Position numbers and translations under genes: made by a program
Part shown: piece by piece, positions 1 through 50,120 of the stretch
How the letters are laid out: each line of letters starts with the position of its first letter
Position numbering within the stretch: position 1 is the first letter of the stretch
DNA from: a virus
Taxonomy: Duplodnaviria > Caudoviricetes
Virus record (IMG/VR): IMGVR_UViG_3300033144_001106
Coordinates: 1-50,120 of that record
DNA: 50,120 nt
Direction: 5' to 3' (one strand)
Notes under the pieces: model-generated
Seen by the model: only the letters and a program-made list of their open reading frames with translations
Told to the model about the DNA's origin: nothing
The model's database searches: none

Positions 1-114
1 AGTATCTACCCATATCTCAGGCAAGAAGATCGCTGAGATGATGGAAGAGAACCTAGGCCTTACACAGTACGAGCTAGTTCAAGACAACATCCGGATAGCA
101 GAGCAGCAAGAGAC
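1..114 (+). repeat. Terminal redundancy: identical to 49503-49616 (3' part of portal gene); genome is circular/circularly permuted
   Basis: Direct comparison: agtatctacc...gagcagcaagagac identical at both ends; similarity with synonymous changes continues to 183. Confidence 0.95.
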
Positions 115-180
115 AGCTAAGCTAGGAACACAGGCTCAAGAGAACGTAGCAACAGACATCATCGAGAGGCCTGAGCCCTA

Positions 181-960
181 GTGACAACGGCTATCATTGA
201 CAGGAATGGCAACCTCCTAGTAGATCCTATGCTGGATATACCAAGGGGTGCCTACAATGAATGCTCTAGTATCAACAAGTTTGGTGCTGCGGCTGAGGCT
301 GCTGCGGATACTGCTACAGTAGTATGGGATGGAGGTGCTACGTATACCTTCCCTGCTACAGCACTAATGACGCACATAAGTCAGACGACAGACCAAGCAC
401 TCCTTAGAGGAGGCTTAGTCAGTGTACAAGGCCTCGACGCTGACTGGAATCAAGTCACTCAGGTAGCTACACTGGATGCAACTCTGACTACGAACATAGT
501 TGAACTGGCTACCCCACTGATCCGCTGCTTCCGTATGATTATGATGGGCAGTGTTGTACCCACCTCGACGATCCGTGTGCATAACGCCGGAGAGTCGGTA
601 GACTACGCAGTCATCACGACTGGCATCAACCAGACACTGATGGCTGTCTACACGGTACCAGCAGGCAAGACGGCATACATGACCAGTTACTATACGTCTG
701 TCACCAGTGAGACTAACAAAGTACCACAAAGTACTGAGGTAGTATTAAAGACAGCCAACCGCGTACATGGCGATCTGTTCACAGTCAAACATGCGTTTGC
801 TATACCTAAGTTGCAACCGGGGTTCCAGCATTGGTTCAAGCCATACTACAAGTTTACAGAGAAGACTGACATGCTAGTAGAGGTTACTTGTGCTACCAAC
901 CCTGCACACATACACGCAGGATTCGATCTGATACTTGTAAATAACAACAGGACATGGTAG
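181..960 (+). CDS. Phage protein of unknown function downstream of portal (possibly virion-associated), allele 1
   Basis: 259 aa, GTG start overlapping portal TAG; INKFG, GLDADW, NQTLMAVYTVPAG motifs; clear homologue at 49704-50120. Confidence 0.75.
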   Translation: MTTAIIDRNGNLLVDPMLDIPRGAYNECSSINKFGAAAEAAADTATVVWDGGATYTFPATALMTHISQTTDQALLRGGLVSVQGLDADWNQVTQVATLDATLTTNIVELATPLIRCFRMIMMGSVVPTSTIRVHNAGESVDYAVITTGINQTLMAVYTVPAGKTAYMTSYYTSVTSETNKVPQSTEVVLKTANRVHGDLFTVKHAFAIPKLQPGFQHWFKPYYKFTEKTDMLVEVTCATNPAHIHAGFDLILVNNNRTW

Positions 961-1218
961 ATGGACGTTAGATGGTTCAAAGAAGATAGGAAGCTGCCCA
1001 AGGCAGAGTACATAGAAGCTAAAGCAGAGTCAGAGAAGGCTCTAAAGAATTCAACACTCTTCCAGCGTAGGCTGGAGGAAATTATCGACGAGATGATCGC
1101 CACCTCAGACCGAGATGACGAAGACTTCTCGAAACGTAATTGGGAATTGGAACACGTAGCCAATATCTCTCGAAGGAAAGTGCTGCGTGAAATCAAACGA
1201 GTAATACAACTGAAATAG
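961..1218 (+). CDS. Small helical protein between portal and scaffold
   Basis: 85 aa ORF abutting neighbours; position typical of podovirus head modules. Confidence 0.7.
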   Translation: MDVRWFKEDRKLPKAEYIEAKAESEKALKNSTLFQRRLEEIIDEMIATSDRDDEDFSKRNWELEHVANISRRKVLREIKRVIQLK

Positions 1219-1228
1219 GAGGGCGACC

Positions 1229-1966
1229 ATGCCCGACGACGTATTTAGTAGTGACCAGACTACTGAGAGTGTACTAGATACACTCGTAGGTGAGGGTAAG
1301 AAGTTCGGCTCCGTTGAGGAGTTAGCCCAAGGAAAGGCTAAGAGTGATGAGCATATCACCACTATCGAAACGGAAAATGCTACGCTGAAGGAACAAGTGG
1401 AAACTCTTACAGCTGGAAAAGCTAAAGGAGACAACATGAGTGAGATCTTAGAAGCAATCAAAGCCGCATCTGCAAAAGAAGGTTCAGAAGGTGGACAGAC
1501 AATGTCACAAGAAGAACTGGAGCAACTTGTACGTAAGGTAGTAACAGGCGATAACGAGGCCGACACCAAGGCCGCGAATCGTGCGATAGGGAATACGCTA
1601 GTGCTCAAGCTAACGGATGGCAATGTTGAAGCCGCCCGACTGCTTGTGACAGAGCGAGCGACCGCACTGGGCATGAGCCCTGCTGCGCTAGCCGCGCTGA
1701 GCGAATCAAGTCCCGACGCTTTCGCATCACTGATTACCCCGGACAAGAGTACTGCTAGCTCAGGCTCTACATCTGTACTTGAAGGCATGAATACCAATGC
1801 GCTTAATCAGAACTCAGACCCACAGGAAGTGGACGGGTTCAAGACTAAAGCGTGGTTTACTGCCAAGAGGCTAGAAGTAGGACATGTGAAGTATCTCAAC
1901 GACCAAGTTATTCAGCGGGAGTTGTCACGGAGCATGAACGGTCTGGGAGAGCGTTTCAACAACTAA
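1229..1966 (+). CDS. Putative capsid scaffolding protein
   Basis: Strong RBS GGAGG; acidic coiled-coil 245 aa directly upstream of the major capsid gene; LVGEGKKF.SVEELA.GK motif. Confidence 0.7.
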   Translation: MPDDVFSSDQTTESVLDTLVGEGKKFGSVEELAQGKAKSDEHITTIETENATLKEQVETLTAGKAKGDNMSEILEAIKAASAKEGSEGGQTMSQEELEQLVRKVVTGDNEADTKAANRAIGNTLVLKLTDGNVEAARLLVTERATALGMSPAALAALSESSPDAFASLITPDKSTASSGSTSVLEGMNTNALNQNSDPQEVDGFKTKAWFTAKRLEVGHVKYLNDQVIQRELSRSMNGLGERFNN

Positions 1967-1988
1967 CTCTCTAACGAGGAAATAAAGC

Positions 1989-2963
1989 ATGGCACATACC
2001 ACAGGAAATAGTGCTGTTCTCATTCGTTCAGAGGTTTGGAGTACACAACTCAAGGAAATTCTCCAAGACGAGTTGAACGCACAAGGCTGGGTAAACTGGC
2101 TGAGTGAGTTCCCTGATGGTGACCAGTTCACTATCCCGTCGCTTGGTGAAGGCACTGTACAAGACTATACGGAAGATACTGACGTAACTTTCTCTGCTCT
2201 TGATACGGGTGAGTTCACATTCTCCATCTCTGAGTACCTGAGTTCTGGTAACTATATAACAGAGAAAGCTCGACAAGACTTGTTTTATTCAAGTCAACTC
2301 GAAGCAGCGTTCTTGCCTACACAGGCACGAGCGATTGCTGAGAAGATCGAGACGGATGTACTAGCCCTTAGTATGGGTGGAGCATCTGGCGGTCAGACAG
2401 TGACCAACGTCAATAGTATCAATGGCGCGGAGCATCGCTTCGTAGCAACTGGTACTAGTGAAACAATGGCTGTAGCAGATTTCGCTAAGGCTCTGTACGC
2501 GCTTAAGAAAGCTAACGTACCGCAGTCTAACCTAATCGCTATCGTTGACCCATCGGTTGAGTACGAGATCAACACGCTGACGAACATCGTCAACGTCTCG
2601 AACAACCCTCGATGGGAAGGTATCGTTGAATCGGGTATCGGCAATGGCATGACGTTCGTTAAGAACATCTTTGGCTTTGACGTATTCGTTTCGAACTACC
2701 TCGCTGGTGCCGGTGCTGCCGGGGCTGGAGCCGAAACAATCGGTGGACTCACCACTGCTGCTGGAAAGTGTAATACATTCTTCAGTGCGGCTTCTCCTGA
2801 CTTGCTCCCATTCATGGGCGCATTCAGACAGATGCCTAAAGTAGATGGCGGATACAACTATAAGAAGCAGCGTGAAGAGTATGTCACGACCGCTCGTTAT
2901 GGTTTGAAAGTCTATCGTCCTGAAAACCTTGTCGTGATTCTTAGCGACAACGACCAAGTATAG
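1989..2963 (+). CDS. Major capsid protein
   Basis: 324 aa; RBS GAGG; LIRSEVWS, FPDGD..TIPS.G, TARYG.KVYRPE motifs typical of podovirus HK97-fold capsid proteins; synteny. Confidence 0.9.
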   Translation: MAHTTGNSAVLIRSEVWSTQLKEILQDELNAQGWVNWLSEFPDGDQFTIPSLGEGTVQDYTEDTDVTFSALDTGEFTFSISEYLSSGNYITEKARQDLFYSSQLEAAFLPTQARAIAEKIETDVLALSMGGASGGQTVTNVNSINGAEHRFVATGTSETMAVADFAKALYALKKANVPQSNLIAIVDPSVEYEINTLTNIVNVSNNPRWEGIVESGIGNGMTFVKNIFGFDVFVSNYLAGAGAAGAGAETIGGLTTAAGKCNTFFSAASPDLLPFMGAFRQMPKVDGGYNYKKQREEYVTTARYGLKVYRPENLVVILSDNDQV

Positions 2964-2974
2964 GGTGGCTGATT

Positions 2975-3532
2975 ATGAGTAGAGCAAATACACACACCTT
3001 TGATGGTTTGGTTGTAGGTTATGGCACACACAGTGTGGATAACAATGTTGGTCGAGTAACAGGGGATAGCGGTACGCTTAAGACGTATGTTATCGAACTG
3101 CCTGATGCTACGGCGCTTGAGGACACTGATGCAATTACGGTTGCTTCAATGCCCCCGCAAAGTGTTATTCTCCCTCGTGGAGCTGCTATTCAGCGAGCTA
3201 CGTTTGTCGTAACTACTGGCTTCACTACAGGTGACGCATCAACGCTTGACATTGGCACGTACGCAGCAGGTGGGGATGGTTCCTCGTCTGGTGACGATCT
3301 TGCTGCTGGCATTGATGCTGACATCGCCACTTCGGCGTTGAACGCCATTGGTGACATAGTCATCTGTGACGGTGCTTACGTAGGCGGAGTTACTGGTTGC
3401 GGTGCAACATCCGATTCGGATGTAGTCGTAGTCTTTGGCTTCGAACAGAGCGCGTTCACAGCTGGTGCTGGTGTCTTGACCCTAGAGGTACTTGTACCTT
3501 CAGGTAGCCAAGGCGTGACCCTAGCCAACTAA
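2975..3532 (+). CDS. Putative capsid decoration/spike protein
   Basis: 185 aa Gly/Ala/Thr/Asp-rich beta protein immediately after MCP (LPRGA.I...F...TLDIG pattern). Confidence 0.55.
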   Translation: MSRANTHTFDGLVVGYGTHSVDNNVGRVTGDSGTLKTYVIELPDATALEDTDAITVASMPPQSVILPRGAAIQRATFVVTTGFTTGDASTLDIGTYAAGGDGSSSGDDLAAGIDADIATSALNAIGDIVICDGAYVGGVTGCGATSDSDVVVVFGFEQSAFTAGAGVLTLEVLVPSGSQGVTLAN

Positions 3533-3545
3533 CTTAATAGGTGAT

Positions 3546-3563
3546 AGCCCCCTTAGGGGGGCT
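3546..3563 (+). terminator. GC hairpin, possible weak terminator or processing site after capsid genes
   Basis: AGCCCCC-TTAG-GGGGGCT in an intergenic gap; U-tract is poor. Confidence 0.35.
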
Positions 3564-3589
3564 TGACCCCTGACAAAGAGGAACCTATT

Positions 3590-3856
3590 ATGGCAAATCC
3601 AAAGAAAGGCGATGCACTGTTTGCAGACGGACTAGGGAAACCTATGGGCGGCTTGCAACAGACGACAATCGCAGATCATTCCATCACGTATGGAACTGAT
3701 AATCCCGGCTTGACCGCTGCTGACGCAACGGCGATTGCTGACGGAGATGCTACCATAGTTCTAGCAGAGATGCTGCAACTGGGTACTGACCTGTCTGCAA
3801 AGATCAATGCGATCATAGCAGTGCTTGATGCACATGGCTTGACAGCAGATAGCTAG
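3590..3856 (+). CDS. Putative head fibre/minor virion protein
   Basis: ATG at 3590 after GAGG; C-terminal KINAIIAVLDAHGL resembles head-fibre trimerisation ends. Confidence 0.5.
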   Translation: MANPKKGDALFADGLGKPMGGLQQTTIADHSITYGTDNPGLTAADATAIADGDATIVLAEMLQLGTDLSAKINAIIAVLDAHGLTADS

Positions 3857-3857
3857 G

Positions 3858-4256
3858 ATGTATGACATCTGGTATTGCCCTCTGTACCCAGTAGACTCTA
3901 TACGGGTCTGCAACAAGGTAGTGAGGGAAGGACGAGAACTTTGGCGGGTTGCACTTGCGGAGAATATCCAAGGGTGCGGCCTCGTCAATCCCCTTATAGT
4001 AATCAACCACAGGGGTGACAAAGCAGAGCACCACTGGTTGATGACAGGAACGAATCGCCTCTGGGCAGTGCAGCACTTAGGGTGGTCACATGTACCAGTA
4101 ATTATAACAGGAGACTGTGAGTTTGAACCGAAGGTAAAGGTAGAAATAGAAGATCTACAGTCGTACTTTCGGGATGGTAAAGTACACTTAGGCTATCATG
4201 GCCCCAGACTAGAGGATGTGTGCAAGCCAGAGAACTATGAGTATCCTAGCACTTAG
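3858..4256 (+). CDS. ParB/Sulfiredoxin-like N-terminal domain protein
   Basis: LAENI..GLVNPLIV...LMTGTNRLWA...LG...VPVII matches the ParB/Srx core (canonical DGxHR appears as TGTNR). Confidence 0.65.
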   Translation: MYDIWYCPLYPVDSIRVCNKVVREGRELWRVALAENIQGCGLVNPLIVINHRGDKAEHHWLMTGTNRLWAVQHLGWSHVPVIITGDCEFEPKVKVEIEDLQSYFRDGKVHLGYHGPRLEDVCKPENYEYPST

Positions 4257-4962
4257 TCGTATAGCGACCACAAACCTTGGTGACTTAGTAAGCTCTCCGT
4301 GTCTGTACTTCGATTACGGAGCAACGTACCACGATACCAAGCTGCCGATACCACCTGAAGCAGATGTTTACATCTTTGGGGGTGGTGCCATCACAAGGGA
4401 TATGACTATCCAACAGGGCTACGTGGAAGGTACCAAGATAGCGTGGGGTATAGGACAGACCAACAGGTTTGAGACGGAGACTAAACCCTTCGAGCTACCT
4501 GAGTTTTCTCTAATAGGCAGCAGAGATACAGGGCAAGTTGGTGCCGAATGGGTGCCTTGTGCAAGTTGCATGTCACCCTTGTTTGACAAGGAGTACGAGA
4601 TAGAGCACGATGTTGTCACGTACCTGAACAGCAGATCTAAGGATCTCAGTGGCCTAGGGATAAACGTGTTGACTAACAGATGCACCTTTGAGGAAGCTAT
4701 AAGGTTTATAGGCTCAGCTAAGGTGTGTGTCACCACCTCGTATCACGGAGCTTACTGGGCGACACTACTGGGCAGAGCCGCAGTCATTGTCAACCCATAC
4801 AGTTCTAAGTTCTATAATTACAAGCACCAGCCAGTAGTAGTTGAACCAAGAAAGAGGCTGGATGAGCCCCTTAGAGTATTCCCCAACGCACTCAGCGAGT
4901 GCAGAGAAGCTAACATTAGATTCAATGAGACAGTAAAGACATGGCTAAAGACACCCTCCTAG
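4237..4962 (+). CDS. Polysaccharide pyruvyl transferase-like (GT-B fold) protein
   Basis: NLGD, FGGG, WGIG, SRD and TTSYHGAYWA.LLG motifs characteristic of the PS_pyruv_trans/WcaK-like family. Confidence 0.7.
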   Translation: MSILALSRIATTNLGDLVSSPCLYFDYGATYHDTKLPIPPEADVYIFGGGAITRDMTIQQGYVEGTKIAWGIGQTNRFETETKPFELPEFSLIGSRDTGQVGAEWVPCASCMSPLFDKEYEIEHDVVTYLNSRSKDLSGLGINVLTNRCTFEEAIRFIGSAKVCVTTSYHGAYWATLLGRAAVIVNPYSSKFYNYKHQPVVVEPRKRLDEPLRVFPNALSECREANIRFNETVKTWLKTPS

Positions 4963-5702
4963 AAATCGTACAAGACATACTCTCAGACGCAGATGGGGAT
5001 GAGGTCAACTCTGTCTCTGATACGATTGAGTCTGACCAGTGTGCTAGAGTAGTACGCAACGAGTTTAAGCTCATCGTAGATGAGTTCGACATCAAGACAC
5101 AAGAGACGCTAGTCAAGCTCACAGCTACTAGCTCCTCAACCCCTACTCAGATGACTAGACCCGAAGGGTTCCATAGTATCGAGAAGGTCTACTATGACAT
5201 ACGTGCCACTGTCGGTGCCGTAGCTAGGTTCCGAGAGATCACCTTCAAGGATCCGACAGCCTTCCTAGAGACAGCAATGGCTCTGACATCGTCTGATTCA
5301 GACGTTACATCTCAGTCCCTAGGGGACAGTGGATTCACACTCCTTATTAAGAATGACAAAGCTCCGTCATACTGGACAATCCTCGAGGGATACGATGACA
5401 TCATCTTCGACTCATACGATGTAGCACTAGAGACAAACCTCCAAGCCAGCAAGACGCTGGTCAAGGGAGTACAGAGGCCGACGCTTGCCTTAAGCGACAG
5501 CGCAGTACCTGATTTACCTCAGAACCTGATGCAGTTACTTAAGAATCGAGCTCGGTCGTTTTACTTTGATGTGTACATGGATGGGGCTCCGATGGCCGTG
5601 CAACGGCGAGAGAGTCACTCTGAGGTACGCGCACAGCGTAAGAAGTACATTACTAAACAGTTGCAACAGCAACGAACCGGCCCTAACCACGGGCGCAAAT
5701 AG
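4941..5702 (+). CDS. Tail adaptor / tail tubular protein A (T7 gp11-like)
   Basis: TLLEIVQDILSD.DGDEVNS..DT.ES.Q N-terminus, P.YWT...D.IIFDSYD; synteny. Confidence 0.75.
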   Translation: MAKDTLLEIVQDILSDADGDEVNSVSDTIESDQCARVVRNEFKLIVDEFDIKTQETLVKLTATSSSTPTQMTRPEGFHSIEKVYYDIRATVGAVARFREITFKDPTAFLETAMALTSSDSDVTSQSLGDSGFTLLIKNDKAPSYWTILEGYDDIIFDSYDVALETNLQASKTLVKGVQRPTLALSDSAVPDLPQNLMQLLKNRARSFYFDVYMDGAPMAVQRRESHSEVRAQRKKYITKQLQQQRTGPNHGRK

Positions 5703-5720
5703 ACAACAGGAGACCACCCT

Positions 5721-6191
5721 ATGTCAGAGCACGAGAAGTTCAACCTAGACCGACAGATCAGTATTGAGAATTACATCGACCCCACTGGTAAGAAGTGGGA
5801 AATCCAAGGGAAGCGTGGCTCTAGCTTAGTACATGCTAGGCCTAACCCAGACCACTCAAATGCAGTCATCCCTAAAGCATTCAAAGGGCAATGGACAAAG
5901 ACTAGTGCATTGCAAGAACTGATCAAGCATTGGCTTAATGGTCAGTGGGACAAGTCAGATCGAGCTAACCTAGAAGCATCTATGAAAGGTAAGCCACGAG
6001 TAGAGGCAGCCCCTGTAGTAGAGGCTAGGCAGACTCCAGAGGAGTCCCTTGCAGCACTGGATCCAGCGATAGTAGCAGAACTGGGTGACATCATCAAGGC
6101 AGAGGAGCCGGAAGTTGACGACAAACCTAAAGCCGTGGCGGCAGCTATGGCCTCGAAAAAGAAAGCCCCTAAAAAGAAAGCAACCAAGTAG
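5721..6191 (+). CDS. Hypothetical protein with Lys/Ala-rich C-terminus
   Basis: 156 aa, RBS GGAG. Confidence 0.7.
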   Translation: MSEHEKFNLDRQISIENYIDPTGKKWEIQGKRGSSLVHARPNPDHSNAVIPKAFKGQWTKTSALQELIKHWLNGQWDKSDRANLEASMKGKPRVEAAPVVEARQTPEESLAALDPAIVAELGDIIKAEEPEVDDKPKAVAAAMASKKKAPKKKATK

Positions 6192-6198
6192 GTAAGTA

Positions 6199-8649
6199 AT
6201 GCCAGAAGCCCGACATACTAAGAATCAGTTCTCCCTTGCGGGGGGACTGAATACTGAAGCTCACCAGCTACGCTTCCCCGATGGATACTCCACGGACGAG
6301 CAGAACTATGAGATTCGGCCTAATGGCACCCGTCGCAGACGGAGAGGGCTAGCACAAGAGGCAGGTGGGTCGGCTCTCACACCAGAGAATCCTATTACTA
6401 CTACGCAAGTACATAAGTCTAAGAAGTGGCGAGCTGCCGGTGGAGATCCGGATAAGAACTTTATCGTTCACCAAGTAGGTGCGTATCTCTACATTACTGA
6501 TGATGCAGAGATAGTCAGTACTACCTATACTTCTTTTCCAGTAGAGCTAGGAGTATACACGCTCGATGAAGACACTACAGAAGAATTGATAGGGAGTGAG
6601 GCTTGCTCTTTTTCGACTGGACGAGGACGCTTCTTCGTAGCAAACAAGTACTGCCAGCCATTCTATATAGAGTACGATCCTGCTACAGCTACATTTACGT
6701 ACCCCCAAATCCCTCTAAAGATACGAGACTTCTACGGCATTAACGATGGCATATCTAATAGTGTCAATCCTGCTGGCGGGGTGGTAACAGATATAACCGC
6801 TGATCACCTGTACAACTTGCGGAACAGAGGGTGGAAGCAAGGCGACATTGAGACCTACTGGACTACTCAGTCCAATACATTCCCAGCTAAGAAGCAGTTC
6901 TGGTACAGAGGCTATCGTAGAATTACAAACGTAGCCTATTCAGATCTTGATGGTATCCAGACATTCGATGCGGATAAGGTAGCAGGAGAGTTCTTCTCAG
7001 GGGATACGGCAGGGCAAGGAGCACTGCTTCTTAATCCTATGGACACTACCTTTGGAGAGAACCTGACTACAGGTGGTGTCTCACAACCTATAGAGTCATG
7101 GACGAAGACTGATCAAGGTAACGGCGTATGGCGTATCACTGTCACGATAACAGGGCACGGCAAGACCACTAACGACTATATTACTGTATCAGGTCAGAAT
7201 TCTAAATATGTAATCAAGAGCGGTGGGGGCAATCAGGGCTTCTACTCATTTGATGGTACACACCAACTTACTACAGTAGATAGTAACAGCTTCTACTTCG
7301 ATACCCAAAAACCCGGCTCACTCAAGGTAGGCGGTGACCGAATAGAGAAGTGGAAGTCATGGGCTAACATATACGTATCCAAAGGTCAAGTCGATGGCGG
7401 GGCTGCTCTGCCTAACAGTGCAGGAGCAGTAGAGACAGTCGGGCCTACTGTCATTGAGTACCACGGTGGGCACATCTTCTACGCGGGGATGCCTACCGCA
7501 GAGTATGCAGACACTATCTTCTTCTCACAGACGGCACTACAGCCTAACGTATTCGGGTTCTGCTTTCAAGCAGGCGACCCAACAGCAGTAGAGTTCAATG
7601 CACTCCTCCCTAACGACGGCGGAACAATAGTTATCCCTAGCCTTGGGGTAGTAAAAGATATGTTGTCAATACGAGGCAATCTCATAGTGTTCTCAGACCA
7701 AGGCGTGTGGGAGATAGCCGGTGGACAGCGTGGCTTCTTCACAGCTGACGGTTACTCAGTACGCAAGATCACTGACGATGAGTGCTCCTCTCCTCTTAGT
7801 CCTATTGCTATAAGTAAAGGAGCCGTGTACACAGGTACGAAGGGCATCATCCAGTTAGCTCCTAATGAGTTTACAGGAGCCCTAGAGGCTAAGAACGTGT
7901 CAGAGACAAGTGTGCAAACACTATGGAATGCCATCCCTGCTGCTCAGCAGAGGGTAGTGCAAACTGCTTTCGATGATGCACTCAAGAGAATCTATATACT
8001 GTATGGAGACAGCGGTGACGACATAAATATCTACGCTAATGCTCTTGTAATGGACTTGCGGGTGTCAGCATACTACAAGTACAAGTTCAATGATGGTGTG
8101 TTTGGAGCCTATCCAATAACAGATGCAGACAGCTCAGACAGCAACCAGAAGGTTAAGTGGCCTTGTCATGTAGGAGCTACTATTGTTACGTGTGACATGA
8201 GCCAATCAGATTATGTAGACTTCGACAGTGTAGAGTCTCCACTGCCCTTCCTAGTAACTGGATGGGACAACATAGGGGACTTCCAGCGGAAGAAGCGAGC
8301 CCCTGTCATTACAGTATACCAAGGTAAGACTGAGACAGGATTCACTGACAGCGGTGGTCATCTGACAGCAGTCAATCCCAGCTCCACACTGATGAGAGCT
8401 AGGTGGGACTTCACTGACAACGATGTAGCTGGCAAGTGGGGATCACAGAATCAAGTGTACAGGCACACAAGAGCTTTCCAGCCTGTTGATGCCAGTGACA
8501 CATATGCTGACGGCTACCCTGTAGTCATCACACGCAATAAGGTACGAGGCAGAGGCCGAGTACTGCAACTGCGCTTCGACGGAGAAGCCACTAAGGACTC
8601 ACATATCCTAGGGTTCTCTACGAACTACAAGATCAAGAGGGAAGTCTAG
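6199..8649 (+). CDS. Tail nozzle / tail tubular protein B (T7 gp12-like)
   Basis: 816 aa; GGLNTEA N-terminus, RRRRGL, GDPT..L..NDGG.I.I, K.RGRGR.L.LRF C-terminus; synteny. Confidence 0.8.
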   Translation: MPEARHTKNQFSLAGGLNTEAHQLRFPDGYSTDEQNYEIRPNGTRRRRRGLAQEAGGSALTPENPITTTQVHKSKKWRAAGGDPDKNFIVHQVGAYLYITDDAEIVSTTYTSFPVELGVYTLDEDTTEELIGSEACSFSTGRGRFFVANKYCQPFYIEYDPATATFTYPQIPLKIRDFYGINDGISNSVNPAGGVVTDITADHLYNLRNRGWKQGDIETYWTTQSNTFPAKKQFWYRGYRRITNVAYSDLDGIQTFDADKVAGEFFSGDTAGQGALLLNPMDTTFGENLTTGGVSQPIESWTKTDQGNGVWRITVTITGHGKTTNDYITVSGQNSKYVIKSGGGNQGFYSFDGTHQLTTVDSNSFYFDTQKPGSLKVGGDRIEKWKSWANIYVSKGQVDGGAALPNSAGAVETVGPTVIEYHGGHIFYAGMPTAEYADTIFFSQTALQPNVFGFCFQAGDPTAVEFNALLPNDGGTIVIPSLGVVKDMLSIRGNLIVFSDQGVWEIAGGQRGFFTADGYSVRKITDDECSSPLSPIAISKGAVYTGTKGIIQLAPNEFTGALEAKNVSETSVQTLWNAIPAAQQRVVQTAFDDALKRIYILYGDSGDDINIYANALVMDLRVSAYYKYKFNDGVFGAYPITDADSSDSNQKVKWPCHVGATIVTCDMSQSDYVDFDSVESPLPFLVTGWDNIGDFQRKKRAPVITVYQGKTETGFTDSGGHLTAVNPSSTLMRARWDFTDNDVAGKWGSQNQVYRHTRAFQPVDASDTYADGYPVVITRNKVRGRGRVLQLRFDGEATKDSHILGFSTNYKIKREV

Positions 8650-9053
8650 TGGGCTATTACGCAGCAGCAATGGCAGTTATCCAGATTGGATCGTCTGTCC
8701 TATCGGGGAAGAAGTCTAAGAGTGCTGCCAAGAAGTCTGCCCAGCTGGCAGAGCTACAGAACAAGCAGAAGGTAAGAACCTTCTTACGCAACTTCCGGAA
8801 GCAGCAAGCTATGCAAGTATCAGTAGCTGGTGCCAGAGCAGGTGGGCTAGAGAGCTCAAGAGTACAAGGTACTCTCGGTTCACAGAGAACACAAGCATTC
8901 ACAGGCATAGTAGAGGCTCATCAAATCAATCAACTTCAGAAGAAGATCCTTAAGAAGGGTGGACAAGCCCAGACCTTTAACCTACTGGGCGATATAGCAG
9001 GAGCAGCTGGTAACTTCTTCTCTTCTTCCGCTGGACAGGACGTAACCGACTAA
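8649..9053 (+). CDS. Small internal virion (ejection) protein, gp14-like
   Basis: 134 aa Ala/Gly/Ser/Gln-rich with hydrophobic N-terminus following nozzle gene. Confidence 0.6.
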   Translation: MGYYAAAMAVIQIGSSVLSGKKSKSAAKKSAQLAELQNKQKVRTFLRNFRKQQAMQVSVAGARAGGLESSRVQGTLGSQRTQAFTGIVEAHQINQLQKKILKKGGQAQTFNLLGDIAGAAGNFFSSSAGQDVTD

Positions 9054-12000
9054 TGGCAGACCTAAACCCAATTCGTAGAGAAGGCCCGACTGCTGAAGAA
9101 GTAGAGGCACAAGCATTGCCTACACGAGACCCAGAGCTCGGCCCACTAGGCGGCAGGAAGCAGCGTGAGGCTGGCTTAGCTGAGCGCAGGCGCTTATATG
9201 CACCTAAGGACGAACGGACGAACCTGTATCCCCCAGAGGAAGAGGAGCAAGAGAGTGTAGCTCCCGGTATAGCATCAGACAGAGCTATGCAAGATGTCAT
9301 AGCACTAGATGTCGATGACGAGTTCAATCAACGAACTGAACAGCACATAGAGCTGGGCAATGTGGAGACACAGGCAGCTGCCTCCGTGCGAGAGATGGCT
9401 CTCGCCCAGAAGCTAGACACCAGTGGTATTGACTTCACTAACCCTGACCAGATCAAGGAGCTAGCACTCATGATTGACTGGGAGTCTCAGACCTCTAGGG
9501 GACTGCACCTTGTCTATGCTCTCTACCAAGGAAGCGGTGACTTCACCAATCAAGAGTTCGAGTCTGCAATGGGGCGTATGCCTATTGACTCAGCTCGTAT
9601 GATTAAGGAGCAACTACTGCATCAGTCTCAAGCTGCCTTCTGGGGTGACTGGAAAGACTTCATGGACTCCCAATCATTTGCCCCAGCCCCTAAAGGGCAA
9701 GAGGGAAAGATCTCCCTTGACCACTTGCGTAGCATAGCAGGCCAAGAGATCATCCCTATCTTCAACCAGATCACTCGAGCACAGGTACTACTGCCCATCC
9801 TTGACATGCTTGGCATGGACAGGCCAGAGCAGTTCTATGAGAAGCGCCCTAGTGTGCTTAAGCAGATCATAAGGGACAAGATGGTAAGTCTGCCTCAGCA
9901 CGAAAGGCTTGCAATGGCTCAGCAGATACTTAAGCACTTGCAGAAAGCAGGCAACCACCCCGTATACGGGTATGTCGTTACAAGGGCTAACCTTATAGAG
10001 CAAGCTACTGCCATCCTGACTCCGGGTGTACTGTCAGGCATAGATGCAAAGAACAATCTTGACTTCTTCTCAGGTGCCATATTCGAAGCTTTCGATACAG
10101 TAGTCGGTGCTTACATAGTAGCCGGTCTGGGCTTCAAGGCCTTAAGGGGTATGGCCGCAGGGCGGAGTACACCACAGGCCTTCTACATGGCAGCAGGTAG
10201 CTCGCGTGAGTACCCGCTTGGCAAGATATGGGAGACCTTACAGAACGATGTAGTAGCAGCTAGGTTCGGATTAGAAGCTGATGAGCTCATCCCTGCCATA
10301 CTGCCTAAGCCTAGACCTTTCGTTGATGACATAGTCAGTGCTCCTGACGGAGTGGCACAGCAGTACTTAAGGAGTGAACGACAAGCGTCAGAACTCTTAG
10401 AGTCTACAGACAAGCTGACAGGCAGATCCTTAACAAGCGTAGATAAGAAGGCTCGGATCCAAAGAGAACTGGATGAGCTAGAGTTAGCAGACGGCCATGC
10501 TGTCATGCCTAAGATGTCTACAGTAGAGATACTCCCTAATGACACTGGCTACAGGATGACCAACATCATCGGCCAGACAGGAGAAGGGGGTTGGCGTACT
10601 ATTGATGAGATGCTTAAGGACATCACTCACTGGGTTGATGACGACACGATAAAGACGTTCGACATCGTGCGGGTTCAGAAGGACGGCACCCTCAAGAGTG
10701 TCTTCAAGGACAGTGACGAGATGATACAAGCTATCTTCATGGGCTCAAGACCAGCAGGTACCTTGGGTACTACCCCTTGGAACTCTGACTTCTACCTGAG
10801 GTACGAGCAAGAGAGGTTCTGGCACCCAGCTGACAAGCTAGCACTAGACCCAAAACACATGAACAATGCAGTCCCGGCCACAGGCCGAGGCTGGACTATA
10901 CCACCTAACGTGGTATTCGGAGAGAAGTTCTACGGGGACTTCCTCGACGCTTCTCTATTCGAGCAGCAGCTTAACAGGCAGTTCAATGCCATGCTGGATC
11001 CCTACTACAAGCTAGGCGTAGCAGACACGAAGTTCGTCAACTCAGCCTTTGAGTGGGCAGAGAGCTTTGGCAAGGACTACGGTCGAGCTCCTACTATGAT
11101 TGAGATCAATGCTCACTATGGGAACATTACTCCTAAGCAGCAAGTAGGGGTAGTAGCACTGCGTGAGGCTATGGATACTCTGCACTCTGTGCTAGACCGC
11201 AGGCTGTATCGGGAGTTCAATGCTCGAGGCTTTCAGACAGCCCGATCTACCAATTCAGAGCTGGCTAGCTACCACGGTAAGGTACTGGCAGAGACCGAGA
11301 TCAAACCCGGTATGTACTACGACCCTAACCTAGAGGGTAGTGTCTCCCTTACTAAGGTTGAGATCCAAGAACTGTACCGTGACGGGGGTAAGGTAATGGA
11401 ACTGGATATGCCTATCCAAGTTCCGGGGAGGAATACTGAGAAGTATACCCGACTTATCATCAGAGACTCCTATGAGATAGGTGAACTCAGTCTCAATCCC
11501 TTGCACTACACCCCCGGCTATACGTTCAGGTTCCCGGCTGACCCGTACTACGTCATTAAGAAGCAGTCCGGAGTCACCATCAACGGCAAGCCAGCTGTAG
11601 GAGCAATGGGTGTCAACGAAGAAGCTGTCTGGTTAGCCAGTACACTCCAAGAAGGCAACCGTAAGATTGCCCGTATCAAGCCAGTACCCGGTGTTGAGTG
11701 GGAAGTACGGCGTGGCAAGGACATTCAAGTTACAGAGTCCACCCTATTCCAGAAGCAAGTACTCAACAGAGAAGGACGTATGTTCTGGGACAACAGGGCA
11801 GACACAGTACTGCCTAATGTCAACGGTAGTACAGCTCAACTAGAGGATCCTATCAAGTCTATGGAGCGTGGCATCGGCCTAGCTGCTAGACAGTCAACAC
11901 ATGAGGACTTGCTTAAGTCCTACAAGGGGGCATTCGAGTCCACATACCAAGACATAGTCCAGCCGGGGATATTCCGGACGAATACACTGGATGAGATAGC

Positions 12001-13969
12001 ATCTAAGCTAGGAAGAGACGCGAAGAACACGACAGATGTCGTAAAGAAACGCAGGATCCTAGATGCTAAGGAGATCATAGAGTACTTCAGGCTAGTAGAA
12101 GGCACTGAGTCAGCAGCAATCCCCTTCCTACGAGAGAAGACTCTCAGCATAGCCACTGGTCTTACCCGTATGGCTGACGGCATACTGCCGTGGCAAGTGA
12201 ATGGCTCCAGAGCTCTAGAGAAATACTTGATGCAGATGGATCCGTTCCGGACTATGACCAGCATAGCGTTCAAGGCCTTCATGGTACTGCGCCCAGCACG
12301 GCAAGCACTCATGCAGAGTGCCCAGATTGGGTACTTAGCTCCTCTTGCGCCGGTCTATGTCGGCACTGGTGCTATCTTTAGGGATGCTATTGGCCTGAGA
12401 GCAGGCTTGACAGCCTTGCTGAAGTCCGGATACGAGCCACTACTGTCTAATGCCAAGATGGCGAAGTTCATGGGGCTGAGCCAGAAGGAATACAGGCATC
12501 TGATCAAGCAGTTCAATAGATCTGGCATCGTTGACATAGTAAGTGCCCACTCCTTTGCGGGTGGATCCACCAAGATGAACAAGATCAAGCTCCCTGATAG
12601 TCCGGTGGGCATGATTGGTTACCGAGGTAAGCAAGCAGGCACAGCTGTAATGAACTGGGCACAGAAATGGGGGTTCGACTTCGGAGAGAAGAACAACCTT
12701 ACCTTCACTTGGGGCTTAGCCCTGAACCAGCACATGCAAGCCAAGGGCTATAAGAGCCTGTTGCAGCTCTCAGACGCTGAGTGGCAGCAAGTAACCCGTA
12801 CAGCCAGTAACCTAGGCCTCGGTATGGTTCGAGCCAACAACCTGAAGTACCAGTCTGGAGCTCTGAAGGTAGGAACACAGTTCCTTTCCTTCTCGCACAA
12901 GGCAGCCTTAGGCATGATGGCTCTGAATCCTAATATCAATGGGAAGCAAGCACTAGCGATTGTAGCTGGCACCCTGATACTCTACGGTGGTAACCAATTC
13001 GGTGCTAAAGACTGGGTAGCCCAGCAGCTTACTAACATGGGCGTGTCTGATCAACCCATTCCCGGTACGAAGATCACCCTTGTTGACCTAATCTCAGCAG
13101 GTGTGATAGATTCGTCTTATAATGCCATTATGGATCTCACAAATGATGAGCGCAAGGCACTAGATCTGTCATTCTTAGCCCCCGGCATAGATCTACAGCG
13201 TCTATATGAGTCACAGATCACTCTGATAGCGTCCCAGCCACAGAAAGCGGCTTTTGGGCCGTTCGGTAGCCTAGTATCTAAGGTACTTATGGGGCAGAGC
13301 TTTGCTGACTGGGTGATGAGAGGGGCTCCGGACATGCCAGAGGTGGACAAGTTCGTAATGACAGCAGATGCTATGCTGACTGGGGCTATACCACAGTATA
13401 GCAACGGAGTACAGGTGTACTTAGGGGCTAAGATGAGCAGGCAGTTCTCTAGTATGAATGAGCCTAAGCCTTTTCGTCCTACTTGGGAGGCTCTGATAGC
13501 TAAGGGGCTATTCGGAGTACAAACTAAGGAAGAGATTGCTTACTACGCCTTGCAACAGGCCGTATATGACAGTAATGACGAAGTCGATGGCATCATACGT
13601 GAGAATAAGGATCATTTCAAGCGCCTGATCCAGAGATGGAGAGATGGTGCCATGACAGCAGAAGATGTGATGCTCAATGTACAGATGATCTCGAATCTTT
13701 GGGAAGATTTCCCAGAAGCTAGGCGTATGGAGATCCTACAACGGTCTCTTATAGAGCCGTTCAACAACGGACAGCCAAGCATAGCTAAGATCCTGTCTGA
13801 ATGGATGGCAGAGGGCAGTATTGGCCCTCAACACGAGGCACTAATAGACCAGCTGGTAGAGCTTACGCCTGAACAGCGTGAGAACCTCAAGTCACTGCTC
13901 AGGGACACCCACGAGCGTCGGCTTGACGAAGATAAACAAGCACACGAACTAACAAAAGAGAATAGATAA
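9053..13969 (+). CDS. Large internal virion (DNA ejection) protein
   Basis: 1638 aa largely helical ORF in the internal-virion position; no RNAP motifs recognised. Confidence 0.7.
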   Translation: MADLNPIRREGPTAEEVEAQALPTRDPELGPLGGRKQREAGLAERRRLYAPKDERTNLYPPEEEEQESVAPGIASDRAMQDVIALDVDDEFNQRTEQHIELGNVETQAAASVREMALAQKLDTSGIDFTNPDQIKELALMIDWESQTSRGLHLVYALYQGSGDFTNQEFESAMGRMPIDSARMIKEQLLHQSQAAFWGDWKDFMDSQSFAPAPKGQEGKISLDHLRSIAGQEIIPIFNQITRAQVLLPILDMLGMDRPEQFYEKRPSVLKQIIRDKMVSLPQHERLAMAQQILKHLQKAGNHPVYGYVVTRANLIEQATAILTPGVLSGIDAKNNLDFFSGAIFEAFDTVVGAYIVAGLGFKALRGMAAGRSTPQAFYMAAGSSREYPLGKIWETLQNDVVAARFGLEADELIPAILPKPRPFVDDIVSAPDGVAQQYLRSERQASELLESTDKLTGRSLTSVDKKARIQRELDELELADGHAVMPKMSTVEILPNDTGYRMTNIIGQTGEGGWRTIDEMLKDITHWVDDDTIKTFDIVRVQKDGTLKSVFKDSDEMIQAIFMGSRPAGTLGTTPWNSDFYLRYEQERFWHPADKLALDPKHMNNAVPATGRGWTIPPNVVFGEKFYGDFLDASLFEQQLNRQFNAMLDPYYKLGVADTKFVNSAFEWAESFGKDYGRAPTMIEINAHYGNITPKQQVGVVALREAMDTLHSVLDRRLYREFNARGFQTARSTNSELASYHGKVLAETEIKPGMYYDPNLEGSVSLTKVEIQELYRDGGKVMELDMPIQVPGRNTEKYTRLIIRDSYEIGELSLNPLHYTPGYTFRFPADPYYVIKKQSGVTINGKPAVGAMGVNEEAVWLASTLQEGNRKIARIKPVPGVEWEVRRGKDIQVTESTLFQKQVLNREGRMFWDNRADTVLPNVNGSTAQLEDPIKSMERGIGLAARQSTHEDLLKSYKGAFESTYQDIVQPGIFRTNTLDEIASKLGRDAKNTTDVVKKRRILDAKEIIEYFRLVEGTESAAIPFLREKTLSIATGLTRMADGILPWQVNGSRALEKYLMQMDPFRTMTSIAFKAFMVLRPARQALMQSAQIGYLAPLAPVYVGTGAIFRDAIGLRAGLTALLKSGYEPLLSNAKMAKFMGLSQKEYRHLIKQFNRSGIVDIVSAHSFAGGSTKMNKIKLPDSPVGMIGYRGKQAGTAVMNWAQKWGFDFGEKNNLTFTWGLALNQHMQAKGYKSLLQLSDAEWQQVTRTASNLGLGMVRANNLKYQSGALKVGTQFLSFSHKAALGMMALNPNINGKQALAIVAGTLILYGGNQFGAKDWVAQQLTNMGVSDQPIPGTKITLVDLISAGVIDSSYNAIMDLTNDERKALDLSFLAPGIDLQRLYESQITLIASQPQKAAFGPFGSLVSKVLMGQSFADWVMRGAPDMPEVDKFVMTADAMLTGAIPQYSNGVQVYLGAKMSRQFSSMNEPKPFRPTWEALIAKGLFGVQTKEEIAYYALQQAVYDSNDEVDGIIRENKDHFKRLIQRWRDGAMTAEDVMLNVQMISNLWEDFPEARRMEILQRSLIEPFNNGQPSIAKILSEWMAEGSIGPQHEALIDQLVELTPEQRENLKSLLRDTHERRLDEDKQAHELTKENR

Positions 13970-16014
13970 TGGCAGACTTAGGAAACATTCAAGTATTGAC
14001 CTCAGACCCACAAAGAGCAGCTATTGATCGAGCTAATAGGGGACTAGTCGCAGGACTAGATAACTTGAGCGGCGTTGTACAGCGGAAGGTAGAGAGGGAT
14101 GTCTTAGGTGAGCTAGGAGGTCGCCTAGAAGAGGATGTAGCCTCCACTACAGCAGGACAGCCAGAAGATCCGGCTGCTATTGACCTAGCACCACTAGGAG
14201 CTACTGAAGATCCGACTGAGGCACGGCTAGCCAGCCAAATAGCCGGATATAGGGCTACTATTGCCAGAGGCACTAGTAGCCAAGCAGCGGCAGCTGGCCT
14301 CAAGATGAAGATCAGCTTGCAAGAGATGCAAAGAGAGCACCCTGCTTTCGCAGCTCAGCTGGCAGCTAGCCACAGCAACTTCGTCTCTAAAGACCCTAGT
14401 CTAGAGGCACTACGGCTAGGTGATGTTGCCAACAGCAACTCAGGTGCTACGGCACTGGCTCAACGGAGGCTCTTAGAGATAGAAGAGGTAGGCTATCGCT
14501 CATACGAGGACGGTGGCTACGGTATTCCTAGGAATGTCCTACCCAGTGACCCTAAGTTCACTAATCTGTGGATGATGGGGCAAGAGATACAGACCCGCAA
14601 AGAGATAGGGCTACGGAGAGCAGCAGAACGCCAGAACGCAGGTGACTATGACCTAGAACATCCGGGTGCTGCTGACAGCCTACATGAAGACATGCTGGGT
14701 AAGGCCTCTCACCTACAAGCGTCCATAGAACAGTTTGGGGTACAGCTAGAAGCTGTCCTAAACGAATTCCAGAACGACAGGAACGTACAGGACTCTGATG
14801 TTGTATTTGACTGGGTCGAAGGTGGTGGCAAAGAGGCTGCATTACAGCAGATTGCACTGTCTAGGACTGCTTTAGGCACCTACCTTGACAATGTACCACT
14901 CAACCAGCGTACTAACGACCAGTTCGTAATGCTAGCAAAGATCAGAGACAACCAGTTGTTGCACATGCAAGCTCTAGAGGACGCTATTATGTCTGAAGAC
15001 GTTGATATGCTGAACAAGTGGAAGATCCAGAACGATATGCGTATACAAGAGATCCGGAATGATGACCTTGACTTTGATAACATGCTCGTATGGGTAGAGG
15101 GATCGTCGATCCTGCTTGGTGAGCAGCCGTTTAAGAGCTTGACAGGTCAAGACACTATCGTGGCTGACGAGCTAGGCAGACAGGTCAGAGCAGTCACTAC
15201 AGGCTCTCTCGCTAGAGTATATACTGACAGTGGTCGTGCTAAAGTAAACCCAGCTCAGTCTCCAGAGGAGATTGAGGCAGCACTGGAAGCCAACAGGGAG
15301 AGGACAGAGACTCCGTTCGAGAATAACCCTACCCCATCTAGAATGTCAGACGAAGAGATAGCCTCTGCAACTGAGGATAAGACAGCTGAACTCCTTGGTA
15401 TCGCGGCAGCGGGTGATGATGTTGGAACAGCCACCAGAATCATAAATGCCTCTGCTAGCAACATTGCTAGGATCAACAAGAGACCCAAACAGTTCTTCGA
15501 AGTCAGGGAGAACACTACAGATTTCATTACCCACCCCAATGTATTCAAACAGATCGAACGGCTGAGGAATGAAGGCGGTCAAGCAGTGCTTGACAACTGG
15601 GTAAAGCAAATGAGTGAGCAGCGAGCTAAGGGCTCGTCTGCTAACAGTGCTCAAGACCAGATAACTAACCAGTTAGACCAGACCGGAGCAAGGTTTAGTC
15701 TGTTGGATGGCACTACCATAGGTAAGTTAGTCATAGCTGATGCAAGCCGGTTCGAAAAGACAGGCAGGCTGGCACTAAGCATTGATGAGGGGGCTTATGC
15801 ACAGACAGGCCAATTCTCAAGCAAACACATGATCTTGCAAGAGGCCAGAGAAGCTATCCGGAACTGGGAAGAAGAGGTTCACGCTATGGCAGTGCTAGAC
15901 TATGCTAGAGGTGGGTCGGATAAGTTAGATTACAACAAGGCACAGAATGATAATGGCTACGGTGCGCTATTAAGCCATCTGAGCGATGTAGTAGGGGATG
16001 AGGAGCTAGACTAA
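13969..16014 (+). CDS. Internal virion protein
   Basis: 681 aa Ala/Gln-rich helical ORF, translationally coupled to the previous gene. Confidence 0.6.
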   Translation: MADLGNIQVLTSDPQRAAIDRANRGLVAGLDNLSGVVQRKVERDVLGELGGRLEEDVASTTAGQPEDPAAIDLAPLGATEDPTEARLASQIAGYRATIARGTSSQAAAAGLKMKISLQEMQREHPAFAAQLAASHSNFVSKDPSLEALRLGDVANSNSGATALAQRRLLEIEEVGYRSYEDGGYGIPRNVLPSDPKFTNLWMMGQEIQTRKEIGLRRAAERQNAGDYDLEHPGAADSLHEDMLGKASHLQASIEQFGVQLEAVLNEFQNDRNVQDSDVVFDWVEGGGKEAALQQIALSRTALGTYLDNVPLNQRTNDQFVMLAKIRDNQLLHMQALEDAIMSEDVDMLNKWKIQNDMRIQEIRNDDLDFDNMLVWVEGSSILLGEQPFKSLTGQDTIVADELGRQVRAVTTGSLARVYTDSGRAKVNPAQSPEEIEAALEANRERTETPFENNPTPSRMSDEEIASATEDKTAELLGIAAAGDDVGTATRIINASASNIARINKRPKQFFEVRENTTDFITHPNVFKQIERLRNEGGQAVLDNWVKQMSEQRAKGSSANSAQDQITNQLDQTGARFSLLDGTTIGKLVIADASRFEKTGRLALSIDEGAYAQTGQFSSKHMILQEAREAIRNWEEEVHAMAVLDYARGGSDKLDYNKAQNDNGYGALLSHLSDVVGDEELD

Positions 16015-17328
16015 ATGGGAATCAAGGGCATAGCAGACGCAGCAAAGGCTGCTAAGAAGGCTGCTAAGGCAACTAAGGTTGCCGATGCGGTTACTGATGT
16101 CGCTCGAGTGGGCGACCCCCTTGGCGGCGGTGGCTTTCGAGAGGCGGCTCGTCTTAGAGCAGCGGGTGAGGGTGGCTTTACCGACGAGATCGTAGAGCAA
16201 CTAGACGCAGGTGCAATAGCCGAGGAAGCTGTTATACGGGAGACCCTTACATTCGATCCTAAGATAGAGAAGATTGACTTCCGGAGGCAGACCACTAGTC
16301 CAGAGGAGTATACAAGACGGTACAATGAGCAGCTCTCAGACCCTGACTTCGCTAGCAGAGCTATATCACAAACGAACAGTAATGCTGCTAGAGAAGAAGT
16401 ATCTGCTAACATGAAGGCAGACATAGAGTTCCAGACTAAGGTCAAGTCTAAGCTCTACAAGAACCCAAGGTATCAGCAGCAAGCCGAGCTGATGACGAAG
16501 GACTCAGCCTATGGCGATAGAGTCTTCGTTAATATAGCACGACAGACTGATACTGCACTGGGTGGTACTGGGGACTTCGTCCAGTTTAGCAGACCGTACG
16601 AGCAAGGGCTCCACAGTGGCAGCAACAATGCTGCTGTCGAAGCTACTGTACGTAGTGTGAAGTTGCACAGGAAGAACCTTAAGCTAGTTGATGAGGAGAT
16701 TAGCTCACTAGCCCTAGGTACTGGAGTAGGCAATAAGGAAGCTACTAGATACTTCCAGAACTTCTTGGAGGAGTACTTCACAGTGCAGTTCGCAGAGGAT
16801 GGTGGCCGATCAGCAGCTAACACACTAGTAAAGTACCCCGCAGCTCGTGAGCTGAACGAATGGCTGGCAGAACGTGGGCTTCCAACTGAGGGAACACAAA
16901 TACTAAGTCGGTTTGCTAGTATCAATACAGCATCCTCGACACCGCACTACTTCTTAGGGAAGAACGCATTCCTCTTTCATGACATCAATGGTAACTTCCG
17001 TCCACCGGAAGTAAGAGACCAGCTGATTGAAGCCTTCCCTGCTCAGGCAGATAAGAATGCTATTGCACATGCAATGAATGCAGACCAGAGAGGAGAGAAC
17101 GTAGGGTTAGCCCTTGGTGAGTTCTTAGAGAGCAAGGGGTACGATCATGGTGCCTATATAAACGCAGCAGAGGATCATGGGACTCTCTCCATTGTCAACT
17201 GGAACAAAGACCTGATGCTGTCTCTCTATGATCCTAGACTTACGGGTGGGAATGCTACCAAGATGGGAGCAGCAGCAGCTGCCTTCTACATGTCACAGTT
17301 CGACTCAGAGGGAGAAGACGGTGCCTAG
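16015..17328 (+). CDS. Putative ejected protein with ADP-ribosyltransferase-like (ART-PolyVal-like) C-terminal domain
   Basis: GLHSG...AA, PHYFLGKNA...D.G.F, L.SKGYD...Y.N..ED.G..S pattern resembling ART domains of phage polyvalent proteins. Confidence 0.5.
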   Translation: MGIKGIADAAKAAKKAAKATKVADAVTDVARVGDPLGGGGFREAARLRAAGEGGFTDEIVEQLDAGAIAEEAVIRETLTFDPKIEKIDFRRQTTSPEEYTRRYNEQLSDPDFASRAISQTNSNAAREEVSANMKADIEFQTKVKSKLYKNPRYQQQAELMTKDSAYGDRVFVNIARQTDTALGGTGDFVQFSRPYEQGLHSGSNNAAVEATVRSVKLHRKNLKLVDEEISSLALGTGVGNKEATRYFQNFLEEYFTVQFAEDGGRSAANTLVKYPAARELNEWLAERGLPTEGTQILSRFASINTASSTPHYFLGKNAFLFHDINGNFRPPEVRDQLIEAFPAQADKNAIAHAMNADQRGENVGLALGEFLESKGYDHGAYINAAEDHGTLSIVNWNKDLMLSLYDPRLTGGNATKMGAAAAAFYMSQFDSEGEDGA

Positions 17329-17716
17329 TTTCGGGAAGATTAGTAAACAACGGATGGTTGGAGTCAGCTTAGACCTTAAGGTAATCCTAGGGGAGGCTAT
17401 TAAGCACGTTGACTTCTCTATTATCTGGGGGCACAGGGACATGGGATCACAGAACCAAGCATACAGTGACGGTATGTCCCAGAAGAGGTGGCCTGAGTCC
17501 AAGCACAACGCTTGGCCTAGCCATGCAGTAGACATAGTACCGTACCCTAATGGGTATCAGTCAACTACTGAAGAATTCTATGAAATGGCGACTTACATCT
17601 ACCAAGCTGCAAGTCGTGAAGGAATCCAAATCCGGTGGGGAGGCCACTGGAAAAACTACACTGGCAAAGGCGAACTAGATAGGGACTGGAGCCACTTCGA
17701 ATTGGTGATACAATGA
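17321..17716 (+). CDS. Endolysin, M15 family L-Ala-D-Glu peptidase
   Basis: GTG start after GGAG; GHR...Q, SKHN, HAVD, WGG.W, D..HFEL motifs. Confidence 0.9.
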   Translation: MPSFGKISKQRMVGVSLDLKVILGEAIKHVDFSIIWGHRDMGSQNQAYSDGMSQKRWPESKHNAWPSHAVDIVPYPNGYQSTTEEFYEMATYIYQAASREGIQIRWGGHWKNYTGKGELDRDWSHFELVIQ

Positions 17717-17991
17717 ATGGGAACAGAAAGGAAGCTAGCATCTTTAGCATAGGCACTGCTATTGCCCTTATAGGGATGGTAGGCACTGGTGGTGTATGGA
17801 TAGGTGCCATAGCTAGTGATGTAGACACACTCAAGGAGGAGGCAGACAAGGTGGAGCAGATTGCTGCGGAAGTCAAGGAGAATACTGAGACTCTGATAGC
17901 AGTGTCCACTACTCAGACGTACATAATCGTCGAACAAGCGAAACAAGACAAGAAACTCGATAAAATACTGGATAAACTAGAGGAACTATAA
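17713..17991 (+). CDS. Membrane-anchored coiled-coil protein (lysis-associated?)
   Basis: One N-terminal hydrophobic segment plus coiled coil; overlaps endolysin stop. Confidence 0.55.
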   Translation: MNGNRKEASIFSIGTAIALIGMVGTGGVWIGAIASDVDTLKEEADKVEQIAAEVKENTETLIAVSTTQTYIIVEQAKQDKKLDKILDKLEEL

Positions 17992-18947
17992 TGGCAAAGC
18001 TTTCACTCACCGATCTCGCAGCAGGTTATGCACTGATTAGCGTATACAACGCTAACAATGCCCTGATCGAAGCGGCAATAGAGAATACAGTGTCTAGGGA
18101 CGGTACTACTCCTAATACGATGAGTGGCGACCTTGACATGAATGGTCAAGCGATCAATAACCTAGCAGATGCGGTGGCTAATCAGTCTCCGGTCACCCTA
18201 CAACAGCTTTCAGACGCTAGTGTAGTATCGGCAGTCACTACAGCACTACTGTCAACCCTTGTGGATGCAGGTGGGTACTACACTTCCGGCAATGTGGAGG
18301 GAGCCTTAGCAGAACTGGCTGCTGTCACTAATCCGTCAGGTGCTAGCATCATAGGCATCTGGGATACAGCAGGCAACATGGCCGCAACCAATGTAGAGGA
18401 TGCACTAGCAGAGATCTACGTAGATATGGCCGCAGCTTCTACGGAACTAGGAACTGCAAACACTTGGGCTGCCGCTCAGACCTTTGATGATAACATCTTC
18501 ATCCTAGAGAGTGCAGCAGCTGATGCTGATGTCGCAGGAGATGGGCAGTTCTGGGTTAAGAACGATGCACCTAACGTGCCCATGTTCACAGATGACACTG
18601 GTGGTGATCAGCTCCTAGACCCCTCTATCTCTGAGATCAATGGTCAAGCGGCTCACTACGCTATCCTACTCAGTGACAAAGGCAAGACAATCAGATTCAC
18701 AGGAGGTACTACCTCGCAGGTGTACACGATTCCAGCTGAATCGTCAATAAACTTCCCGTTAGGTACAATGATCGGCATTGAGAATGATGGTTCAGTATCC
18801 ATGACTGTAGCCATCACTACTGATACGATGACATGGTCTAAGGACAACACGACAGGTACTAGGACGCTGGCCGCAGGCGCTACAGCAGTCATTAAGAAGG
18901 TTGCCTCTACTAAGTGGAAGATCGCTGGCTCAGTGCTGGTAACGTAG
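17991..18947 (+). CDS. Tail fibre (proximal) protein
   Basis: N..LIEAA.ENT.SRDG..PN.M..DLDMNG..I.NL anchor motif; NVEGALAEL/NVEDALAEI repeats. Confidence 0.8.
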   Translation: MAKLSLTDLAAGYALISVYNANNALIEAAIENTVSRDGTTPNTMSGDLDMNGQAINNLADAVANQSPVTLQQLSDASVVSAVTTALLSTLVDAGGYYTSGNVEGALAELAAVTNPSGASIIGIWDTAGNMAATNVEDALAEIYVDMAAASTELGTANTWAAAQTFDDNIFILESAAADADVAGDGQFWVKNDAPNVPMFTDDTGGDQLLDPSISEINGQAAHYAILLSDKGKTIRFTGGTTSQVYTIPAESSINFPLGTMIGIENDGSVSMTVAITTDTMTWSKDNTTGTRTLAAGATAVIKKVASTKWKIAGSVLVT

Positions 18948-19370
18948 ATGAGTTTACTACATCTATTATTCGCTGCCGCTGGTTCCGCAGAGACTACTAC
19001 GCTTACGGCTGGGGCGCAATCTGGCCCAAGTACAATAGGCTATGCCAACGTGACAACAGCACCAGACTTGACAGAGATGGGGACAGTAGACCCTACCACT
19101 GTAAGGGGTGCAACCATAGAGCTAATCAACGGGCATGTCTTCGATAACGATTGGTACATCGGGTTCGATGGACTACATGCTGACGATAATGCCGTCTGGA
19201 CTACATGCTCTATTCAAGGTACGTTTGTCGGTGGAGCAGACACCAAAGTGTACACTAGAGCAGATGCAGACATATACTCGCAACCGGGTGCTGCATATAC
19301 AATGTGGACTTTCTATAATGAGACTGACCACATGATTGATGCCAATGAATACACTATAACGTGGACATAG
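18948..19370 (+). CDS. Putative tail fibre-associated protein
   Basis: 140 aa Thr/Asp-rich beta ORF in fibre cluster. Confidence 0.55.
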   Translation: MSLLHLLFAAAGSAETTTLTAGAQSGPSTIGYANVTTAPDLTEMGTVDPTTVRGATIELINGHVFDNDWYIGFDGLHADDNAVWTTCSIQGTFVGGADTKVYTRADADIYSQPGAAYTMWTFYNETDHMIDANEYTITWT

Positions 19371-19379
19371 GGGAATAAG

Positions 19380-21209
19380 ATGAGTTGGTTACTCTCTCCG
19401 GTCGGCAGCATTGCATCAATAAATCACATTACTGATGTTACTATCACTTCTATAGCAGCAGAAGATCTGCTAGTGTGGAGTGGAAGTGCTTGGGTCAATG
19501 GGGGAGACAATTTCCTACGCCACGTTACAGCTAGCTACGACAGTGCTGATGTAAAGGTAGCCTCTAGTGCGCCCGGTGGCCCAGCTAAGGGCGACATGTG
19601 GTTCGACACTACTCCCCTTGCCTTCTTGGAAAACATTGTTGAGGACACTACACCGCAACTAGGTGGGAACTTAGAGTCCAACAGTAAGAACATCAACATG
19701 AACGACGACAAGATCAACTTCAGTGGTGCTACTACTGGGTGGTCTATACAAGCTAATGAAGCTCGTGTCATGTTGGACATTGCAGCCGACGATCCTTACA
19801 CTACAGACTACGGTATCTTCTTTGGAAGTGGTGGTTATGTAGCACTAGGAGCTGGTGATGCTACCATAGCAGGTGGCACTGGAACAGCAGCAGTGGATGG
19901 CGACACCATCCGTAATAGCATAGACATGCTGGTTGAGAATGACATAGTCAACTCTTACATAGCAGCACAGATAGGCTTCTATGCTGACAGTGTCTTTCAG
20001 TTCGGTACTAATGTACTGGATGGTGACTTCTGCTTCTATGCTAAGGAAACAAGTGGCCCGACCTATCGGTATCCGTTCTTCATTGACGTACTAGATAGGG
20101 GTGTATGGATTCAAGACCTATTCGACCTGAAGATAGGCAATGCCGGTAGCTATGGCACACGCCCTACCTCCTTCATGGACTTCAACCATGACGGCACTGA
20201 CATGAACTTCGATGCCACTGTCACTACAGACCTCAACATAACAGGGGTCACAACAGTCAACGTGCCAGCACTAGCCTCTAGTGGTGCAGTCACTGGTAGC
20301 AACTTGAACGTCGCCAACTGGGACACAGCTCACGGGTGGGGAGATCATGCCTCCGGTGGCTATGCTCCGCTTGCTGCCCCCAACTTCACGGGAACAATCG
20401 ACCTCGCAGGTGCCGCTGTCGTTCAGGCACCCGCATCTGCTTCGATCTCGAACCAGTACAACGTAACGACAAACGCTTACGACGTTGACATGCAGTACAG
20501 GATCGGCGGAACACTAACCGCTATCATGCGCTGGGACTCGAGTGCGAACTTATTTCAGTGGATGGATCGCGACCCCGCGACTGTCATACAGATGGCTCTG
20601 AACTTGGAGACAGGCGCACTCGCAGTTACAGGTGCAGTCACTGGCTCTAACCTTGCCATAGCTAACTGGAATACAGCTTACGGGTGGGGCAACCATGCCT
20701 CAACGTACTTGCCACTTGTAGGTGGTACGCTCACTGGTGAGCTCACTTTATCCCATGCGACTACCGCTAGGAGTTGGCATATCCAGACTGGCGCAACTGC
20801 CGATGAAGGCAAGTGGGCGATGTTTGCGAACAGCGACACCTTCTATTTAAGAGCATACAACGATGCCCAGTCTGCAACAGATGATGCTCTCGTCATTTCC
20901 AGATCAGCAGAGAACATCACCCAGATAGCGACGGGTGGGCATTTGGTTCTGTCGGAAAACAACCACTTCATCTATGGTAAGGATACCGGCGCTGCAACCA
21001 AGAAGTTGATCGGGCTAGACAGCAATAACATCCTCATCATTGGTGAGTCGGCTACTACTCGTGGCCTGTTTGTCCCTTCGTTCTTTATGAGGGAACGTGC
21101 AGCAGCCGAGTCGGACATTGGTGCTTACGGCCAGCTCTGGATTAAGAACACTACACCGTGTCAACTCTGGTTTACAGATGATGCTGGCACTGACACGCAG
21201 ATAGTGTAA
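19380..21209 (+). CDS. Tail fibre protein
   Basis: 609 aa; L.W.GSAWVN, EDTTPQLGGNL, two NW.TA.GWG.HA repeats, YLPL.GGTLTG motif. Confidence 0.8.
   Translation: MSWLLSPVGSIASINHITDVTITSIAAEDLLVWSGSAWVNGGDNFLRHVTASYDSADVKVASSAPGGPAKGDMWFDTTPLAFLENIVEDTTPQLGGNLESNSKNINMNDDKINFSGATTGWSIQANEARVMLDIAADDPYTTDYGIFFGSGGYVALGAGDATIAGGTGTAAVDGDTIRNSIDMLVENDIVNSYIAAQIGFYADSVFQFGTNVLDGDFCFYAKETSGPTYRYPFFIDVLDRGVWIQDLFDLKIGNAGSYGTRPTSFMDFNHDGTDMNFDATVTTDLNITGVTTVNVPALASSGAVTGSNLNVANWDTAHGWGDHASGGYAPLAAPNFTGTIDLAGAAVVQAPASASISNQYNVTTNAYDVDMQYRIGGTLTAIMRWDSSANLFQWMDRDPATVIQMALNLETGALAVTGAVTGSNLAIANWNTAYGWGNHASTYLPLVGGTLTGELTLSHATTARSWHIQTGATADEGKWAMFANSDTFYLRAYNDAQSATDDALVISRSAENITQIATGGHLVLSENNHFIYGKDTGAATKKLIGLDSNNILIIGESATTRGLFVPSFFMRERAAAESDIGAYGQLWIKNTTPCQLWFTDDAGTDTQIV
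20283..20701 (+). repeat. Imperfect 71-bp direct repeat (20283-20353 and 20631-20701) in tail fibre
   Basis: GAVTGSNLNVANWDTAHGWGDHAS vs GAVTGSNLAIANWNTAYGWGNHAS with nucleotide similarity. Confidence 0.85.
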
Positions 21210-22210
21210 TGGGCATAGCAAAGGTATGGGACGGGTCACAGTGGGTAGTAGCCTTACTTAAGACTTACACTGGTTCTGCGTGGACAGACGGAAGGACACA
21301 CTTCTGGGATGGCGACAATCAGATCACACTGTATGGTGGTGACAATCTGGGTTCGAACTGGCCTGCTCCGAATGCCTTTACTTTGACTACGACATGGACA
21401 GATGCTGGCTCAGACCTAGATGGTCTGCTTGACGTTATGGCTACCCGGAAGTGGCACTCCTTCGGCTGGTCAGGTGATGGGGTTCATGTGATCTATGGCA
21501 ACTCATCAGATGATAATAGATATACTGCTACGTGCAGCACACCGTGGGATCCTTCAACGGCTACCCCTAGTGGGTCTGTCTTTCTAAAAGCAACTGCCCC
21601 CGGTCAGAACCCTCATAATCTGCACTTTATACTCGGTGGGCTGACCTTCTGTGAAGTCTCGTCAAATGACACATACCGAACGTACACTTTAGCTACACCA
21701 TACTTAATGTTAGCAGATCCTACTCCTGTTAGTAGTGATGCCTCAGAGTTCGAACTGTTTGGGGCTAGTGATACCAGTGATCCTGAGTTCAGCATCCTTG
21801 AGGATGGTTCTTACGCTGTTGGCTTCCACGAAATCTCCAACTTGAATCGCCTTTCTATCATACCGTTGGGGGTAGCCTTGTTAGACACAATAGGTGCTAG
21901 GATTACTTACGATATTGAGACTAATCTTGGCTATTCTTCGAATCCTAACAGTGGAGCATCGTCTATACTGCTGAGTCCAGATGGTACTACAGTTTATCAT
22001 CTAACTGGTACTAAACCAGCAACAGTGAGTCGGTTCGTAATGAGTACTCCTTTCGATCCAACGACAGCAACTTGGGATTCAGGTGAGGATCTAACAGTGG
22101 GACTAGTAGATGGAGCAACCAACATGTCCATCAGTGCCGATGGACAAACCTTAATGTTCTCTGATCTTGGTTTGGGTGCTGATTGTTTAATTATGAGGTT
22201 TGATGCTTAA
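21209..22210 (+). CDS. Putative receptor-binding beta-propeller protein
   Basis: N-terminal KVWDGSQW/YTGSAW docking motifs; STPWDPSTA/STPFDPTTA and S.DG blade repeats. Confidence 0.6.
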   Translation: MGIAKVWDGSQWVVALLKTYTGSAWTDGRTHFWDGDNQITLYGGDNLGSNWPAPNAFTLTTTWTDAGSDLDGLLDVMATRKWHSFGWSGDGVHVIYGNSSDDNRYTATCSTPWDPSTATPSGSVFLKATAPGQNPHNLHFILGGLTFCEVSSNDTYRTYTLATPYLMLADPTPVSSDASEFELFGASDTSDPEFSILEDGSYAVGFHEISNLNRLSIIPLGVALLDTIGARITYDIETNLGYSSNPNSGASSILLSPDGTTVYHLTGTKPATVSRFVMSTPFDPTTATWDSGEDLTVGLVDGATNMSISADGQTLMFSDLGLGADCLIMRFDA

Positions 22211-22219
22211 GGGGATAAT

Positions 22220-22480
22220 ATGAAGAACTTACTAGGACTAGTAGTTCTAGCGATAACACTAGGATGTGCTGCGCTTACACCAGAGGAACTGGTGGAAAGG
22301 GAAGATCGGGCATATGATAGAGAGATCAAGCTAGAGAAGTATGAAGCATGGGCAGCCGCATGTAAGAGGGGGAATGGGATAATCTATGTCCAAGGACGCA
22401 TGTTCCGTGGTATGCCCTCGAAAGGAGCAAGAGTACAGTGCATCAGTAAGAAACAATTAGGACAATTACTCGGGAGTTAA
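22220..22480 (+). CDS. Lipoprotein
   Basis: Signal peptide with lipobox-like TLGC. Confidence 0.65.
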   Translation: MKNLLGLVVLAITLGCAALTPEELVEREDRAYDREIKLEKYEAWAAACKRGNGIIYVQGRMFRGMPSKGARVQCISKKQLGQLLGS

Positions 22481-22481
22481 T

Positions 22482-22646
22482 ATGTTAGACCAAAGAGACA
22501 TTCAGTTTCTACAAGATTGTATAAATAGAGCACCTATGACTGGCATCCAGTCTAGTGCTATGGCAGTACAGACATTCCAGAAGTTGCAAGCAATGCAGCA
22601 GGAGCAAGCAAATGAGACACCAGCAGAAGAAGTGGTATCAGAGTAG
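22482..22646 (+). CDS. Small hypothetical protein (54 aa, MLDQRDIQFLQ...)
   Basis: Translated manually; RBS GGGAG; fills the gap between neighbours. Confidence 0.55.
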   Translation: MLDQRDIQFLQDCINRAPMTGIQSSAMAVQTFQKLQAMQQEQANETPAEEVVSE

Positions 22647-22809
22647 GACAGTGTGGCTTAACATAGCCACCTGTGTAGCAGGGGCTTCGCCCCTACTTGC
22701 TAACTTCACCGGACTTATCAGCCCGTTGACGTACGCTATCCTATTGACAGCAGTAGGCATGGCGAACATAGCCTTGCGGTTCCTTACTGAACAGGGGATT
22801 GAGAAATGA
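22612..22809 (+). CDS. Putative holin
   Basis: KKWYQSRTVW.N start, two TM segments, LRFLT end; start refined to ATG 22612 after GGAG. Confidence 0.7.
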   Translation: MRHQQKKWYQSRTVWLNIATCVAGASPLLANFTGLISPLTYAILLTAVGMANIALRFLTEQGIEK

Positions 22810-23198
22810 CACGATGGGAGAGACTACGAAAGAGAATCCGTAGTTGGGGAGCTAAGATCAAGAGGTGGTTCTTAGCTGTCTTAGCCAGCTTAGGGTTGGT
22901 AACCGCTGCTATTATCGCAGCTGGCCCCATTACGTACACGGCAGCCACTGAGTATGAGGATGGAACTCCTCTTCCGCTGGCGGAAATAGCAGAGACTAGG
23001 TTGTACTGTAATGGTAACCTTGAATTAACAGAGCTTGGAGCTGATGGGGAGTTTGACATAGTGTTACCAGTAGGTGATAACATCTGTTACGCTACTCACG
23101 TTGCCACTAACGGGCAAGAGTCTGAGCCTAGCAACTCCATCACTGTAAAGGTGATGTCGTCGGCTAAGCCTAACGCTCCCGTGTCGTTGACACGGTGA
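22806..23198 (+). CDS. Membrane-anchored fibronectin type III-like protein
   Basis: Basic N-terminus plus TM, then EDGTPL...E....LY...ES.PSN, P.AP FN3-like signature. Confidence 0.55.
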   Translation: MTRWERLRKRIRSWGAKIKRWFLAVLASLGLVTAAIIAAGPITYTAATEYEDGTPLPLAEIAETRLYCNGNLELTELGADGEFDIVLPVGDNICYATHVATNGQESEPSNSITVKVMSSAKPNAPVSLTR

Positions 23199-23470
23199 TA
23201 GGATTCACTGCTAAACTCTATGCTATAGGAGCCGCCTTGATGGCGGCCATAGCTTTCTTCGTTAGGTTCCAAGCTGTCAAGAACCAGAGAGACAGAGCAA
23301 GAGAACAGAGAGACGTACTGAAGGTACGTCATACTGTTATCAAAGAACAAAGAAAGATCAAAAGAAAAGAAGAGAAGAGACTTGTCGAAGACAAGGCTTC
23401 TATAGAGAAAGAACTTAACAAAGAAGAGTTCGAGGGGATTGACAACTTGACAGATTCTAATGACTATTAA
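23195..23470 (+). CDS. i-spanin (Rz-like)
   Basis: N-terminal TM plus charged coiled coil, followed by an overlapping lipoprotein. Confidence 0.7.
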   Translation: MIGFTAKLYAIGAALMAAIAFFVRFQAVKNQRDRAREQRDVLKVRHTVIKEQRKIKRKEEKRLVEDKASIEKELNKEEFEGIDNLTDSNDY

Positions 23471-23726
23471 GATTGTACTACCTTTACTCGTTGCACTTGC
23501 CTTGATGGGCGGTTGTGTCCATACAATGCCCGAACCGCCGATTTGTGTGCCGGTTCGTCAGCTACTGGTGAACTTATCAGTCGAAGATCAACAGAGTATA
23601 CTGGATCTTGTTGGGCGTAATGCACTCTCAACCATAGCAACCAACGACTCAGTACTAAAGAGTCGTGTCCGTCTGTTAGAGGGATTGATTGAGGCCCATG
23701 ACTCCCCACTAGAGAGCTGCGACTAG
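23460..23726 (+). CDS. o-spanin (Rz1-like lipoprotein)
   Basis: Lipobox-like MGGC, Pro-rich linker, overlaps i-spanin. Confidence 0.7.
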   Translation: MTIKIVLPLLVALALMGGCVHTMPEPPICVPVRQLLVNLSVEDQQSILDLVGRNALSTIATNDSVLKSRVRLLEGLIEAHDSPLESCD

Positions 23727-23728
23727 CC

Positions 23729-24031
23729 ATGATCTGCATACCCACTAGCTTTCAACTCGCTGGCCGTACTTGGGTCGTCGAACAGCACGAACTCATCGAC
23801 GGTAATCCCGATCTCTACGGTGACTGTGATGGGTCGGAGTGCGTCATCAGACTCAAGACTGGTGTCAGGCCTGAGGTCTTGCAACACACCTTCTATCATG
23901 AACTTACTCATGCTATTTGTTTCTCCTTAGGTTGGGAGGACATGAACGAGGACGAGGGTAAAGTAGATGCCCTCGCCAACGTCATGCTCCAGTTCCTCAA
24001 GACTAAGAGGGGCAAGGTCACCAGCCTCTAG
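23729..24031 (+). CDS. Small zincin-like HExxH metalloprotein
   Basis: TFYHELTHA...E..VD motif. Confidence 0.65.
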   Translation: MICIPTSFQLAGRTWVVEQHELIDGNPDLYGDCDGSECVIRLKTGVRPEVLQHTFYHELTHAICFSLGWEDMNEDEGKVDALANVMLQFLKTKRGKVTSL

Positions 24032-24197
24032 TATACCGTCGCTTCAAGCTACGGTATAGGTTCATCTGCGGATTAACTCGCCGCTTGAACATCAAGTTGT
24101 TTGTTTCCTTGTCAACGTACAACCCGCTATCGCTAGCGGATGTAGGTTTCTTGATCTCCAGCAGCTTTCTTAAAGATCTTGCCTGCTTCCCGTTCAT
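24018..24197 (-). CDS. Small basic hypothetical protein
   Basis: MNGKQARSLRK...YRSLKRRY; start refined to 24197 after GGAG. Confidence 0.6.
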   Translation of the reverse strand: MNGKQARSLRKLLEIKKPTSASDSGLYVDKETNNLMFKRRVNPQMNLYRSLKRRYTRGW

Positions 24198-24435
24198 TAG
24201 AACAATACTCCAGTCCGAAATCAAACGTGTTAATATAATGCACATACTGCTGCTGTGTCAGTGAACAGTTGAAGTCTGCCTTACACAGTAGGTACGCCCT
24301 CACTTCCTTCGCTGCTTCCACACACAGTACAGACGTAGTAGGGACAGGAGGAGTATCCTCCATCCTTATCTGCCCCATCCAATACATCCAACTCCCAAAG
24401 GCTAGGCAGAGTAACAGAAGTCCAAGCTCTTTCAT
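24133..24435 (-). CDS. Hypothetical exported/membrane protein
   Basis: N-terminal hydrophobic segment, several Cys. Confidence 0.55.
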   Translation of the reverse strand: MKELGLLLLCLAFGSWMYWMGQIRMEDTPPVPTTSVLCVEAAKEVRAYLLCKADFNCSLTQQQYVHYINTFDFGLEYCSNEREAGKIFKKAAGDQETYIR

Positions 24436-24791
24436 TCGGTCACTATTACTGGCGCACTGTCGGCTTCTTCAAGCTCATCTTCAGTGAAGCTACCAGTACC
24501 CACTTCCTCGTCGTCCAGTACCGTGACAGTAAGCCACGTACCCGGAGCGTATACGAACCAGCGTACATCCGTCTCTAATCTAGCAGAGAATGCAGCATGG
24601 TACTTAGAGCGGAAGATCATCAGATCACCTGCTGGCCCTACTCCCCATGAGAACTTTACATCGTCGTTTGATGTCCACTCGTCAGGTAATTCACAACCGA
24701 CTAGTGCTATCTCGAACGCCTTTCCTTCTATCTTTGCTTGGTCAATCACATGTCTCTCCTTAGGTAGCCTTGCCACCCTTGCGTCTATCAT
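24432..24791 (-). CDS. Hypothetical protein
   Basis: 119 aa, coupled to neighbours. Confidence 0.6.
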   Translation of the reverse strand: MIDARVARLPKERHVIDQAKIEGKAFEIALVGCELPDEWTSNDDVKFSWGVGPAGDLMIFRSKYHAAFSARLETDVRWFVYAPGTWLTVTVLDDEEVGTGSFTEDELEEADSAPVIVTE

Positions 24792-25011
24792 TTGCGAAAC
24801 TCTGTATCTTCTTTGCTGACGGCAAAGCCATACCTTTGTGTACGAGATCGAACGGGTCTTTCGCCCGGTCTATCCCCTGTACCCTCGGCATCAACGTCTT
24901 TGTGTTCCCCGAGTAACACCTCGGGCACTGTACCCACTCGTCGAAGGCTTTGGATTGATCCCACGTATGGCCGCACCCCTCCTCCAGACATCTTACTTCG
25001 AACCTTGGCAT
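24760..25011 (-). CDS. FmdB-like zinc-ribbon protein
   Basis: MP.FE..C...CGH...CP.C.S....L pattern; RBS AGGAG. Confidence 0.7.
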   Translation of the reverse strand: MPRFEVRCLEEGCGHTWDQSKAFDEWVQCPRCYSGNTKTLMPRVQGIDRAKDPFDLVHKGMALPSAKKIQSFANDRRKGGKAT

Positions 25012-25204
25012 CGAACATTCTCCTTATGATGTAACTTAATACGATTGAGGTAACAGCAAAGTATGCTGTCATCTGTATGTTCACCGCTAGTGGGATTGCT
25101 ATGCCCCACCACGGCAGTATGAATTGGTATGATAAGAAGCTTACACTCACTCCCCGTAGGAACTGAACGCCTGTCTCTAGCACAGACCAGCCTCTAGTTT
25201 GCAC
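24788..25204 (-). CDS. Small two-TM phage membrane protein (DUF7220-like) with long C-terminal extension
   Basis: MQT...S..E....G...S......P..G....N......F...S....Y..RR.F pattern. Confidence 0.55.
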   Translation of the reverse strand: MQTRGWSVLETGVQFLRGVSVSFLSYQFILPWWGIAIPLAVNIQMTAYFAVTSIVLSYIIRRMFDAKVRSKMSGGGVRPYVGSIQSLRRVGTVPEVLLGEHKDVDAEGTGDRPGERPVRSRTQRYGFAVSKEDTEFRK

Positions 25205-25664
25205 TGCCTATCCCCTTGAATGGGTCGATGTGCTTACCCATGTACTCCCGGTGTCTATCCGCATCATACGGTACACCGAGGAACTCACAGATGGCCTCCA
25301 TTTCTGAGTCAAGCTCCACGTAAGCAACGTGGAAAGCCCCGTCAATACATGTCATCCAGTCCTCACTCAAGTCTAGGACATGAGTGAAGTCCTCGAACTC
25401 ACCACAGTTGACAAGGCTACGTTCTACCTCATCACGCCTACGGTGTATGATCACGACCTTAGCACCTTGTGGTATCAGGTCAGGCATACAAGCCAGCCCA
25501 CTGTCCGAGTTACCTACGTGGTCGTACCCTTCGTTATCCTTGGCAGACAGGCTACGTTGCCAGAACAGTCCCTCATGATAGCACTGCGTCCTGCCAGTGC
25601 TAAGGAACGCTGCCATCCAAGCAGTCCTACTGCGTGGGAACCCTGTAATAATAAACTTATCCAT
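25194..25664 (-). CDS. Sulfotransferase-like P-loop protein
   Basis: FIITGFPRSRTAW...L, HE, KVVIIHR...V..S, V.Y.EL, ICEFLG match the sulfotransferase-family pattern. Confidence 0.65.
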   Translation of the reverse strand: MDKFIITGFPRSRTAWMAAFLSTGRTQCYHEGLFWQRSLSAKDNEGYDHVGNSDSGLACMPDLIPQGAKVVIIHRRRDEVERSLVNCGEFEDFTHVLDLSEDWMTCIDGAFHVAYVELDSEMEAICEFLGVPYDADRHREYMGKHIDPFKGIGSAN

Positions 25665-26196
25665 CCTTGATCCTCTCGCTGATTAGTCCCATCATCCTAT
25701 GATACTCGATGGGGTGATAAGGCTCAGGCAGATGCTCGGCACATGTGTTGAAGTATGTAGCCGGGGATAGCACATTCCCATTGTGATCAACCATCGGCGG
25801 AGTAACATCCGTTGGGCCACTCCTATGACAGTGCCCATGTACGTTCGACCTACCATACAACTCTTGTGGGTGGATAGGTGCATGAGTTAGCCACATTCCT
25901 TTGTACTTGAACATCCCGTAGACTTGCTGGAAATGCTCAAGGTAAGCGTCGGTGGGCAGTAGGTCATGGTTCCCTCGGATAAGAACTTTCGTGCCTGCCA
26001 ACGAGCCAACTGATTCGAGACCGTCCACCGTGAAGGCGACATCCCCCATAACATAGACAATGTCCCGTTTCCTAATCGTAGTATTCCACTTAGCGATGAT
26101 ATGTTCTCTGTGCTCAAGCTCAGTGTCGAAGGGACGGAACCTTGTGATCCTTTCATGGCCGAAATGCAGATCTCCGATAAAGTAGACATGACTCAT
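25657..26196 (-). CDS. Calcineurin-like metallophosphoesterase
   Basis: DLHFGH, GD, GNHD, H, HGH.H motifs. Confidence 0.9.
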   Translation of the reverse strand: MSHVYFIGDLHFGHERITRFRPFDTELEHREHIIAKWNTTIRKRDIVYVMGDVAFTVDGLESVGSLAGTKVLIRGNHDLLPTDAYLEHFQQVYGMFKYKGMWLTHAPIHPQELYGRSNVHGHCHRSGPTDVTPPMVDHNGNVLSPATYFNTCAEHLPEPYHPIEYHRMMGLISERIKDG

Positions 26197-26429
26197 ATAT
26201 CCTCCATAGTGTGCTCTAGTGAGCCGTCATCGTACCAGCACACCGCATCAAGCATTTCCCACACCATAGGTGGTGCGTTCCATACCCTGCGGTGTGGTAG
26301 GTACAGGTGTCCCTCCATGAGGGCGCAGTCAGCTACGAACAGTTGATAGGCATGCTCTATGTCAACTATCCTCGGGGATGATGTACACCCGCAGAGGGTG
26401 ACACAGAGCAGTACGAGTAGTGCTTTCAT
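26193..26429 (-). CDS. Small lipoprotein
   Basis: Lipobox LCGC. Confidence 0.6.
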   Translation of the reverse strand: MKALLVLLCVTLCGCTSSPRIVDIEHAYQLFVADCALMEGHLYLPHRRVWNAPPMVWEMLDAVCWYDDGSLEHTMEDI

Positions 26430-26581
26430 CCAAAGTTCTCCTCAATGAACTCCGTCGCCTCCTCATGGAAGGCTTCGAGTATCTGGTTTGTTGTCAAGTT
26501 AAGGTCGGATACCAACTGATCCGGGTCTAACGCCCGGAGGTTGTCATAGTGGTACATGTAGTCTTGCGGTGTTATAGGCAT
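26426..26581 (-). CDS. Small acidic hypothetical protein (51 aa, MPITPQDY...)
   Basis: Translated manually; start and stop overlap both neighbours. Confidence 0.6.
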   Translation of the reverse strand: MPITPQDYMYHYDNLRALDPDQLVSDLNLTTNQILEAFHEEATEFIEENFG

Positions 26582-27342
26582 TAGTTAGCCCTCACTAGTA
26601 CGTTCTCGCTTGTTTGTTTCTCTTGTGTCCGACGACGTAGCCATGTGCCACAGGTACTGCAACGGAACCTCTTGTATACTGAGGTCTTGGTCTTGTACGT
26701 GCCTCTGCTCTGCACATCAGTACTCGAGCAATGACTACACGTAGGCTTAATCGTGGTTGTGTGCAACCCTGCATTAGGGTGCGTCTTGATCCACGGTAGC
26801 ATGAACTTGTACAGCTTGGGCAGTAACACTACGTCCTGCCTGTTGTACTTCTCCATCATCTTCCATGCCTTCTCGTCACCATCCATGCAGTCATACCATA
26901 GCTCGATACCTACGTGCTTGACCTTCTTGCCTAGTCCAAAGTACCGGCAGACAAAGTCAAGTTTATTGCTTGCCATCCTGAAGTTTGCCCTGACCGCAGT
27001 AAGTAAGTCCACTTGTGAATAAGGCGAAGGGGGAGTTCTTCCTTGCAACGCAAACTCTCTGTTAATGTGCTTGATGTCGAAGGACTTACCGTTATAGTGG
27101 ACGACCGCTTCTGCTTCGTCGAGCAACTCCCACAGTCGTCCAATATGGTCATCGTCACCGACCTTCCGAAATATGACATCACGTTCTCCTTCCCACTTAG
27201 CTGCCCAACATAGCATCTGCGTTGGTTCTGACAGTTGGTTAATAGGTATGTACTTGGGAAACAGATTCCAGAACGACCCCTTATGTGGGGTCGTCTCGAT
27301 GTCCAAGTACAGCATACGTACTGGGCTCTTAACTCTTGGCAT
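26581..27342 (-). CDS. RNase H-like (DEDD) 3'-5' exonuclease with C-terminal zinc ribbon
   Basis: DIET, YNG..FD, YN..DV motifs; CxxC...CxxC; start refined to 27342. Confidence 0.85.
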   Translation of the reverse strand: MPRVKSPVRMLYLDIETTPHKGSFWNLFPKYIPINQLSEPTQMLCWAAKWEGERDVIFRKVGDDDHIGRLWELLDEAEAVVHYNGKSFDIKHINREFALQGRTPPSPYSQVDLLTAVRANFRMASNKLDFVCRYFGLGKKVKHVGIELWYDCMDGDEKAWKMMEKYNRQDVVLLPKLYKFMLPWIKTHPNAGLHTTTIKPTCSHCSSTDVQSRGTYKTKTSVYKRFRCSTCGTWLRRRTQEKQTSENVLVRAN

Positions 27343-27652
27343 TGTCACTCTCCTTGAAGGCCTTGTTGTACTCATCAGCCTCTGTAATAGCCTTCAACAT
27401 GTACTCCTCGAAGGCATCCAGTTCCTTCCGCATAGCCCGGACAGGACGTAAGTCAGCCCTCCGTGATACGTAGTGGTTCCTTGCTTCCTCAGTCTGACTC
27501 ATTTCACCATGTGCGCAAGCCTCCCAAGTACCCTTCTCTTTCTGTTCCCAATACTCAAGCGATACTGTCCAGCCTACGGCTGCCATGCAGTCGTTGTTAG
27601 GTGGTTGCAAGAACTTCTTACTTGCCTTCCGCCATCCTTTAGGTTTACTCAT
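27329..27652 (-). CDS. Hypothetical protein
   Basis: Start overlaps endonuclease stop (ATGA). Confidence 0.55.
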   Translation of the reverse strand: MSKPKGWRKASKKFLQPPNNDCMAAVGWTVSLEYWEQKEKGTWEACAHGEMSQTEEARNHYVSRRADLRPVRAMRKELDAFEEYMLKAITEADEYNKAFKESDNAKS

Positions 27653-28080
27653 TGTAGCCATTCCTCTTTCCATTCGCCTACTGAGTAGTCGAATCCATTC
27701 GCCTCACACCACATGGTGTAGGTCGTCGTGCTGTTCTTATGTATCTTGTTGTCCCTCATGAAGAGCATCTTAACGTCAAGGTCGGGGTGAGCTGCTGCCA
27801 CTGCAACCATCTTGCGCCTATCGGCGGCGGTGAAACGCCCCTTACTTTCAACGATAACGCCGTTCGCCAAGAACCAGTCCGGTGTGTACCAGCCTTCTCG
27901 TACCAAGGCATGAGAACCACAGTCTGAGCACTTAGCGAGATTCTTACGCAAGGGTTCTTCATACAGGTAAGAGTACTGTTCGTATTCATACTTGATCCCC
28001 TTCTCATCTAGCTCATCGGCCAACCGATCCTCGAACTTAGATCGGTGGCCTTTCTTAGTTACGCCCCTACGCCTCGCCAT
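27649..28080 (-). CDS. T7 endonuclease I-like Holliday junction resolvase
   Basis: RS.FE...A..L...YEYE, YTPDW.L.NG..ESKGRF...DR.K motifs. Confidence 0.9.
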   Translation of the reverse strand: MARRRGVTKKGHRSKFEDRLADELDEKGIKYEYEQYSYLYEEPLRKNLAKCSDCGSHALVREGWYTPDWFLANGVIVESKGRFTAADRRKMVAVAAAHPDLDVKMLFMRDNKIHKNSTTTYTMWCEANGFDYSVGEWKEEWLQ

Positions 28081-28315
28081 ATTCCCATTCCTTTAGGAGG
28101 TTCAGGTAGTGGATAGCCTTGTCAATGTCCTGCTCACCACCCTTAATGTGGTGACGACAGATGTACTTGATAGCGTTGCCCTCAAGCCACGACAAGCCGT
28201 TCTTGTATATGAACTCCGAGGGTTGTATCTTGCATGAGGCATAGTGATTACCACCTACCTGCTCCTTGCTGGCTGGTGTGTGTCTGTCCAGCGAGTGAGG
28301 CAGTCCGAAAGCCAT
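28067..28315 (-). CDS. DUF3310-like protein (T7 gp1.7 nucleotide kinase-related)
   Basis: QVGGNHY...IQP.EFI...EGNAIKY..R...KGG..D..KA.HY. Confidence 0.8.
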   Translation of the reverse strand: MAFGLPHSLDRHTPASKEQVGGNHYASCKIQPSEFIYKNGLSWLEGNAIKYICRHHIKGGEQDIDKAIHYLNLLKEWEYGEA

Positions 28316-28533
28316 TACTCTACTACCTCTACCTCTGCCCAAGCTACGAGGTGTACTATGTTACCACCTTCGTCATAACATAGTGAGTACATACCATCTA
28401 TGTGAGAGAAGGTGAGTACCTCACTGTCAACGAAGTCCCGGTGACAAGGTGGGTGCATAGTTCCCTTTTCTTCCGGGTCGGGGATCAGACGTACCTTGAC
28501 TCCCTGTCTCTGTCTTACTTCATGTAATTGCAT
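28315..28533 (-). CDS. Hypothetical protein
   Basis: Start refined to ATG 28533 overlapping upstream stop; HIDGMYSLC. Confidence 0.55.
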   Translation of the reverse strand: MQLHEVRQRQGVKVRLIPDPEEKGTMHPPCHRDFVDSEVLTFSHIDGMYSLCYDEGGNIVHLVAWAEVEVVE

Positions 28534-29414
28534 TACGTTATCTCCGGAGCCTTCGGCTCTCTGTGTACTACAGTTAGATCGACTGGCTTGTGACTGTACG
28601 CAAAGGTGCGTAGTCCCGGCCAGCATTGCTTCTTGAAATCACAGTAAGCACATGCAATAGGTAAGCACATGTTACCACTCTTGCCATACGGCTCATCAGT
28701 GTATCCCTTGACTACATCACACTCATCCTCTGTCTCAATAGCCTCGATGATAGCATGAGCACGGCTCTCGATGTCAACAACAGTAGGTACGTCACACTCA
28801 GTGTAAGCGATGTGTCCGTTCTGTTTGTCTATCCAGATGAACCCTTGTTCTGCATTACCGAACCCACCGTATGCTGAGTAGAACCCTAGCTGCCACAAGT
28901 ACCCGAACGAATCGTTCTGGTGATTGATACCTTGCTTGTACCTAGTGAACCCGTAGCTAGATGTGGTCTTGACATCCATCAGGACACCATCAACAACACC
29001 ATCTATCCTGCCTGAGATCAGCCAGTCCTGCTGGTCACCACTCCTAAAGAGTTGGTACTCTACTCTAGCCTGTTGGTCGGTCACTGTGTGACCTGCCTCC
29101 TCTGCCATGTAGAGTACAGCCTCCTCCAGTATGTTACCATACAGGAACTTGAACTTGGTGTGTCCAAGTAGAGGTGCTTGCTTCTCAGGCATGTTGAAGT
29201 TGTACCAGTGCTTACGTAAGCATGACTTGCCTAGATCACTAGCCCATAGCTTGCCCCTCTCACGGGGTTTATCCCGCTTGAGGGTAGCCTTAGCCATCTC
29301 ACCACCGATACGCATAGCGTAGTCGGCAGCAAGCTGACCGTCTGGTTCGTGATCTTGACTAGCATCCAACACCATATAGATGTCAGTTGCTACCGTGTCA
29401 ATGATCTTACTCAT
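28533..29414 (-). CDS. PD-(D/E)xK Cas4-like exonuclease
   Basis: S.LG..C.RK.WY, G...E, GRID...DVKT, Q...Y, C.YC..K..CW Fe-S-type cysteines. Confidence 0.85.
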   Translation of the reverse strand: MSKIIDTVATDIYMVLDASQDHEPDGQLAADYAMRIGGEMAKATLKRDKPRERGKLWASDLGKSCLRKHWYNFNMPEKQAPLLGHTKFKFLYGNILEEAVLYMAEEAGHTVTDQQARVEYQLFRSGDQQDWLISGRIDGVVDGVLMDVKTTSSYGFTRYKQGINHQNDSFGYLWQLGFYSAYGGFGNAEQGFIWIDKQNGHIAYTECDVPTVVDIESRAHAIIEAIETEDECDVVKGYTDEPYGKSGNMCLPIACAYCDFKKQCWPGLRTFAYSHKPVDLTVVHREPKAPEIT

Positions 29415-29904
29415 CGGAGTCCTGATCTAGTGCCATCTTGATCTCACGGTGTCCCGTGGCGAAGTCAGCTATTTCGTATGCTAGCTCCATGAACTCATCA
29501 AGTGCTGCCTCTGGTGTGGTGATCTTACCCTGTGCTATCAGGGCAGCTACGATTGTAGCAGCATGTCCACCGCTGTTTTGCCTAGCGATTGTGATACCTC
29601 TGGTTCCTTGGGCGACAGGAAACTCAGTTGCAGCTTGCTGCGGCGCAGTGGCCTGAGCTTGAACAGGAGCTGCCTTAATCCCTGTAGCTGCTGGGGCTGC
29701 ACCGTTCCCACCTTGAATGAGCTGCAATGATCCATACTTGTGCTCCACTGGTAATGTAACGGACTCGCCTACTACGTAGGCACACTTGAATCCGAGGTTG
29801 ATGTCCTGCCCATTGATCATGGCATGGTACACTTCTTTCGTTCCGAACTTAGTAGTCACATCCTTGGTGTAAATACTATCAATCACTCCTACTACATCTG
29901 TCAT
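29407..29904 (-). CDS. Putative single-stranded DNA-binding protein
   Basis: OB-like N-terminus, Ala/Gln linker, I.RQNS motif, acidic tail; between pol and exonuclease. Confidence 0.45.
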   Translation of the reverse strand: MTDVVGVIDSIYTKDVTTKFGTKEVYHAMINGQDINLGFKCAYVVGESVTLPVEHKYGSLQLIQGGNGAAPAATGIKAAPVQAQATAPQQAATEFPVAQGTRGITIARQNSGGHAATIVAALIAQGKITTPEAALDEFMELAYEIADFATGHREIKMALDQDSDE

Positions 29905-29917
29905 CTTTGTTTCCTCT

Positions 29918-31807
29918 TTACTGCCAGTAATGACCCGACGTTACGTCGAAGTCAAGGTTGAATGGTAGACCGTATCGTTGCTCAACATCTATGCAAACTA
30001 CTTTCATCATAGCTGCCAAGACTGAATCACTCAGGTCTGTATCTACCAATATACTATCGTGTACTGTCATTCGTATGTCTGTGTCCTTCATGGGTCTGAC
30101 TACCTGCCATAGCAGGGCTAGTGCTGTCATTACAATGTCACCACCAGCGTACCCTTGCACCGGGTAGTTCTTAGTCTCGGTAGGCTTGAAGCTAAAGCTC
30201 CGCCCTGACCTACGTGCTAGCCAGTTAGGTGACACACTCTCCTTGAAGTAGAACTTCCTCTTACTTGTAGGATCTACAACTAGTGAGTCGAACAGTGCCT
30301 CACCATCCTTGAACCCTGCCGGTTGCATGTTGCCAGTGACCATCGTATAGAACTCTTCTTGCCACTCCTTCACCCTAGTGTACCTAGCGTAGAAGGCATC
30401 AATCAACTTCTTGATCAGTGCCTGTGGTTGCCCTGTCTGTATGCTCAGTCCCTTAGCACCACCACCATAGATCAATCCGAAGTTCACGTTCTTCACCAGC
30501 TTACGTTCCTTGTCCGTCATGTCCTGCTTAGTACGCCAGCCCATGACTTGCTTGCCAGTGTTGTAGTGTATGTCCTGTCCACTCTGTATGTCATTCAGTA
30601 GCACCTGATCACGACTCAGGTGAGCTAGGGCTACCACCTCCAGTTGCTTGAAGTCTATCTCATGGAACCAACAGTTGTCAGATCTAAACATGTTGCGTAT
30701 TATTTCTGGCATATTCTGCCCATTTGGTGCAGAGCTACTCAGCCTCCCTGTACCTGTAGTACACATGTTCATCTTAGGGTGGATGGTAGGTTGTACCTTT
30801 GCTTGCTCAAGGAACGGCCCTATGTATGTGCCTATCAACTTGTTGAACTTGCGGTACTCAAGCAGTGCTGTCATGTACTTCTGGCATGACCCTATCTTCT
30901 CTAGCTCCGCTATCTCTTTCTTCGACATCGGGTAGCCTAAGTGCGTAGGTTCTGTGTCACCCCACACCTTCTTGATCTCAGTTGGTGACAGCAAGCACTC
31001 CCTGCCCGGATGGTACGCTATGTTCTTACGCACCCTCTTGGTCAGTCCTGCTGCTGGCTCACCTGTCAGTAGGTAGCTGACAGTACGTGCTGATGTGAAC
31101 TTAAGATGGGTAGACAAGAGGGATGAACCATCGTCCCACCCTAGCTTATCAACAGTGAGTGCCCATAGCTCAGCTTCGGCACTGTCCAGCTCAATGTACA
31201 TATCTTCGAGTGTCTCTTCCGCCTTGTGTACATCCAACGGTAGACCGAGCAGTTCCATGTCTGCTAAGGCAGCCACATGTAGCTGGTCGTACTCTATGTA
31301 GTCAGGGTGGTTGATCTGCTGATGGTGCAATCTGAACGTACTGTCTACATCATCTATCAAATAAGGCTCCAGATCAGATAAAGGTATGTCCTCTATCTCT
31401 ACGTCAGCCGCAATGAGAGCCGCTAGGTCGAGTCCTTTAGCAAAAGGTATACCATGCTTAGCACATGAGGCCTCTAAGCTAGAGAACCTGAGCAGGTGAC
31501 CGCTCTGTCTGTACTCAGTGTACATGGTGCAGTGGTATTCGAACTTCTCCCACAGTAGGTCAGGTCGCTCCTTCATCAGGTACTTGAGGTCAAACTTGAG
31601 GTTGTGTCCAATGATCTTAGGTATACGTCCCCTAGTGTATGCTGTCTCGATAGCATCGAACAGGTCAGCACCACTTCGGGATGTCTTAATATCATCACCA
31701 CACTCCTTCCACCCATATAGGACAACGTAGTTGTCATCATACTGAGCCTCTGGACTCTTGTTCGGGCCTTTAACTGTTGTCTCTAGGTCGATTACTATTT
31801 CGTACAT
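29918..31807 (-). CDS. polA: Family A DNA polymerase with 3'-5' exonuclease
   Basis: DLET, HNLKFD, TGRLSS..PN.QN, DFKQLE, R...KNVNFGLIYG (Phe at the E. coli 762-equivalent), NYPVQG, VHDS. Confidence 0.97.
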   Translation of the reverse strand: MYEIVIDLETTVKGPNKSPEAQYDDNYVVLYGWKECGDDIKTSRSGADLFDAIETAYTRGRIPKIIGHNLKFDLKYLMKERPDLLWEKFEYHCTMYTEYRQSGHLLRFSSLEASCAKHGIPFAKGLDLAALIAADVEIEDIPLSDLEPYLIDDVDSTFRLHHQQINHPDYIEYDQLHVAALADMELLGLPLDVHKAEETLEDMYIELDSAEAELWALTVDKLGWDDGSSLLSTHLKFTSARTVSYLLTGEPAAGLTKRVRKNIAYHPGRECLLSPTEIKKVWGDTEPTHLGYPMSKKEIAELEKIGSCQKYMTALLEYRKFNKLIGTYIGPFLEQAKVQPTIHPKMNMCTTGTGRLSSSAPNGQNMPEIIRNMFRSDNCWFHEIDFKQLEVVALAHLSRDQVLLNDIQSGQDIHYNTGKQVMGWRTKQDMTDKERKLVKNVNFGLIYGGGAKGLSIQTGQPQALIKKLIDAFYARYTRVKEWQEEFYTMVTGNMQPAGFKDGEALFDSLVVDPTSKRKFYFKESVSPNWLARRSGRSFSFKPTETKNYPVQGYAGGDIVMTALALLWQVVRPMKDTDIRMTVHDSILVDTDLSDSVLAAMMKVVCIDVEQRYGLPFNLDFDVTSGHYWQ

Positions 31808-33063
31808 CTGCTGTTACTCCCCGGAAACTGTGATGACATGAACCTGCCAGTGCCTACGTCGAAGTCACACTCAGTACGTATGTGCTTGAGTGTCAGGTCA
31901 CAGCATGGGGCTGGTGGTATCTTGTTCTTAGCCACATGTATGTACCTCTTGTCTGTCGGTGCATTGTTGTCCATGCCTATCATGATTAGTATGTCGGCTT
32001 CCCCCTGTAGTGCGGTCTTGCTCTTGTAGATACGATCTTGAGGGATATACTGCATCCCTTCAGCGCTTGGGTCTGCCTGCACAATTGCCAAAACTGGGCC
32101 GTACTCCTGTGAAACTCTGCGCAGCTCAGTACCGAGAGCTTCGAACTTATCATGGTCTTCCTTCTTGCCTGTGCCTCCAACTTTGAGGAGCACGTTGATA
32201 CCAATGATGTCATACTTCTCCCTCTTCAAGGCTTGCTTAATCTTAGTGATGTCCATGTTGGTGTCGTGTATCAAGTCCCACTTCCTACCATCTAGCCACT
32301 TCTCATACTTCTGCTGATGTAAGGCAGGGGCTGCCATCATAGCACGGTAGTCTACGTCTAGTGCAGCACTGATCATACGAGTGAACACCTTGTCCGGTGC
32401 TTCCTCGTTGTTAAAGAACACTGCCTTGCCCCCCTTAGGTAACTGCTCGAGCATGTGACTCATCTCTGAACAGAGGAATGACGTACCTCCCACTTCGGGA
32501 CGTTTGCCAACAATGGTAACGTCACCTGTTCGCACAGGCCCAATGGCTTTGTTGAGATCTTCGAGCCTCCAGTAGAGTCCGTCGTCACTGCGCTGATGCT
32601 GAGCGAGATCGTCGAGGGTGAGCATTTGAGACCCGCATTTGCTTGTATCACGGTTGTCACAGTGTGACTCAAGGGCAGTGATAATCTCGCTAGGGTTCGC
32701 ACTGCCTTCCTCCAACCTACGCCCTTGTCGTTCAAGCTCCGAGCCGAATCGAAGACTCTCCAGTTGATCCGTGAATACCTGCCTATCAGGGGTTGGTCGC
32801 GCAAGGACGTTATAAACAATCGACTCGTATGCCTTGTGTGCTTCCGGCTTCCAACCGGGGTGTCCATGTACTCTGAACCACATGATGAAGTCACGATCTA
32901 CCTCCGTTGATTGTGGGTACTGCTCATAATATTTCCCGAAATCTTGCACCAATGTCCAAGACTCCTTAGTGCATAGTCCCTTGTGTACTACCTTGCCGTA
33001 TGCGTCATACCCGTCTCTCGTAGTGAGTATCTTGAGTACGTCAAGGTCGATGTTGTCTATCAT
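31795..33063 (-). CDS. DnaB/SF4-like replicative helicase with deviant Walker motifs
   Basis: RPEVGGT, NNEE, QA, SKT..QGEAD..I..G, KNK motifs; between primase and pol. Confidence 0.8.
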   Translation of the reverse strand: MIDNIDLDVLKILTTRDGYDAYGKVVHKGLCTKESWTLVQDFGKYYEQYPQSTEVDRDFIMWFRVHGHPGWKPEAHKAYESIVYNVLARPTPDRQVFTDQLESLRFGSELERQGRRLEEGSANPSEIITALESHCDNRDTSKCGSQMLTLDDLAQHQRSDDGLYWRLEDLNKAIGPVRTGDVTIVGKRPEVGGTSFLCSEMSHMLEQLPKGGKAVFFNNEEAPDKVFTRMISAALDVDYRAMMAAPALHQQKYEKWLDGRKWDLIHDTNMDITKIKQALKREKYDIIGINVLLKVGGTGKKEDHDKFEALGTELRRVSQEYGPVLAIVQADPSAEGMQYIPQDRIYKSKTALQGEADILIMIGMDNNAPTDKRYIHVAKNKIPPAPCCDLTLKHIRTECDFDVGTGRFMSSQFPGSNSRCTK

Positions 33064-33944
33064 AATCCCGCTCCTGTTATTGTCTTGAGTATCATACCGG
33101 GTTGGTACAGCTTAGGATCACAGTCCGTTATGTTCTGCCGTACATCCACGCCTGATACCAAGTGCCATGTCTTAGCTATGCTGTGTGATTGATCTAAGAT
33201 GTGGTCACCGTCGTTGTCTAGCCACACTAACCCCATGTGCATGTCAGGGCAATCGTTCAGTGCTTCCACCTTAGTCTTGACACCGTAGTTGACAAGCACA
33301 CCGAGGTGTGATGAATCAATAGGTGCGCTATAGATAGCCTCTGTTATGGCAAAGCCGCTAGCCAAGTCCTCTACCAGTATGTAATGCTTGCACCGTTCTG
33401 GGTACGGACGCATCACTGTGTATAGGATGGTGTCCTGTTCTTCTTGTGCTGTTAGATACTTAGGGGCTGCCCCGTCTAGCTGCCTCAACTGGTAGCCAAT
33501 GAGGTTTCTAGGTAGCGGGTCAATGTACTGCCATGTAGGTAAGTACACCCGATGTGAAGCTGGGTCATACTGTATCTTAGCCTCACAACATACCCGCTTA
33601 GTCATCTTCTTCTTGATCCTCCAAGCATGAGCAGCACTCGGCCAACGATCACCACACGCTACCATATTGGGTGGTATGTCGAATGTTATTCGCTTGCTCG
33701 TTCTCGGTGGGGCAAGCATAGAACCGAAGTCACGGTACGGTGTGTCGTTTGTATCACGCAGTACACCTGACTCGTTGCAGTTGTGACAGTACCCTAACAC
33801 CACGTTGGGTGAAGAGGCTGGCTTAGTAAGATACAATCTGTATCGTGTATCCTCACCAGCAGGGCAGTCCTTGTGACATACTGCTGTTGTCTCCCCTCGT
33901 ACTAGGTCATCTATCGCACTGGAGTATACAGTTAGGTCAATCAT
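33060..33944 (-). CDS. DNA primase (Zn-binding domain plus TOPRIM)
   Basis: CH..C...CH.C; YQ.R, PKY, LVED..S, WLDND; start refined to 33944 (RBS GAGGAGG). Confidence 0.85.
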   Translation of the reverse strand: MIDLTVYSSAIDDLVRGETTAVCHKDCPAGEDTRYRLYLTKPASSPNVVLGYCHNCNESGVLRDTNDTPYRDFGSMLAPPRTSKRITFDIPPNMVACGDRWPSAAHAWRIKKKMTKRVCCEAKIQYDPASHRVYLPTWQYIDPLPRNLIGYQLRQLDGAAPKYLTAQEEQDTILYTVMRPYPERCKHYILVEDLASGFAITEAIYSAPIDSSHLGVLVNYGVKTKVEALNDCPDMHMGLVWLDNDGDHILDQSHSIAKTWHLVSGVDVRQNITDCDPKLYQPGMILKTITGAGL

Positions 33945-34110
33945 CTTCGACCTCCTCATCAACCCAGTCTCTTTGCTTAGGTAGAGCATAGCCACCGGGT
34001 TCATTGTGTCCGTAGAAGTACCGGCGTACCTCCTCCTCAGTAGGGACACGCATCCTGTCCTGCTCAGGTACTCGGCGGCCTAGTTTCTTGTTGTCGTCAG
34101 AGTTAGTCAT
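33937..34110 (-). CDS. Small hypothetical protein
   Basis: Start refined to 34110 with RBS GGAGG. Confidence 0.55.
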   Translation of the reverse strand: MTNSDDNKKLGRRVPEQDRMRVPTEEEVRRYFYGHNEPGGYALPKQRDWVDEEVEDD

Positions 34111-34462
34111 TCTCTTGTACCTCCTCGGTACGTTGGTCTTGCTGACTAAGACAAGTTTCATCGTCATTAGTTCCATCACTCATAAGTGCTTGTAATCTAT
34201 CGTATTGATCGCTCATTACTGCCATCAGTACAGCTATCGTTGTCCTAAGTTCAGCCTTAGCTTGCTCAAGCCGGTACGCTCGCCATTGCCACAGTGCAAT
34301 GACAACTACTAAGCCACATGAGAACCACGATACCGTGGTACTCAGTGCTACATAGGCTAGCACTACATTCATTGCCATGAGTATAGTTAAGAACATGCTG
34401 CTCATACTTGACTCGATTACTGGTACTTTAAGTACCACAATCTCTTCTTCATCTTTCATCAC
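34103..34462 (-). CDS. Two-TM membrane protein
   Basis: Two hydrophobic segments plus coiled coil. Confidence 0.6.
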   Translation of the reverse strand: MMKDEEEIVVLKVPVIESSMSSMFLTILMAMNVVLAYVALSTTVSWFSCGLVVVIALWQWRAYRLEQAKAELRTTIAVLMAVMSDQYDRLQALMSDGTNDDETCLSQQDQRTEEVQEND

Positions 34463-36258
34463 TTGACTCCTTGCTTGATTACCTCAAACAACACGTTGTT
34501 TATCATTTCTGGGTCACTCAGTACCTTGCTGTTGTTATAGTATGTTACCACTGCATCCGACTGGATGCCTACACCGTACAGGTCTACGTCACCCCGTGCC
34601 TCAATGCTCTTAGCCACATACAGTAGGTTCTGGCTTGCATTACCAGCATACTGTCCCGCTGGACACCCATCACTCAGTACGATCAGGATCTTACGTGCCT
34701 CTGGTCGTGCATGTATCTGGTTGTATGCCCACATTACAGCATCAGCATCGTTGTTAGCAGAGCAGAAGCGATAGAACTTAGAGAACCTCTCGGCTACTTG
34801 GTATGGTGATACCTTGTCATTGAATGACTTGATCAACCCAATGTCACACTGTGAGTGTGCATCAGAGAAGGCAGCCAGTTGTACTGGTATCCTAAGGATA
34901 CGGTCGAACACTTGTACTAACCTGCCACTAGCATCAGCAGCTTGCTTCATCTTCTCACCTGCCATGCTACCTGACCAGTCAGTAAGGATATGGATACATG
35001 TATCCAACTCCTGCTTAGGGCTGAAGTTGTAGAAGATTTTCTTATTCCACTCACCACCATCAATGGGTGGCATACCTAGCTTGTATATGCTGCCCTTGTC
35101 TATCCTTCCGTGGTACTGTGCCTTGCTTACTCTAGTCCTTGACTTAGCTTGGATGTACCTACGTATCTGGTTGCCGAAGGTAGCTGCTGCCCTGTTGTCA
35201 GACATGAATGACTCAGGTGTGCCAATACCATACCAGTCATTACGTATCTCTGCCTTGTGCTTCTTCTGCTTAAGGTCAACCACGTTGATCAGGTGCTGTG
35301 GCATGAGTGCTACCCTACCCTTAGTGTAGTCAGTCCAGTCAATGCCTATGTTACCCGGCTTGCCATCCTTAGGTTGCCACTCGTCGTGCTCACTGAACAC
35401 GATGTCCTTCCAACTGACGACAGTGCCTTGCTGTTGTTGTACTTCACCCTCACCTTCACCCTCTTCTAGCTTATCACCTCCACCTTCACCTTCTTCTTCA
35501 CCGCCCTTACTACCTTCGCCCTCTTCGCCCTCACCTTGTTCATTGCGCTCCATGCTGTGCCCTTGTTGCCGTGTCTCCTCTAGTTCATCCTCGTCACTGT
35601 CAGGAAAGAGTCGCCTATATAAATCCACAGCTAAATCCCAGCAATCGTGCGGGTCTTTGGTTGCTTGCATCCTCTCAACGTACCCTTCCTTGACCAACTT
35701 AGTCGTCAGGTTCCTAGCTACCGAGGGCATACCAGCAAAGAACTTAGTGCGGCTAGCATTAGACATGCCATCCCACTCTAAGCGGGACAGTTGTCCCAAT
35801 GAACTGATAGACATGGGTGCTACCTGCTCCTCAGTGAGGTCATCATCCAGTTCAACCTTGCCCCACTTAGCAGTGATCTCCTTAAGTATGACTGCGTTCT
35901 GTCTACCTAAGGCGACAGCATCACCAGCATAGGCATTAGCTACCTCCCTCTCCATCCCATCGTCCTCGACGATATTGAACAGAGCGAATAGTTCTTCGGG
36001 AGTAGTCTTCTTGTCCAGTGCATTGCATATAGCAAACGCATCAGGCCTTTGGTGGTGACCACACTCATGTACCACGAACCCATGCAGCTTAGTCATTGCA
36101 TCCTCAGTTACAGGATGGTGTATTGCTGGTATGGTGATGTCCCTGCCATTAGTCATGGCTGTCCTAGCATGAGGGTCGAAGGTAAGAGTTACACCCTGTG
36201 ACCCACACCTACGTTGTATGACTGAGATCATCCGATCAATGTCTAGTACATCACTCAT
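34459..36258 (-). CDS. CobT-like VWA protein with N-terminal HExxH domain
   Basis: HECGH and N..ED...E in N-terminus; Glu/Gly linker; MIDAS DWSGS and SDG.P. Confidence 0.85.
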   Translation of the reverse strand: MSDVLDIDRMISVIQRRCGSQGVTLTFDPHARTAMTNGRDITIPAIHHPVTEDAMTKLHGFVVHECGHHQRPDAFAICNALDKKTTPEELFALFNIVEDDGMEREVANAYAGDAVALGRQNAVILKEITAKWGKVELDDDLTEEQVAPMSISSLGQLSRLEWDGMSNASRTKFFAGMPSVARNLTTKLVKEGYVERMQATKDPHDCWDLAVDLYRRLFPDSDEDELEETRQQGHSMERNEQGEGEEGEGSKGGEEEGEGGGDKLEEGEGEGEVQQQQGTVVSWKDIVFSEHDEWQPKDGKPGNIGIDWTDYTKGRVALMPQHLINVVDLKQKKHKAEIRNDWYGIGTPESFMSDNRAAATFGNQIRRYIQAKSRTRVSKAQYHGRIDKGSIYKLGMPPIDGGEWNKKIFYNFSPKQELDTCIHILTDWSGSMAGEKMKQAADASGRLVQVFDRILRIPVQLAAFSDAHSQCDIGLIKSFNDKVSPYQVAERFSKFYRFCSANNDADAVMWAYNQIHARPEARKILIVLSDGCPAGQYAGNASQNLLYVAKSIEARGDVDLYGVGIQSDAVVTYYNNSKVLSDPEMINNVLFEVIKQGVK

Positions 36259-36445
36259 CCTCGCCTCCTAGTGCGGCTAGTGCGTTATCTAACCTTATGC
36301 AATCGAAAGCTGAACAACGGTCGCCCCTCACTTTTTTCGCCGCATCAACAACAGCCTCAAGCTGTTCGATGCGCTTAAGAAAATTAGCCATTGTGATCTT
36401 GTCTATCTCTACCTTGGCCTCAAGCTGCTTTATTCTGTCACTCAT
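36251..36445 (-). CDS. Small coiled-coil protein
   Basis: RI.QLEA repeated twice. Confidence 0.55.
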   Translation of the reverse strand: MSDRIKQLEAKVEIDKITMANFLKRIEQLEAVVDAAKKVRGDRCSAFDCIRLDNALAALGGEDE

Positions 36446-36549
36446 TTTATGTCCTCGTTGGGCACATATATGCAGGAGTCATCTTCGTACACAACAAGAC
36501 AACCACAGGACAAATGAAGGATGTAGTCTATTCTAAAGTGGACATCCAT
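36442..36549 (-). CDS. Possible 35-aa peptide (MDVHFRIDY...)
   Basis: Translated manually; start and stop overlap both neighbours. Confidence 0.35.
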   Translation of the reverse strand: MDVHFRIDYILHLSCGCLVVYEDDSCIYVPNEDIK

Positions 36550-37655
36550 TACAGTTTCCTTGCAAAGACTTGGAAGTACATGTCCTTAGCAGTAGCCTTG
36601 TCATCCTTGCTCAGCTTGTCGAACCACGACAGCTTAAGGCCTTGCTCTAAGCTCGAGCATAACTCTGCCTTCTCAGTCCATGCCAGTAGAGCACGGACAC
36701 TGAACGTGGTGAGCAGTGCCTGTTGACTGAACGCTACACGTACCAGCTTGGCAAAGTCCAGCACCCCATTGATCTGATCAGTGGTCAGTCCTGTCTGCTT
36801 CTTAAGTAACCGGCGTTCTTGTACCTTAGGCAGGTACTCTATCTCAATAGATGCACCGATACGATCCAGTGTACTAGCATCCTGTACTTGAGCATCGAAC
36901 ACACCTGTCTCATCACCAGTACCACATGTGTTGTCAGTAAGGGTGTACCACCACTTGCCCTTCGGTGCTCTAAGTATGCGCTCCTCTGCGGTGCGACCCG
37001 GTGCATTGGGTAGCAGTACAGTGCGGTTGTTCTTCTCACGTAGTGACTGTAGTACCAGCGCACTGTTGTGTCGGAAGGCCTCATCTTCGCAGAAGATACC
37101 ACCATAGCGGAGACTATCGGTCAAGATAGTAGGCTCTTGCTTGATGAACATCTGCCCTTCCTCATTGTAGTCCAGTGAAGCACTACCTATGAGGTGATCC
37201 TCGCGTGTCTCATGGTTACATGACATACGCCAGAAGGGGATGAAGAATGTAGCTGCCCATTCTTGTACTAAGCATGACTTGCCAGTACCTTGCAGCCCAT
37301 GCAGTAGCGTGGTGTCACCACAGTACATAGCCATAGCATACTGTTCAACAGCAGGCTTGTTCCAGATCCAGTTAGGATCTTTAGCTGGGATGTGAAGCTG
37401 CGCTTCCTCATGCCAGTCACTAGCCTCAAACATGGGCAGTGACAGGTCGGGGATAGTCTTAGGCTTCCAGAATATAGAGCTGAACAAGACAGTACCGGGT
37501 GGTGTGTCTAGCTTAGCCACCGTAGTGATCTCGAACTTGTCAACTACCTCTGCCTCAACTATCGCGTTTGCTCCCTTCTCGGTAGCTAGGATAGCATTGA
37601 TTACATCAGCGTCGTACTTACCCTTGAGGGGTTGACCTGTTGAGTAGTTACTCAT
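36549..37655 (-). CDS. CobS/MoxR-like AAA+ ATPase
   Basis: Walker A GLQGTGKS, Walker B FCEDE, T.N..G, DASTLDR, S.R.L; adjacent to VWA partner. Confidence 0.9.
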   Translation of the reverse strand: MSNYSTGQPLKGKYDADVINAILATEKGANAIVEAEVVDKFEITTVAKLDTPPGTVLFSSIFWKPKTIPDLSLPMFEASDWHEEAQLHIPAKDPNWIWNKPAVEQYAMAMYCGDTTLLHGLQGTGKSCLVQEWAATFFIPFWRMSCNHETREDHLIGSASLDYNEEGQMFIKQEPTILTDSLRYGGIFCEDEAFRHNSALVLQSLREKNNRTVLLPNAPGRTAEERILRAPKGKWWYTLTDNTCGTGDETGVFDAQVQDASTLDRIGASIEIEYLPKVQERRLLKKQTGLTTDQINGVLDFAKLVRVAFSQQALLTTFSVRALLAWTEKAELCSSLEQGLKLSWFDKLSKDDKATAKDMYFQVFARKL

Positions 37656-37875
37656 CGTCAGTTTCCTTGCGTGTAGAGACACCATCTATACTGACCAGTC
37701 GCAGTTCAATCTCTAAGGAGGGAGGCTTAGGTGCATCCGTCCCGTTAAGTACCACCTGCAACGTGATGGTGTCGTTGTCTTGCTCAAACATCTTAGCTAC
37801 TGCTTGACGGACAAAGTCATCCATCTTCAGTTCCTCTGCTAAGCCTATGTCAGTTACTACTGCTTCCTCTGCCAT
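37648..37875 (-). CDS. Hypothetical protein
   Basis: 75 aa, RBS GGAGG. Confidence 0.55.
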   Translation of the reverse strand: MAEEAVVTDIGLAEELKMDDFVRQAVAKMFEQDNDTITLQVVLNGTDAPKPPSLEIELRLVSIDGVSTRKETDDE

Positions 37876-37877
37876 TG

Positions 37878-38360
37878 CTAGGCCTCCTTCTTAGCCAGTA
37901 AAGCAACACGCCGCTTGATAGTGCTGAGTGCTGCTGACTTGACAGTTGCTACCCTACTACCATACCAACCACGACCAGTGCTACGCTTGACAAACTTACG
38001 TGCCGTAGTAGTGGTAGTCACTACTTGCTCGTCACTGATGTCATTGACCTGATCCAGCAGTGACACGATCTCTCGCTCAGCTAGCTTAACGTCGTCTTCA
38101 CGCCACTTAAGTTTTCTCTCTGCCGTAGTACACTTACGTGTAATGGCATCCTCACGCCGCTTAACGGCAGTCTCACGCTTGAAACATGCAGCTTCACGCT
38201 TAGTCACACCCTTGGTTGCAGTTTGTGCTACCTTCAAGTCTTTCCTAGCTTGAGCTAAGTCAGCCTTGATGGTGCGTGTCTCACTTGCTACGTCCTTACG
38301 TGCTGCTTTCTTTGCTGTCTCCAACATTTCGTCGAAGAATCTATCTGCTCCAGTACTCAT
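37878..38360 (-). CDS. Basic coiled-coil hypothetical protein
   Basis: 160 aa; heptad KRE.A repeats. Confidence 0.6.
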   Translation of the reverse strand: MSTGADRFFDEMLETAKKAARKDVASETRTIKADLAQARKDLKVAQTATKGVTKREAACFKRETAVKRREDAITRKCTTAERKLKWREDDVKLAEREIVSLLDQVNDISDEQVVTTTTTARKFVKRSTGRGWYGSRVATVKSAALSTIKRRVALLAKKEA

Positions 38361-38536
38361 GTGCTTCTCCCTTCGGGATCAAAGCGACCCCATGTTTCCC
38401 CATCGGGGAATGTAAATGTATCATCCTCACTCCATAGCTTATTGGAATCTATCAAGTAGATTACCTTAGCTATGAGGTGGAAGTTCTCACGTTCTACGTC
38501 GCCATCGTAATGAATCAAGCTTACCTTCTTGCTCAT
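38357..38536 (-). CDS. Small hypothetical protein (59 aa, MSKKVSLIH...)
   Basis: Translated manually; ATGA overlaps at both ends. Confidence 0.55.
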   Translation of the reverse strand: MSKKVSLIHYDGDVERENFHLIAKVIYLIDSNKLWSEDDTFTFPDGETWGRFDPEGRST

Positions 38537-38940
38537 TGGGTAACAACCTTAATGAAGGTGAGTGGCTGCTTAGTGCATGCAAGGTCAGCGATTGTCTCCA
38601 CTGCTTCGGCAATGTCCTCCGATACCACCTCGAATTCAGCATCCGGCTCCGCTGCCTTTGCTTCGGCCATGTGTAATGCCTCGACAATACTAGCTTCGTC
38701 CAGTCCAAGCTCGATGACTTCTTCGTCATCCTCAACTGCGTCGTCATACTCATCAACCTCACTTACAGGTGCTAGGTTTAGATCGAGCGATGCCAATGCC
38801 AATGGCTTGCCGTCCAGTATGTAAGCACCCGTTGCTATCTCACCGGAAGCAAACTTCTGCACCAAATAGGACATCTTAGCATAAGCAGACATTGTAAAGC
38901 CCGTGTCGTGCCGTTCACCCATTACCATCTTGATTTCCAT
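38533..38940 (-). CDS. Highly acidic early protein
   Basis: Start refined to 38940 (RBS GGAGGA); Glu/Asp-rich. Confidence 0.6.
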   Translation of the reverse strand: MEIKMVMGERHDTGFTMSAYAKMSYLVQKFASGEIATGAYILDGKPLALASLDLNLAPVSEVDEYDDAVEDDEEVIELGLDEASIVEALHMAEAKAAEPDAEFEVVSEDIAEAVETIADLACTKQPLTFIKVVTQ

Positions 38941-39158
38941 CAGTCCTCCTCCTCTCTCGTTCTCCTTCCCTTCGGAAAGGAGAACAGAGAGGAGAGCCAG
39001 CGCCACACCCCAACTAACATGTCTGCACCTACACTATACAGTATAGCTGCTACGAATATGGTAAGCAGCATACCTAAGAACACCATCGTACCTAGCCCGA
39101 TGAATACTATGAGCATCAGTATACCTAGTGCTGCTAGCCACTCAGTTAATCTGTTCAC
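38940..39158 (-). CDS. Small membrane protein
   Basis: Very hydrophobic 72 aa. Confidence 0.55.
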   Translation of the reverse strand: MNRLTEWLAALGILMLIVFIGLGTMVFLGMLLTIFVAAILYSVGADMLVGVWRWLSSLFSFPKGRRTREEED

Positions 39159-39439
39159 TTACGTGCCTCCTGTATAGCGTTGTCAATAGCTACGTTCAGT
39201 GTCTCGTACCATTCAAAGTCTACGTTGTCATGCCGTACTACAGCACATACAAACTCATATACTGTGTCGTATATGTCAGCCTCAACTTGGATCTCATCCA
39301 TTACCTGAGCTACGTCCTCTCCCTTTACTGAGAACAGTACCTCGCTCTGTTCAGTAGCTGCAAGCTCATGTACACATGGTGGTGTACCCTTCGCTTGTTC
39401 AATGTTTCTAGTCATGATCATTGTCCTCCTCTCGGACAT
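39155..39439 (-). CDS. Hypothetical early protein
   Basis: ORF in a tightly packed - strand operon. Confidence 0.55.
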   Translation of the reverse strand: MSERRTMIMTRNIEQAKGTPPCVHELAATEQSEVLFSVKGEDVAQVMDEIQVEADIYDTVYEFVCAVVRHDNVDFEWYETLNVAIDNAIQEARK

Positions 39440-39617
39440 ATCCTACACCCATACAATCCTTCCATCTGTCAGTCCCATCGTTGTAATAGACGGTACACTT
39501 AGCAGGTAAGGGTTGCCTATGATCTACTCTCTTCTCTTGTTCTATGCTATAGATATAACAAGAAGATACCACCTTAAGGGTGGTATAGAGTAGTACTGCT
39601 ATGATTATTAGTCGCAT
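39408..39617 (-). CDS. Small exported/membrane protein
   Basis: N-terminal hydrophobic segment; C...W..CMGV. Confidence 0.55.
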   Translation of the reverse strand: MRLIIIAVLLYTTLKVVSSCYIYSIEQEKRVDHRQPLPAKCTVYYNDGTDRWKDCMGVGYVREEDNDHD

Positions 39618-39826
39618 GTCTCCCTCTTCGTTACCTCGTACCCTGCTATGAGTACGATGTTGTCAATGCCAGTAGCTATGTGTACTAGCTTGTCACCATG
39701 TGTAGTATGACGAGTACATACATAGGCGGTATCAAATGAGCCACCACAACCAGTGGTTGTCTCAATCCCTAGCTCACCGAGGTCATACTTCTCACGCTTA
39801 TAGTGCTTGATCAGAAGGTCACTCAT
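39608..39826 (-). CDS. Hypothetical early protein
   Basis: Coupled ORF. Confidence 0.5.
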   Translation of the reverse strand: MSDLLIKHYKREKYDLGELGIETTTGCGGSFDTAYVCTRHTTHGDKLVHIATGIDNIVLIAGYEVTKRETCD

Positions 39827-40044
39827 GGCTCTTGCCCGTAGTCTACGATGAACCAGTCAGGGTCTATGCGTGTGCCGTTGTTGACCTTCCACTTAGTAGG
39901 TGCTCGTCGCCACTTACCGGGCTGTCGTTCTATGCTCTGCCTCTTGGCAAACTTACGCATAGCTGACTCGAAGTTGACACCATACCCTGTTATCTCACCG
40001 TGCTTGGCACTGTTGTCAAACATGCCATCATATAAGCGCTTCAT
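39823..40044 (-). CDS. Hypothetical early protein
   Basis: Coupled ORF (ATGA overlaps). Confidence 0.55.
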   Translation of the reverse strand: MKRLYDGMFDNSAKHGEITGYGVNFESAMRKFAKRQSIERQPGKWRRAPTKWKVNNGTRIDPDWFIVDYGQEP

Positions 40045-40235
40045 GGTATCAAGTCCTTAGCTATGTTGACGACGTTATCATGTCCCATGTGTGGTTCCAT
40101 GTCCTCATCCACATAACGGTAGCCTAGTGTATGCAGTGCCATCAAGCGTTTAGCTAGGAGCATGGAGTTGTGTGCCTCATGCTCTAGTTCCATGATCTTA
40201 TCTACGATGATGATTGCTCCCTCTGGGGTACTCAT
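40041..40235 (-). CDS. Hypothetical early protein
   Basis: Start refined to 40235 after GGAGG. Confidence 0.55.
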   Translation of the reverse strand: MSTPEGAIIIVDKIMELEHEAHNSMLLAKRLMALHTLGYRYVDEDMEPHMGHDNVVNIAKDLIP

Positions 40236-40417
40236 GTCACTGCCTCCAAACAGGAGAGCCAAAGTTTATCCTCAGTAATAGGATACCCATTAAGCTCTGC
40301 TCTCATATGTACCATGCACTGTTCGATCTCATACTCTTGTGTCGTTTGGTGGACACGGTATGATAAGCCGGTAATAGAGAGTGCTATGCAGCACAAAGCT
40401 ACGCTTATAAGATTCAC
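40232..40417 (-). CDS. Small exported/membrane protein
   Basis: Signal-like N-terminus. Confidence 0.5.
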   Translation of the reverse strand: MNLISVALCCIALSITGLSYRVHQTTQEYEIEQCMVHMRAELNGYPITEDKLWLSCLEAVT

Positions 40418-40623
40418 AGGTCACACCATCTACGTTGGGGGAAGTAAACAAAGCGGCAGCCTTGCTTAGCTAGCTTGTCCTTGTTTGCAATAGACTCACC
40501 TAAGGTGAACCGCATCACATCATTCAACCCATTAAGGGTGGTCGCCTTCGGCGTACGTGTGATGGTAGTCCACCCATCGGTGGTCTTATAGGCATTACGT
40601 GCCTCGCTATATACGATGTACAT
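40414..40623 (-). CDS. Hypothetical early protein
   Basis: Coupled ORF. Confidence 0.5.
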   Translation of the reverse strand: MYIVYSEARNAYKTTDGWTTITRTPKATTLNGLNDVMRFTLGESIANKDKLAKQGCRFVYFPQRRWCDL

Positions 40624-40844
40624 TAGCGTCTTGTTCTGTGGATAGCAGCGTTGAAGCTACTACGATTGAAGCATCGGTTGCCATACAGAGTATGTTCGTA
40701 CCAGATGCCATCATTAGCTAAGCACCATGCTTTGTGCTCTGCTGCATCTTGGGCAGCATAGTACCTTGCCCATTGCTGATCAGTGTTGGGTGTAGTACTA
40801 CACCCCGTCAGTATCAGTGCTATGCCTATCAGTAGGTATCGCAT
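40623..40844 (-). CDS. Small lipoprotein
   Basis: Lipobox LTGC; RBS AGGAG. Confidence 0.65.
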   Translation of the reverse strand: MRYLLIGIALILTGCSTTPNTDQQWARYYAAQDAAEHKAWCLANDGIWYEHTLYGNRCFNRSSFNAAIHRTRR

Positions 40845-40968
40845 TGACTTTCTCCTTACCCTTACGGGTATACTTAGTTCGCACTCTATGTGCCGTCCCT
40901 TTACCGAGGATAGCAGGGCTATGCCCTGTCCTCGGCTTGATCAATCGCTTGCCTTTGCCTTTATCCAT
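40798..40968 (-). CDS. Possible 56-aa basic peptide with ArfA-like motifs
   Basis: Translated manually: MDKGKGKRLIKPRTGHSPAILGKGTAHRVRTKYTRKGKEK...; fills a ~100-nt gap. Confidence 0.4.
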   Translation of the reverse strand: MDKGKGKRLIKPRTGHSPAILGKGTAHRVRTKYTRKGKEKVNAIPTDRHSTDTDGV

Positions 40969-41153
40969 GTTGCACCTACGTCTGTGTACTTGAAGAAGTA
41001 CTGCTTCCTCTTGTACATCACAGTAAACTGTGAGGCTAGTGCATCACGCACCTTAACATCATGCCACTCCGCCTCGGTATCATACATGTCAGTGTCAACA
41101 CTGACCTTGTCGCCTCTCTTAATAGGCGTGTACCCCTTGTACTTGAAGTTCAT
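40941..41153 (-). CDS. Hypothetical early protein
   Basis: RBS AGGAG. Confidence 0.6.
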   Translation of the reverse strand: MNFKYKGYTPIKRGDKVSVDTDMYDTEAEWHDVKVRDALASQFTVMYKRKQYFFKYTDVGATWIKAKASD

Positions 41154-41168
41154 GATGCTCTCCTTCGG

Positions 41169-41540
41169 TTAGAATTGTGACAAGCTAAGGTATATAGGCT
41201 TGTCGTGATTGAACTTGGTGTGTACCCACAAGTCTAGCTCGTACTCCCACTCACTGAACCCATCCAGTTCAGTGGTACACAGTAGCTTGTCACTGATGTG
41301 GTAGTATGGGTCGCTACAGCTATGCCCATCTTGGGAGTACTGTAGCTCGTAGTAGTCAGACCCTCTGGGTCTGCGGTCAGTGAACTCAAGTACGATGTCA
41401 TCCGTACCCTTGAGGTGGAACAGTCTTGCAACACCCCGACTGCATAGACATGAGCTATACAGTGCCTTCATCCCCTTTATCTTATAAGGGACTGAGTGGT
41501 AGTCACCCCATCGGTGCTTGAAGCGTAGCTTCTCGTTCAT
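41169..41540 (-). CDS. Hypothetical early protein
   Basis: Start refined to 41540 (ATGA overlap). Confidence 0.55.
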   Translation of the reverse strand: MNEKLRFKHRWGDYHSVPYKIKGMKALYSSCLCSRGVARLFHLKGTDDIVLEFTDRRPRGSDYYELQYSQDGHSCSDPYYHISDKLLCTTELDGFSEWEYELDLWVHTKFNHDKPIYLSLSQF

Positions 41541-41749
41541 ACGTACCCCACTTTTGCACCCCTGTGCCATAAGACCTTGCCTTCAGGCCGCTTAGTTTTA
41601 CGACGGTAAACGTCGCACTGATGTACCATAACGGTACGTTCTATCCTCTTCGGACAGTCCATAGTAGCCTTGTCAAACAGCCACGAATCTATCGTGCGCT
41701 TGACAGTAGGCACTGCTACTGAGTGCCGAACCCAATCACGCTTGTTCAT
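41537..41749 (-). CDS. Small basic early protein
   Basis: RBS GAGG. Confidence 0.5.
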   Translation of the reverse strand: MNKRDWVRHSVAVPTVKRTIDSWLFDKATMDCPKRIERTVMVHQCDVYRRKTKRPEGKVLWHRGAKVGYV

Positions 41750-41791
41750 ACTTTGCCCTCGTTCTATGATTAAATAGGGGGACTCACGCCC

Positions 41792-42109
41792 TTAATAGCC
41801 AGTCCTCTACACCTAAGTAGCGAGCATAGATGCAGCATCCCTTGTACTGAGCAAGCTCTAAGCCGCCCAACACTAATAGGTAACGCCTTGTCCCACCCCA
41901 CTAGCATGAGGCTACGAATGTACTAGCAAAACTGTTGGACAAGACGCGGTAATGTGTGCGCCCTACCTAGTAGCAACTCCGTGCTACTAGGTGTGACGAC
42001 TCGGCTCAAGACATACCGTATAGCTATACGCTACGCTCGCCATTAACTCTTAAAGGTTAATGACTGTAGTTGCTACGGGATCTCAAGTTAGCTTGAGCTT
42101 GGCTATTAA
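41792..42109 (-). ncRNA. Candidate structured non-coding RNA (unclassified)
   Basis: Nested long-range helices with G-U pairs that work on the - strand only; no long ORF in 41750-42280. Confidence 0.55.
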
Positions 42110-42233
42110 CGTGCGGGGTACAACCCATGCCTAAGCACGTATAACTAGGAGGTCACGGTCTTACTACGTAAGATGCCCCGGACAGCACCGTGCCATAACG
42201 CTAGGCACACGGACGTAGTGGAGAACAGCCACT

Positions 42234-42262
42234 AAAAGAGGACACTCCAAAGGAGTGCCCTC
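42234..42262 (-). terminator. Intrinsic terminator-like hairpin
   Basis: GAGGGCACTCC-TTT-GGAGTGTCCTC-TTTT on - strand just after stop at 42280. Confidence 0.65.
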
Positions 42263-42279
42263 GATAGTAGCCCTATTAT

Positions 42280-42621
42280 CTAGGGTTGGAAGGAGCCAAC
42301 GGCTCCCTTGCATGAGGCTTGCTTCGCAACAACCTCATCGAACCTGCTTCGCAGGGCATAAGCTAGCTTAGTTTCGCCAGCCTTATTACGTCGTGCATAA
42401 AGCACAACCTCTTCGCCCTTATTGGTCGCATGTTCTGCGGCCTTGACGGTCATGTGAGCGAGGTAGGCCTCGTCCACTTGAACAGCCCCTTCGGGGGTAG
42501 CTGGTGCTGCTATTGCAGCGGGAGCAGCTACTGCATTAGCAGTAAGTGCCGTAATCAGGCGGTCAAAGCCTGAGTCAAGGGCATCAAGGATGTCCTTATT
42601 GCTCGTTCGTGCTGTACCCAT
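42280..42621 (-). CDS. Early protein with Ala/Pro linker
   Basis: 113 aa, RBS AAGGAG, followed by terminator. Confidence 0.7.
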   Translation of the reverse strand: MGTARTSNKDILDALDSGFDRLITALTANAVAAPAAIAAPATPEGAVQVDEAYLAHMTVKAAEHATNKGEEVVLYARRNKAGETKLAYALRSRFDEVVAKQASCKGAVGSFQP

Positions 42622-42997
42622 GTTGGTACTCCTTCGGCATGTTGCCGTTGTCTTGCATTATGGGGGTACGTCCATCGCACCCCACTCACTTCGTTCGTGG
42701 GGTGCTATGGACGACCAACACCTTCGGTGTTGTTTTCTTGCCACACTTCAGCACCTTCGGTGCTGGTGCTCACTGTCCACCCTATTAGCATAGCTAATAG
42801 GAAGATGCAAGCTAACTCAATCAACTCAGCACCTATGGTGCTGTTCTGTTGCCTTGTATACCCGCGCATCTAACTCTCCTTCGGGGCATAGCCCCGATAG
42901 TGCCGACGATTCCTCAAGTACCTAGCCTTAAGGCTAGATACTACGTGAGGTGCATAACCTACTAGCATAGCTAGTAGGACGAGTGCTTGAAGGTCGT

Positions 42998-43351
42998 TCA
43001 TGCTGCTACTCCTTTGGAGTCCCAAGCTGCGCCGCTAATTGGCGGCAAGTCCAGTGATACCAGAGGTATCTCTGTGTCGTAGTCATCAGGCACATAGTAC
43101 GCTGCCCTTACCCGAAGGGAACCTTCGGGATTCCAGTATCCCGTCAGGCTTTCAGCCTGTAACGGTGTGTCATTGTCTATGACAATGCCGAAGCGCCACA
43201 TGGCATCCCAAAGGTGTTCACTTGTAGTGAACCCGACGAGCCACTCGATTTCCTCCATCAGAGATGGAGTGTACCCAATGTCTGCCATGTCAAGGCCAAA
43301 GGCCTTATATATCATGTCCAGCTCCGCTGGACTCAGGCTATCAGCTAGCAT
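42998..43351 (-). CDS. Acidic early protein
   Basis: 117 aa, RBS AAAGGAG. Confidence 0.6.
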   Translation of the reverse strand: MLADSLSPAELDMIYKAFGLDMADIGYTPSLMEEIEWLVGFTTSEHLWDAMWRFGIVIDNDTPLQAESLTGYWNPEGSLRVRAAYYVPDDYDTEIPLVSLDLPPISGAAWDSKGVAA

Positions 43352-43532
43352 CGTTGCTCTCCTTTAGTAGCGTAGCTACTATGATTTCGTCCATGATTGC
43401 TATGCAATCGTCGTAGGTGATGACTCGTTCACATTCGATGCAATGTCCAGAGGACATCAGGTAATCACCACATCCAGAGCAAAGCTCAGGATGTATGTGA
43501 TCGGCAGAGCCGATGTGGTTGATATCGTCCAT
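43341..43532 (-). CDS. Small zinc-finger early protein
   Basis: CSGC...CIEC; start refined to 43532 after AGGAG. Confidence 0.6.
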   Translation of the reverse strand: MDDINHIGSADHIHPELCSGCGDYLMSSGHCIECERVITYDDCIAIMDEIIVATLLKESNDAS

Positions 43533-43542
43533 GTCAAATCTC

Positions 43543-43767
43543 CTAACAGTCGTAGACTGTGTCGTTGAGCCTAAGCTCCGCTTCACCGTCGAAGCTGTGC
43601 CAACTACGTTGGCGGCCAATCTCAGGGTTCCAATCCAGCTCCGCTGGACTAGCACCTAGTTGCGAATCATCTTCGATGTGCCGTTCTACTTCCTCAGCTA
43701 CGCTGAGTCCCCAAGCTTCAACGTAACCGAGGTTAGCGAAGCTAAAATACATGATCAAATTTGGCAT
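43543..43767 (-). CDS. First early gene, acidic hypothetical protein
   Basis: Start refined to 43767 after GGAG, downstream of sigma70 promoter. Confidence 0.55.
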   Translation of the reverse strand: MPNLIMYFSFANLGYVEAWGLSVAEEVERHIEDDSQLGASPAELDWNPEIGRQRSWHSFDGEAELRLNDTVYDC

Positions 43768-43862
43768 CGGTGTTCTCCATAGGTTGAGGAGGGGGATATG
43801 CCCTTTCCTCACTCCGTGAGGGAAAGGGCTATCCCCTCTCCATCTCAGCACAGCAGACCAAG

Positions 43863-43891
43863 AGTATACTCTTGGTACGTACATGTGTCAA
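43863..43891 (-). promoter_or_regulatory. Sigma70-type early promoter
   Basis: TTGACA-17 nt-TATACT on the - strand at the head of the early arm. Confidence 0.85.
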
Positions 43892-44462
43892 GCGTAGGCG
43901 CTACGCGGCGCACACAGATCCTTAAGCTATGCTTAAGGTTATGTAAGGGTTAAATTGTACAGAGTGGAAAGAAAAACAAAGACCTATGGTCTTTGGTTAA
44001 GGGGGAAATTGGTTTGCATAATCAGTGAATGAGAATCACTTACACGTTATGTAACACCACATATGGGGAAGTTAGACCATATAAGGTCGATATGACATAA
44101 GGGGGGGCGGGGGTTTACGGGCGCTTCCCTTACAGGGAAAGCCAAGGTAAATAAATCTCGGAGAAATGTTAGAACCCTCCAGCCCTTTGGTACCAGTCGA
44201 TGTTCAATCGAATGGAACTTTCTTCCATAATAACTGTCTTAAACATAAAAGCACTGATAGTTCTATACACTCCTACAGAGTGTTAAGAGTAAAAAGACCT
44301 GTTTATGCGGAGAACTACTCTATATATTAGCTAAAGCTAATATGATAGAATCATAGTAAATAACTGACAATTTCGGTAATTAGAGCCCCTAGCGGGGCCA
44401 CAATACAACCCCTCACACAGTTGAAGCTGCCAATGAGGGGTTTACTTCCTGCGCGAGACCCT

Positions 44463-44735
44463 ATGTCAACAAAAGGAAAGGCACTGATAGCACAAGGCCG
44501 GACTCTGGCACACCAGAGCCGTAGCTCCAAGGTGTTATCCAACAAATCCAAGCTCAAAGCCGGACAAGCATCAGCCAAGAGGCTTATAGCTGGAACGAGA
44601 GCAAACGCTAAAGAACTCGAGCAGAAGATGGCTAAAGAACGCGCTGGGCGCGACAAAGCTGTCAACAAGAGCTCGAGTCAAGGAGGACGGGTGCTCAAGA
44701 GCGCCAAAAGGATCCTCAATGCGCTGACATCATGA
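44463..44735 (+). CDS. Small very basic protein
   Basis: Lys/Arg/Ala/Ser-rich; ATG at 44463. Confidence 0.5.
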   Translation: MSTKGKALIAQGRTLAHQSRSSKVLSNKSKLKAGQASAKRLIAGTRANAKELEQKMAKERAGRDKAVNKSSSQGGRVLKSAKRILNALTS

Positions 44736-44744
44736 AGACATCAC

Positions 44745-45338
44745 TTGAGTAGTTCTTCAGCAGCCCCCGTAGGGGGCTTAGCGACTGCACCTGCAAGCAG
44801 TCCACAGATTGCACTAAGCGGGGACATCTTCGAGTCCTTCAAGGACACGCAAGGCCGGTTCCGGACTAAGTCTTTGTTCATTGAGACCCCTCATGGCTCG
44901 TACCCCGCTTTCTTTACAACGAAGTCTTACGATTTCACTAAGAATGGTAAGACGTACTTCAGTTTATACCGCAAGTACATGGAAATAAGTGATCCTACAG
45001 AATATCAGGTGGCGATTCAACTCTTTGGCTCTTGGGAGCACTGGGTGCTCATCACTAAGAGCAAATGGTTCACACAACTCATTACCCCGTGGCGCTTAGA
45101 GCTCCAAGTCAAGATGGAGAGCACTAGGTACCACGAGATGAAAGGACACATAGCAAATGACCCCGGATCCCCTTCAGCTATCCAAGCATCTAAATGGCTT
45201 GCAGCGCGATATGGCGAAAGTGAAACAGTCAAGAGGGGTCGTCCGACTAAGGCTGAGAAAGAAGGCCATCTCAAACGAGTCACAGCGGCAGAGAAAGAAC
45301 TAGAGGAAGATATGCTACGAATCGGTATGGTTAAGTAA
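44745..45338 (+). CDS. Putative terminase small subunit
   Basis: GRFRT.SLF, DPTEY..A...G.W.HW, WR.EL, RGRP.K motifs; upstream of terL; start uncertain. Confidence 0.55.
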   Translation: MSSSSAAPVGGLATAPASSPQIALSGDIFESFKDTQGRFRTKSLFIETPHGSYPAFFTTKSYDFTKNGKTYFSLYRKYMEISDPTEYQVAIQLFGSWEHWVLITKSKWFTQLITPWRLELQVKMESTRYHEMKGHIANDPGSPSAIQASKWLAARYGESETVKRGRPTKAEKEGHLKRVTAAEKELEEDMLRIGMVK

Positions 45339-46363
45339 TGGCTGCCTCAGACGGAGGCCACGTATGGCCCCCTAGGGCATCAGACCTTAGGATCCAAGAA
45401 CTAACAGGCGCAGGAGCAGAGCTCTCTAAGCCCGGTGATGTCTTTGCAGCCCTTAGGGCCGAAGGCTATACAGGGTCGATAGACGACATGTGGCATCAGC
45501 ACTTAGTAGTGGCTGGCATCACTGATACCAGTGAGCCTTTCACTGGCAGCCTTGCTACCACTATTGTAGGCCCAGACATCATGGACTTTGCAACCGGGCC
45601 GGTTGCTGGTGACATAATCTTGGATATCTCTCCCTCGTGGGGGCCGATGGGCTTTCACGTAGACTCTACAGAGACCTATGCCCTCTACGGTGAGAATGAC
45701 GGGGACTACCTGATACTTGGCACTATGAGTACGCCGGGGGACATCTCCACGCTGACCCAGACCAATGTCAGCTCAGATGTAGGCCCACCGCCTGAAGGCG
45801 TTGCTATCACTGACGCTGGCACCAGAGTCTTCTATTGCGGCACTAACTACGTCTACTCGAGGCCACTAAGCTCTGCTTGGGACTTAACAAGTATGGGAGC
45901 CTCAGATGCTAGCATACAGTTCACTGGGCTTGCTAACCCTATAACAGACATATTCCTTGACCACGCCGGGGCAAACCTGATCGCTTGCGATAAGACCGGC
46001 AAGGTACAAATGGTTACTCTTGGTACTGCTAACGACCTATCGAGTGCTGGCAGCATTACCACATCGACCGTTATGCTTGGGAAAATTGCTACCACGGAGT
46101 CCAAGGCAGTCTGTCTTGATCCTTCGGGCACTAAGATGTACATGAGTAATGCCGTAGGCGCAGGTAAGATTCACATGGGAGTGATGTCTACTGCCGCCGA
46201 CCTGAGTACAATGACATATACATCCGTCCCTGCTAACGTAATTACTCTGACGGGCACCGCCAACAACAACCCTATTGGCATGGGTATGAGTGCAGACGCT
46301 CAGACCCTCTGGGTATATGGTGACGTTCAGAACAGGTGTGCAGTCTTAAGGCTCGCCCCTTAG
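45338..46363 (+). CDS. Beta-propeller protein (possible virion appendage)
   Basis: Repeated [ST]..D[IL]S[ST] blade motif (STPGDIST, SSAWDLTS, GTANDLSS, STAADLST). Confidence 0.6.
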   Translation: MAASDGGHVWPPRASDLRIQELTGAGAELSKPGDVFAALRAEGYTGSIDDMWHQHLVVAGITDTSEPFTGSLATTIVGPDIMDFATGPVAGDIILDISPSWGPMGFHVDSTETYALYGENDGDYLILGTMSTPGDISTLTQTNVSSDVGPPPEGVAITDAGTRVFYCGTNYVYSRPLSSAWDLTSMGASDASIQFTGLANPITDIFLDHAGANLIACDKTGKVQMVTLGTANDLSSAGSITTSTVMLGKIATTESKAVCLDPSGTKMYMSNAVGAGKIHMGVMSTAADLSTMTYTSVPANVITLTGTANNNPIGMGMSADAQTLWVYGDVQNRCAVLRLAP

Positions 46364-47898
46364 TGGATAACCTAGCACTTATCAAGCAAGCGGCAGAAGA
46401 CGACCTCCTGACATTCATCAGGTTGGTCGCGCCGCATAGAGTGTTGGGTAAGTGCCACGAGGAGCTCATCAAATGGTGGTGCCGTGACGATGCCGGTGAT
46501 CATCAGATGGCCTTGATCCCTAGAGATCATCAGAAGTCTACAATGGTTGCGTACCGATGTGCATGGGAGATTACAAGGGATCCTTCGATCACTATCTTGT
46601 ATATCTCTGCAACATCGGGACTAGCTGAGAAACAGCTCAAGTTCATCAAAGACATTTTGGAACACCCCAAGTACACAAAGTTCTGGCCGGATATGATTCA
46701 TCCGGAGGAAGGCAAACGAGACAAGTGGACTAATGCGGAAATTAACGTCGATCATCCTTTGCGAACCACGGAAGGAGTTAGGGACTCCACAGTGTTCACT
46801 GCGGGACTCACTACTTCAATTACAGGTTTACACTGCAATATCGCAGTGCTTGACGATGTCGTTGTCAATGAAAACGCATATACCCGCGACGGAAGAAAGA
46901 AAGTCGAAAGCCAGTACTCACTACTCGCGTCGATTGAGACGACGGACGCGAGGGAGTGGATCGTAGGTACACGGTACCATCCTAAGGATCTGTACGGTGT
47001 ACTAGTCAAGACATCAGTAGATGTTGTCAACGAACACGGAGATGTACTAGACACTGCACCTGTCTATGAGGTCTACCAGAAAGAGGTAGAGGACATGGGC
47101 GACGGCACCGGAGAATACCTCTGGCCTCGTCAACAGCGCGGTGATGGCAAATGGTTTGGCTTTAACGCACAGGTACTAGCCCTCAAGAGAGCTAAGTACT
47201 TGGACAGGACACAGTACCACGCTCAGTACTACAACAACCCTAATGACCCCCATAATGAAGCTATCTCTAGTGAGTACTTCCAGTACTACAACAGAGAGAT
47301 GATTCAGAAGCGAGACGGAGTGTGGACATACAACGGGAAGCCTTTAGCAGTCTTCGCTGCCATTGACTTCGCATACAGCTTGCGGAGTACAGCTGACTAC
47401 ACAGTATTGATAGTCATTGGTGTTGACCACGAGGGTAACATCTTCGTACTGGATATCAAGCGTGAGCGCACGAACAAGACGGCCAGATACTACGACATGG
47501 TCAGGGAAGCCCACATGAAGTGGGGATTCAAGAAGATCAGGGCAGAGGTAACAGCTGCTCAGTCCATCATAGCCGAGAGGCTTAAGGATGACATCAGGCA
47601 GGAAGGGTTGCTCTTATCGGTAGAGGACTTCCGTCCTACAAGGACTATGGGCTCTAAGGAGGAGCGTATGCTCAACCAGCTGAAGCCCCGCTACGAGAAC
47701 ATGAGCATCTGGCACTACTACGGTGGCCTGTGTGAGGATCTCGAGCAAGAGCTTATACAGCACAACCCAGCGTTCGATGACATTAAGGATGCACTACACT
47801 CGGTCATGGGGATCATGCGGATCCCAATGAACCACGGCTTAAGGCGTAGTCAACGTACTATAACATCGCATAGTCGCTTCGGCGGTGTTGCAGCGTAA
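46363..47898 (+). CDS. terL: Terminase large subunit
   Basis: Walker A PRDHQKST, Walker B VLDD, GTRYH..D, nuclease IDFA...DY and DD..DA; start refined to GTG 46363. Confidence 0.95.
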   Translation: MDNLALIKQAAEDDLLTFIRLVAPHRVLGKCHEELIKWWCRDDAGDHQMALIPRDHQKSTMVAYRCAWEITRDPSITILYISATSGLAEKQLKFIKDILEHPKYTKFWPDMIHPEEGKRDKWTNAEINVDHPLRTTEGVRDSTVFTAGLTTSITGLHCNIAVLDDVVVNENAYTRDGRKKVESQYSLLASIETTDAREWIVGTRYHPKDLYGVLVKTSVDVVNEHGDVLDTAPVYEVYQKEVEDMGDGTGEYLWPRQQRGDGKWFGFNAQVLALKRAKYLDRTQYHAQYYNNPNDPHNEAISSEYFQYYNREMIQKRDGVWTYNGKPLAVFAAIDFAYSLRSTADYTVLIVIGVDHEGNIFVLDIKRERTNKTARYYDMVREAHMKWGFKKIRAEVTAAQSIIAERLKDDIRQEGLLLSVEDFRPTRTMGSKEERMLNQLKPRYENMSIWHYYGGLCEDLEQELIQHNPAFDDIKDALHSVMGIMRIPMNHGLRRSQRTITSHSRFGGVAA

Positions 47899-47922
47899 AC
47901 CATACGGGCATAGCATACAACA

Positions 47923-49704
47923 ATGGCACAGGTAAACAAACAAGTTCTAGAGATCAACGGACTCCTTCAACCGGAGCACATGGCTCACTTCGTCACAAAC
48001 AAGTACGTCTCTTGGAGAATCGAAAGGAATCCGTGGAACGATAGCATGAAAGAGCTCCGGAACTACATCTTCCAGACGGACACTACACAGACGACTAACG
48101 CTAAGCTCCCGTGGAAGAACAAGACTAGCATCCCTAAGATCTGTCAGATCAGGGACAACCTACACGCTAACTACTTAGCAGCTCTCTTCCCACATGACAA
48201 CTGGTTCAAGTGGGAGTCAGCAACAGAAGCCGGTGTATCTAAAGAGAACGCTCTAGTGATCGAAGGCTACATGAAGCAGAAGATCAGAGAGTCCAAGTTC
48301 AAGGCTATCATTGCTGAAGCACTGTATGACTACATCGACTACGGCAACGCCTTCGCGGAAGTAACCTATGAATCAGAAGTCCACGAGCTCCCTAATGGCG
48401 ACTCCGTCTCGGTCTACAACGGCCCTCGCCTCCACCGTATCAGCCCTTACGACATCTACTTCGATGTCTCTGCCTCTACATTTAGAGACGCAGCTAAGAT
48501 CACGAGAACCATCGTTAGCATGGGATCTCTACAACACGCCGCAAGTACTGACCCTGCATTCGCATGGGTTACAGAAGCACTTACGGATAGACACAAAGTC
48601 AGGGTCGATCTGAACTCATATTCCGATTCCGACTTGGATAAGTCCGAAGGACTCGTCATTGATGGATTCGGCAGTCTATCACAGTACTACTCTTCCGACA
48701 TGGTCGAGCTCTTAGAGTACGAGGGAGATACGTACAACGCTGACACAGGTGAAGTACAGACTAACCGTCGAGTCATTGTTATGGACAGGCGCAAGGTCGT
48801 ATCGGATACACCGATAGACTCATGGCTAGGCAGAACAAACAAAGAGCACGTAGGGTGGAGGTTACGGCCTGACAACCTAATGGCTATGGGGCCACTAGAT
48901 AATCTGGTTGGTATGCAGTACCGACTGGATCACTTAGAGAACCTTAAGGCCGATGTGTTCGACCAGATTGCTCACCCAGTAGTCTACCAGCGAGGCTTGG
49001 TAGAGGATTGGGAGTGGGGGCCGGGAGAACGTATCTTCGGAGACGTAGACTCTAACGTAGACATACTACGCCCTGACGCTACAGCACTCAACGCTGACTT
49101 CCAGAAGAACCAGATGATGCAAGACATGGAGCAGCTAGTCGGAGCCCCTCGTGAAGCGATGGGCATCCGGACACCGGGTGAGAAGACAGCCTTCGAATTC
49201 GGAGAGCTCCAGAGTGCAGCCGGTAGGCTGTTCCAGCAGAAGATCACATACTTCGAAGAGGAGTTTGTAGAGCCCCTGCTGAATCAGTTCCTAGAGAGCG
49301 CACGTAGGAACATCAACGCTACCGAGATGGTAGCGGTACAGAATGAAGACTTTGGAGTGGTGCAGTTCCTACAGCTCACTCCAGAGGTTATCAACTCTAA
49401 AGGGAAGATCTACCCCATAGGAGCAAGGCACTTTGCTAAGCAAGCACAGACAGTGCAGAACCTCCTAGGGTTTATCAACTCAGCAGCTTACCAAGACCCA
49501 GCAGTATCTACCCATATCTCAGGCAAGAAGATCGCTGAGATGATGGAAGAGAACCTAGGCCTTACACAGTACGAGCTAGTTCAAGACAACATCCGGATAG
49601 CAGAGCAGCAAGAGACGATAGCAGAGCAGCAAGAGACCGCTAAGCTCGGAACCCAAGCACAAGAGAACGTAGCAACAGACATCATCGAGAGGCCTGAGCC
49701 CTAG
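47923..49704 (+). CDS. Portal protein
   Basis: 593 aa after terL; WKNKT..PK.CQIRDNLHANY, GPLDNLVGMQYR.DHLEN.KAD, GIRTPGEKTA. Confidence 0.92.
   Translation: MAQVNKQVLEINGLLQPEHMAHFVTNKYVSWRIERNPWNDSMKELRNYIFQTDTTQTTNAKLPWKNKTSIPKICQIRDNLHANYLAALFPHDNWFKWESATEAGVSKENALVIEGYMKQKIRESKFKAIIAEALYDYIDYGNAFAEVTYESEVHELPNGDSVSVYNGPRLHRISPYDIYFDVSASTFRDAAKITRTIVSMGSLQHAASTDPAFAWVTEALTDRHKVRVDLNSYSDSDLDKSEGLVIDGFGSLSQYYSSDMVELLEYEGDTYNADTGEVQTNRRVIVMDRRKVVSDTPIDSWLGRTNKEHVGWRLRPDNLMAMGPLDNLVGMQYRLDHLENLKADVFDQIAHPVVYQRGLVEDWEWGPGERIFGDVDSNVDILRPDATALNADFQKNQMMQDMEQLVGAPREAMGIRTPGEKTAFEFGELQSAAGRLFQQKITYFEEEFVEPLLNQFLESARRNINATEMVAVQNEDFGVVQFLQLTPEVINSKGKIYPIGARHFAKQAQTVQNLLGFINSAAYQDPAVSTHISGKKIAEMMEENLGLTQYELVQDNIRIAEQQETIAEQQETAKLGTQAQENVATDIIERPEP
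49596..49637 (+). repeat. Exact 21-bp tandem duplication (gatagcagagcagcaagagac x2)
   Basis: Present here but single-copy at 94-114; marks the switch to a variant haplotype. Confidence 0.9.
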
Positions 49705-50120
49705 TGGGAACGACTATACCAACAGATAGAAACCTAGTACCGATGACCGACGATATGTTGCTCATCTCTATGGGATGCTATCCCGGTATTGCGCACATCA
49801 ACAAGTTCGGAGAGAACGAAGACATCGCGGCTGATACAGAGGAAGACATCTGGACAGGTAGCTCACCGTACCCGTACCCAACGACAGCTACGATCACGCA
49901 CATCAGTCAGGCTGTAGATCAGGAGGCTATGCGTGGTGGTCGTATCAACATAGCAGGGCTTGACGCTAACTGGGAACTGAAGAACCAGTTCGTAATGCTT
50001 GACGGCACACTCACAACTAATGCTGTCGAACTTAGCACACCACTCATTCGTGTCTTCCGGGCAACTGTCGGTATCCAAGAGCAGATCGACTCGGCTGTTA
50101 CGATACACGACGCTGGGGAT
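49704..50120 (+). CDS. Partial divergent allele/paralogue of the 181-960 gene (truncated by window end)
   Basis: Open frame from GTG 49704: ...HINKFG...THISQ..DQ...RGG...GLDANW...LDGTLTTN.VEL.TPLIR.FR. Confidence 0.85.
   Translation, partial: MGTTIPTDRNLVPMTDDMLLISMGCYPGIAHINKFGENEDIAADTEEDIWTGSSPYPYPTTATITHISQAVDQEAMRGGRINIAGLDANWELKNQFVMLDGTLTTNAVELSTPLIRVFRATVGIQEQIDSAVTIHDAGD

Follow-up and report, generated by a model that had tools for sequence, protein, structure and literature searches.

A conserved, covarying core of about 185 nt as a candidate cis-acting RNA in the early operon of a phage related to the cobaviruses

An untranslated gap in the early operon of the phage was found to carry a conserved core of ~185 nt (positions 41956..42140, minus strand), recognised by homology and covariation. 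The window, that is, the whole stretch of DNA analysed, is a complete virus record of 50,120 bases, and all positions refer to it unless a related locus is named. We put at about even the chance that this gap holds a real, selected, cis-acting structured RNA of the early transcript, with a core smaller than the element proposed in an earlier note on the same DNA. That note had described a single nested fold of 320–450 nt; the minus (sense) strand is likely to specify a structured RNA, with the core as the supported part, while the larger fold was not supported. Position is the one basis on which we infer that the core acts in cis on the early transcript. The core matched no known Rfam family, and its own family is small.

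The phage terminase shares ~54% identity with its counterparts in Lentibacter, Roseobacter and Celeribacter podoviruses (cobaviruses) of the Zobellviridae, and the other genes include CobS/CobT-like genes, a family A DNA polymerase, a primase and a helicase. The CobS-like ATPase and CobT-like genes are located at 34459-37685 on the minus strand (PHROG 249 and 17276), as in cobaviruses. A search of the phage for a T7-type RNA polymerase domain, run without a positive control, was negative, which suggests that the phage depends on the host polymerase. The minus-strand gene block extends from 43884 down to ~22800, and all neighbours of the gap are on this strand. Sigma-70-like sites were detected on the minus strand at 43891 and 44370 only, the element lying 1.6–2.1 kb downstream of them. 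The best of these sites (43863-43891, minus strand; TTGACA-17-TATACT, 11/12) overlaps the start of the ORF at 43543-43884, so that this start, or the ORF itself, is doubtful.

The gap is 530 nt long and free of ORFs (41750-42279), and it separates two genes of the ORF list, one encoding 113 amino acids upstream (42280..42621, minus strand) and one encoding 70 amino acids downstream (41537..41749, minus strand). Neither could be assigned to a PHROG or Pfam family, and Foldseek returned no match for either against the PDB at E ≤ 0.001. The AlphaFold models of the two neighbouring proteins had pLDDT values of 70.5 and 71.0, with the 70-aa protein predicted to be all-beta (pLDDT 70.5). The gap itself is non-coding. 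It carries at least 10 stop codons in each sense frame, no open frame is conserved among relatives, and the indels have lengths that are not multiples of three. Matches obtained by tblastx fell in several frames and on both strands, as would be expected of conserved DNA rather than of a protein. At its 3' end the gap contains the translation start region of the 70-aa gene (41750..41767, minus strand), with AUAGAACGAGGGCAAAGU ahead of the AUG. According to an 8-mer table, AUAGAACGAGGGCAAAGU also precedes the downstream start codon in the related loci L039 and L047, and a close variant, ACAGAACG, does so in L041 and L032.

A distant blastn comparison of positions 41400-42700 with 50,697 phage records gave no match, and a single-protein search of viral contigs with the 113-aa gene found no relative. 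The 29 loci collected on the basis of the terminase keep the gene order but have no more than the terminator-like hairpin of the gap in common with the window. Aligning the 113-aa protein yielded 7 related loci from viral contigs and 15 from metagenome contigs. The core occupies the same slot in metagenomic relatives, being clear in L039 (identical to L040 over the region), L041 and L046, and shortened or weaker in L047, L032 and L036; the homologues were counted as four clear and three weak or shortened. The core of L039 is 72.7% identical over 187 nt (E 8e-25), that of L041 was found by nhmmer with E 8e-16, and that of L046 reached 17 bits (E 0.003) with the nhmmer core profile. A covariance model (R1) built from three sequences raised L046 to 47 bits (E 1.8e-9); as the sequence-only score was 17, structure adds to the score and thus carries signal. 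With the same model L047 scored 15 bits (E 0.12 / 0.019), whereas L032 (7.4 bits, E 1.3) and L036 (3.9 bits, E 9.3), scored with filters off, were not significant, though at the expected places. By eye, L032 (on the same contig as L190 and L004) carries a short form like that of L047, and L036 (on the contig of L318) has the P2' and P3 parts described below.

The core is present in one copy per genome. It is absent from the closest terminase relatives L003, L005 and L006 and from the cultured relative ICBM2 (no match better than 5.7 bits), so that the core is dispensable for this type of phage. Five pattern scans of viral contigs placed it on two contigs besides the window's own record, among the matches listed. 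A scan for AGTCGTC..AGGGCGCAC returned at least 116 stretches, none with the flanking motifs among the matches listed, and a terminator-pattern scan returned 10 stretches, none matched by the nhmmer core profile. The pattern GAGCC..AGTCGTC..AGGGCGC was found in 20 stretches, of which only L190 (on the L004 contig) is real, and of two patterns combining the loop with P3, one had no match and the other matched 1 stretch (L318, on the L036 contig). A pattern scan of genome contigs gave at least 120 stretches, all those listed being in G+C-rich bacteria and none being matched by nhmmer. In the window, L041, L047 and L032 the slot has the same order, namely the 113-aa gene, a hairpin, an untranslated gap of 226–685 nt and a homologue of the 70-aa gene, with one extra gene ahead of this homologue in L039 and L051. 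The feature following the core is variable: the window and L041 have the 70-aa gene, L039 has a 66-aa gene, and L046 and L036 have further RNA modules. One or two tRNA genes each were present in the relatives L037 (480-711), L032 (745-819) and L036 (863-936), ~2–2.5 kb from the 113-aa gene and on the opposite strand; no tRNA gene was found in the window.

On the minus strand the core would fold into four parts. The first is P0, a hairpin of 6 bp (ACGUGC/GCACGU, 42135-42140/42109-42114) supported by covariation. The 5' part of its loop pairs, after a 5-nt linker (UAAUA), with the next six bases to give the pseudoknot P1 (UUAGGC/GCCAAG, 42129-42134/42098-42103; hand table). The third part is P2', a covarying long-range helix (GCUCAAG/CUUGAGC, 42092-42098/42004-42010). 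It shuts off an asymmetric internal loop that is conserved (42078-42091 and 42011-42016, minus strand), with CUAACUUGAGANCC (also given as CUAACUUGAGAUCC) on one side and GUAUGU on the other, and encloses a variable insert (42017-42077, minus strand) measuring 15–70 nt across loci. The last part is the P3 hairpin, whose base (41995-42000/41956-41962, minus strand) is the invariant GUCGUC/GGCG-C-AC, including an invariant U.G, and whose freely covarying top (41982-41992/41965-41975, minus strand) is separated from the base by an AC/AG internal loop.

Support for this structure comes from covariation. In a five-sequence alignment that was fitted to the covariance model, which favours structure, 17 of the 30 pairs in the four nested helices were changed on both sides, compared with 7.5±1.9 in shuffles (0/500), and 90.6% of cells were paired, compared with 77.2±2.2 in shuffles (0/500). 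When partners were slid by 1–3 columns, 23–41% of cells were paired and at most 3 pairs were changed on both sides. An independent alignment of 3 sequences by MAFFT, folded with RNAalifold, recovered P0, P2' and P3. P1 is kept through double changes, reading CCAGCC/GGCAGG in L041 and CUUGCC/GGCAGA in L046 (hand table), and P2' reads ACGUAG/CUACG in L046 and AGGUAG/CUACCU in L036 (hand table). P0 becomes AAGGGC/GCCCUU in L046 and either AUGUGU/GCACAU or AUGCGU/ACGCAU in the short forms.

The orientation of the genes, together with the invariant U.G in P3, favours the sense strand as the one on which the core acts; wobble pairs by themselves are insufficient, since of 139 cells the sense reading pairs 126 and the antisense reading 122. 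This small asymmetry would also suit an element that acts as DNA, such as a replication origin or a set of protein-binding hairpins, and covarying hairpins could be extruded in DNA too. Such an element is nevertheless extremely unlikely, as a long-range helix over an insert of 15–70 nt combined with a pseudoknot is hard to form in duplex DNA, the invariant U.G in the P3 base would be a C.A mismatch on the opposite strand, and neither iterons nor an AT-rich stretch was found.

The pairings from which the larger fold had been assembled all exist in the window. The outer helix, a (41792-41801/42100-42109), has 10/10 Watson-Crick pairs, helix b (41820-41829/42031-42040) has nine, helix c (41859-41865/42002-42008) six and helix d (41884-41893/41937-41946) nine; b, c and d each have in addition one A.C mismatch that becomes a G-U pair on the minus strand, as had been remarked. 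The cattaac/gttaatg pairing is also present (7/7), and the hairpin at 41965-41992 (11/11) proved to be the covarying top of P3. For the local ctcaag/cttgag hairpin, the 6/6 pairing is there in the window, but neither L046 nor L036 has a sequence able to form it (by eye), and it was discarded as the conserved form; P2' covaries instead. P2' is in fact the alternative gctcaag/cttgagc pairing that the earlier note had put forward as a switch or pseudoknot, with GCTCAAG at 42004 and CTTGAGC at 42092 both present.

What did not hold was the joining of these pairings into one nested structure. The outer helix reaches -15.5 kcal/mol in the window, a value attained by 0.7% of shuffled queries, and in L039, L041 and L046 the corresponding segment finds no partner better than shuffles. 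Its 5' strand overlaps the covarying strand of the pseudoknot P1, and helices b and c draw on its unconserved 3' part in the gap. The outer helix is thus peculiar to the window. In 60 dinucleotide shuffles of the gap, a perfect stem of at least 10 bp arose by chance in 17%, and one of 11 bp or more in 8%.

With the upstream hairpin set aside, the larger fold was also no more stable than expected by chance. For the full 530 nt, z was -3.31 (minus strand; none of 100 shuffles was as stable) and -2.28 (plus strand). Without the upstream hairpin, termed T, the remaining 480 nt gave z -1.72 (5/100 shuffles as stable) and z -1.29 (11/100), respectively, and most of the stability excess of the 530 nt comes from this terminator hairpin. 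Among 311 genome windows ranked after adjustment for GC, the minus strand of the region came 31st and its plus strand 173rd. In the same GC-adjusted scan the most over-stable part of the genome, on both strands, was the early small-ORF region upstream of the core at 42241-43900 (z -2.5 to -3.4), which exceeded the gap region studied here. Several plus-strand terminator-like hairpins are located at 42635-42843.

The gap outside the core is heterogeneous. Between hairpin T and the core lies module A (42142..42226, minus strand, with small hairpins at 42163-42219), which is shared with L042 only (77% over 132 nt by blastn) and for which a two-sequence consensus fold showed 5 of 22 pairs changed on both sides, a weak result with n=2. 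Beyond the core lie P4, a G-U-rich hairpin (41883..41947, minus strand) that corresponds to helix d and is followed by CCUAUUAG, and a 3' spacer (41768..41882, minus strand) containing two predicted hairpins and the 3' strands of helices a to c. No sequence homologue of P4 was found, and the 3' third of the gap has no detectable homologue. Counted along the gap, the positions shared with the window are 139-331 for L039, 6-333 for L041, 6-130 for L042 and 8-180 for L047. Because module A, the core and the 3' third differ in which relatives share them, the gap is a mosaic. Module A, P4 and the 3' hairpins would then be lineage-specific padding or separate modules, outside any global fold.

Such a mosaic could also be leftover sequence in a recombination hot spot, with hairpins arising by chance and serving no function. 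The folding energy of the gap is not exceptional, the presence of its parts differs between close relatives, and the family is very small. Against this, the third-codon identity of the adjacent gene between phages is 32–44%, which is near saturation, whereas the two conserved blocks of the core are 62–95% identical, so that the core sequence is under constraint; covariation is also well above the shuffled and slid controls. An absence of function is thus considered distinctly unlikely.

The element lies directly downstream of a terminator-like hairpin, as the earlier note had stated. In its extended form hairpin T spans 42227..42272 (minus strand, predicted fold) and occurs once in the window. 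Its central stem-loop (42262-42238, minus strand) has 11 bp with 7 G-C pairs and is followed by UUUUAG, while a lower stem (CUACU.../...AGUGG) encloses the U-run. A G+C-rich stem followed by a U-run is what is expected of an intrinsic terminator, here with only four U. The sequence of the hairpin is common to L003, L004, L036, L039, L041, L042, L043 and L047, and in its place L034, L050 and L049 have a hairpin of ~20 bp with no U-run (folds read by eye). Because there are only four U, and because the U-run is missing in those three loci, termination at hairpin T may be partial. The ~20-bp form favours a processing hairpin over a pure terminator. The fold predicted for hairpin T of the window, set against a ~20-bp RNase III substrate, consists of 8 + 11 bp with internal loops.

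Under the preferred reading, a cis-acting core, transcription would read through the hairpin at the end of the 113-aa gene, and the core would be carried on the polycistronic early message. Among the sequencing runs searched, no RNA run was listed for the stretch, so that no transcript was seen, and one DNA run matched 5% of its sequence words. Hairpin T and the core would jointly act as a punctuation module that sets off the first five small genes from the ~19 kb of genes that follow. A factor such as a ribonuclease, the ribosome or RNA polymerase would recognise the conserved loops, and this recognition would set the processing, stability or translation of the downstream message. A leader processed by an RNase III-type enzyme is one plausible candidate. 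RNase III processing hairpins are located between the early genes of phage T7, where each site is a single hairpin. Hairpin T resembles them as a long irregular hairpin (~19 bp with the lower stem) between early podovirus genes, but unlike the T7 sites it is followed by a pseudoknotted core of ~185 nt with conserved internal loops.

The motif CUAUU recurs in the gap and could be a processing site or a module boundary. Three copies are present on the minus strand of the 3' spacer (41873-41880, 41791-41800 and 41769-41779). In the gaps of the window and its relatives it occurs at 2.75/kb, compared with 0.8–0.9/kb, a ~3-fold enrichment on the sense strand (18 sense and 6 antisense copies). It is usually C-rich sequence followed by CUAUU(A/U)A, just past the 3' strand of a helix. 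A repeated phage promoter of the form CCUAUU..AUAGAACG was also considered; the full motif occurs once in the window and the half motif gave 17 matches against 10.1±3.5 expected, and the idea was dropped.

The succession of structured modules and then CUAUU on the sense strand is likewise what would be seen if a stable RNA were cut from the early transcript between hairpin T and a CUAUU motif, the core then acting in trans, alone or together with the hairpins beside it, on a target in the host or the phage. RNAs that bind a partner typically combine conserved internal loops and variable peripheral stems, and the gene downstream is not constant between loci. No promoter-like site was found between hairpin T and the core in the window, the two are just ~10 nt apart in L039, and no terminator was found after the core. 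A stand-alone RNA acting in trans is accordingly regarded as unlikely, though worth keeping in mind.

The earlier note had also suggested an antitermination RNA analogous to put of phage HK022, which would modify the host RNA polymerase in cis. The putL and putR RNAs of HK022 lie near a promoter, ahead of terminators, and occur twice per genome. Like put, the core is a cis-encoded structured RNA in the early operon of a phage that, with no T7-type RNA polymerase domain found, would rely on the host enzyme, and its short forms (L047, L032) consist of two adjacent stem-loops in ~95 nt. Unlike put, it follows rather than precedes the only strong terminator-like hairpin, starting at 42140 right after the stem-loop at 42262-42238; it is 1.6–2.1 kb from the promoter-like sites, occurs once per genome, is absent in close relatives and contains a pseudoknot and a long-range helix. 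Terminator-like sites downstream of the element were not in excess (10 found against 10.9 expected). The put-like reading was not borne out by these observations and is considered very unlikely.

Comparison with known RNAs agreed with the suspicion of a novel RNA in the earlier note, as the families of Rfam 15 gave 0 matches at the gathering threshold in the whole window. In 13 related loci Rfam identified only tRNAs, elsewhere in the loci, and matches at E ≤ 10 were unrelated, weak and inconsistent. The pseudoknot, the invariant internal-loop bases and the variable stems would suit a new class of RNA, either a self-cleaving ribozyme or a riboswitch-like ligand sensor. In the pistol ribozyme an A/U-rich linker leads to a strand that pairs back with the loop of a short hairpin. 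The first half of the core, with a hairpin loop that pairs downstream and then the linker UUAAUAG, is presumably comparable to this arrangement; the order of helices differs, however, and pistol is much smaller. The resemblance to pistol was not upheld, as its model (RF02679) found nothing at E ≤ 10 across the 50-kb genome, with 3 candidates scored, and no Rfam ribozyme or riboswitch model matches. A riboswitch is further disfavoured by the ~190 nt between the core and the next start codon in the window, the lack of a consistent expression platform and the differing downstream genes. Taken together, a catalytic or ligand-sensing RNA seems quite improbable.

The most far-reaching possibility, which we consider rather unlikely, is that the core represents the first known example of a class of pseudoknotted phage RNAs with an activity of their own, either self-cleaving or binding host RNA polymerase or a ribonuclease. 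In Zobellviridae-type podoviruses that lack a polymerase of their own, it would serve to set immediate-early expression apart from later early expression. The core offers a concrete handle on the timing of early expression in these phages, in which no RNA polymerase gene was found, and it could be tested in vitro without a cultured host. Should it be catalytic or bind polymerase, it would represent a new RNA class; should it merely be a signal for processing or stability, it would be one more among many candidate phage leader motifs. More than 10,000 candidate viral RNAs, as covarying intergenic motifs from IMG/VR contigs, have been described (Fremin et al., 2023; PMC10690425). Those motifs are 29–151 nt long, and at least 3 IMG/VR regions at E < 1e-6 were required. 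The core is similar to them in kind, as a covarying intergenic RNA, although the pattern scans placed it, among the matches listed, on two contigs besides the window's own record; some of the published motifs might overlap it or its surroundings, for example at hairpin T or P3. A literature search on noncoding RNA in Zobellviridae and on cobavirus terminators or promoters found nothing relevant.

The slot between the two early genes holds further features in the relatives. A second conserved RNA module, absent from the window, was observed there in L034 (3520-3830), L050, L036, L046, L049, L045 and L039 (2290-2395), and had no Rfam match. It consists of a closing helix, a 3'-side internal loop (GAGUGUAAAG) and an inner CAAGUAGC, followed by CCUAUU, and its 8-mer GUGUAAAG was found in 7 of the 14 gap sequences, three of which contain it twice. 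In L047 a short hydrophobic ORF (MFSMILVAVVLAILL..., 583-655) with the start region AGAACGUGAGG is located between the short-form core and the 70-aa homologue; in L032, by eye, AGAACGUGAGG directly drives the 70-aa homologue. The gene after the RNA region in L036 (3955-4461) has a hydrophobic start (QGLTLLELLIGLVIASILL) which, by eye, resembles the N-terminus of a type IV pilin.

What the first reader, a model, noticed from the sequence alone, without database searches (positions are those of the whole stretch)
42669..43995. Array of ~30 DNA-type C-RDA-G triloop mini-hairpins tiling the start of the early arm, overprinted on genes
Seen: inverted repeats about every 30-50 bp. Most stems are unrelated, but the 3-nt loops are almost all (G/A)-(A/G/T)-A closed by C-G on one strand. 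Loop on - strand: caacacc-ttc 42716, cagcacc-ttc 42749, cagcacc-tat 42827, actcc-ttt 43008, gtccagc-tcc 43316, gattgc-tat 43395, aagc-tcc 43573, gccaac-tac 43599, tccagc-tcc 43634, catc-ttc 43668, ctcagc-tac 43693, cctcac-tcc 43807, ccttaagc-tat 43920, caaagacc-tat 43977. Loop on + strand: cctattagc-ata 42781, tcggggc-ata 42881, cctactagc-ata 42958 (compensatory T-A/C-G change relative to 42781), gatacc-aga 43056, ctccatc-aga 43253, aaggcc-aaa 43292, tagtagc-gta 43365, atgtcc-aga 43443, gagc-aaa 43477, atcggc-aga 43500, acagtc-gta 43546, ttagc-gaa 43733. Known: d(C-GNA-G) triloops with a sheared G.A pair form exceptionally stable, nuclease-resistant DNA (not RNA) hairpins, and such hairpins extrude from supercoiled DNA at coliphage N4 virion-RNAP promoters. 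Inference: selection is on DNA structure rather than sequence, on both strands, in what is probably the first-injected genome end. Candidate roles: protecting the entering end from RecBCD/AddAB-type nucleases, a structural handle for ejection or translocation, cruciform decoys for host DNA sensors, making the early region a poor CRISPR target, or a replication-initiation zone.
Basis: partly seen in the sequence, partly recalled or inferred. Interest (0 to 1): 0.92.

Follow-up and report, generated by a model that had tools for sequence, protein, structure and literature searches.

The report
Hairpin array over phage early genes
The first 1.3 kb of this uncultivated phage's early operon, genes included, is packed with about thirty short perfect DNA hairpins that related phages preserve by paired mutations; nothing like it turned up in my searches, and its function is still unknown.

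Summary
Window 42600-44050 holds 26 perfect inverted repeats (stem >=6, 3-nt spacer). Dinucleotide shuffles give 0.37, and the rest of the 50-kb phage genome has about 0.9 per kb. Synonymous-codon shuffles of the five overprinted genes give 2.2 against 22 observed.

The array covers a sigma70-type early promoter, its leader and five small minus-strand genes, and is followed by a conserved 113-aa gene and a terminator.

Fifteen non-redundant related lineages carry the same kind of array: 257 hairpins, 15.6/kb against 1.1/kb in flanks. Of these, 225 are closed by C-G and 211 have R-D-A loops on one strand or the other. Stem sequences are almost all different between lineages. Orthologous hairpins differ by compensated double substitutions, some of which change amino acids.

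No G.T excess, only 3-nt spacers, both loop orientations and hairpins upstream of the promoter all point to DNA rather than RNA.

None of four database relatives carries an array. No phage RNA polymerase was found, so N4-type promoters are unlikely.

The function is unresolved. My best guess is a structure-forming shield or insulator on the first-entering DNA. The main rival is non-adaptive template-switch conversion.

The parts
42716..43995 (.). The hairpin array: 28 perfect inverted repeats with a 3-nt spacer and stems of 5-9 bp.
   Evidence: Stem-to-stem coordinates: 42716-42732, 42749-42765, 42781-42801, 42827-42843, 42881-42897, 42958-42978, 43008-43020, 43056-43070, 43111-43129, 43145-43159, 43171-43187, 43216-43232, 43253-43269, 43292-43306, 43316-43332, 43365-43381, 43395-43409, 43443-43457, 43500-43514, 43546-43560, 43599-43613, 43634-43648, 43693-43707, 43733-43745, 43807-43821, 43892-43906, 43920-43938, 43977-43995. 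Enrichment is shown.
43863..43891 (-). Sigma70-type early promoter (TTGACA, 17-nt spacer, TATACT; 11 of 12 consensus positions).
   Evidence: This is a consensus match only and has not been mapped. The region held 3 such sites against 2.8 expected from shuffles, so the call rests on match quality and position.
43858..43877 (.). 20-bp perfect palindrome overlapping the -10 hexamer; a possible operator.
   Evidence: Read from the sequence. Inference only.
43792..43836 (-). Long imperfect hairpin (about 21 pairs, two bulges) in the predicted 5' leader. Its tip is array hairpin 43807-43821.
43543..43767 (-). Early gene 1 (74 aa), start chosen at an ATG preceded by GGAG. Contains 4 hairpins with stem >=6.
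   Evidence: No PHROG match and no relative in the loci searched.
43341..43532 (-). Early gene 2 (63 aa, Cys-rich). Contains 4 hairpins.
   Evidence: No PHROG match.
42998..43351 (-). Early gene 3 (117 aa). Contains 8 hairpins with stem >=6.
   Evidence: Orthologues at 37-50% identity in L005, L006 and L007 carry hairpins at homologous codons.
42870..43001 (-). Early gene 4 (43 aa). Its ATG overlaps the stop of gene 3 (ATGA). Contains 2 hairpins.
   Evidence: I corrected the frame by hand from the coordinates.
42705..42869 (-). Early gene 5 (54 aa). Contains 4 hairpins, three of them paralogous.
   Evidence: Weak orthologues in L005 and L006.
42670..42712 (.). Larger hairpin between genes (16 pairs, one mismatch, 11-nt loop).
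   Evidence: Both arms have changed in a compensated way in L039.
42280..42621 (-). Conserved 113-aa gene at the downstream edge of the array. In this window it carries one 6-bp-stem hairpin and five weaker ones (stems 4-5); other lineages have more.
   Evidence: At least 179 homologues, none with an informative name (only 'hypothetical protein' or none). No Pfam or PHROG match. No fold match at E <= 0.001.
42238..42262 (-). Terminator-like hairpin (11 pairs followed by a T-run) that ends the first transcription unit.

Best explanation
This is a field of short DNA hairpin / cruciform-forming elements, maintained over evolutionary time. It is laid over the promoter, the leader and the small genes of the immediate-early operon of an uncultivated podophage clade related to Zobellviridae.

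Each unit is a perfect 6-9 bp inverted repeat around a 3-nt spacer, with the core C-(G/A)-(A/T/G)-A-G on one strand or the other. In phage N4 these same features, the C:G closing pair and the loop's 5' purine and 3' A, make a hairpin unusually stable and able to extrude from duplex DNA at physiological supercoiling.

Shown here:
- the array exists;
- it is conserved as a property, not as a sequence, in 15 lineages;
- its stems evolve by compensated changes that even alter the encoded proteins;
- its signature fits DNA, not RNA.

Inferred: the segment lies next to the left genome end, so it enters and is transcribed first. Whenever it is unwound, both strands would fold into nuclease-resistant triloop hairpins every 40-60 nt. 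Unwinding could come from supercoiling, from transcription, or from helicase-nucleases or resection working in from the free end.

The consequence I think most likely is protection or insulation of the entering end and its probable host-takeover genes from end-dependent host machinery. That would mean poor substrates for RecBCD/AddAB-type processing, for single-strand exonucleases and for RecA/SSB loading, and poor material for CRISPR spacer capture or targeting. This last step is a guess.

I put the DNA-level nature at about 0.8 and the whole statement, including the protective role, at about 0.35-0.4.
For: Enrichment in the window:
- 26 hairpins observed against 0.37 in dinucleotide shuffles.
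- 22 observed against 2.17 in synonymous-codon shuffles.

Conservation of the property:
- 6 of 6 TerL-related loci with TerL >=78% identity and >=4 kb upstream carry an array.
- 14 of 14 loci that hold the 113-aa gene and have >=300 bp upstream carry one.
- Across 15 non-redundant lineages there are 257 hairpins in 16,450 bp (15.6/kb) against 75 in 67,871 bp of flanks (1.11/kb).
- Very few identical hairpins are shared between lineages.

Core motif:
- 225 of 257 closed by C-G; 211 of 257 loops are R-D-A or its complement.
- No conserved base outside the stem.

Compensated evolution:
- Orthologues of the 117-aa gene keep hairpins at the same codons with double changes, some of which alter residues.
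- The same is seen in the 113-aa gene.
- Between the window and its close relative L039, four shared hairpins show fully compensated changes and I saw no retained hairpin with a single uncompensated stem change.
- On alignment A4 the covariation score is 0.185 against 0.06-0.12 for slid partners; 2 of 500 shuffles reach it.

DNA rather than RNA:
- The first non-Watson-Crick juxtaposition below the stems is G.T in 43 cases, A.C in 47 and other in 167.
- 0 of 11 imperfect hairpins hold an internal G.T.
- 239 of 335 inverted repeats in arrays have exactly a 3-nt spacer, against 68 of 359 in flanks.
- The R-D-A loop sits on the sense strand in 121 cases and on the antisense strand in 90.
- 3-6 hairpins lie upstream of the best sigma70-like promoter in the 4 of 7 loci examined where such a site was found.
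- No Rfam family at E <= 0.1.

N4 biochemistry: passages of PMC4496689 state that the closing pair and the loop's 5'G and 3'A are needed for extrusion and stability.

Position near an end: Lentibacter phage ICBM2 has its terminal repeats at the point where the two gene arms diverge.
Against: - No experiment or read data show that hairpins form in vivo, or where the genome ends are. The record is classed 'linear' with its ends inside the structural genes, and no sequencing run was listed.
- The hairpins are either perfect or absent, with few imperfect ones: 11 imperfect against 122 perfect. That pattern is also what an active repeat-conversion mechanism would give without any function, as argued for nematomorph mitochondria in the Discussion of PMC6649704.
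- I know of no evidence that short hairpins stop RecBCD-type enzymes (my own knowledge, no call).
- Palindromic hairpins can trigger the Lamassu/DdmABC defence (PMC11707656), so the array could be a liability.
- The phage encodes a T7 endonuclease I homologue, which would cut extruded cruciforms.
- The array-bearing phages form one clade, so the repeated occurrences are not independent.
- The sense-strand bias of R-D-A loops (121:90, p = 0.04) may simply reflect codon usage.
Confidence: 0.38

Rival explanations
1. The array is a non-adaptive by-product. The segment is often single-stranded, for example through end resection, heavy transcription or a particular replication mode. Template switching within quasi-palindromes then keeps converting imperfect inverted repeats into perfect ones, seeded where a stable C-RNA-G triloop can nucleate. 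The array is tolerated because the early ORFan proteins are plastic.
For: - Binary pattern: 122 perfect against 11 imperfect hairpins.
- Between close relatives, hairpins are either perfect, fully compensated or gone.
- Gain and loss are dynamic, and positions are only partly conserved.
- The same argument was made for perfect coding palindromes in nematomorph mitochondria (PMC6649704, Discussion read).
- The hairpins arise by substitution, not insertion.
Against: - Density is held in a narrow range (12-23 per kb) at the same genomic place in 15 lineages whose stems have almost all turned over.
- Some hairpin positions persist between orthologues of only 37-50% identity.
- Stems stay within 6-9 bp rather than growing.
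- Nothing explains why only this 1.1-2.2 kb, and only this clade, would be affected. None of four database relatives with similar replication genes has an array.
Confidence: 0.2
2. The array is a replication initiation or priming zone. Hairpins on the displaced strand stabilise transcription-made R-loops or act as helicase/primase assembly sites next to the early promoter.
For: - The array is coextensive with the first, probably strongly transcribed unit.
- The phage has its own DnaG-type primase, DnaB-like helicase and PolA.
- There is a slight excess of stable loops on the non-template strand (121:90).
- In the DdmABC study, suppressor mutations and in-extract inhibition link PriA to the response to plasmid- and phage-borne hairpins (PMC11707656, sections read).
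Against: - A span of 1.1-2.2 kb over five or six genes is very large for an origin.
- Neither the sequence nor the positional table shows iterons or an AT-rich unwinding element; no repeat search was run.
- There is no conserved recognition sequence.
- Relatives with the same replication genes lack the array.
Confidence: 0.12
3. The array is RNA structure in the immediate-early mRNA. Dense hairpins would protect the transcript from RNases or toxins, block Rho loading, or pace translation.
For: - Most of the array lies between a strong promoter and a terminator.
- Hairpin loops prefer codon phase 0: 13 of 22 in-gene hairpins, with 8 in phase 2 and 1 in phase 1 (plus my hand correction for one gene). 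This shows co-adaptation with translation.
- The larger hairpins at 43792-43836 and 42670-42712 look like RNA elements.
Against: - No G.U signal: G.T 43 against A.C 47, and 0 of 11 imperfect stems with an internal G.T.
- Only 3-nt spacers are enriched; tetraloop spacing is not.
- The loop rule is symmetric between strands (121:90), which an RNA cannot explain.
- 3-6 hairpins lie upstream of the predicted promoter in the 4 loci where one was found.
- No Rfam match.
Confidence: 0.1
4. The array is a topological switch or supercoil sink. Extrusion of up to about 30 cruciforms absorbs negative supercoils or blocks RNA polymerase, shutting off or buffering early transcription once the genome is fully inside and supercoiled.
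For: - The units carry the extrusion determinants defined for N4.
- They sit on and around the early promoter.
- They are orientation-independent, as expected for a duplex-level structure.
Against: - It is unknown whether a linear phage genome is topologically constrained here.
- The phage's own endonuclease I homologue would cut extruded cruciforms.
- There is no direct evidence.
Confidence: 0.08
5. The hairpins are N4-type hairpin promoters read by a virion-carried RNA polymerase.
For: Stem length, 3-nt loop, C:G closing pair and purine-N-A loop match the N4 early promoters.
Against: - No RNA polymerase was detected. This covers Pfam and PHROGs scans of 56 ORFs and PF00940 in six frames, although that control search matched nothing in any control genome.
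- The 1638-aa virion protein matches internal-virion-protein PHROGs and no PDB chain.
- About 30 sites lie inside genes, in both orientations, with no conserved flanking bases.
Confidence: 0.03

Closest known systems
Early promoters of coliphage N4 (hairpins read by the virion RNA polymerase)
   Same: Stems of 5-7 bp, a 3-nt loop, a C:G closing pair, and a loop with a 5' purine and 3' A forming a sheared pair. These features allow extrusion at physiological supercoiling (PMC4496689, passages read).
   Different: N4 has three such promoters, with conserved bases in the stem and at the start site and a fixed orientation, and a dedicated polymerase reads them. Here there are about 30 per genome, mostly inside coding sequence, in both orientations, with no conserved flank and no polymerase gene found.
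GNA-triloop DNA mini-hairpins (physical chemistry; recalled, no call)
   Same: A C-G closing pair with a G..A or A..A loop. Known as exceptionally thermostable and nuclease-resistant in DNA.
   Different: That is a property of oligonucleotides, not a genomic system. About half of the loops here start with A rather than G. Stability of those loops was not tested.
[quoted passage not shown]
   Same: Perfect inverted repeats inside translated genes, a binary perfect-or-absent pattern, dynamic gain and loss, codon-phase bias, and unknown function.
   Different: Those repeats are up to 284 bp long, scattered across a mitochondrial genome, with no fixed loop motif reported in the parts I read. Here the stems are 6-9 bp with a defined triloop core, confined to 1.1-2.2 kb at the head of a phage early arm.
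First-step-transfer / injection-stop region of phage T5 (bioRxiv 10.1101/866236; abstract read)
   Same: A repeat-, inverted-repeat- and palindrome-rich stretch in the first-entering part of a phage genome.
   Different: The T5 region is untranslated, conserved in sequence and built around DnaA boxes. The present array is mostly coding and conserved only as structure.
Palindromic hairpins sensed by Lamassu/DdmABC (PMC11707656; abstract and two Results sections read)
   Same: Short phage palindromes predicted to form single-strand DNA hairpins have a biological read-out in the host, independent of orientation.
   Different: Those are dispersed RNase III-site-like palindromes that trigger defence. 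Nothing shows that the present hairpins are sensed, or that they act as decoys.

Membership tests
N4-type virion-RNAP hairpin promoters | Hairpin with a 5-7 bp stem and a 3-nt loop | tested here: met
   Stems: 6 bp in 69, 7 bp in 102, 8 bp in 60, 9 bp or more in 26, of 257 hairpins, all with a 3-nt loop.
N4-type virion-RNAP hairpin promoters | C:G loop-closing pair, with a 5' G and a 3' A in the loop | tested here: met
   225 of 257 are closed by C-G and 211 of 257 have R-D-A loops on one strand. Among 105 oriented loops the first base is G in 57 and A in 48.
N4-type virion-RNAP hairpin promoters | Conserved bases in the stem and at the start site, in one orientation upstream of early genes | tested here: not met
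   No position outside the C-RDA-G core is conserved in 105 aligned hairpins, and orientation is 62:43. Most lie inside genes.
N4-type virion-RNAP hairpin promoters | A phage-encoded, virion-carried T7-like RNA polymerase | tested here: not met
   No RNA polymerase family in 56 ORFs scanned. PF00940 was not found in six frames (the control genomes gave no match either, so this negative is weak). The 1638-aa virion protein has no PDB match.
Structured RNA / Rfam families | Match to a curated covariance model, or G.U-tolerant pairing on the transcribed strand | tested here: not met
   No match with E <= 0.1 in 41800-45000. G.T 43 against A.C 47.
Rho-independent terminators | GC-rich stem followed by a T-run | tested here: not met
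   Only 6 terminator-like sites in 42200-45000, against 2.2 in shuffles. Three of them coincide with array hairpins (42716-42732, 42827-42843, 43977-43995), so at most 3 of the 28 array hairpins fit. The real terminator candidate is 42238-42262.
Mobile palindromic repeats (REP/MITE/RPE-like) | Many copies of one sequence family, inserted as units | tested here: not met
   Stems are mostly unrelated. Only three small paralogous groups occur in the window. Few hairpins are shared between lineages. Hairpins appear without indels in codon alignments.
Coding palindromes (as in Nematomorpha mitochondria) | Perfect inverted repeats embedded in translated genes, binary perfect-or-absent, with gain and loss | tested here: met
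   This is a likeness in kind only, not homology. Translation of the genes is inferred from ribosome-binding sites, an overlapping stop/start and conserved orthologues; it was not shown.
T5-type injection-stop region | Untranslated, sequence-conserved repeat region with DnaA boxes in the terminal repeat | tested here: not met
   The array is mostly coding and its sequence is not conserved. DnaA boxes were not searched for.

The most novel reading that the evidence does not exclude
The array is an adaptive nucleic-acid-structure defence written into the phage's own first-entering DNA. Because both strands of the leading 1-2 kb carry a stable triloop hairpin every 40-60 nt, whatever host end-processing machines release from the entering end folds on itself. 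It is then a poor substrate for exonucleases, for RecA loading and for CRISPR spacer capture, and it gives self-folding guides whichever strand is used. On this reading the early anti-host genes have been recoded around that constraint.
Probability: 0.2. Interest if true: 0.92.

Novelty: categorically new. Interest (0 to 1): 0.82.

Why it matters
If the array is functional, it would show that a phage can place strong selection on DNA secondary structure across whole protein-coding genes, to the point that amino acids change to keep stems paired. It would also add a structure-based layer to how phages manage the vulnerable first minutes of infection.

It offers a natural test bed of about 260 independent stems with one shared core. 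These could be used to study hairpin extrusion, end-processing nucleases, spacer acquisition and hairpin-sensing defences such as Lamassu.

If it is instead a by-product of template-switch conversion, it marks a region- and clade-specific mutational process in phage replication, which would itself be worth finding.

Published surveys that require arms of 10 bp or more would miss such arrays. The census PMC13155455 used that cut-off (passages read).

Tried and rejected
Searches that led nowhere:
- blastn of the array and of the replication block against 50,697 phage records gave no match. Relatives had to be found through proteins.
- The look-up of sequencing runs listed no run, so read laying was not used and the termini could not be mapped.
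- For the 113-aa protein, the ESM Atlas gave no hit at or above 0.8. AlphaFold gave a moderate model (pLDDT 73.5) and Foldseek against the PDB gave no match with E <= 0.001. The best hits, including phage p56-type inhibitors at E about 0.5, are not evidence.
- The profile search found at least 179 homologues, none with an informative name (only 'hypothetical protein' or none).
- A scan with the 117-aa protein alignment found only one new distant locus, L038, which has no array.

Ideas rejected:
- Mobile palindromic element: the stems are unrelated and there are no indels.
- Terminators: no T-runs.
- Restriction-site-like interrupted palindromes: there is no common stem sequence.
- Helical or codon periodicity of spacing: distances fall about equally in the three classes mod 3, at 37, 41 and 39.
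- A block-wise strand switch of loop orientation along the array: none is visible in the list.

Clusters that turned out not to be arrays:
- In MW202697 the cluster is an AT-repeat.
- In L011, L027 and L029 the hairpins lack the C-G / R-D-A signature.

Literature: searches for a described counterpart found no paper reporting such an array in a phage. This covers only the open-access library searched. Supplementary files were not consulted.

Recalled from memory, not seen in any call: the work on spacer acquisition from the first-injected end of phage DNA, the GNA mini-hairpin literature, and T7 entry biology.
Full report
WHAT THE WINDOW IS

The window is a whole IMG/VR virus record of 50,120 bp. 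CheckV rates it 100% complete and it is classed 'linear'.

The plus strand carries a structural arm that runs from about 44.7 kb, across the record ends, to about 24 kb:
- large terminase, 46336-47898;
- portal / head-tail adaptor, 47923-49704;
- major head protein, 1989-2963;
- tail appendage, 6199-8649;
- a 1638-aa internal virion protein, 9053-13969.

The minus strand carries an early/replication arm from about 43.9 kb down to about 24 kb:
- PolA, 29918-31807;
- DnaB-like helicase, 31795-33063;
- primase, 33060-34049;
- CobT/VWA, 34459-36258;
- an AAA_5 ATPase, 36549-37685;
- a Cas4-domain exonuclease, 28533-29414;
- among 36 smaller ORFs scanned, also a T7 endonuclease I homologue, a phosphoesterase and nucleotide kinases.

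No RNA polymerase was found (the same calls).

The nearest named phages by terminase are Zobellviridae at 48-56% identity: Lentibacter phages ICBM1-3, roseophages CRP-4, CRP-5 and SIO1, Celeribacter P12053L, and Vibrio phage ICP2. There is no nucleotide-level match in the phage collection.

All 26 hairpins in the finding are present, and at least five more were overlooked.
- For 3-nt loops and stems >=6, 26 of the window's 70 hairpins lie in 42600-44050. That is 17.9 per kb, against about 0.9 per kb elsewhere.
- 4-nt loops are not enriched.
- The 42-43 kb and 43-44 kb bins hold 9 and 20; no other bin exceeds 3.
- Dinucleotide shuffles give 0.37 (max 3 in 1000).
- Synonymous-codon shuffles of the five overprinted genes give 2.17 (max 6) against 22 observed.
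- No other 1451-bp window of the genome exceeds 5.
- As single-stranded DNA the region is the most stably folding part of the genome on both strands: -38 against -24 +/- 5 kcal/mol per 200 nt.

ANATOMY

The units are perfect inverted repeats of 6-9 bp around a 3-nt spacer. Only the core is shared. In 105 hairpins oriented by their purine-type loop:
- the closing pair is C..G in 93;
- the first loop base is G in 57 and A in 48;
- the middle base is A 48, T 33, G 20, C 4;
- the last base is A by the way the hairpins were oriented;
- nothing outside the stem is conserved.

The median centre-to-centre spacing is about 50 bp, with no mod-3 periodicity.

The array overlies real genes on the minus strand. 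Each of the five small ORFs has a GGAG-type ribosome-binding site. One start overlaps the previous stop as ATGA.

A near-consensus sigma70 promoter (11 of 12 positions) sits at 43891..43863. A terminator-like hairpin sits at 42262..42238. The array is therefore essentially the first transcription unit, plus about 100 bp upstream of its promoter.

Of 22 in-gene hairpins with stems >=6, the loop is an in-frame codon in 13, in phase 2 in 8 and in phase 1 in one. This comes, with the frame of gene 42870-43001 corrected by hand. The coding sequence and the hairpins are therefore co-adapted.

A few hairpins are paralogous within the window: 42716/42749/42827, 42781/42958 and 43316/43634.

CONSERVED AS A PROPERTY, NOT AS A SEQUENCE

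From the terminase search:
- 6 of 6 loci with TerL >=78% identity and at least 4 kb upstream (L005-L010) have the same kind of array 3-5 kb upstream of TerL.
- 0 of 7 loci with TerL <=62% identity and at least 4 kb upstream (L022, L025, L027, L029, L030, L031, L032) have one (checked again).
- Three loci of 70-72% identity reach only the edge of the expected position. L014 starts with four hairpins of 9-11 bp. L012, at 73% identity, does not reach it.

From the 113-aa protein at the downstream edge of the array:
- 15 metagenome loci and 7 viral loci were found.
- 14 of 14 that have >=300 bp upstream show an array directly upstream; two others have no upstream sequence.

After removing near-duplicates, 15 lineages remain. 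They share almost no identical hairpins. Together they hold 257 hairpins in 16,450 bp (15.6/kb), against 75 in 67,871 bp of flanks (1.11/kb). Of the 257, 225 are closed by C-G and 211 have R-D-A or complementary loops, where 19% would be expected from 12 of 64 triplets. Arrays span 0.5-2.2 kb at 12-23 hairpins per kb.

None of four database relatives scanned in full has an array: ICP2, ICBM2, MW202697 and PQ867845.

STEMS EVOLVE BY COMPENSATED CHANGES

Orthologues of the 117-aa gene share only 37-50% identity. They still keep hairpins at the same codons, with both arms changed together, and some of these changes replace amino acids. One example is Ile-Val-x-Asp-Asn in the window against Ile-Val-x-Asp-Asp in L006, and a one-codon-shifted Leu-Glu-Glu version in L007.

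In the better-conserved 113-aa gene, hairpins recur at the same codons in up to seven lineages with two or three alternative compensated stems. On alignment A4 the named structure gives:
- 16 of 42 pairs with changes on both sides;
- a covariation score of 0.185, against 0.06-0.12 when partners are slid by 1-3 columns;
- 2 of 500 shuffles reaching the observed score.
The structure was derived from these same sequences, which favours it.

Between the window and its closest relative L039 (about 80% nucleotide identity), four shared hairpins differ by fully compensated substitutions and one is replaced by an unrelated stem at the same place. Another is lost, with a new one nearby. I saw no retained hairpin with a single uncompensated stem change.

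DNA RATHER THAN RNA

- The base juxtaposition that ends each perfect stem is G.T in 43 cases, A.C in 47 and other in 167, which is what chance gives. None of 11 imperfect hairpins has an internal G.T.
- Only the 3-nt spacer is enriched: 239 of 335 inverted repeats in arrays, against 68 of 359 in flanks.
- The favoured loop is purine-N-A on either strand, sense 121 and antisense 90. An RNA read from one strand cannot explain that.
- 3-6 hairpins lie upstream of the best promoter candidate in the window, L052, L053 and L059. No promoter candidate was found in the other 3 of the 7 loci examined.
- No Rfam family matches.

The shared core is what the N4 literature identifies as necessary for hairpin stability and for extrusion at physiological superhelicity: the C:G closing pair and the loop's 5' G and 3' A forming a sheared pair (PMC4496689, passages).

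WHAT IT PROBABLY DOES

Shown: a DNA-type structural signature, kept over long divergence, in the promoter-proximal 1-2 kb of the early arm.

Inferred: the segment is next to the left physical end. In Lentibacter phage ICBM2, 159-bp terminal repeats lie exactly where the two arms diverge. By synteny this puts the ends of the present phage at about 43.99-44.75 kb.

My preferred reading, at about 0.35-0.4, is a protective or insulating role for the first-entering, first-expressed DNA. When the strands are separated, both fold into nuclease-resistant triloop hairpins at short intervals. That would interfere with end-dependent processing and with what follows from it.

The main rival, at about 0.2, is that the hairpins are kept perfect by template-switch conversion without serving any function. 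This is the argument made for nematomorph mitochondria (PMC6649704). The near-absence of imperfect hairpins fits it. The constant density and position across 15 lineages, and the bounded stem length, fit selection better. The two are not exclusive.

Other readings and why I rank them lower:
- A priming or origin zone and a topological switch remain possible.
- An mRNA-level role is disfavoured by the tests above.
- N4-type promoters are close to excluded.

Two facts count against a simple benefit. Palindromic hairpins can trigger Lamassu/DdmABC (PMC11707656). The phage's own endonuclease I homologue would cut extruded cruciforms.

COMPARISON AND NOVELTY

The unit resembles an N4 early-promoter hairpin. 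The arrangement resembles nothing I could find:
- N4 has three intergenic, oriented promoters read by its own polymerase.
- The T5 repeat-rich injection-stop region is untranslated and sequence-conserved (10.1101/866236, abstract).
- Coding palindromes in hairworm mitochondria are long and scattered.

Six literature searches found no description of such an array in a phage. A 2026 census of inverted repeats required arms of 10 bp or more and reports spacers of 0 or 4 bp as preferred in viruses (PMC13155455, passages). It would not have seen this array.

CAVEATS

- All array-bearing phages form one uncultivated clade, so the occurrences are not independent.
- Promoters and terminators are consensus matches only.
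- Translation of the small genes is inferred.
- Termini are inferred from one cultured relative.
- No physical evidence of hairpin formation exists.

Noticed in passing
window 42280-42621 (-): This 113-aa protein has an N-terminal helix, an Ala/Pro-rich linker and a C-terminal alpha/beta domain. It is the one well-conserved gene of the first operon (50-83% identity across lineages). It has at least 179 homologues at the 90%-cluster level, none with an informative name (only 'hypothetical protein' or none), on contigs up to about 50 kb. It has no Pfam, PHROG or fold match. It always sits at the downstream edge of an array, so it is a candidate hairpin-related factor, but the association is confounded by phylogeny.
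   Followed up: partly
window 43858-43877: A perfect 20-bp palindrome overlaps the -10 hexamer of the predicted early promoter. It looks like an operator for a dimeric regulator.
   Followed up: no
window 43792-43836 and 42670-42712: There are two larger imperfect hairpins: about 21 pairs in the predicted 5' leader, and 16 pairs with an 11-nt loop between genes 5 and 6. The second shows compensated arm changes in L039. Unlike the triloop units, these could be RNA-level elements.
   Followed up: partly
window 44762-44778; L006 about 7587-7603; L014 about 580-596; L016 about 373-389; L018 about 400-416: A single hairpin with a CCCC/GGGG stem and a G-N-A or T-A-C loop lies at the start of the first structural-arm gene (phrog_8035 family, 44745-45338). 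It is kept in five lineages, with the outer stem bases changed in a compensated way.
   Followed up: no
L039, L040, L043, L044, L045, L047 (starts of loci): Many metagenome contigs begin or end within about 200 bp of the first hairpin of the array. L041 extends past the break seen in L040, so at least that break is an assembly artefact and not a genome end. The breaks suggest microdiversity or assembly trouble in this region.
   Followed up: partly
window about 44060-44220: This is the only part of the roughly 750-bp divergent intergenic region with detectable nucleotide similarity in relatives (L041, L049, L051). The window sequence also has a G-rich run near 44103-44115. It may be a packaging or terminal-repeat signal.
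   Followed up: no
window 43316-43332 and 43634-43648: The same hairpin, encoding the same peptide Ser-Pro-Ala-Glu-Leu-Asp, occurs in two different early genes. Gene 5 contains three copies of a Thr/Ile-Gly-containing hairpin-encoded motif. So some units have been duplicated.
   Followed up: no
window 1-181 and 49704-50120: Both record ends lie inside open reading frames between the portal and scaffold region. The record ends are therefore assembly breaks and not the physical termini.
   Followed up: no
window, one of the 36 ORFs in alignment A1 (which one was not resolved): A T7 endonuclease I family protein (PF05367, E = 5.5e-30) is encoded in the early arm. It is a junction-resolving enzyme that would cut extruded cruciforms, which bears on when the hairpins could safely extrude.
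   Followed up: no
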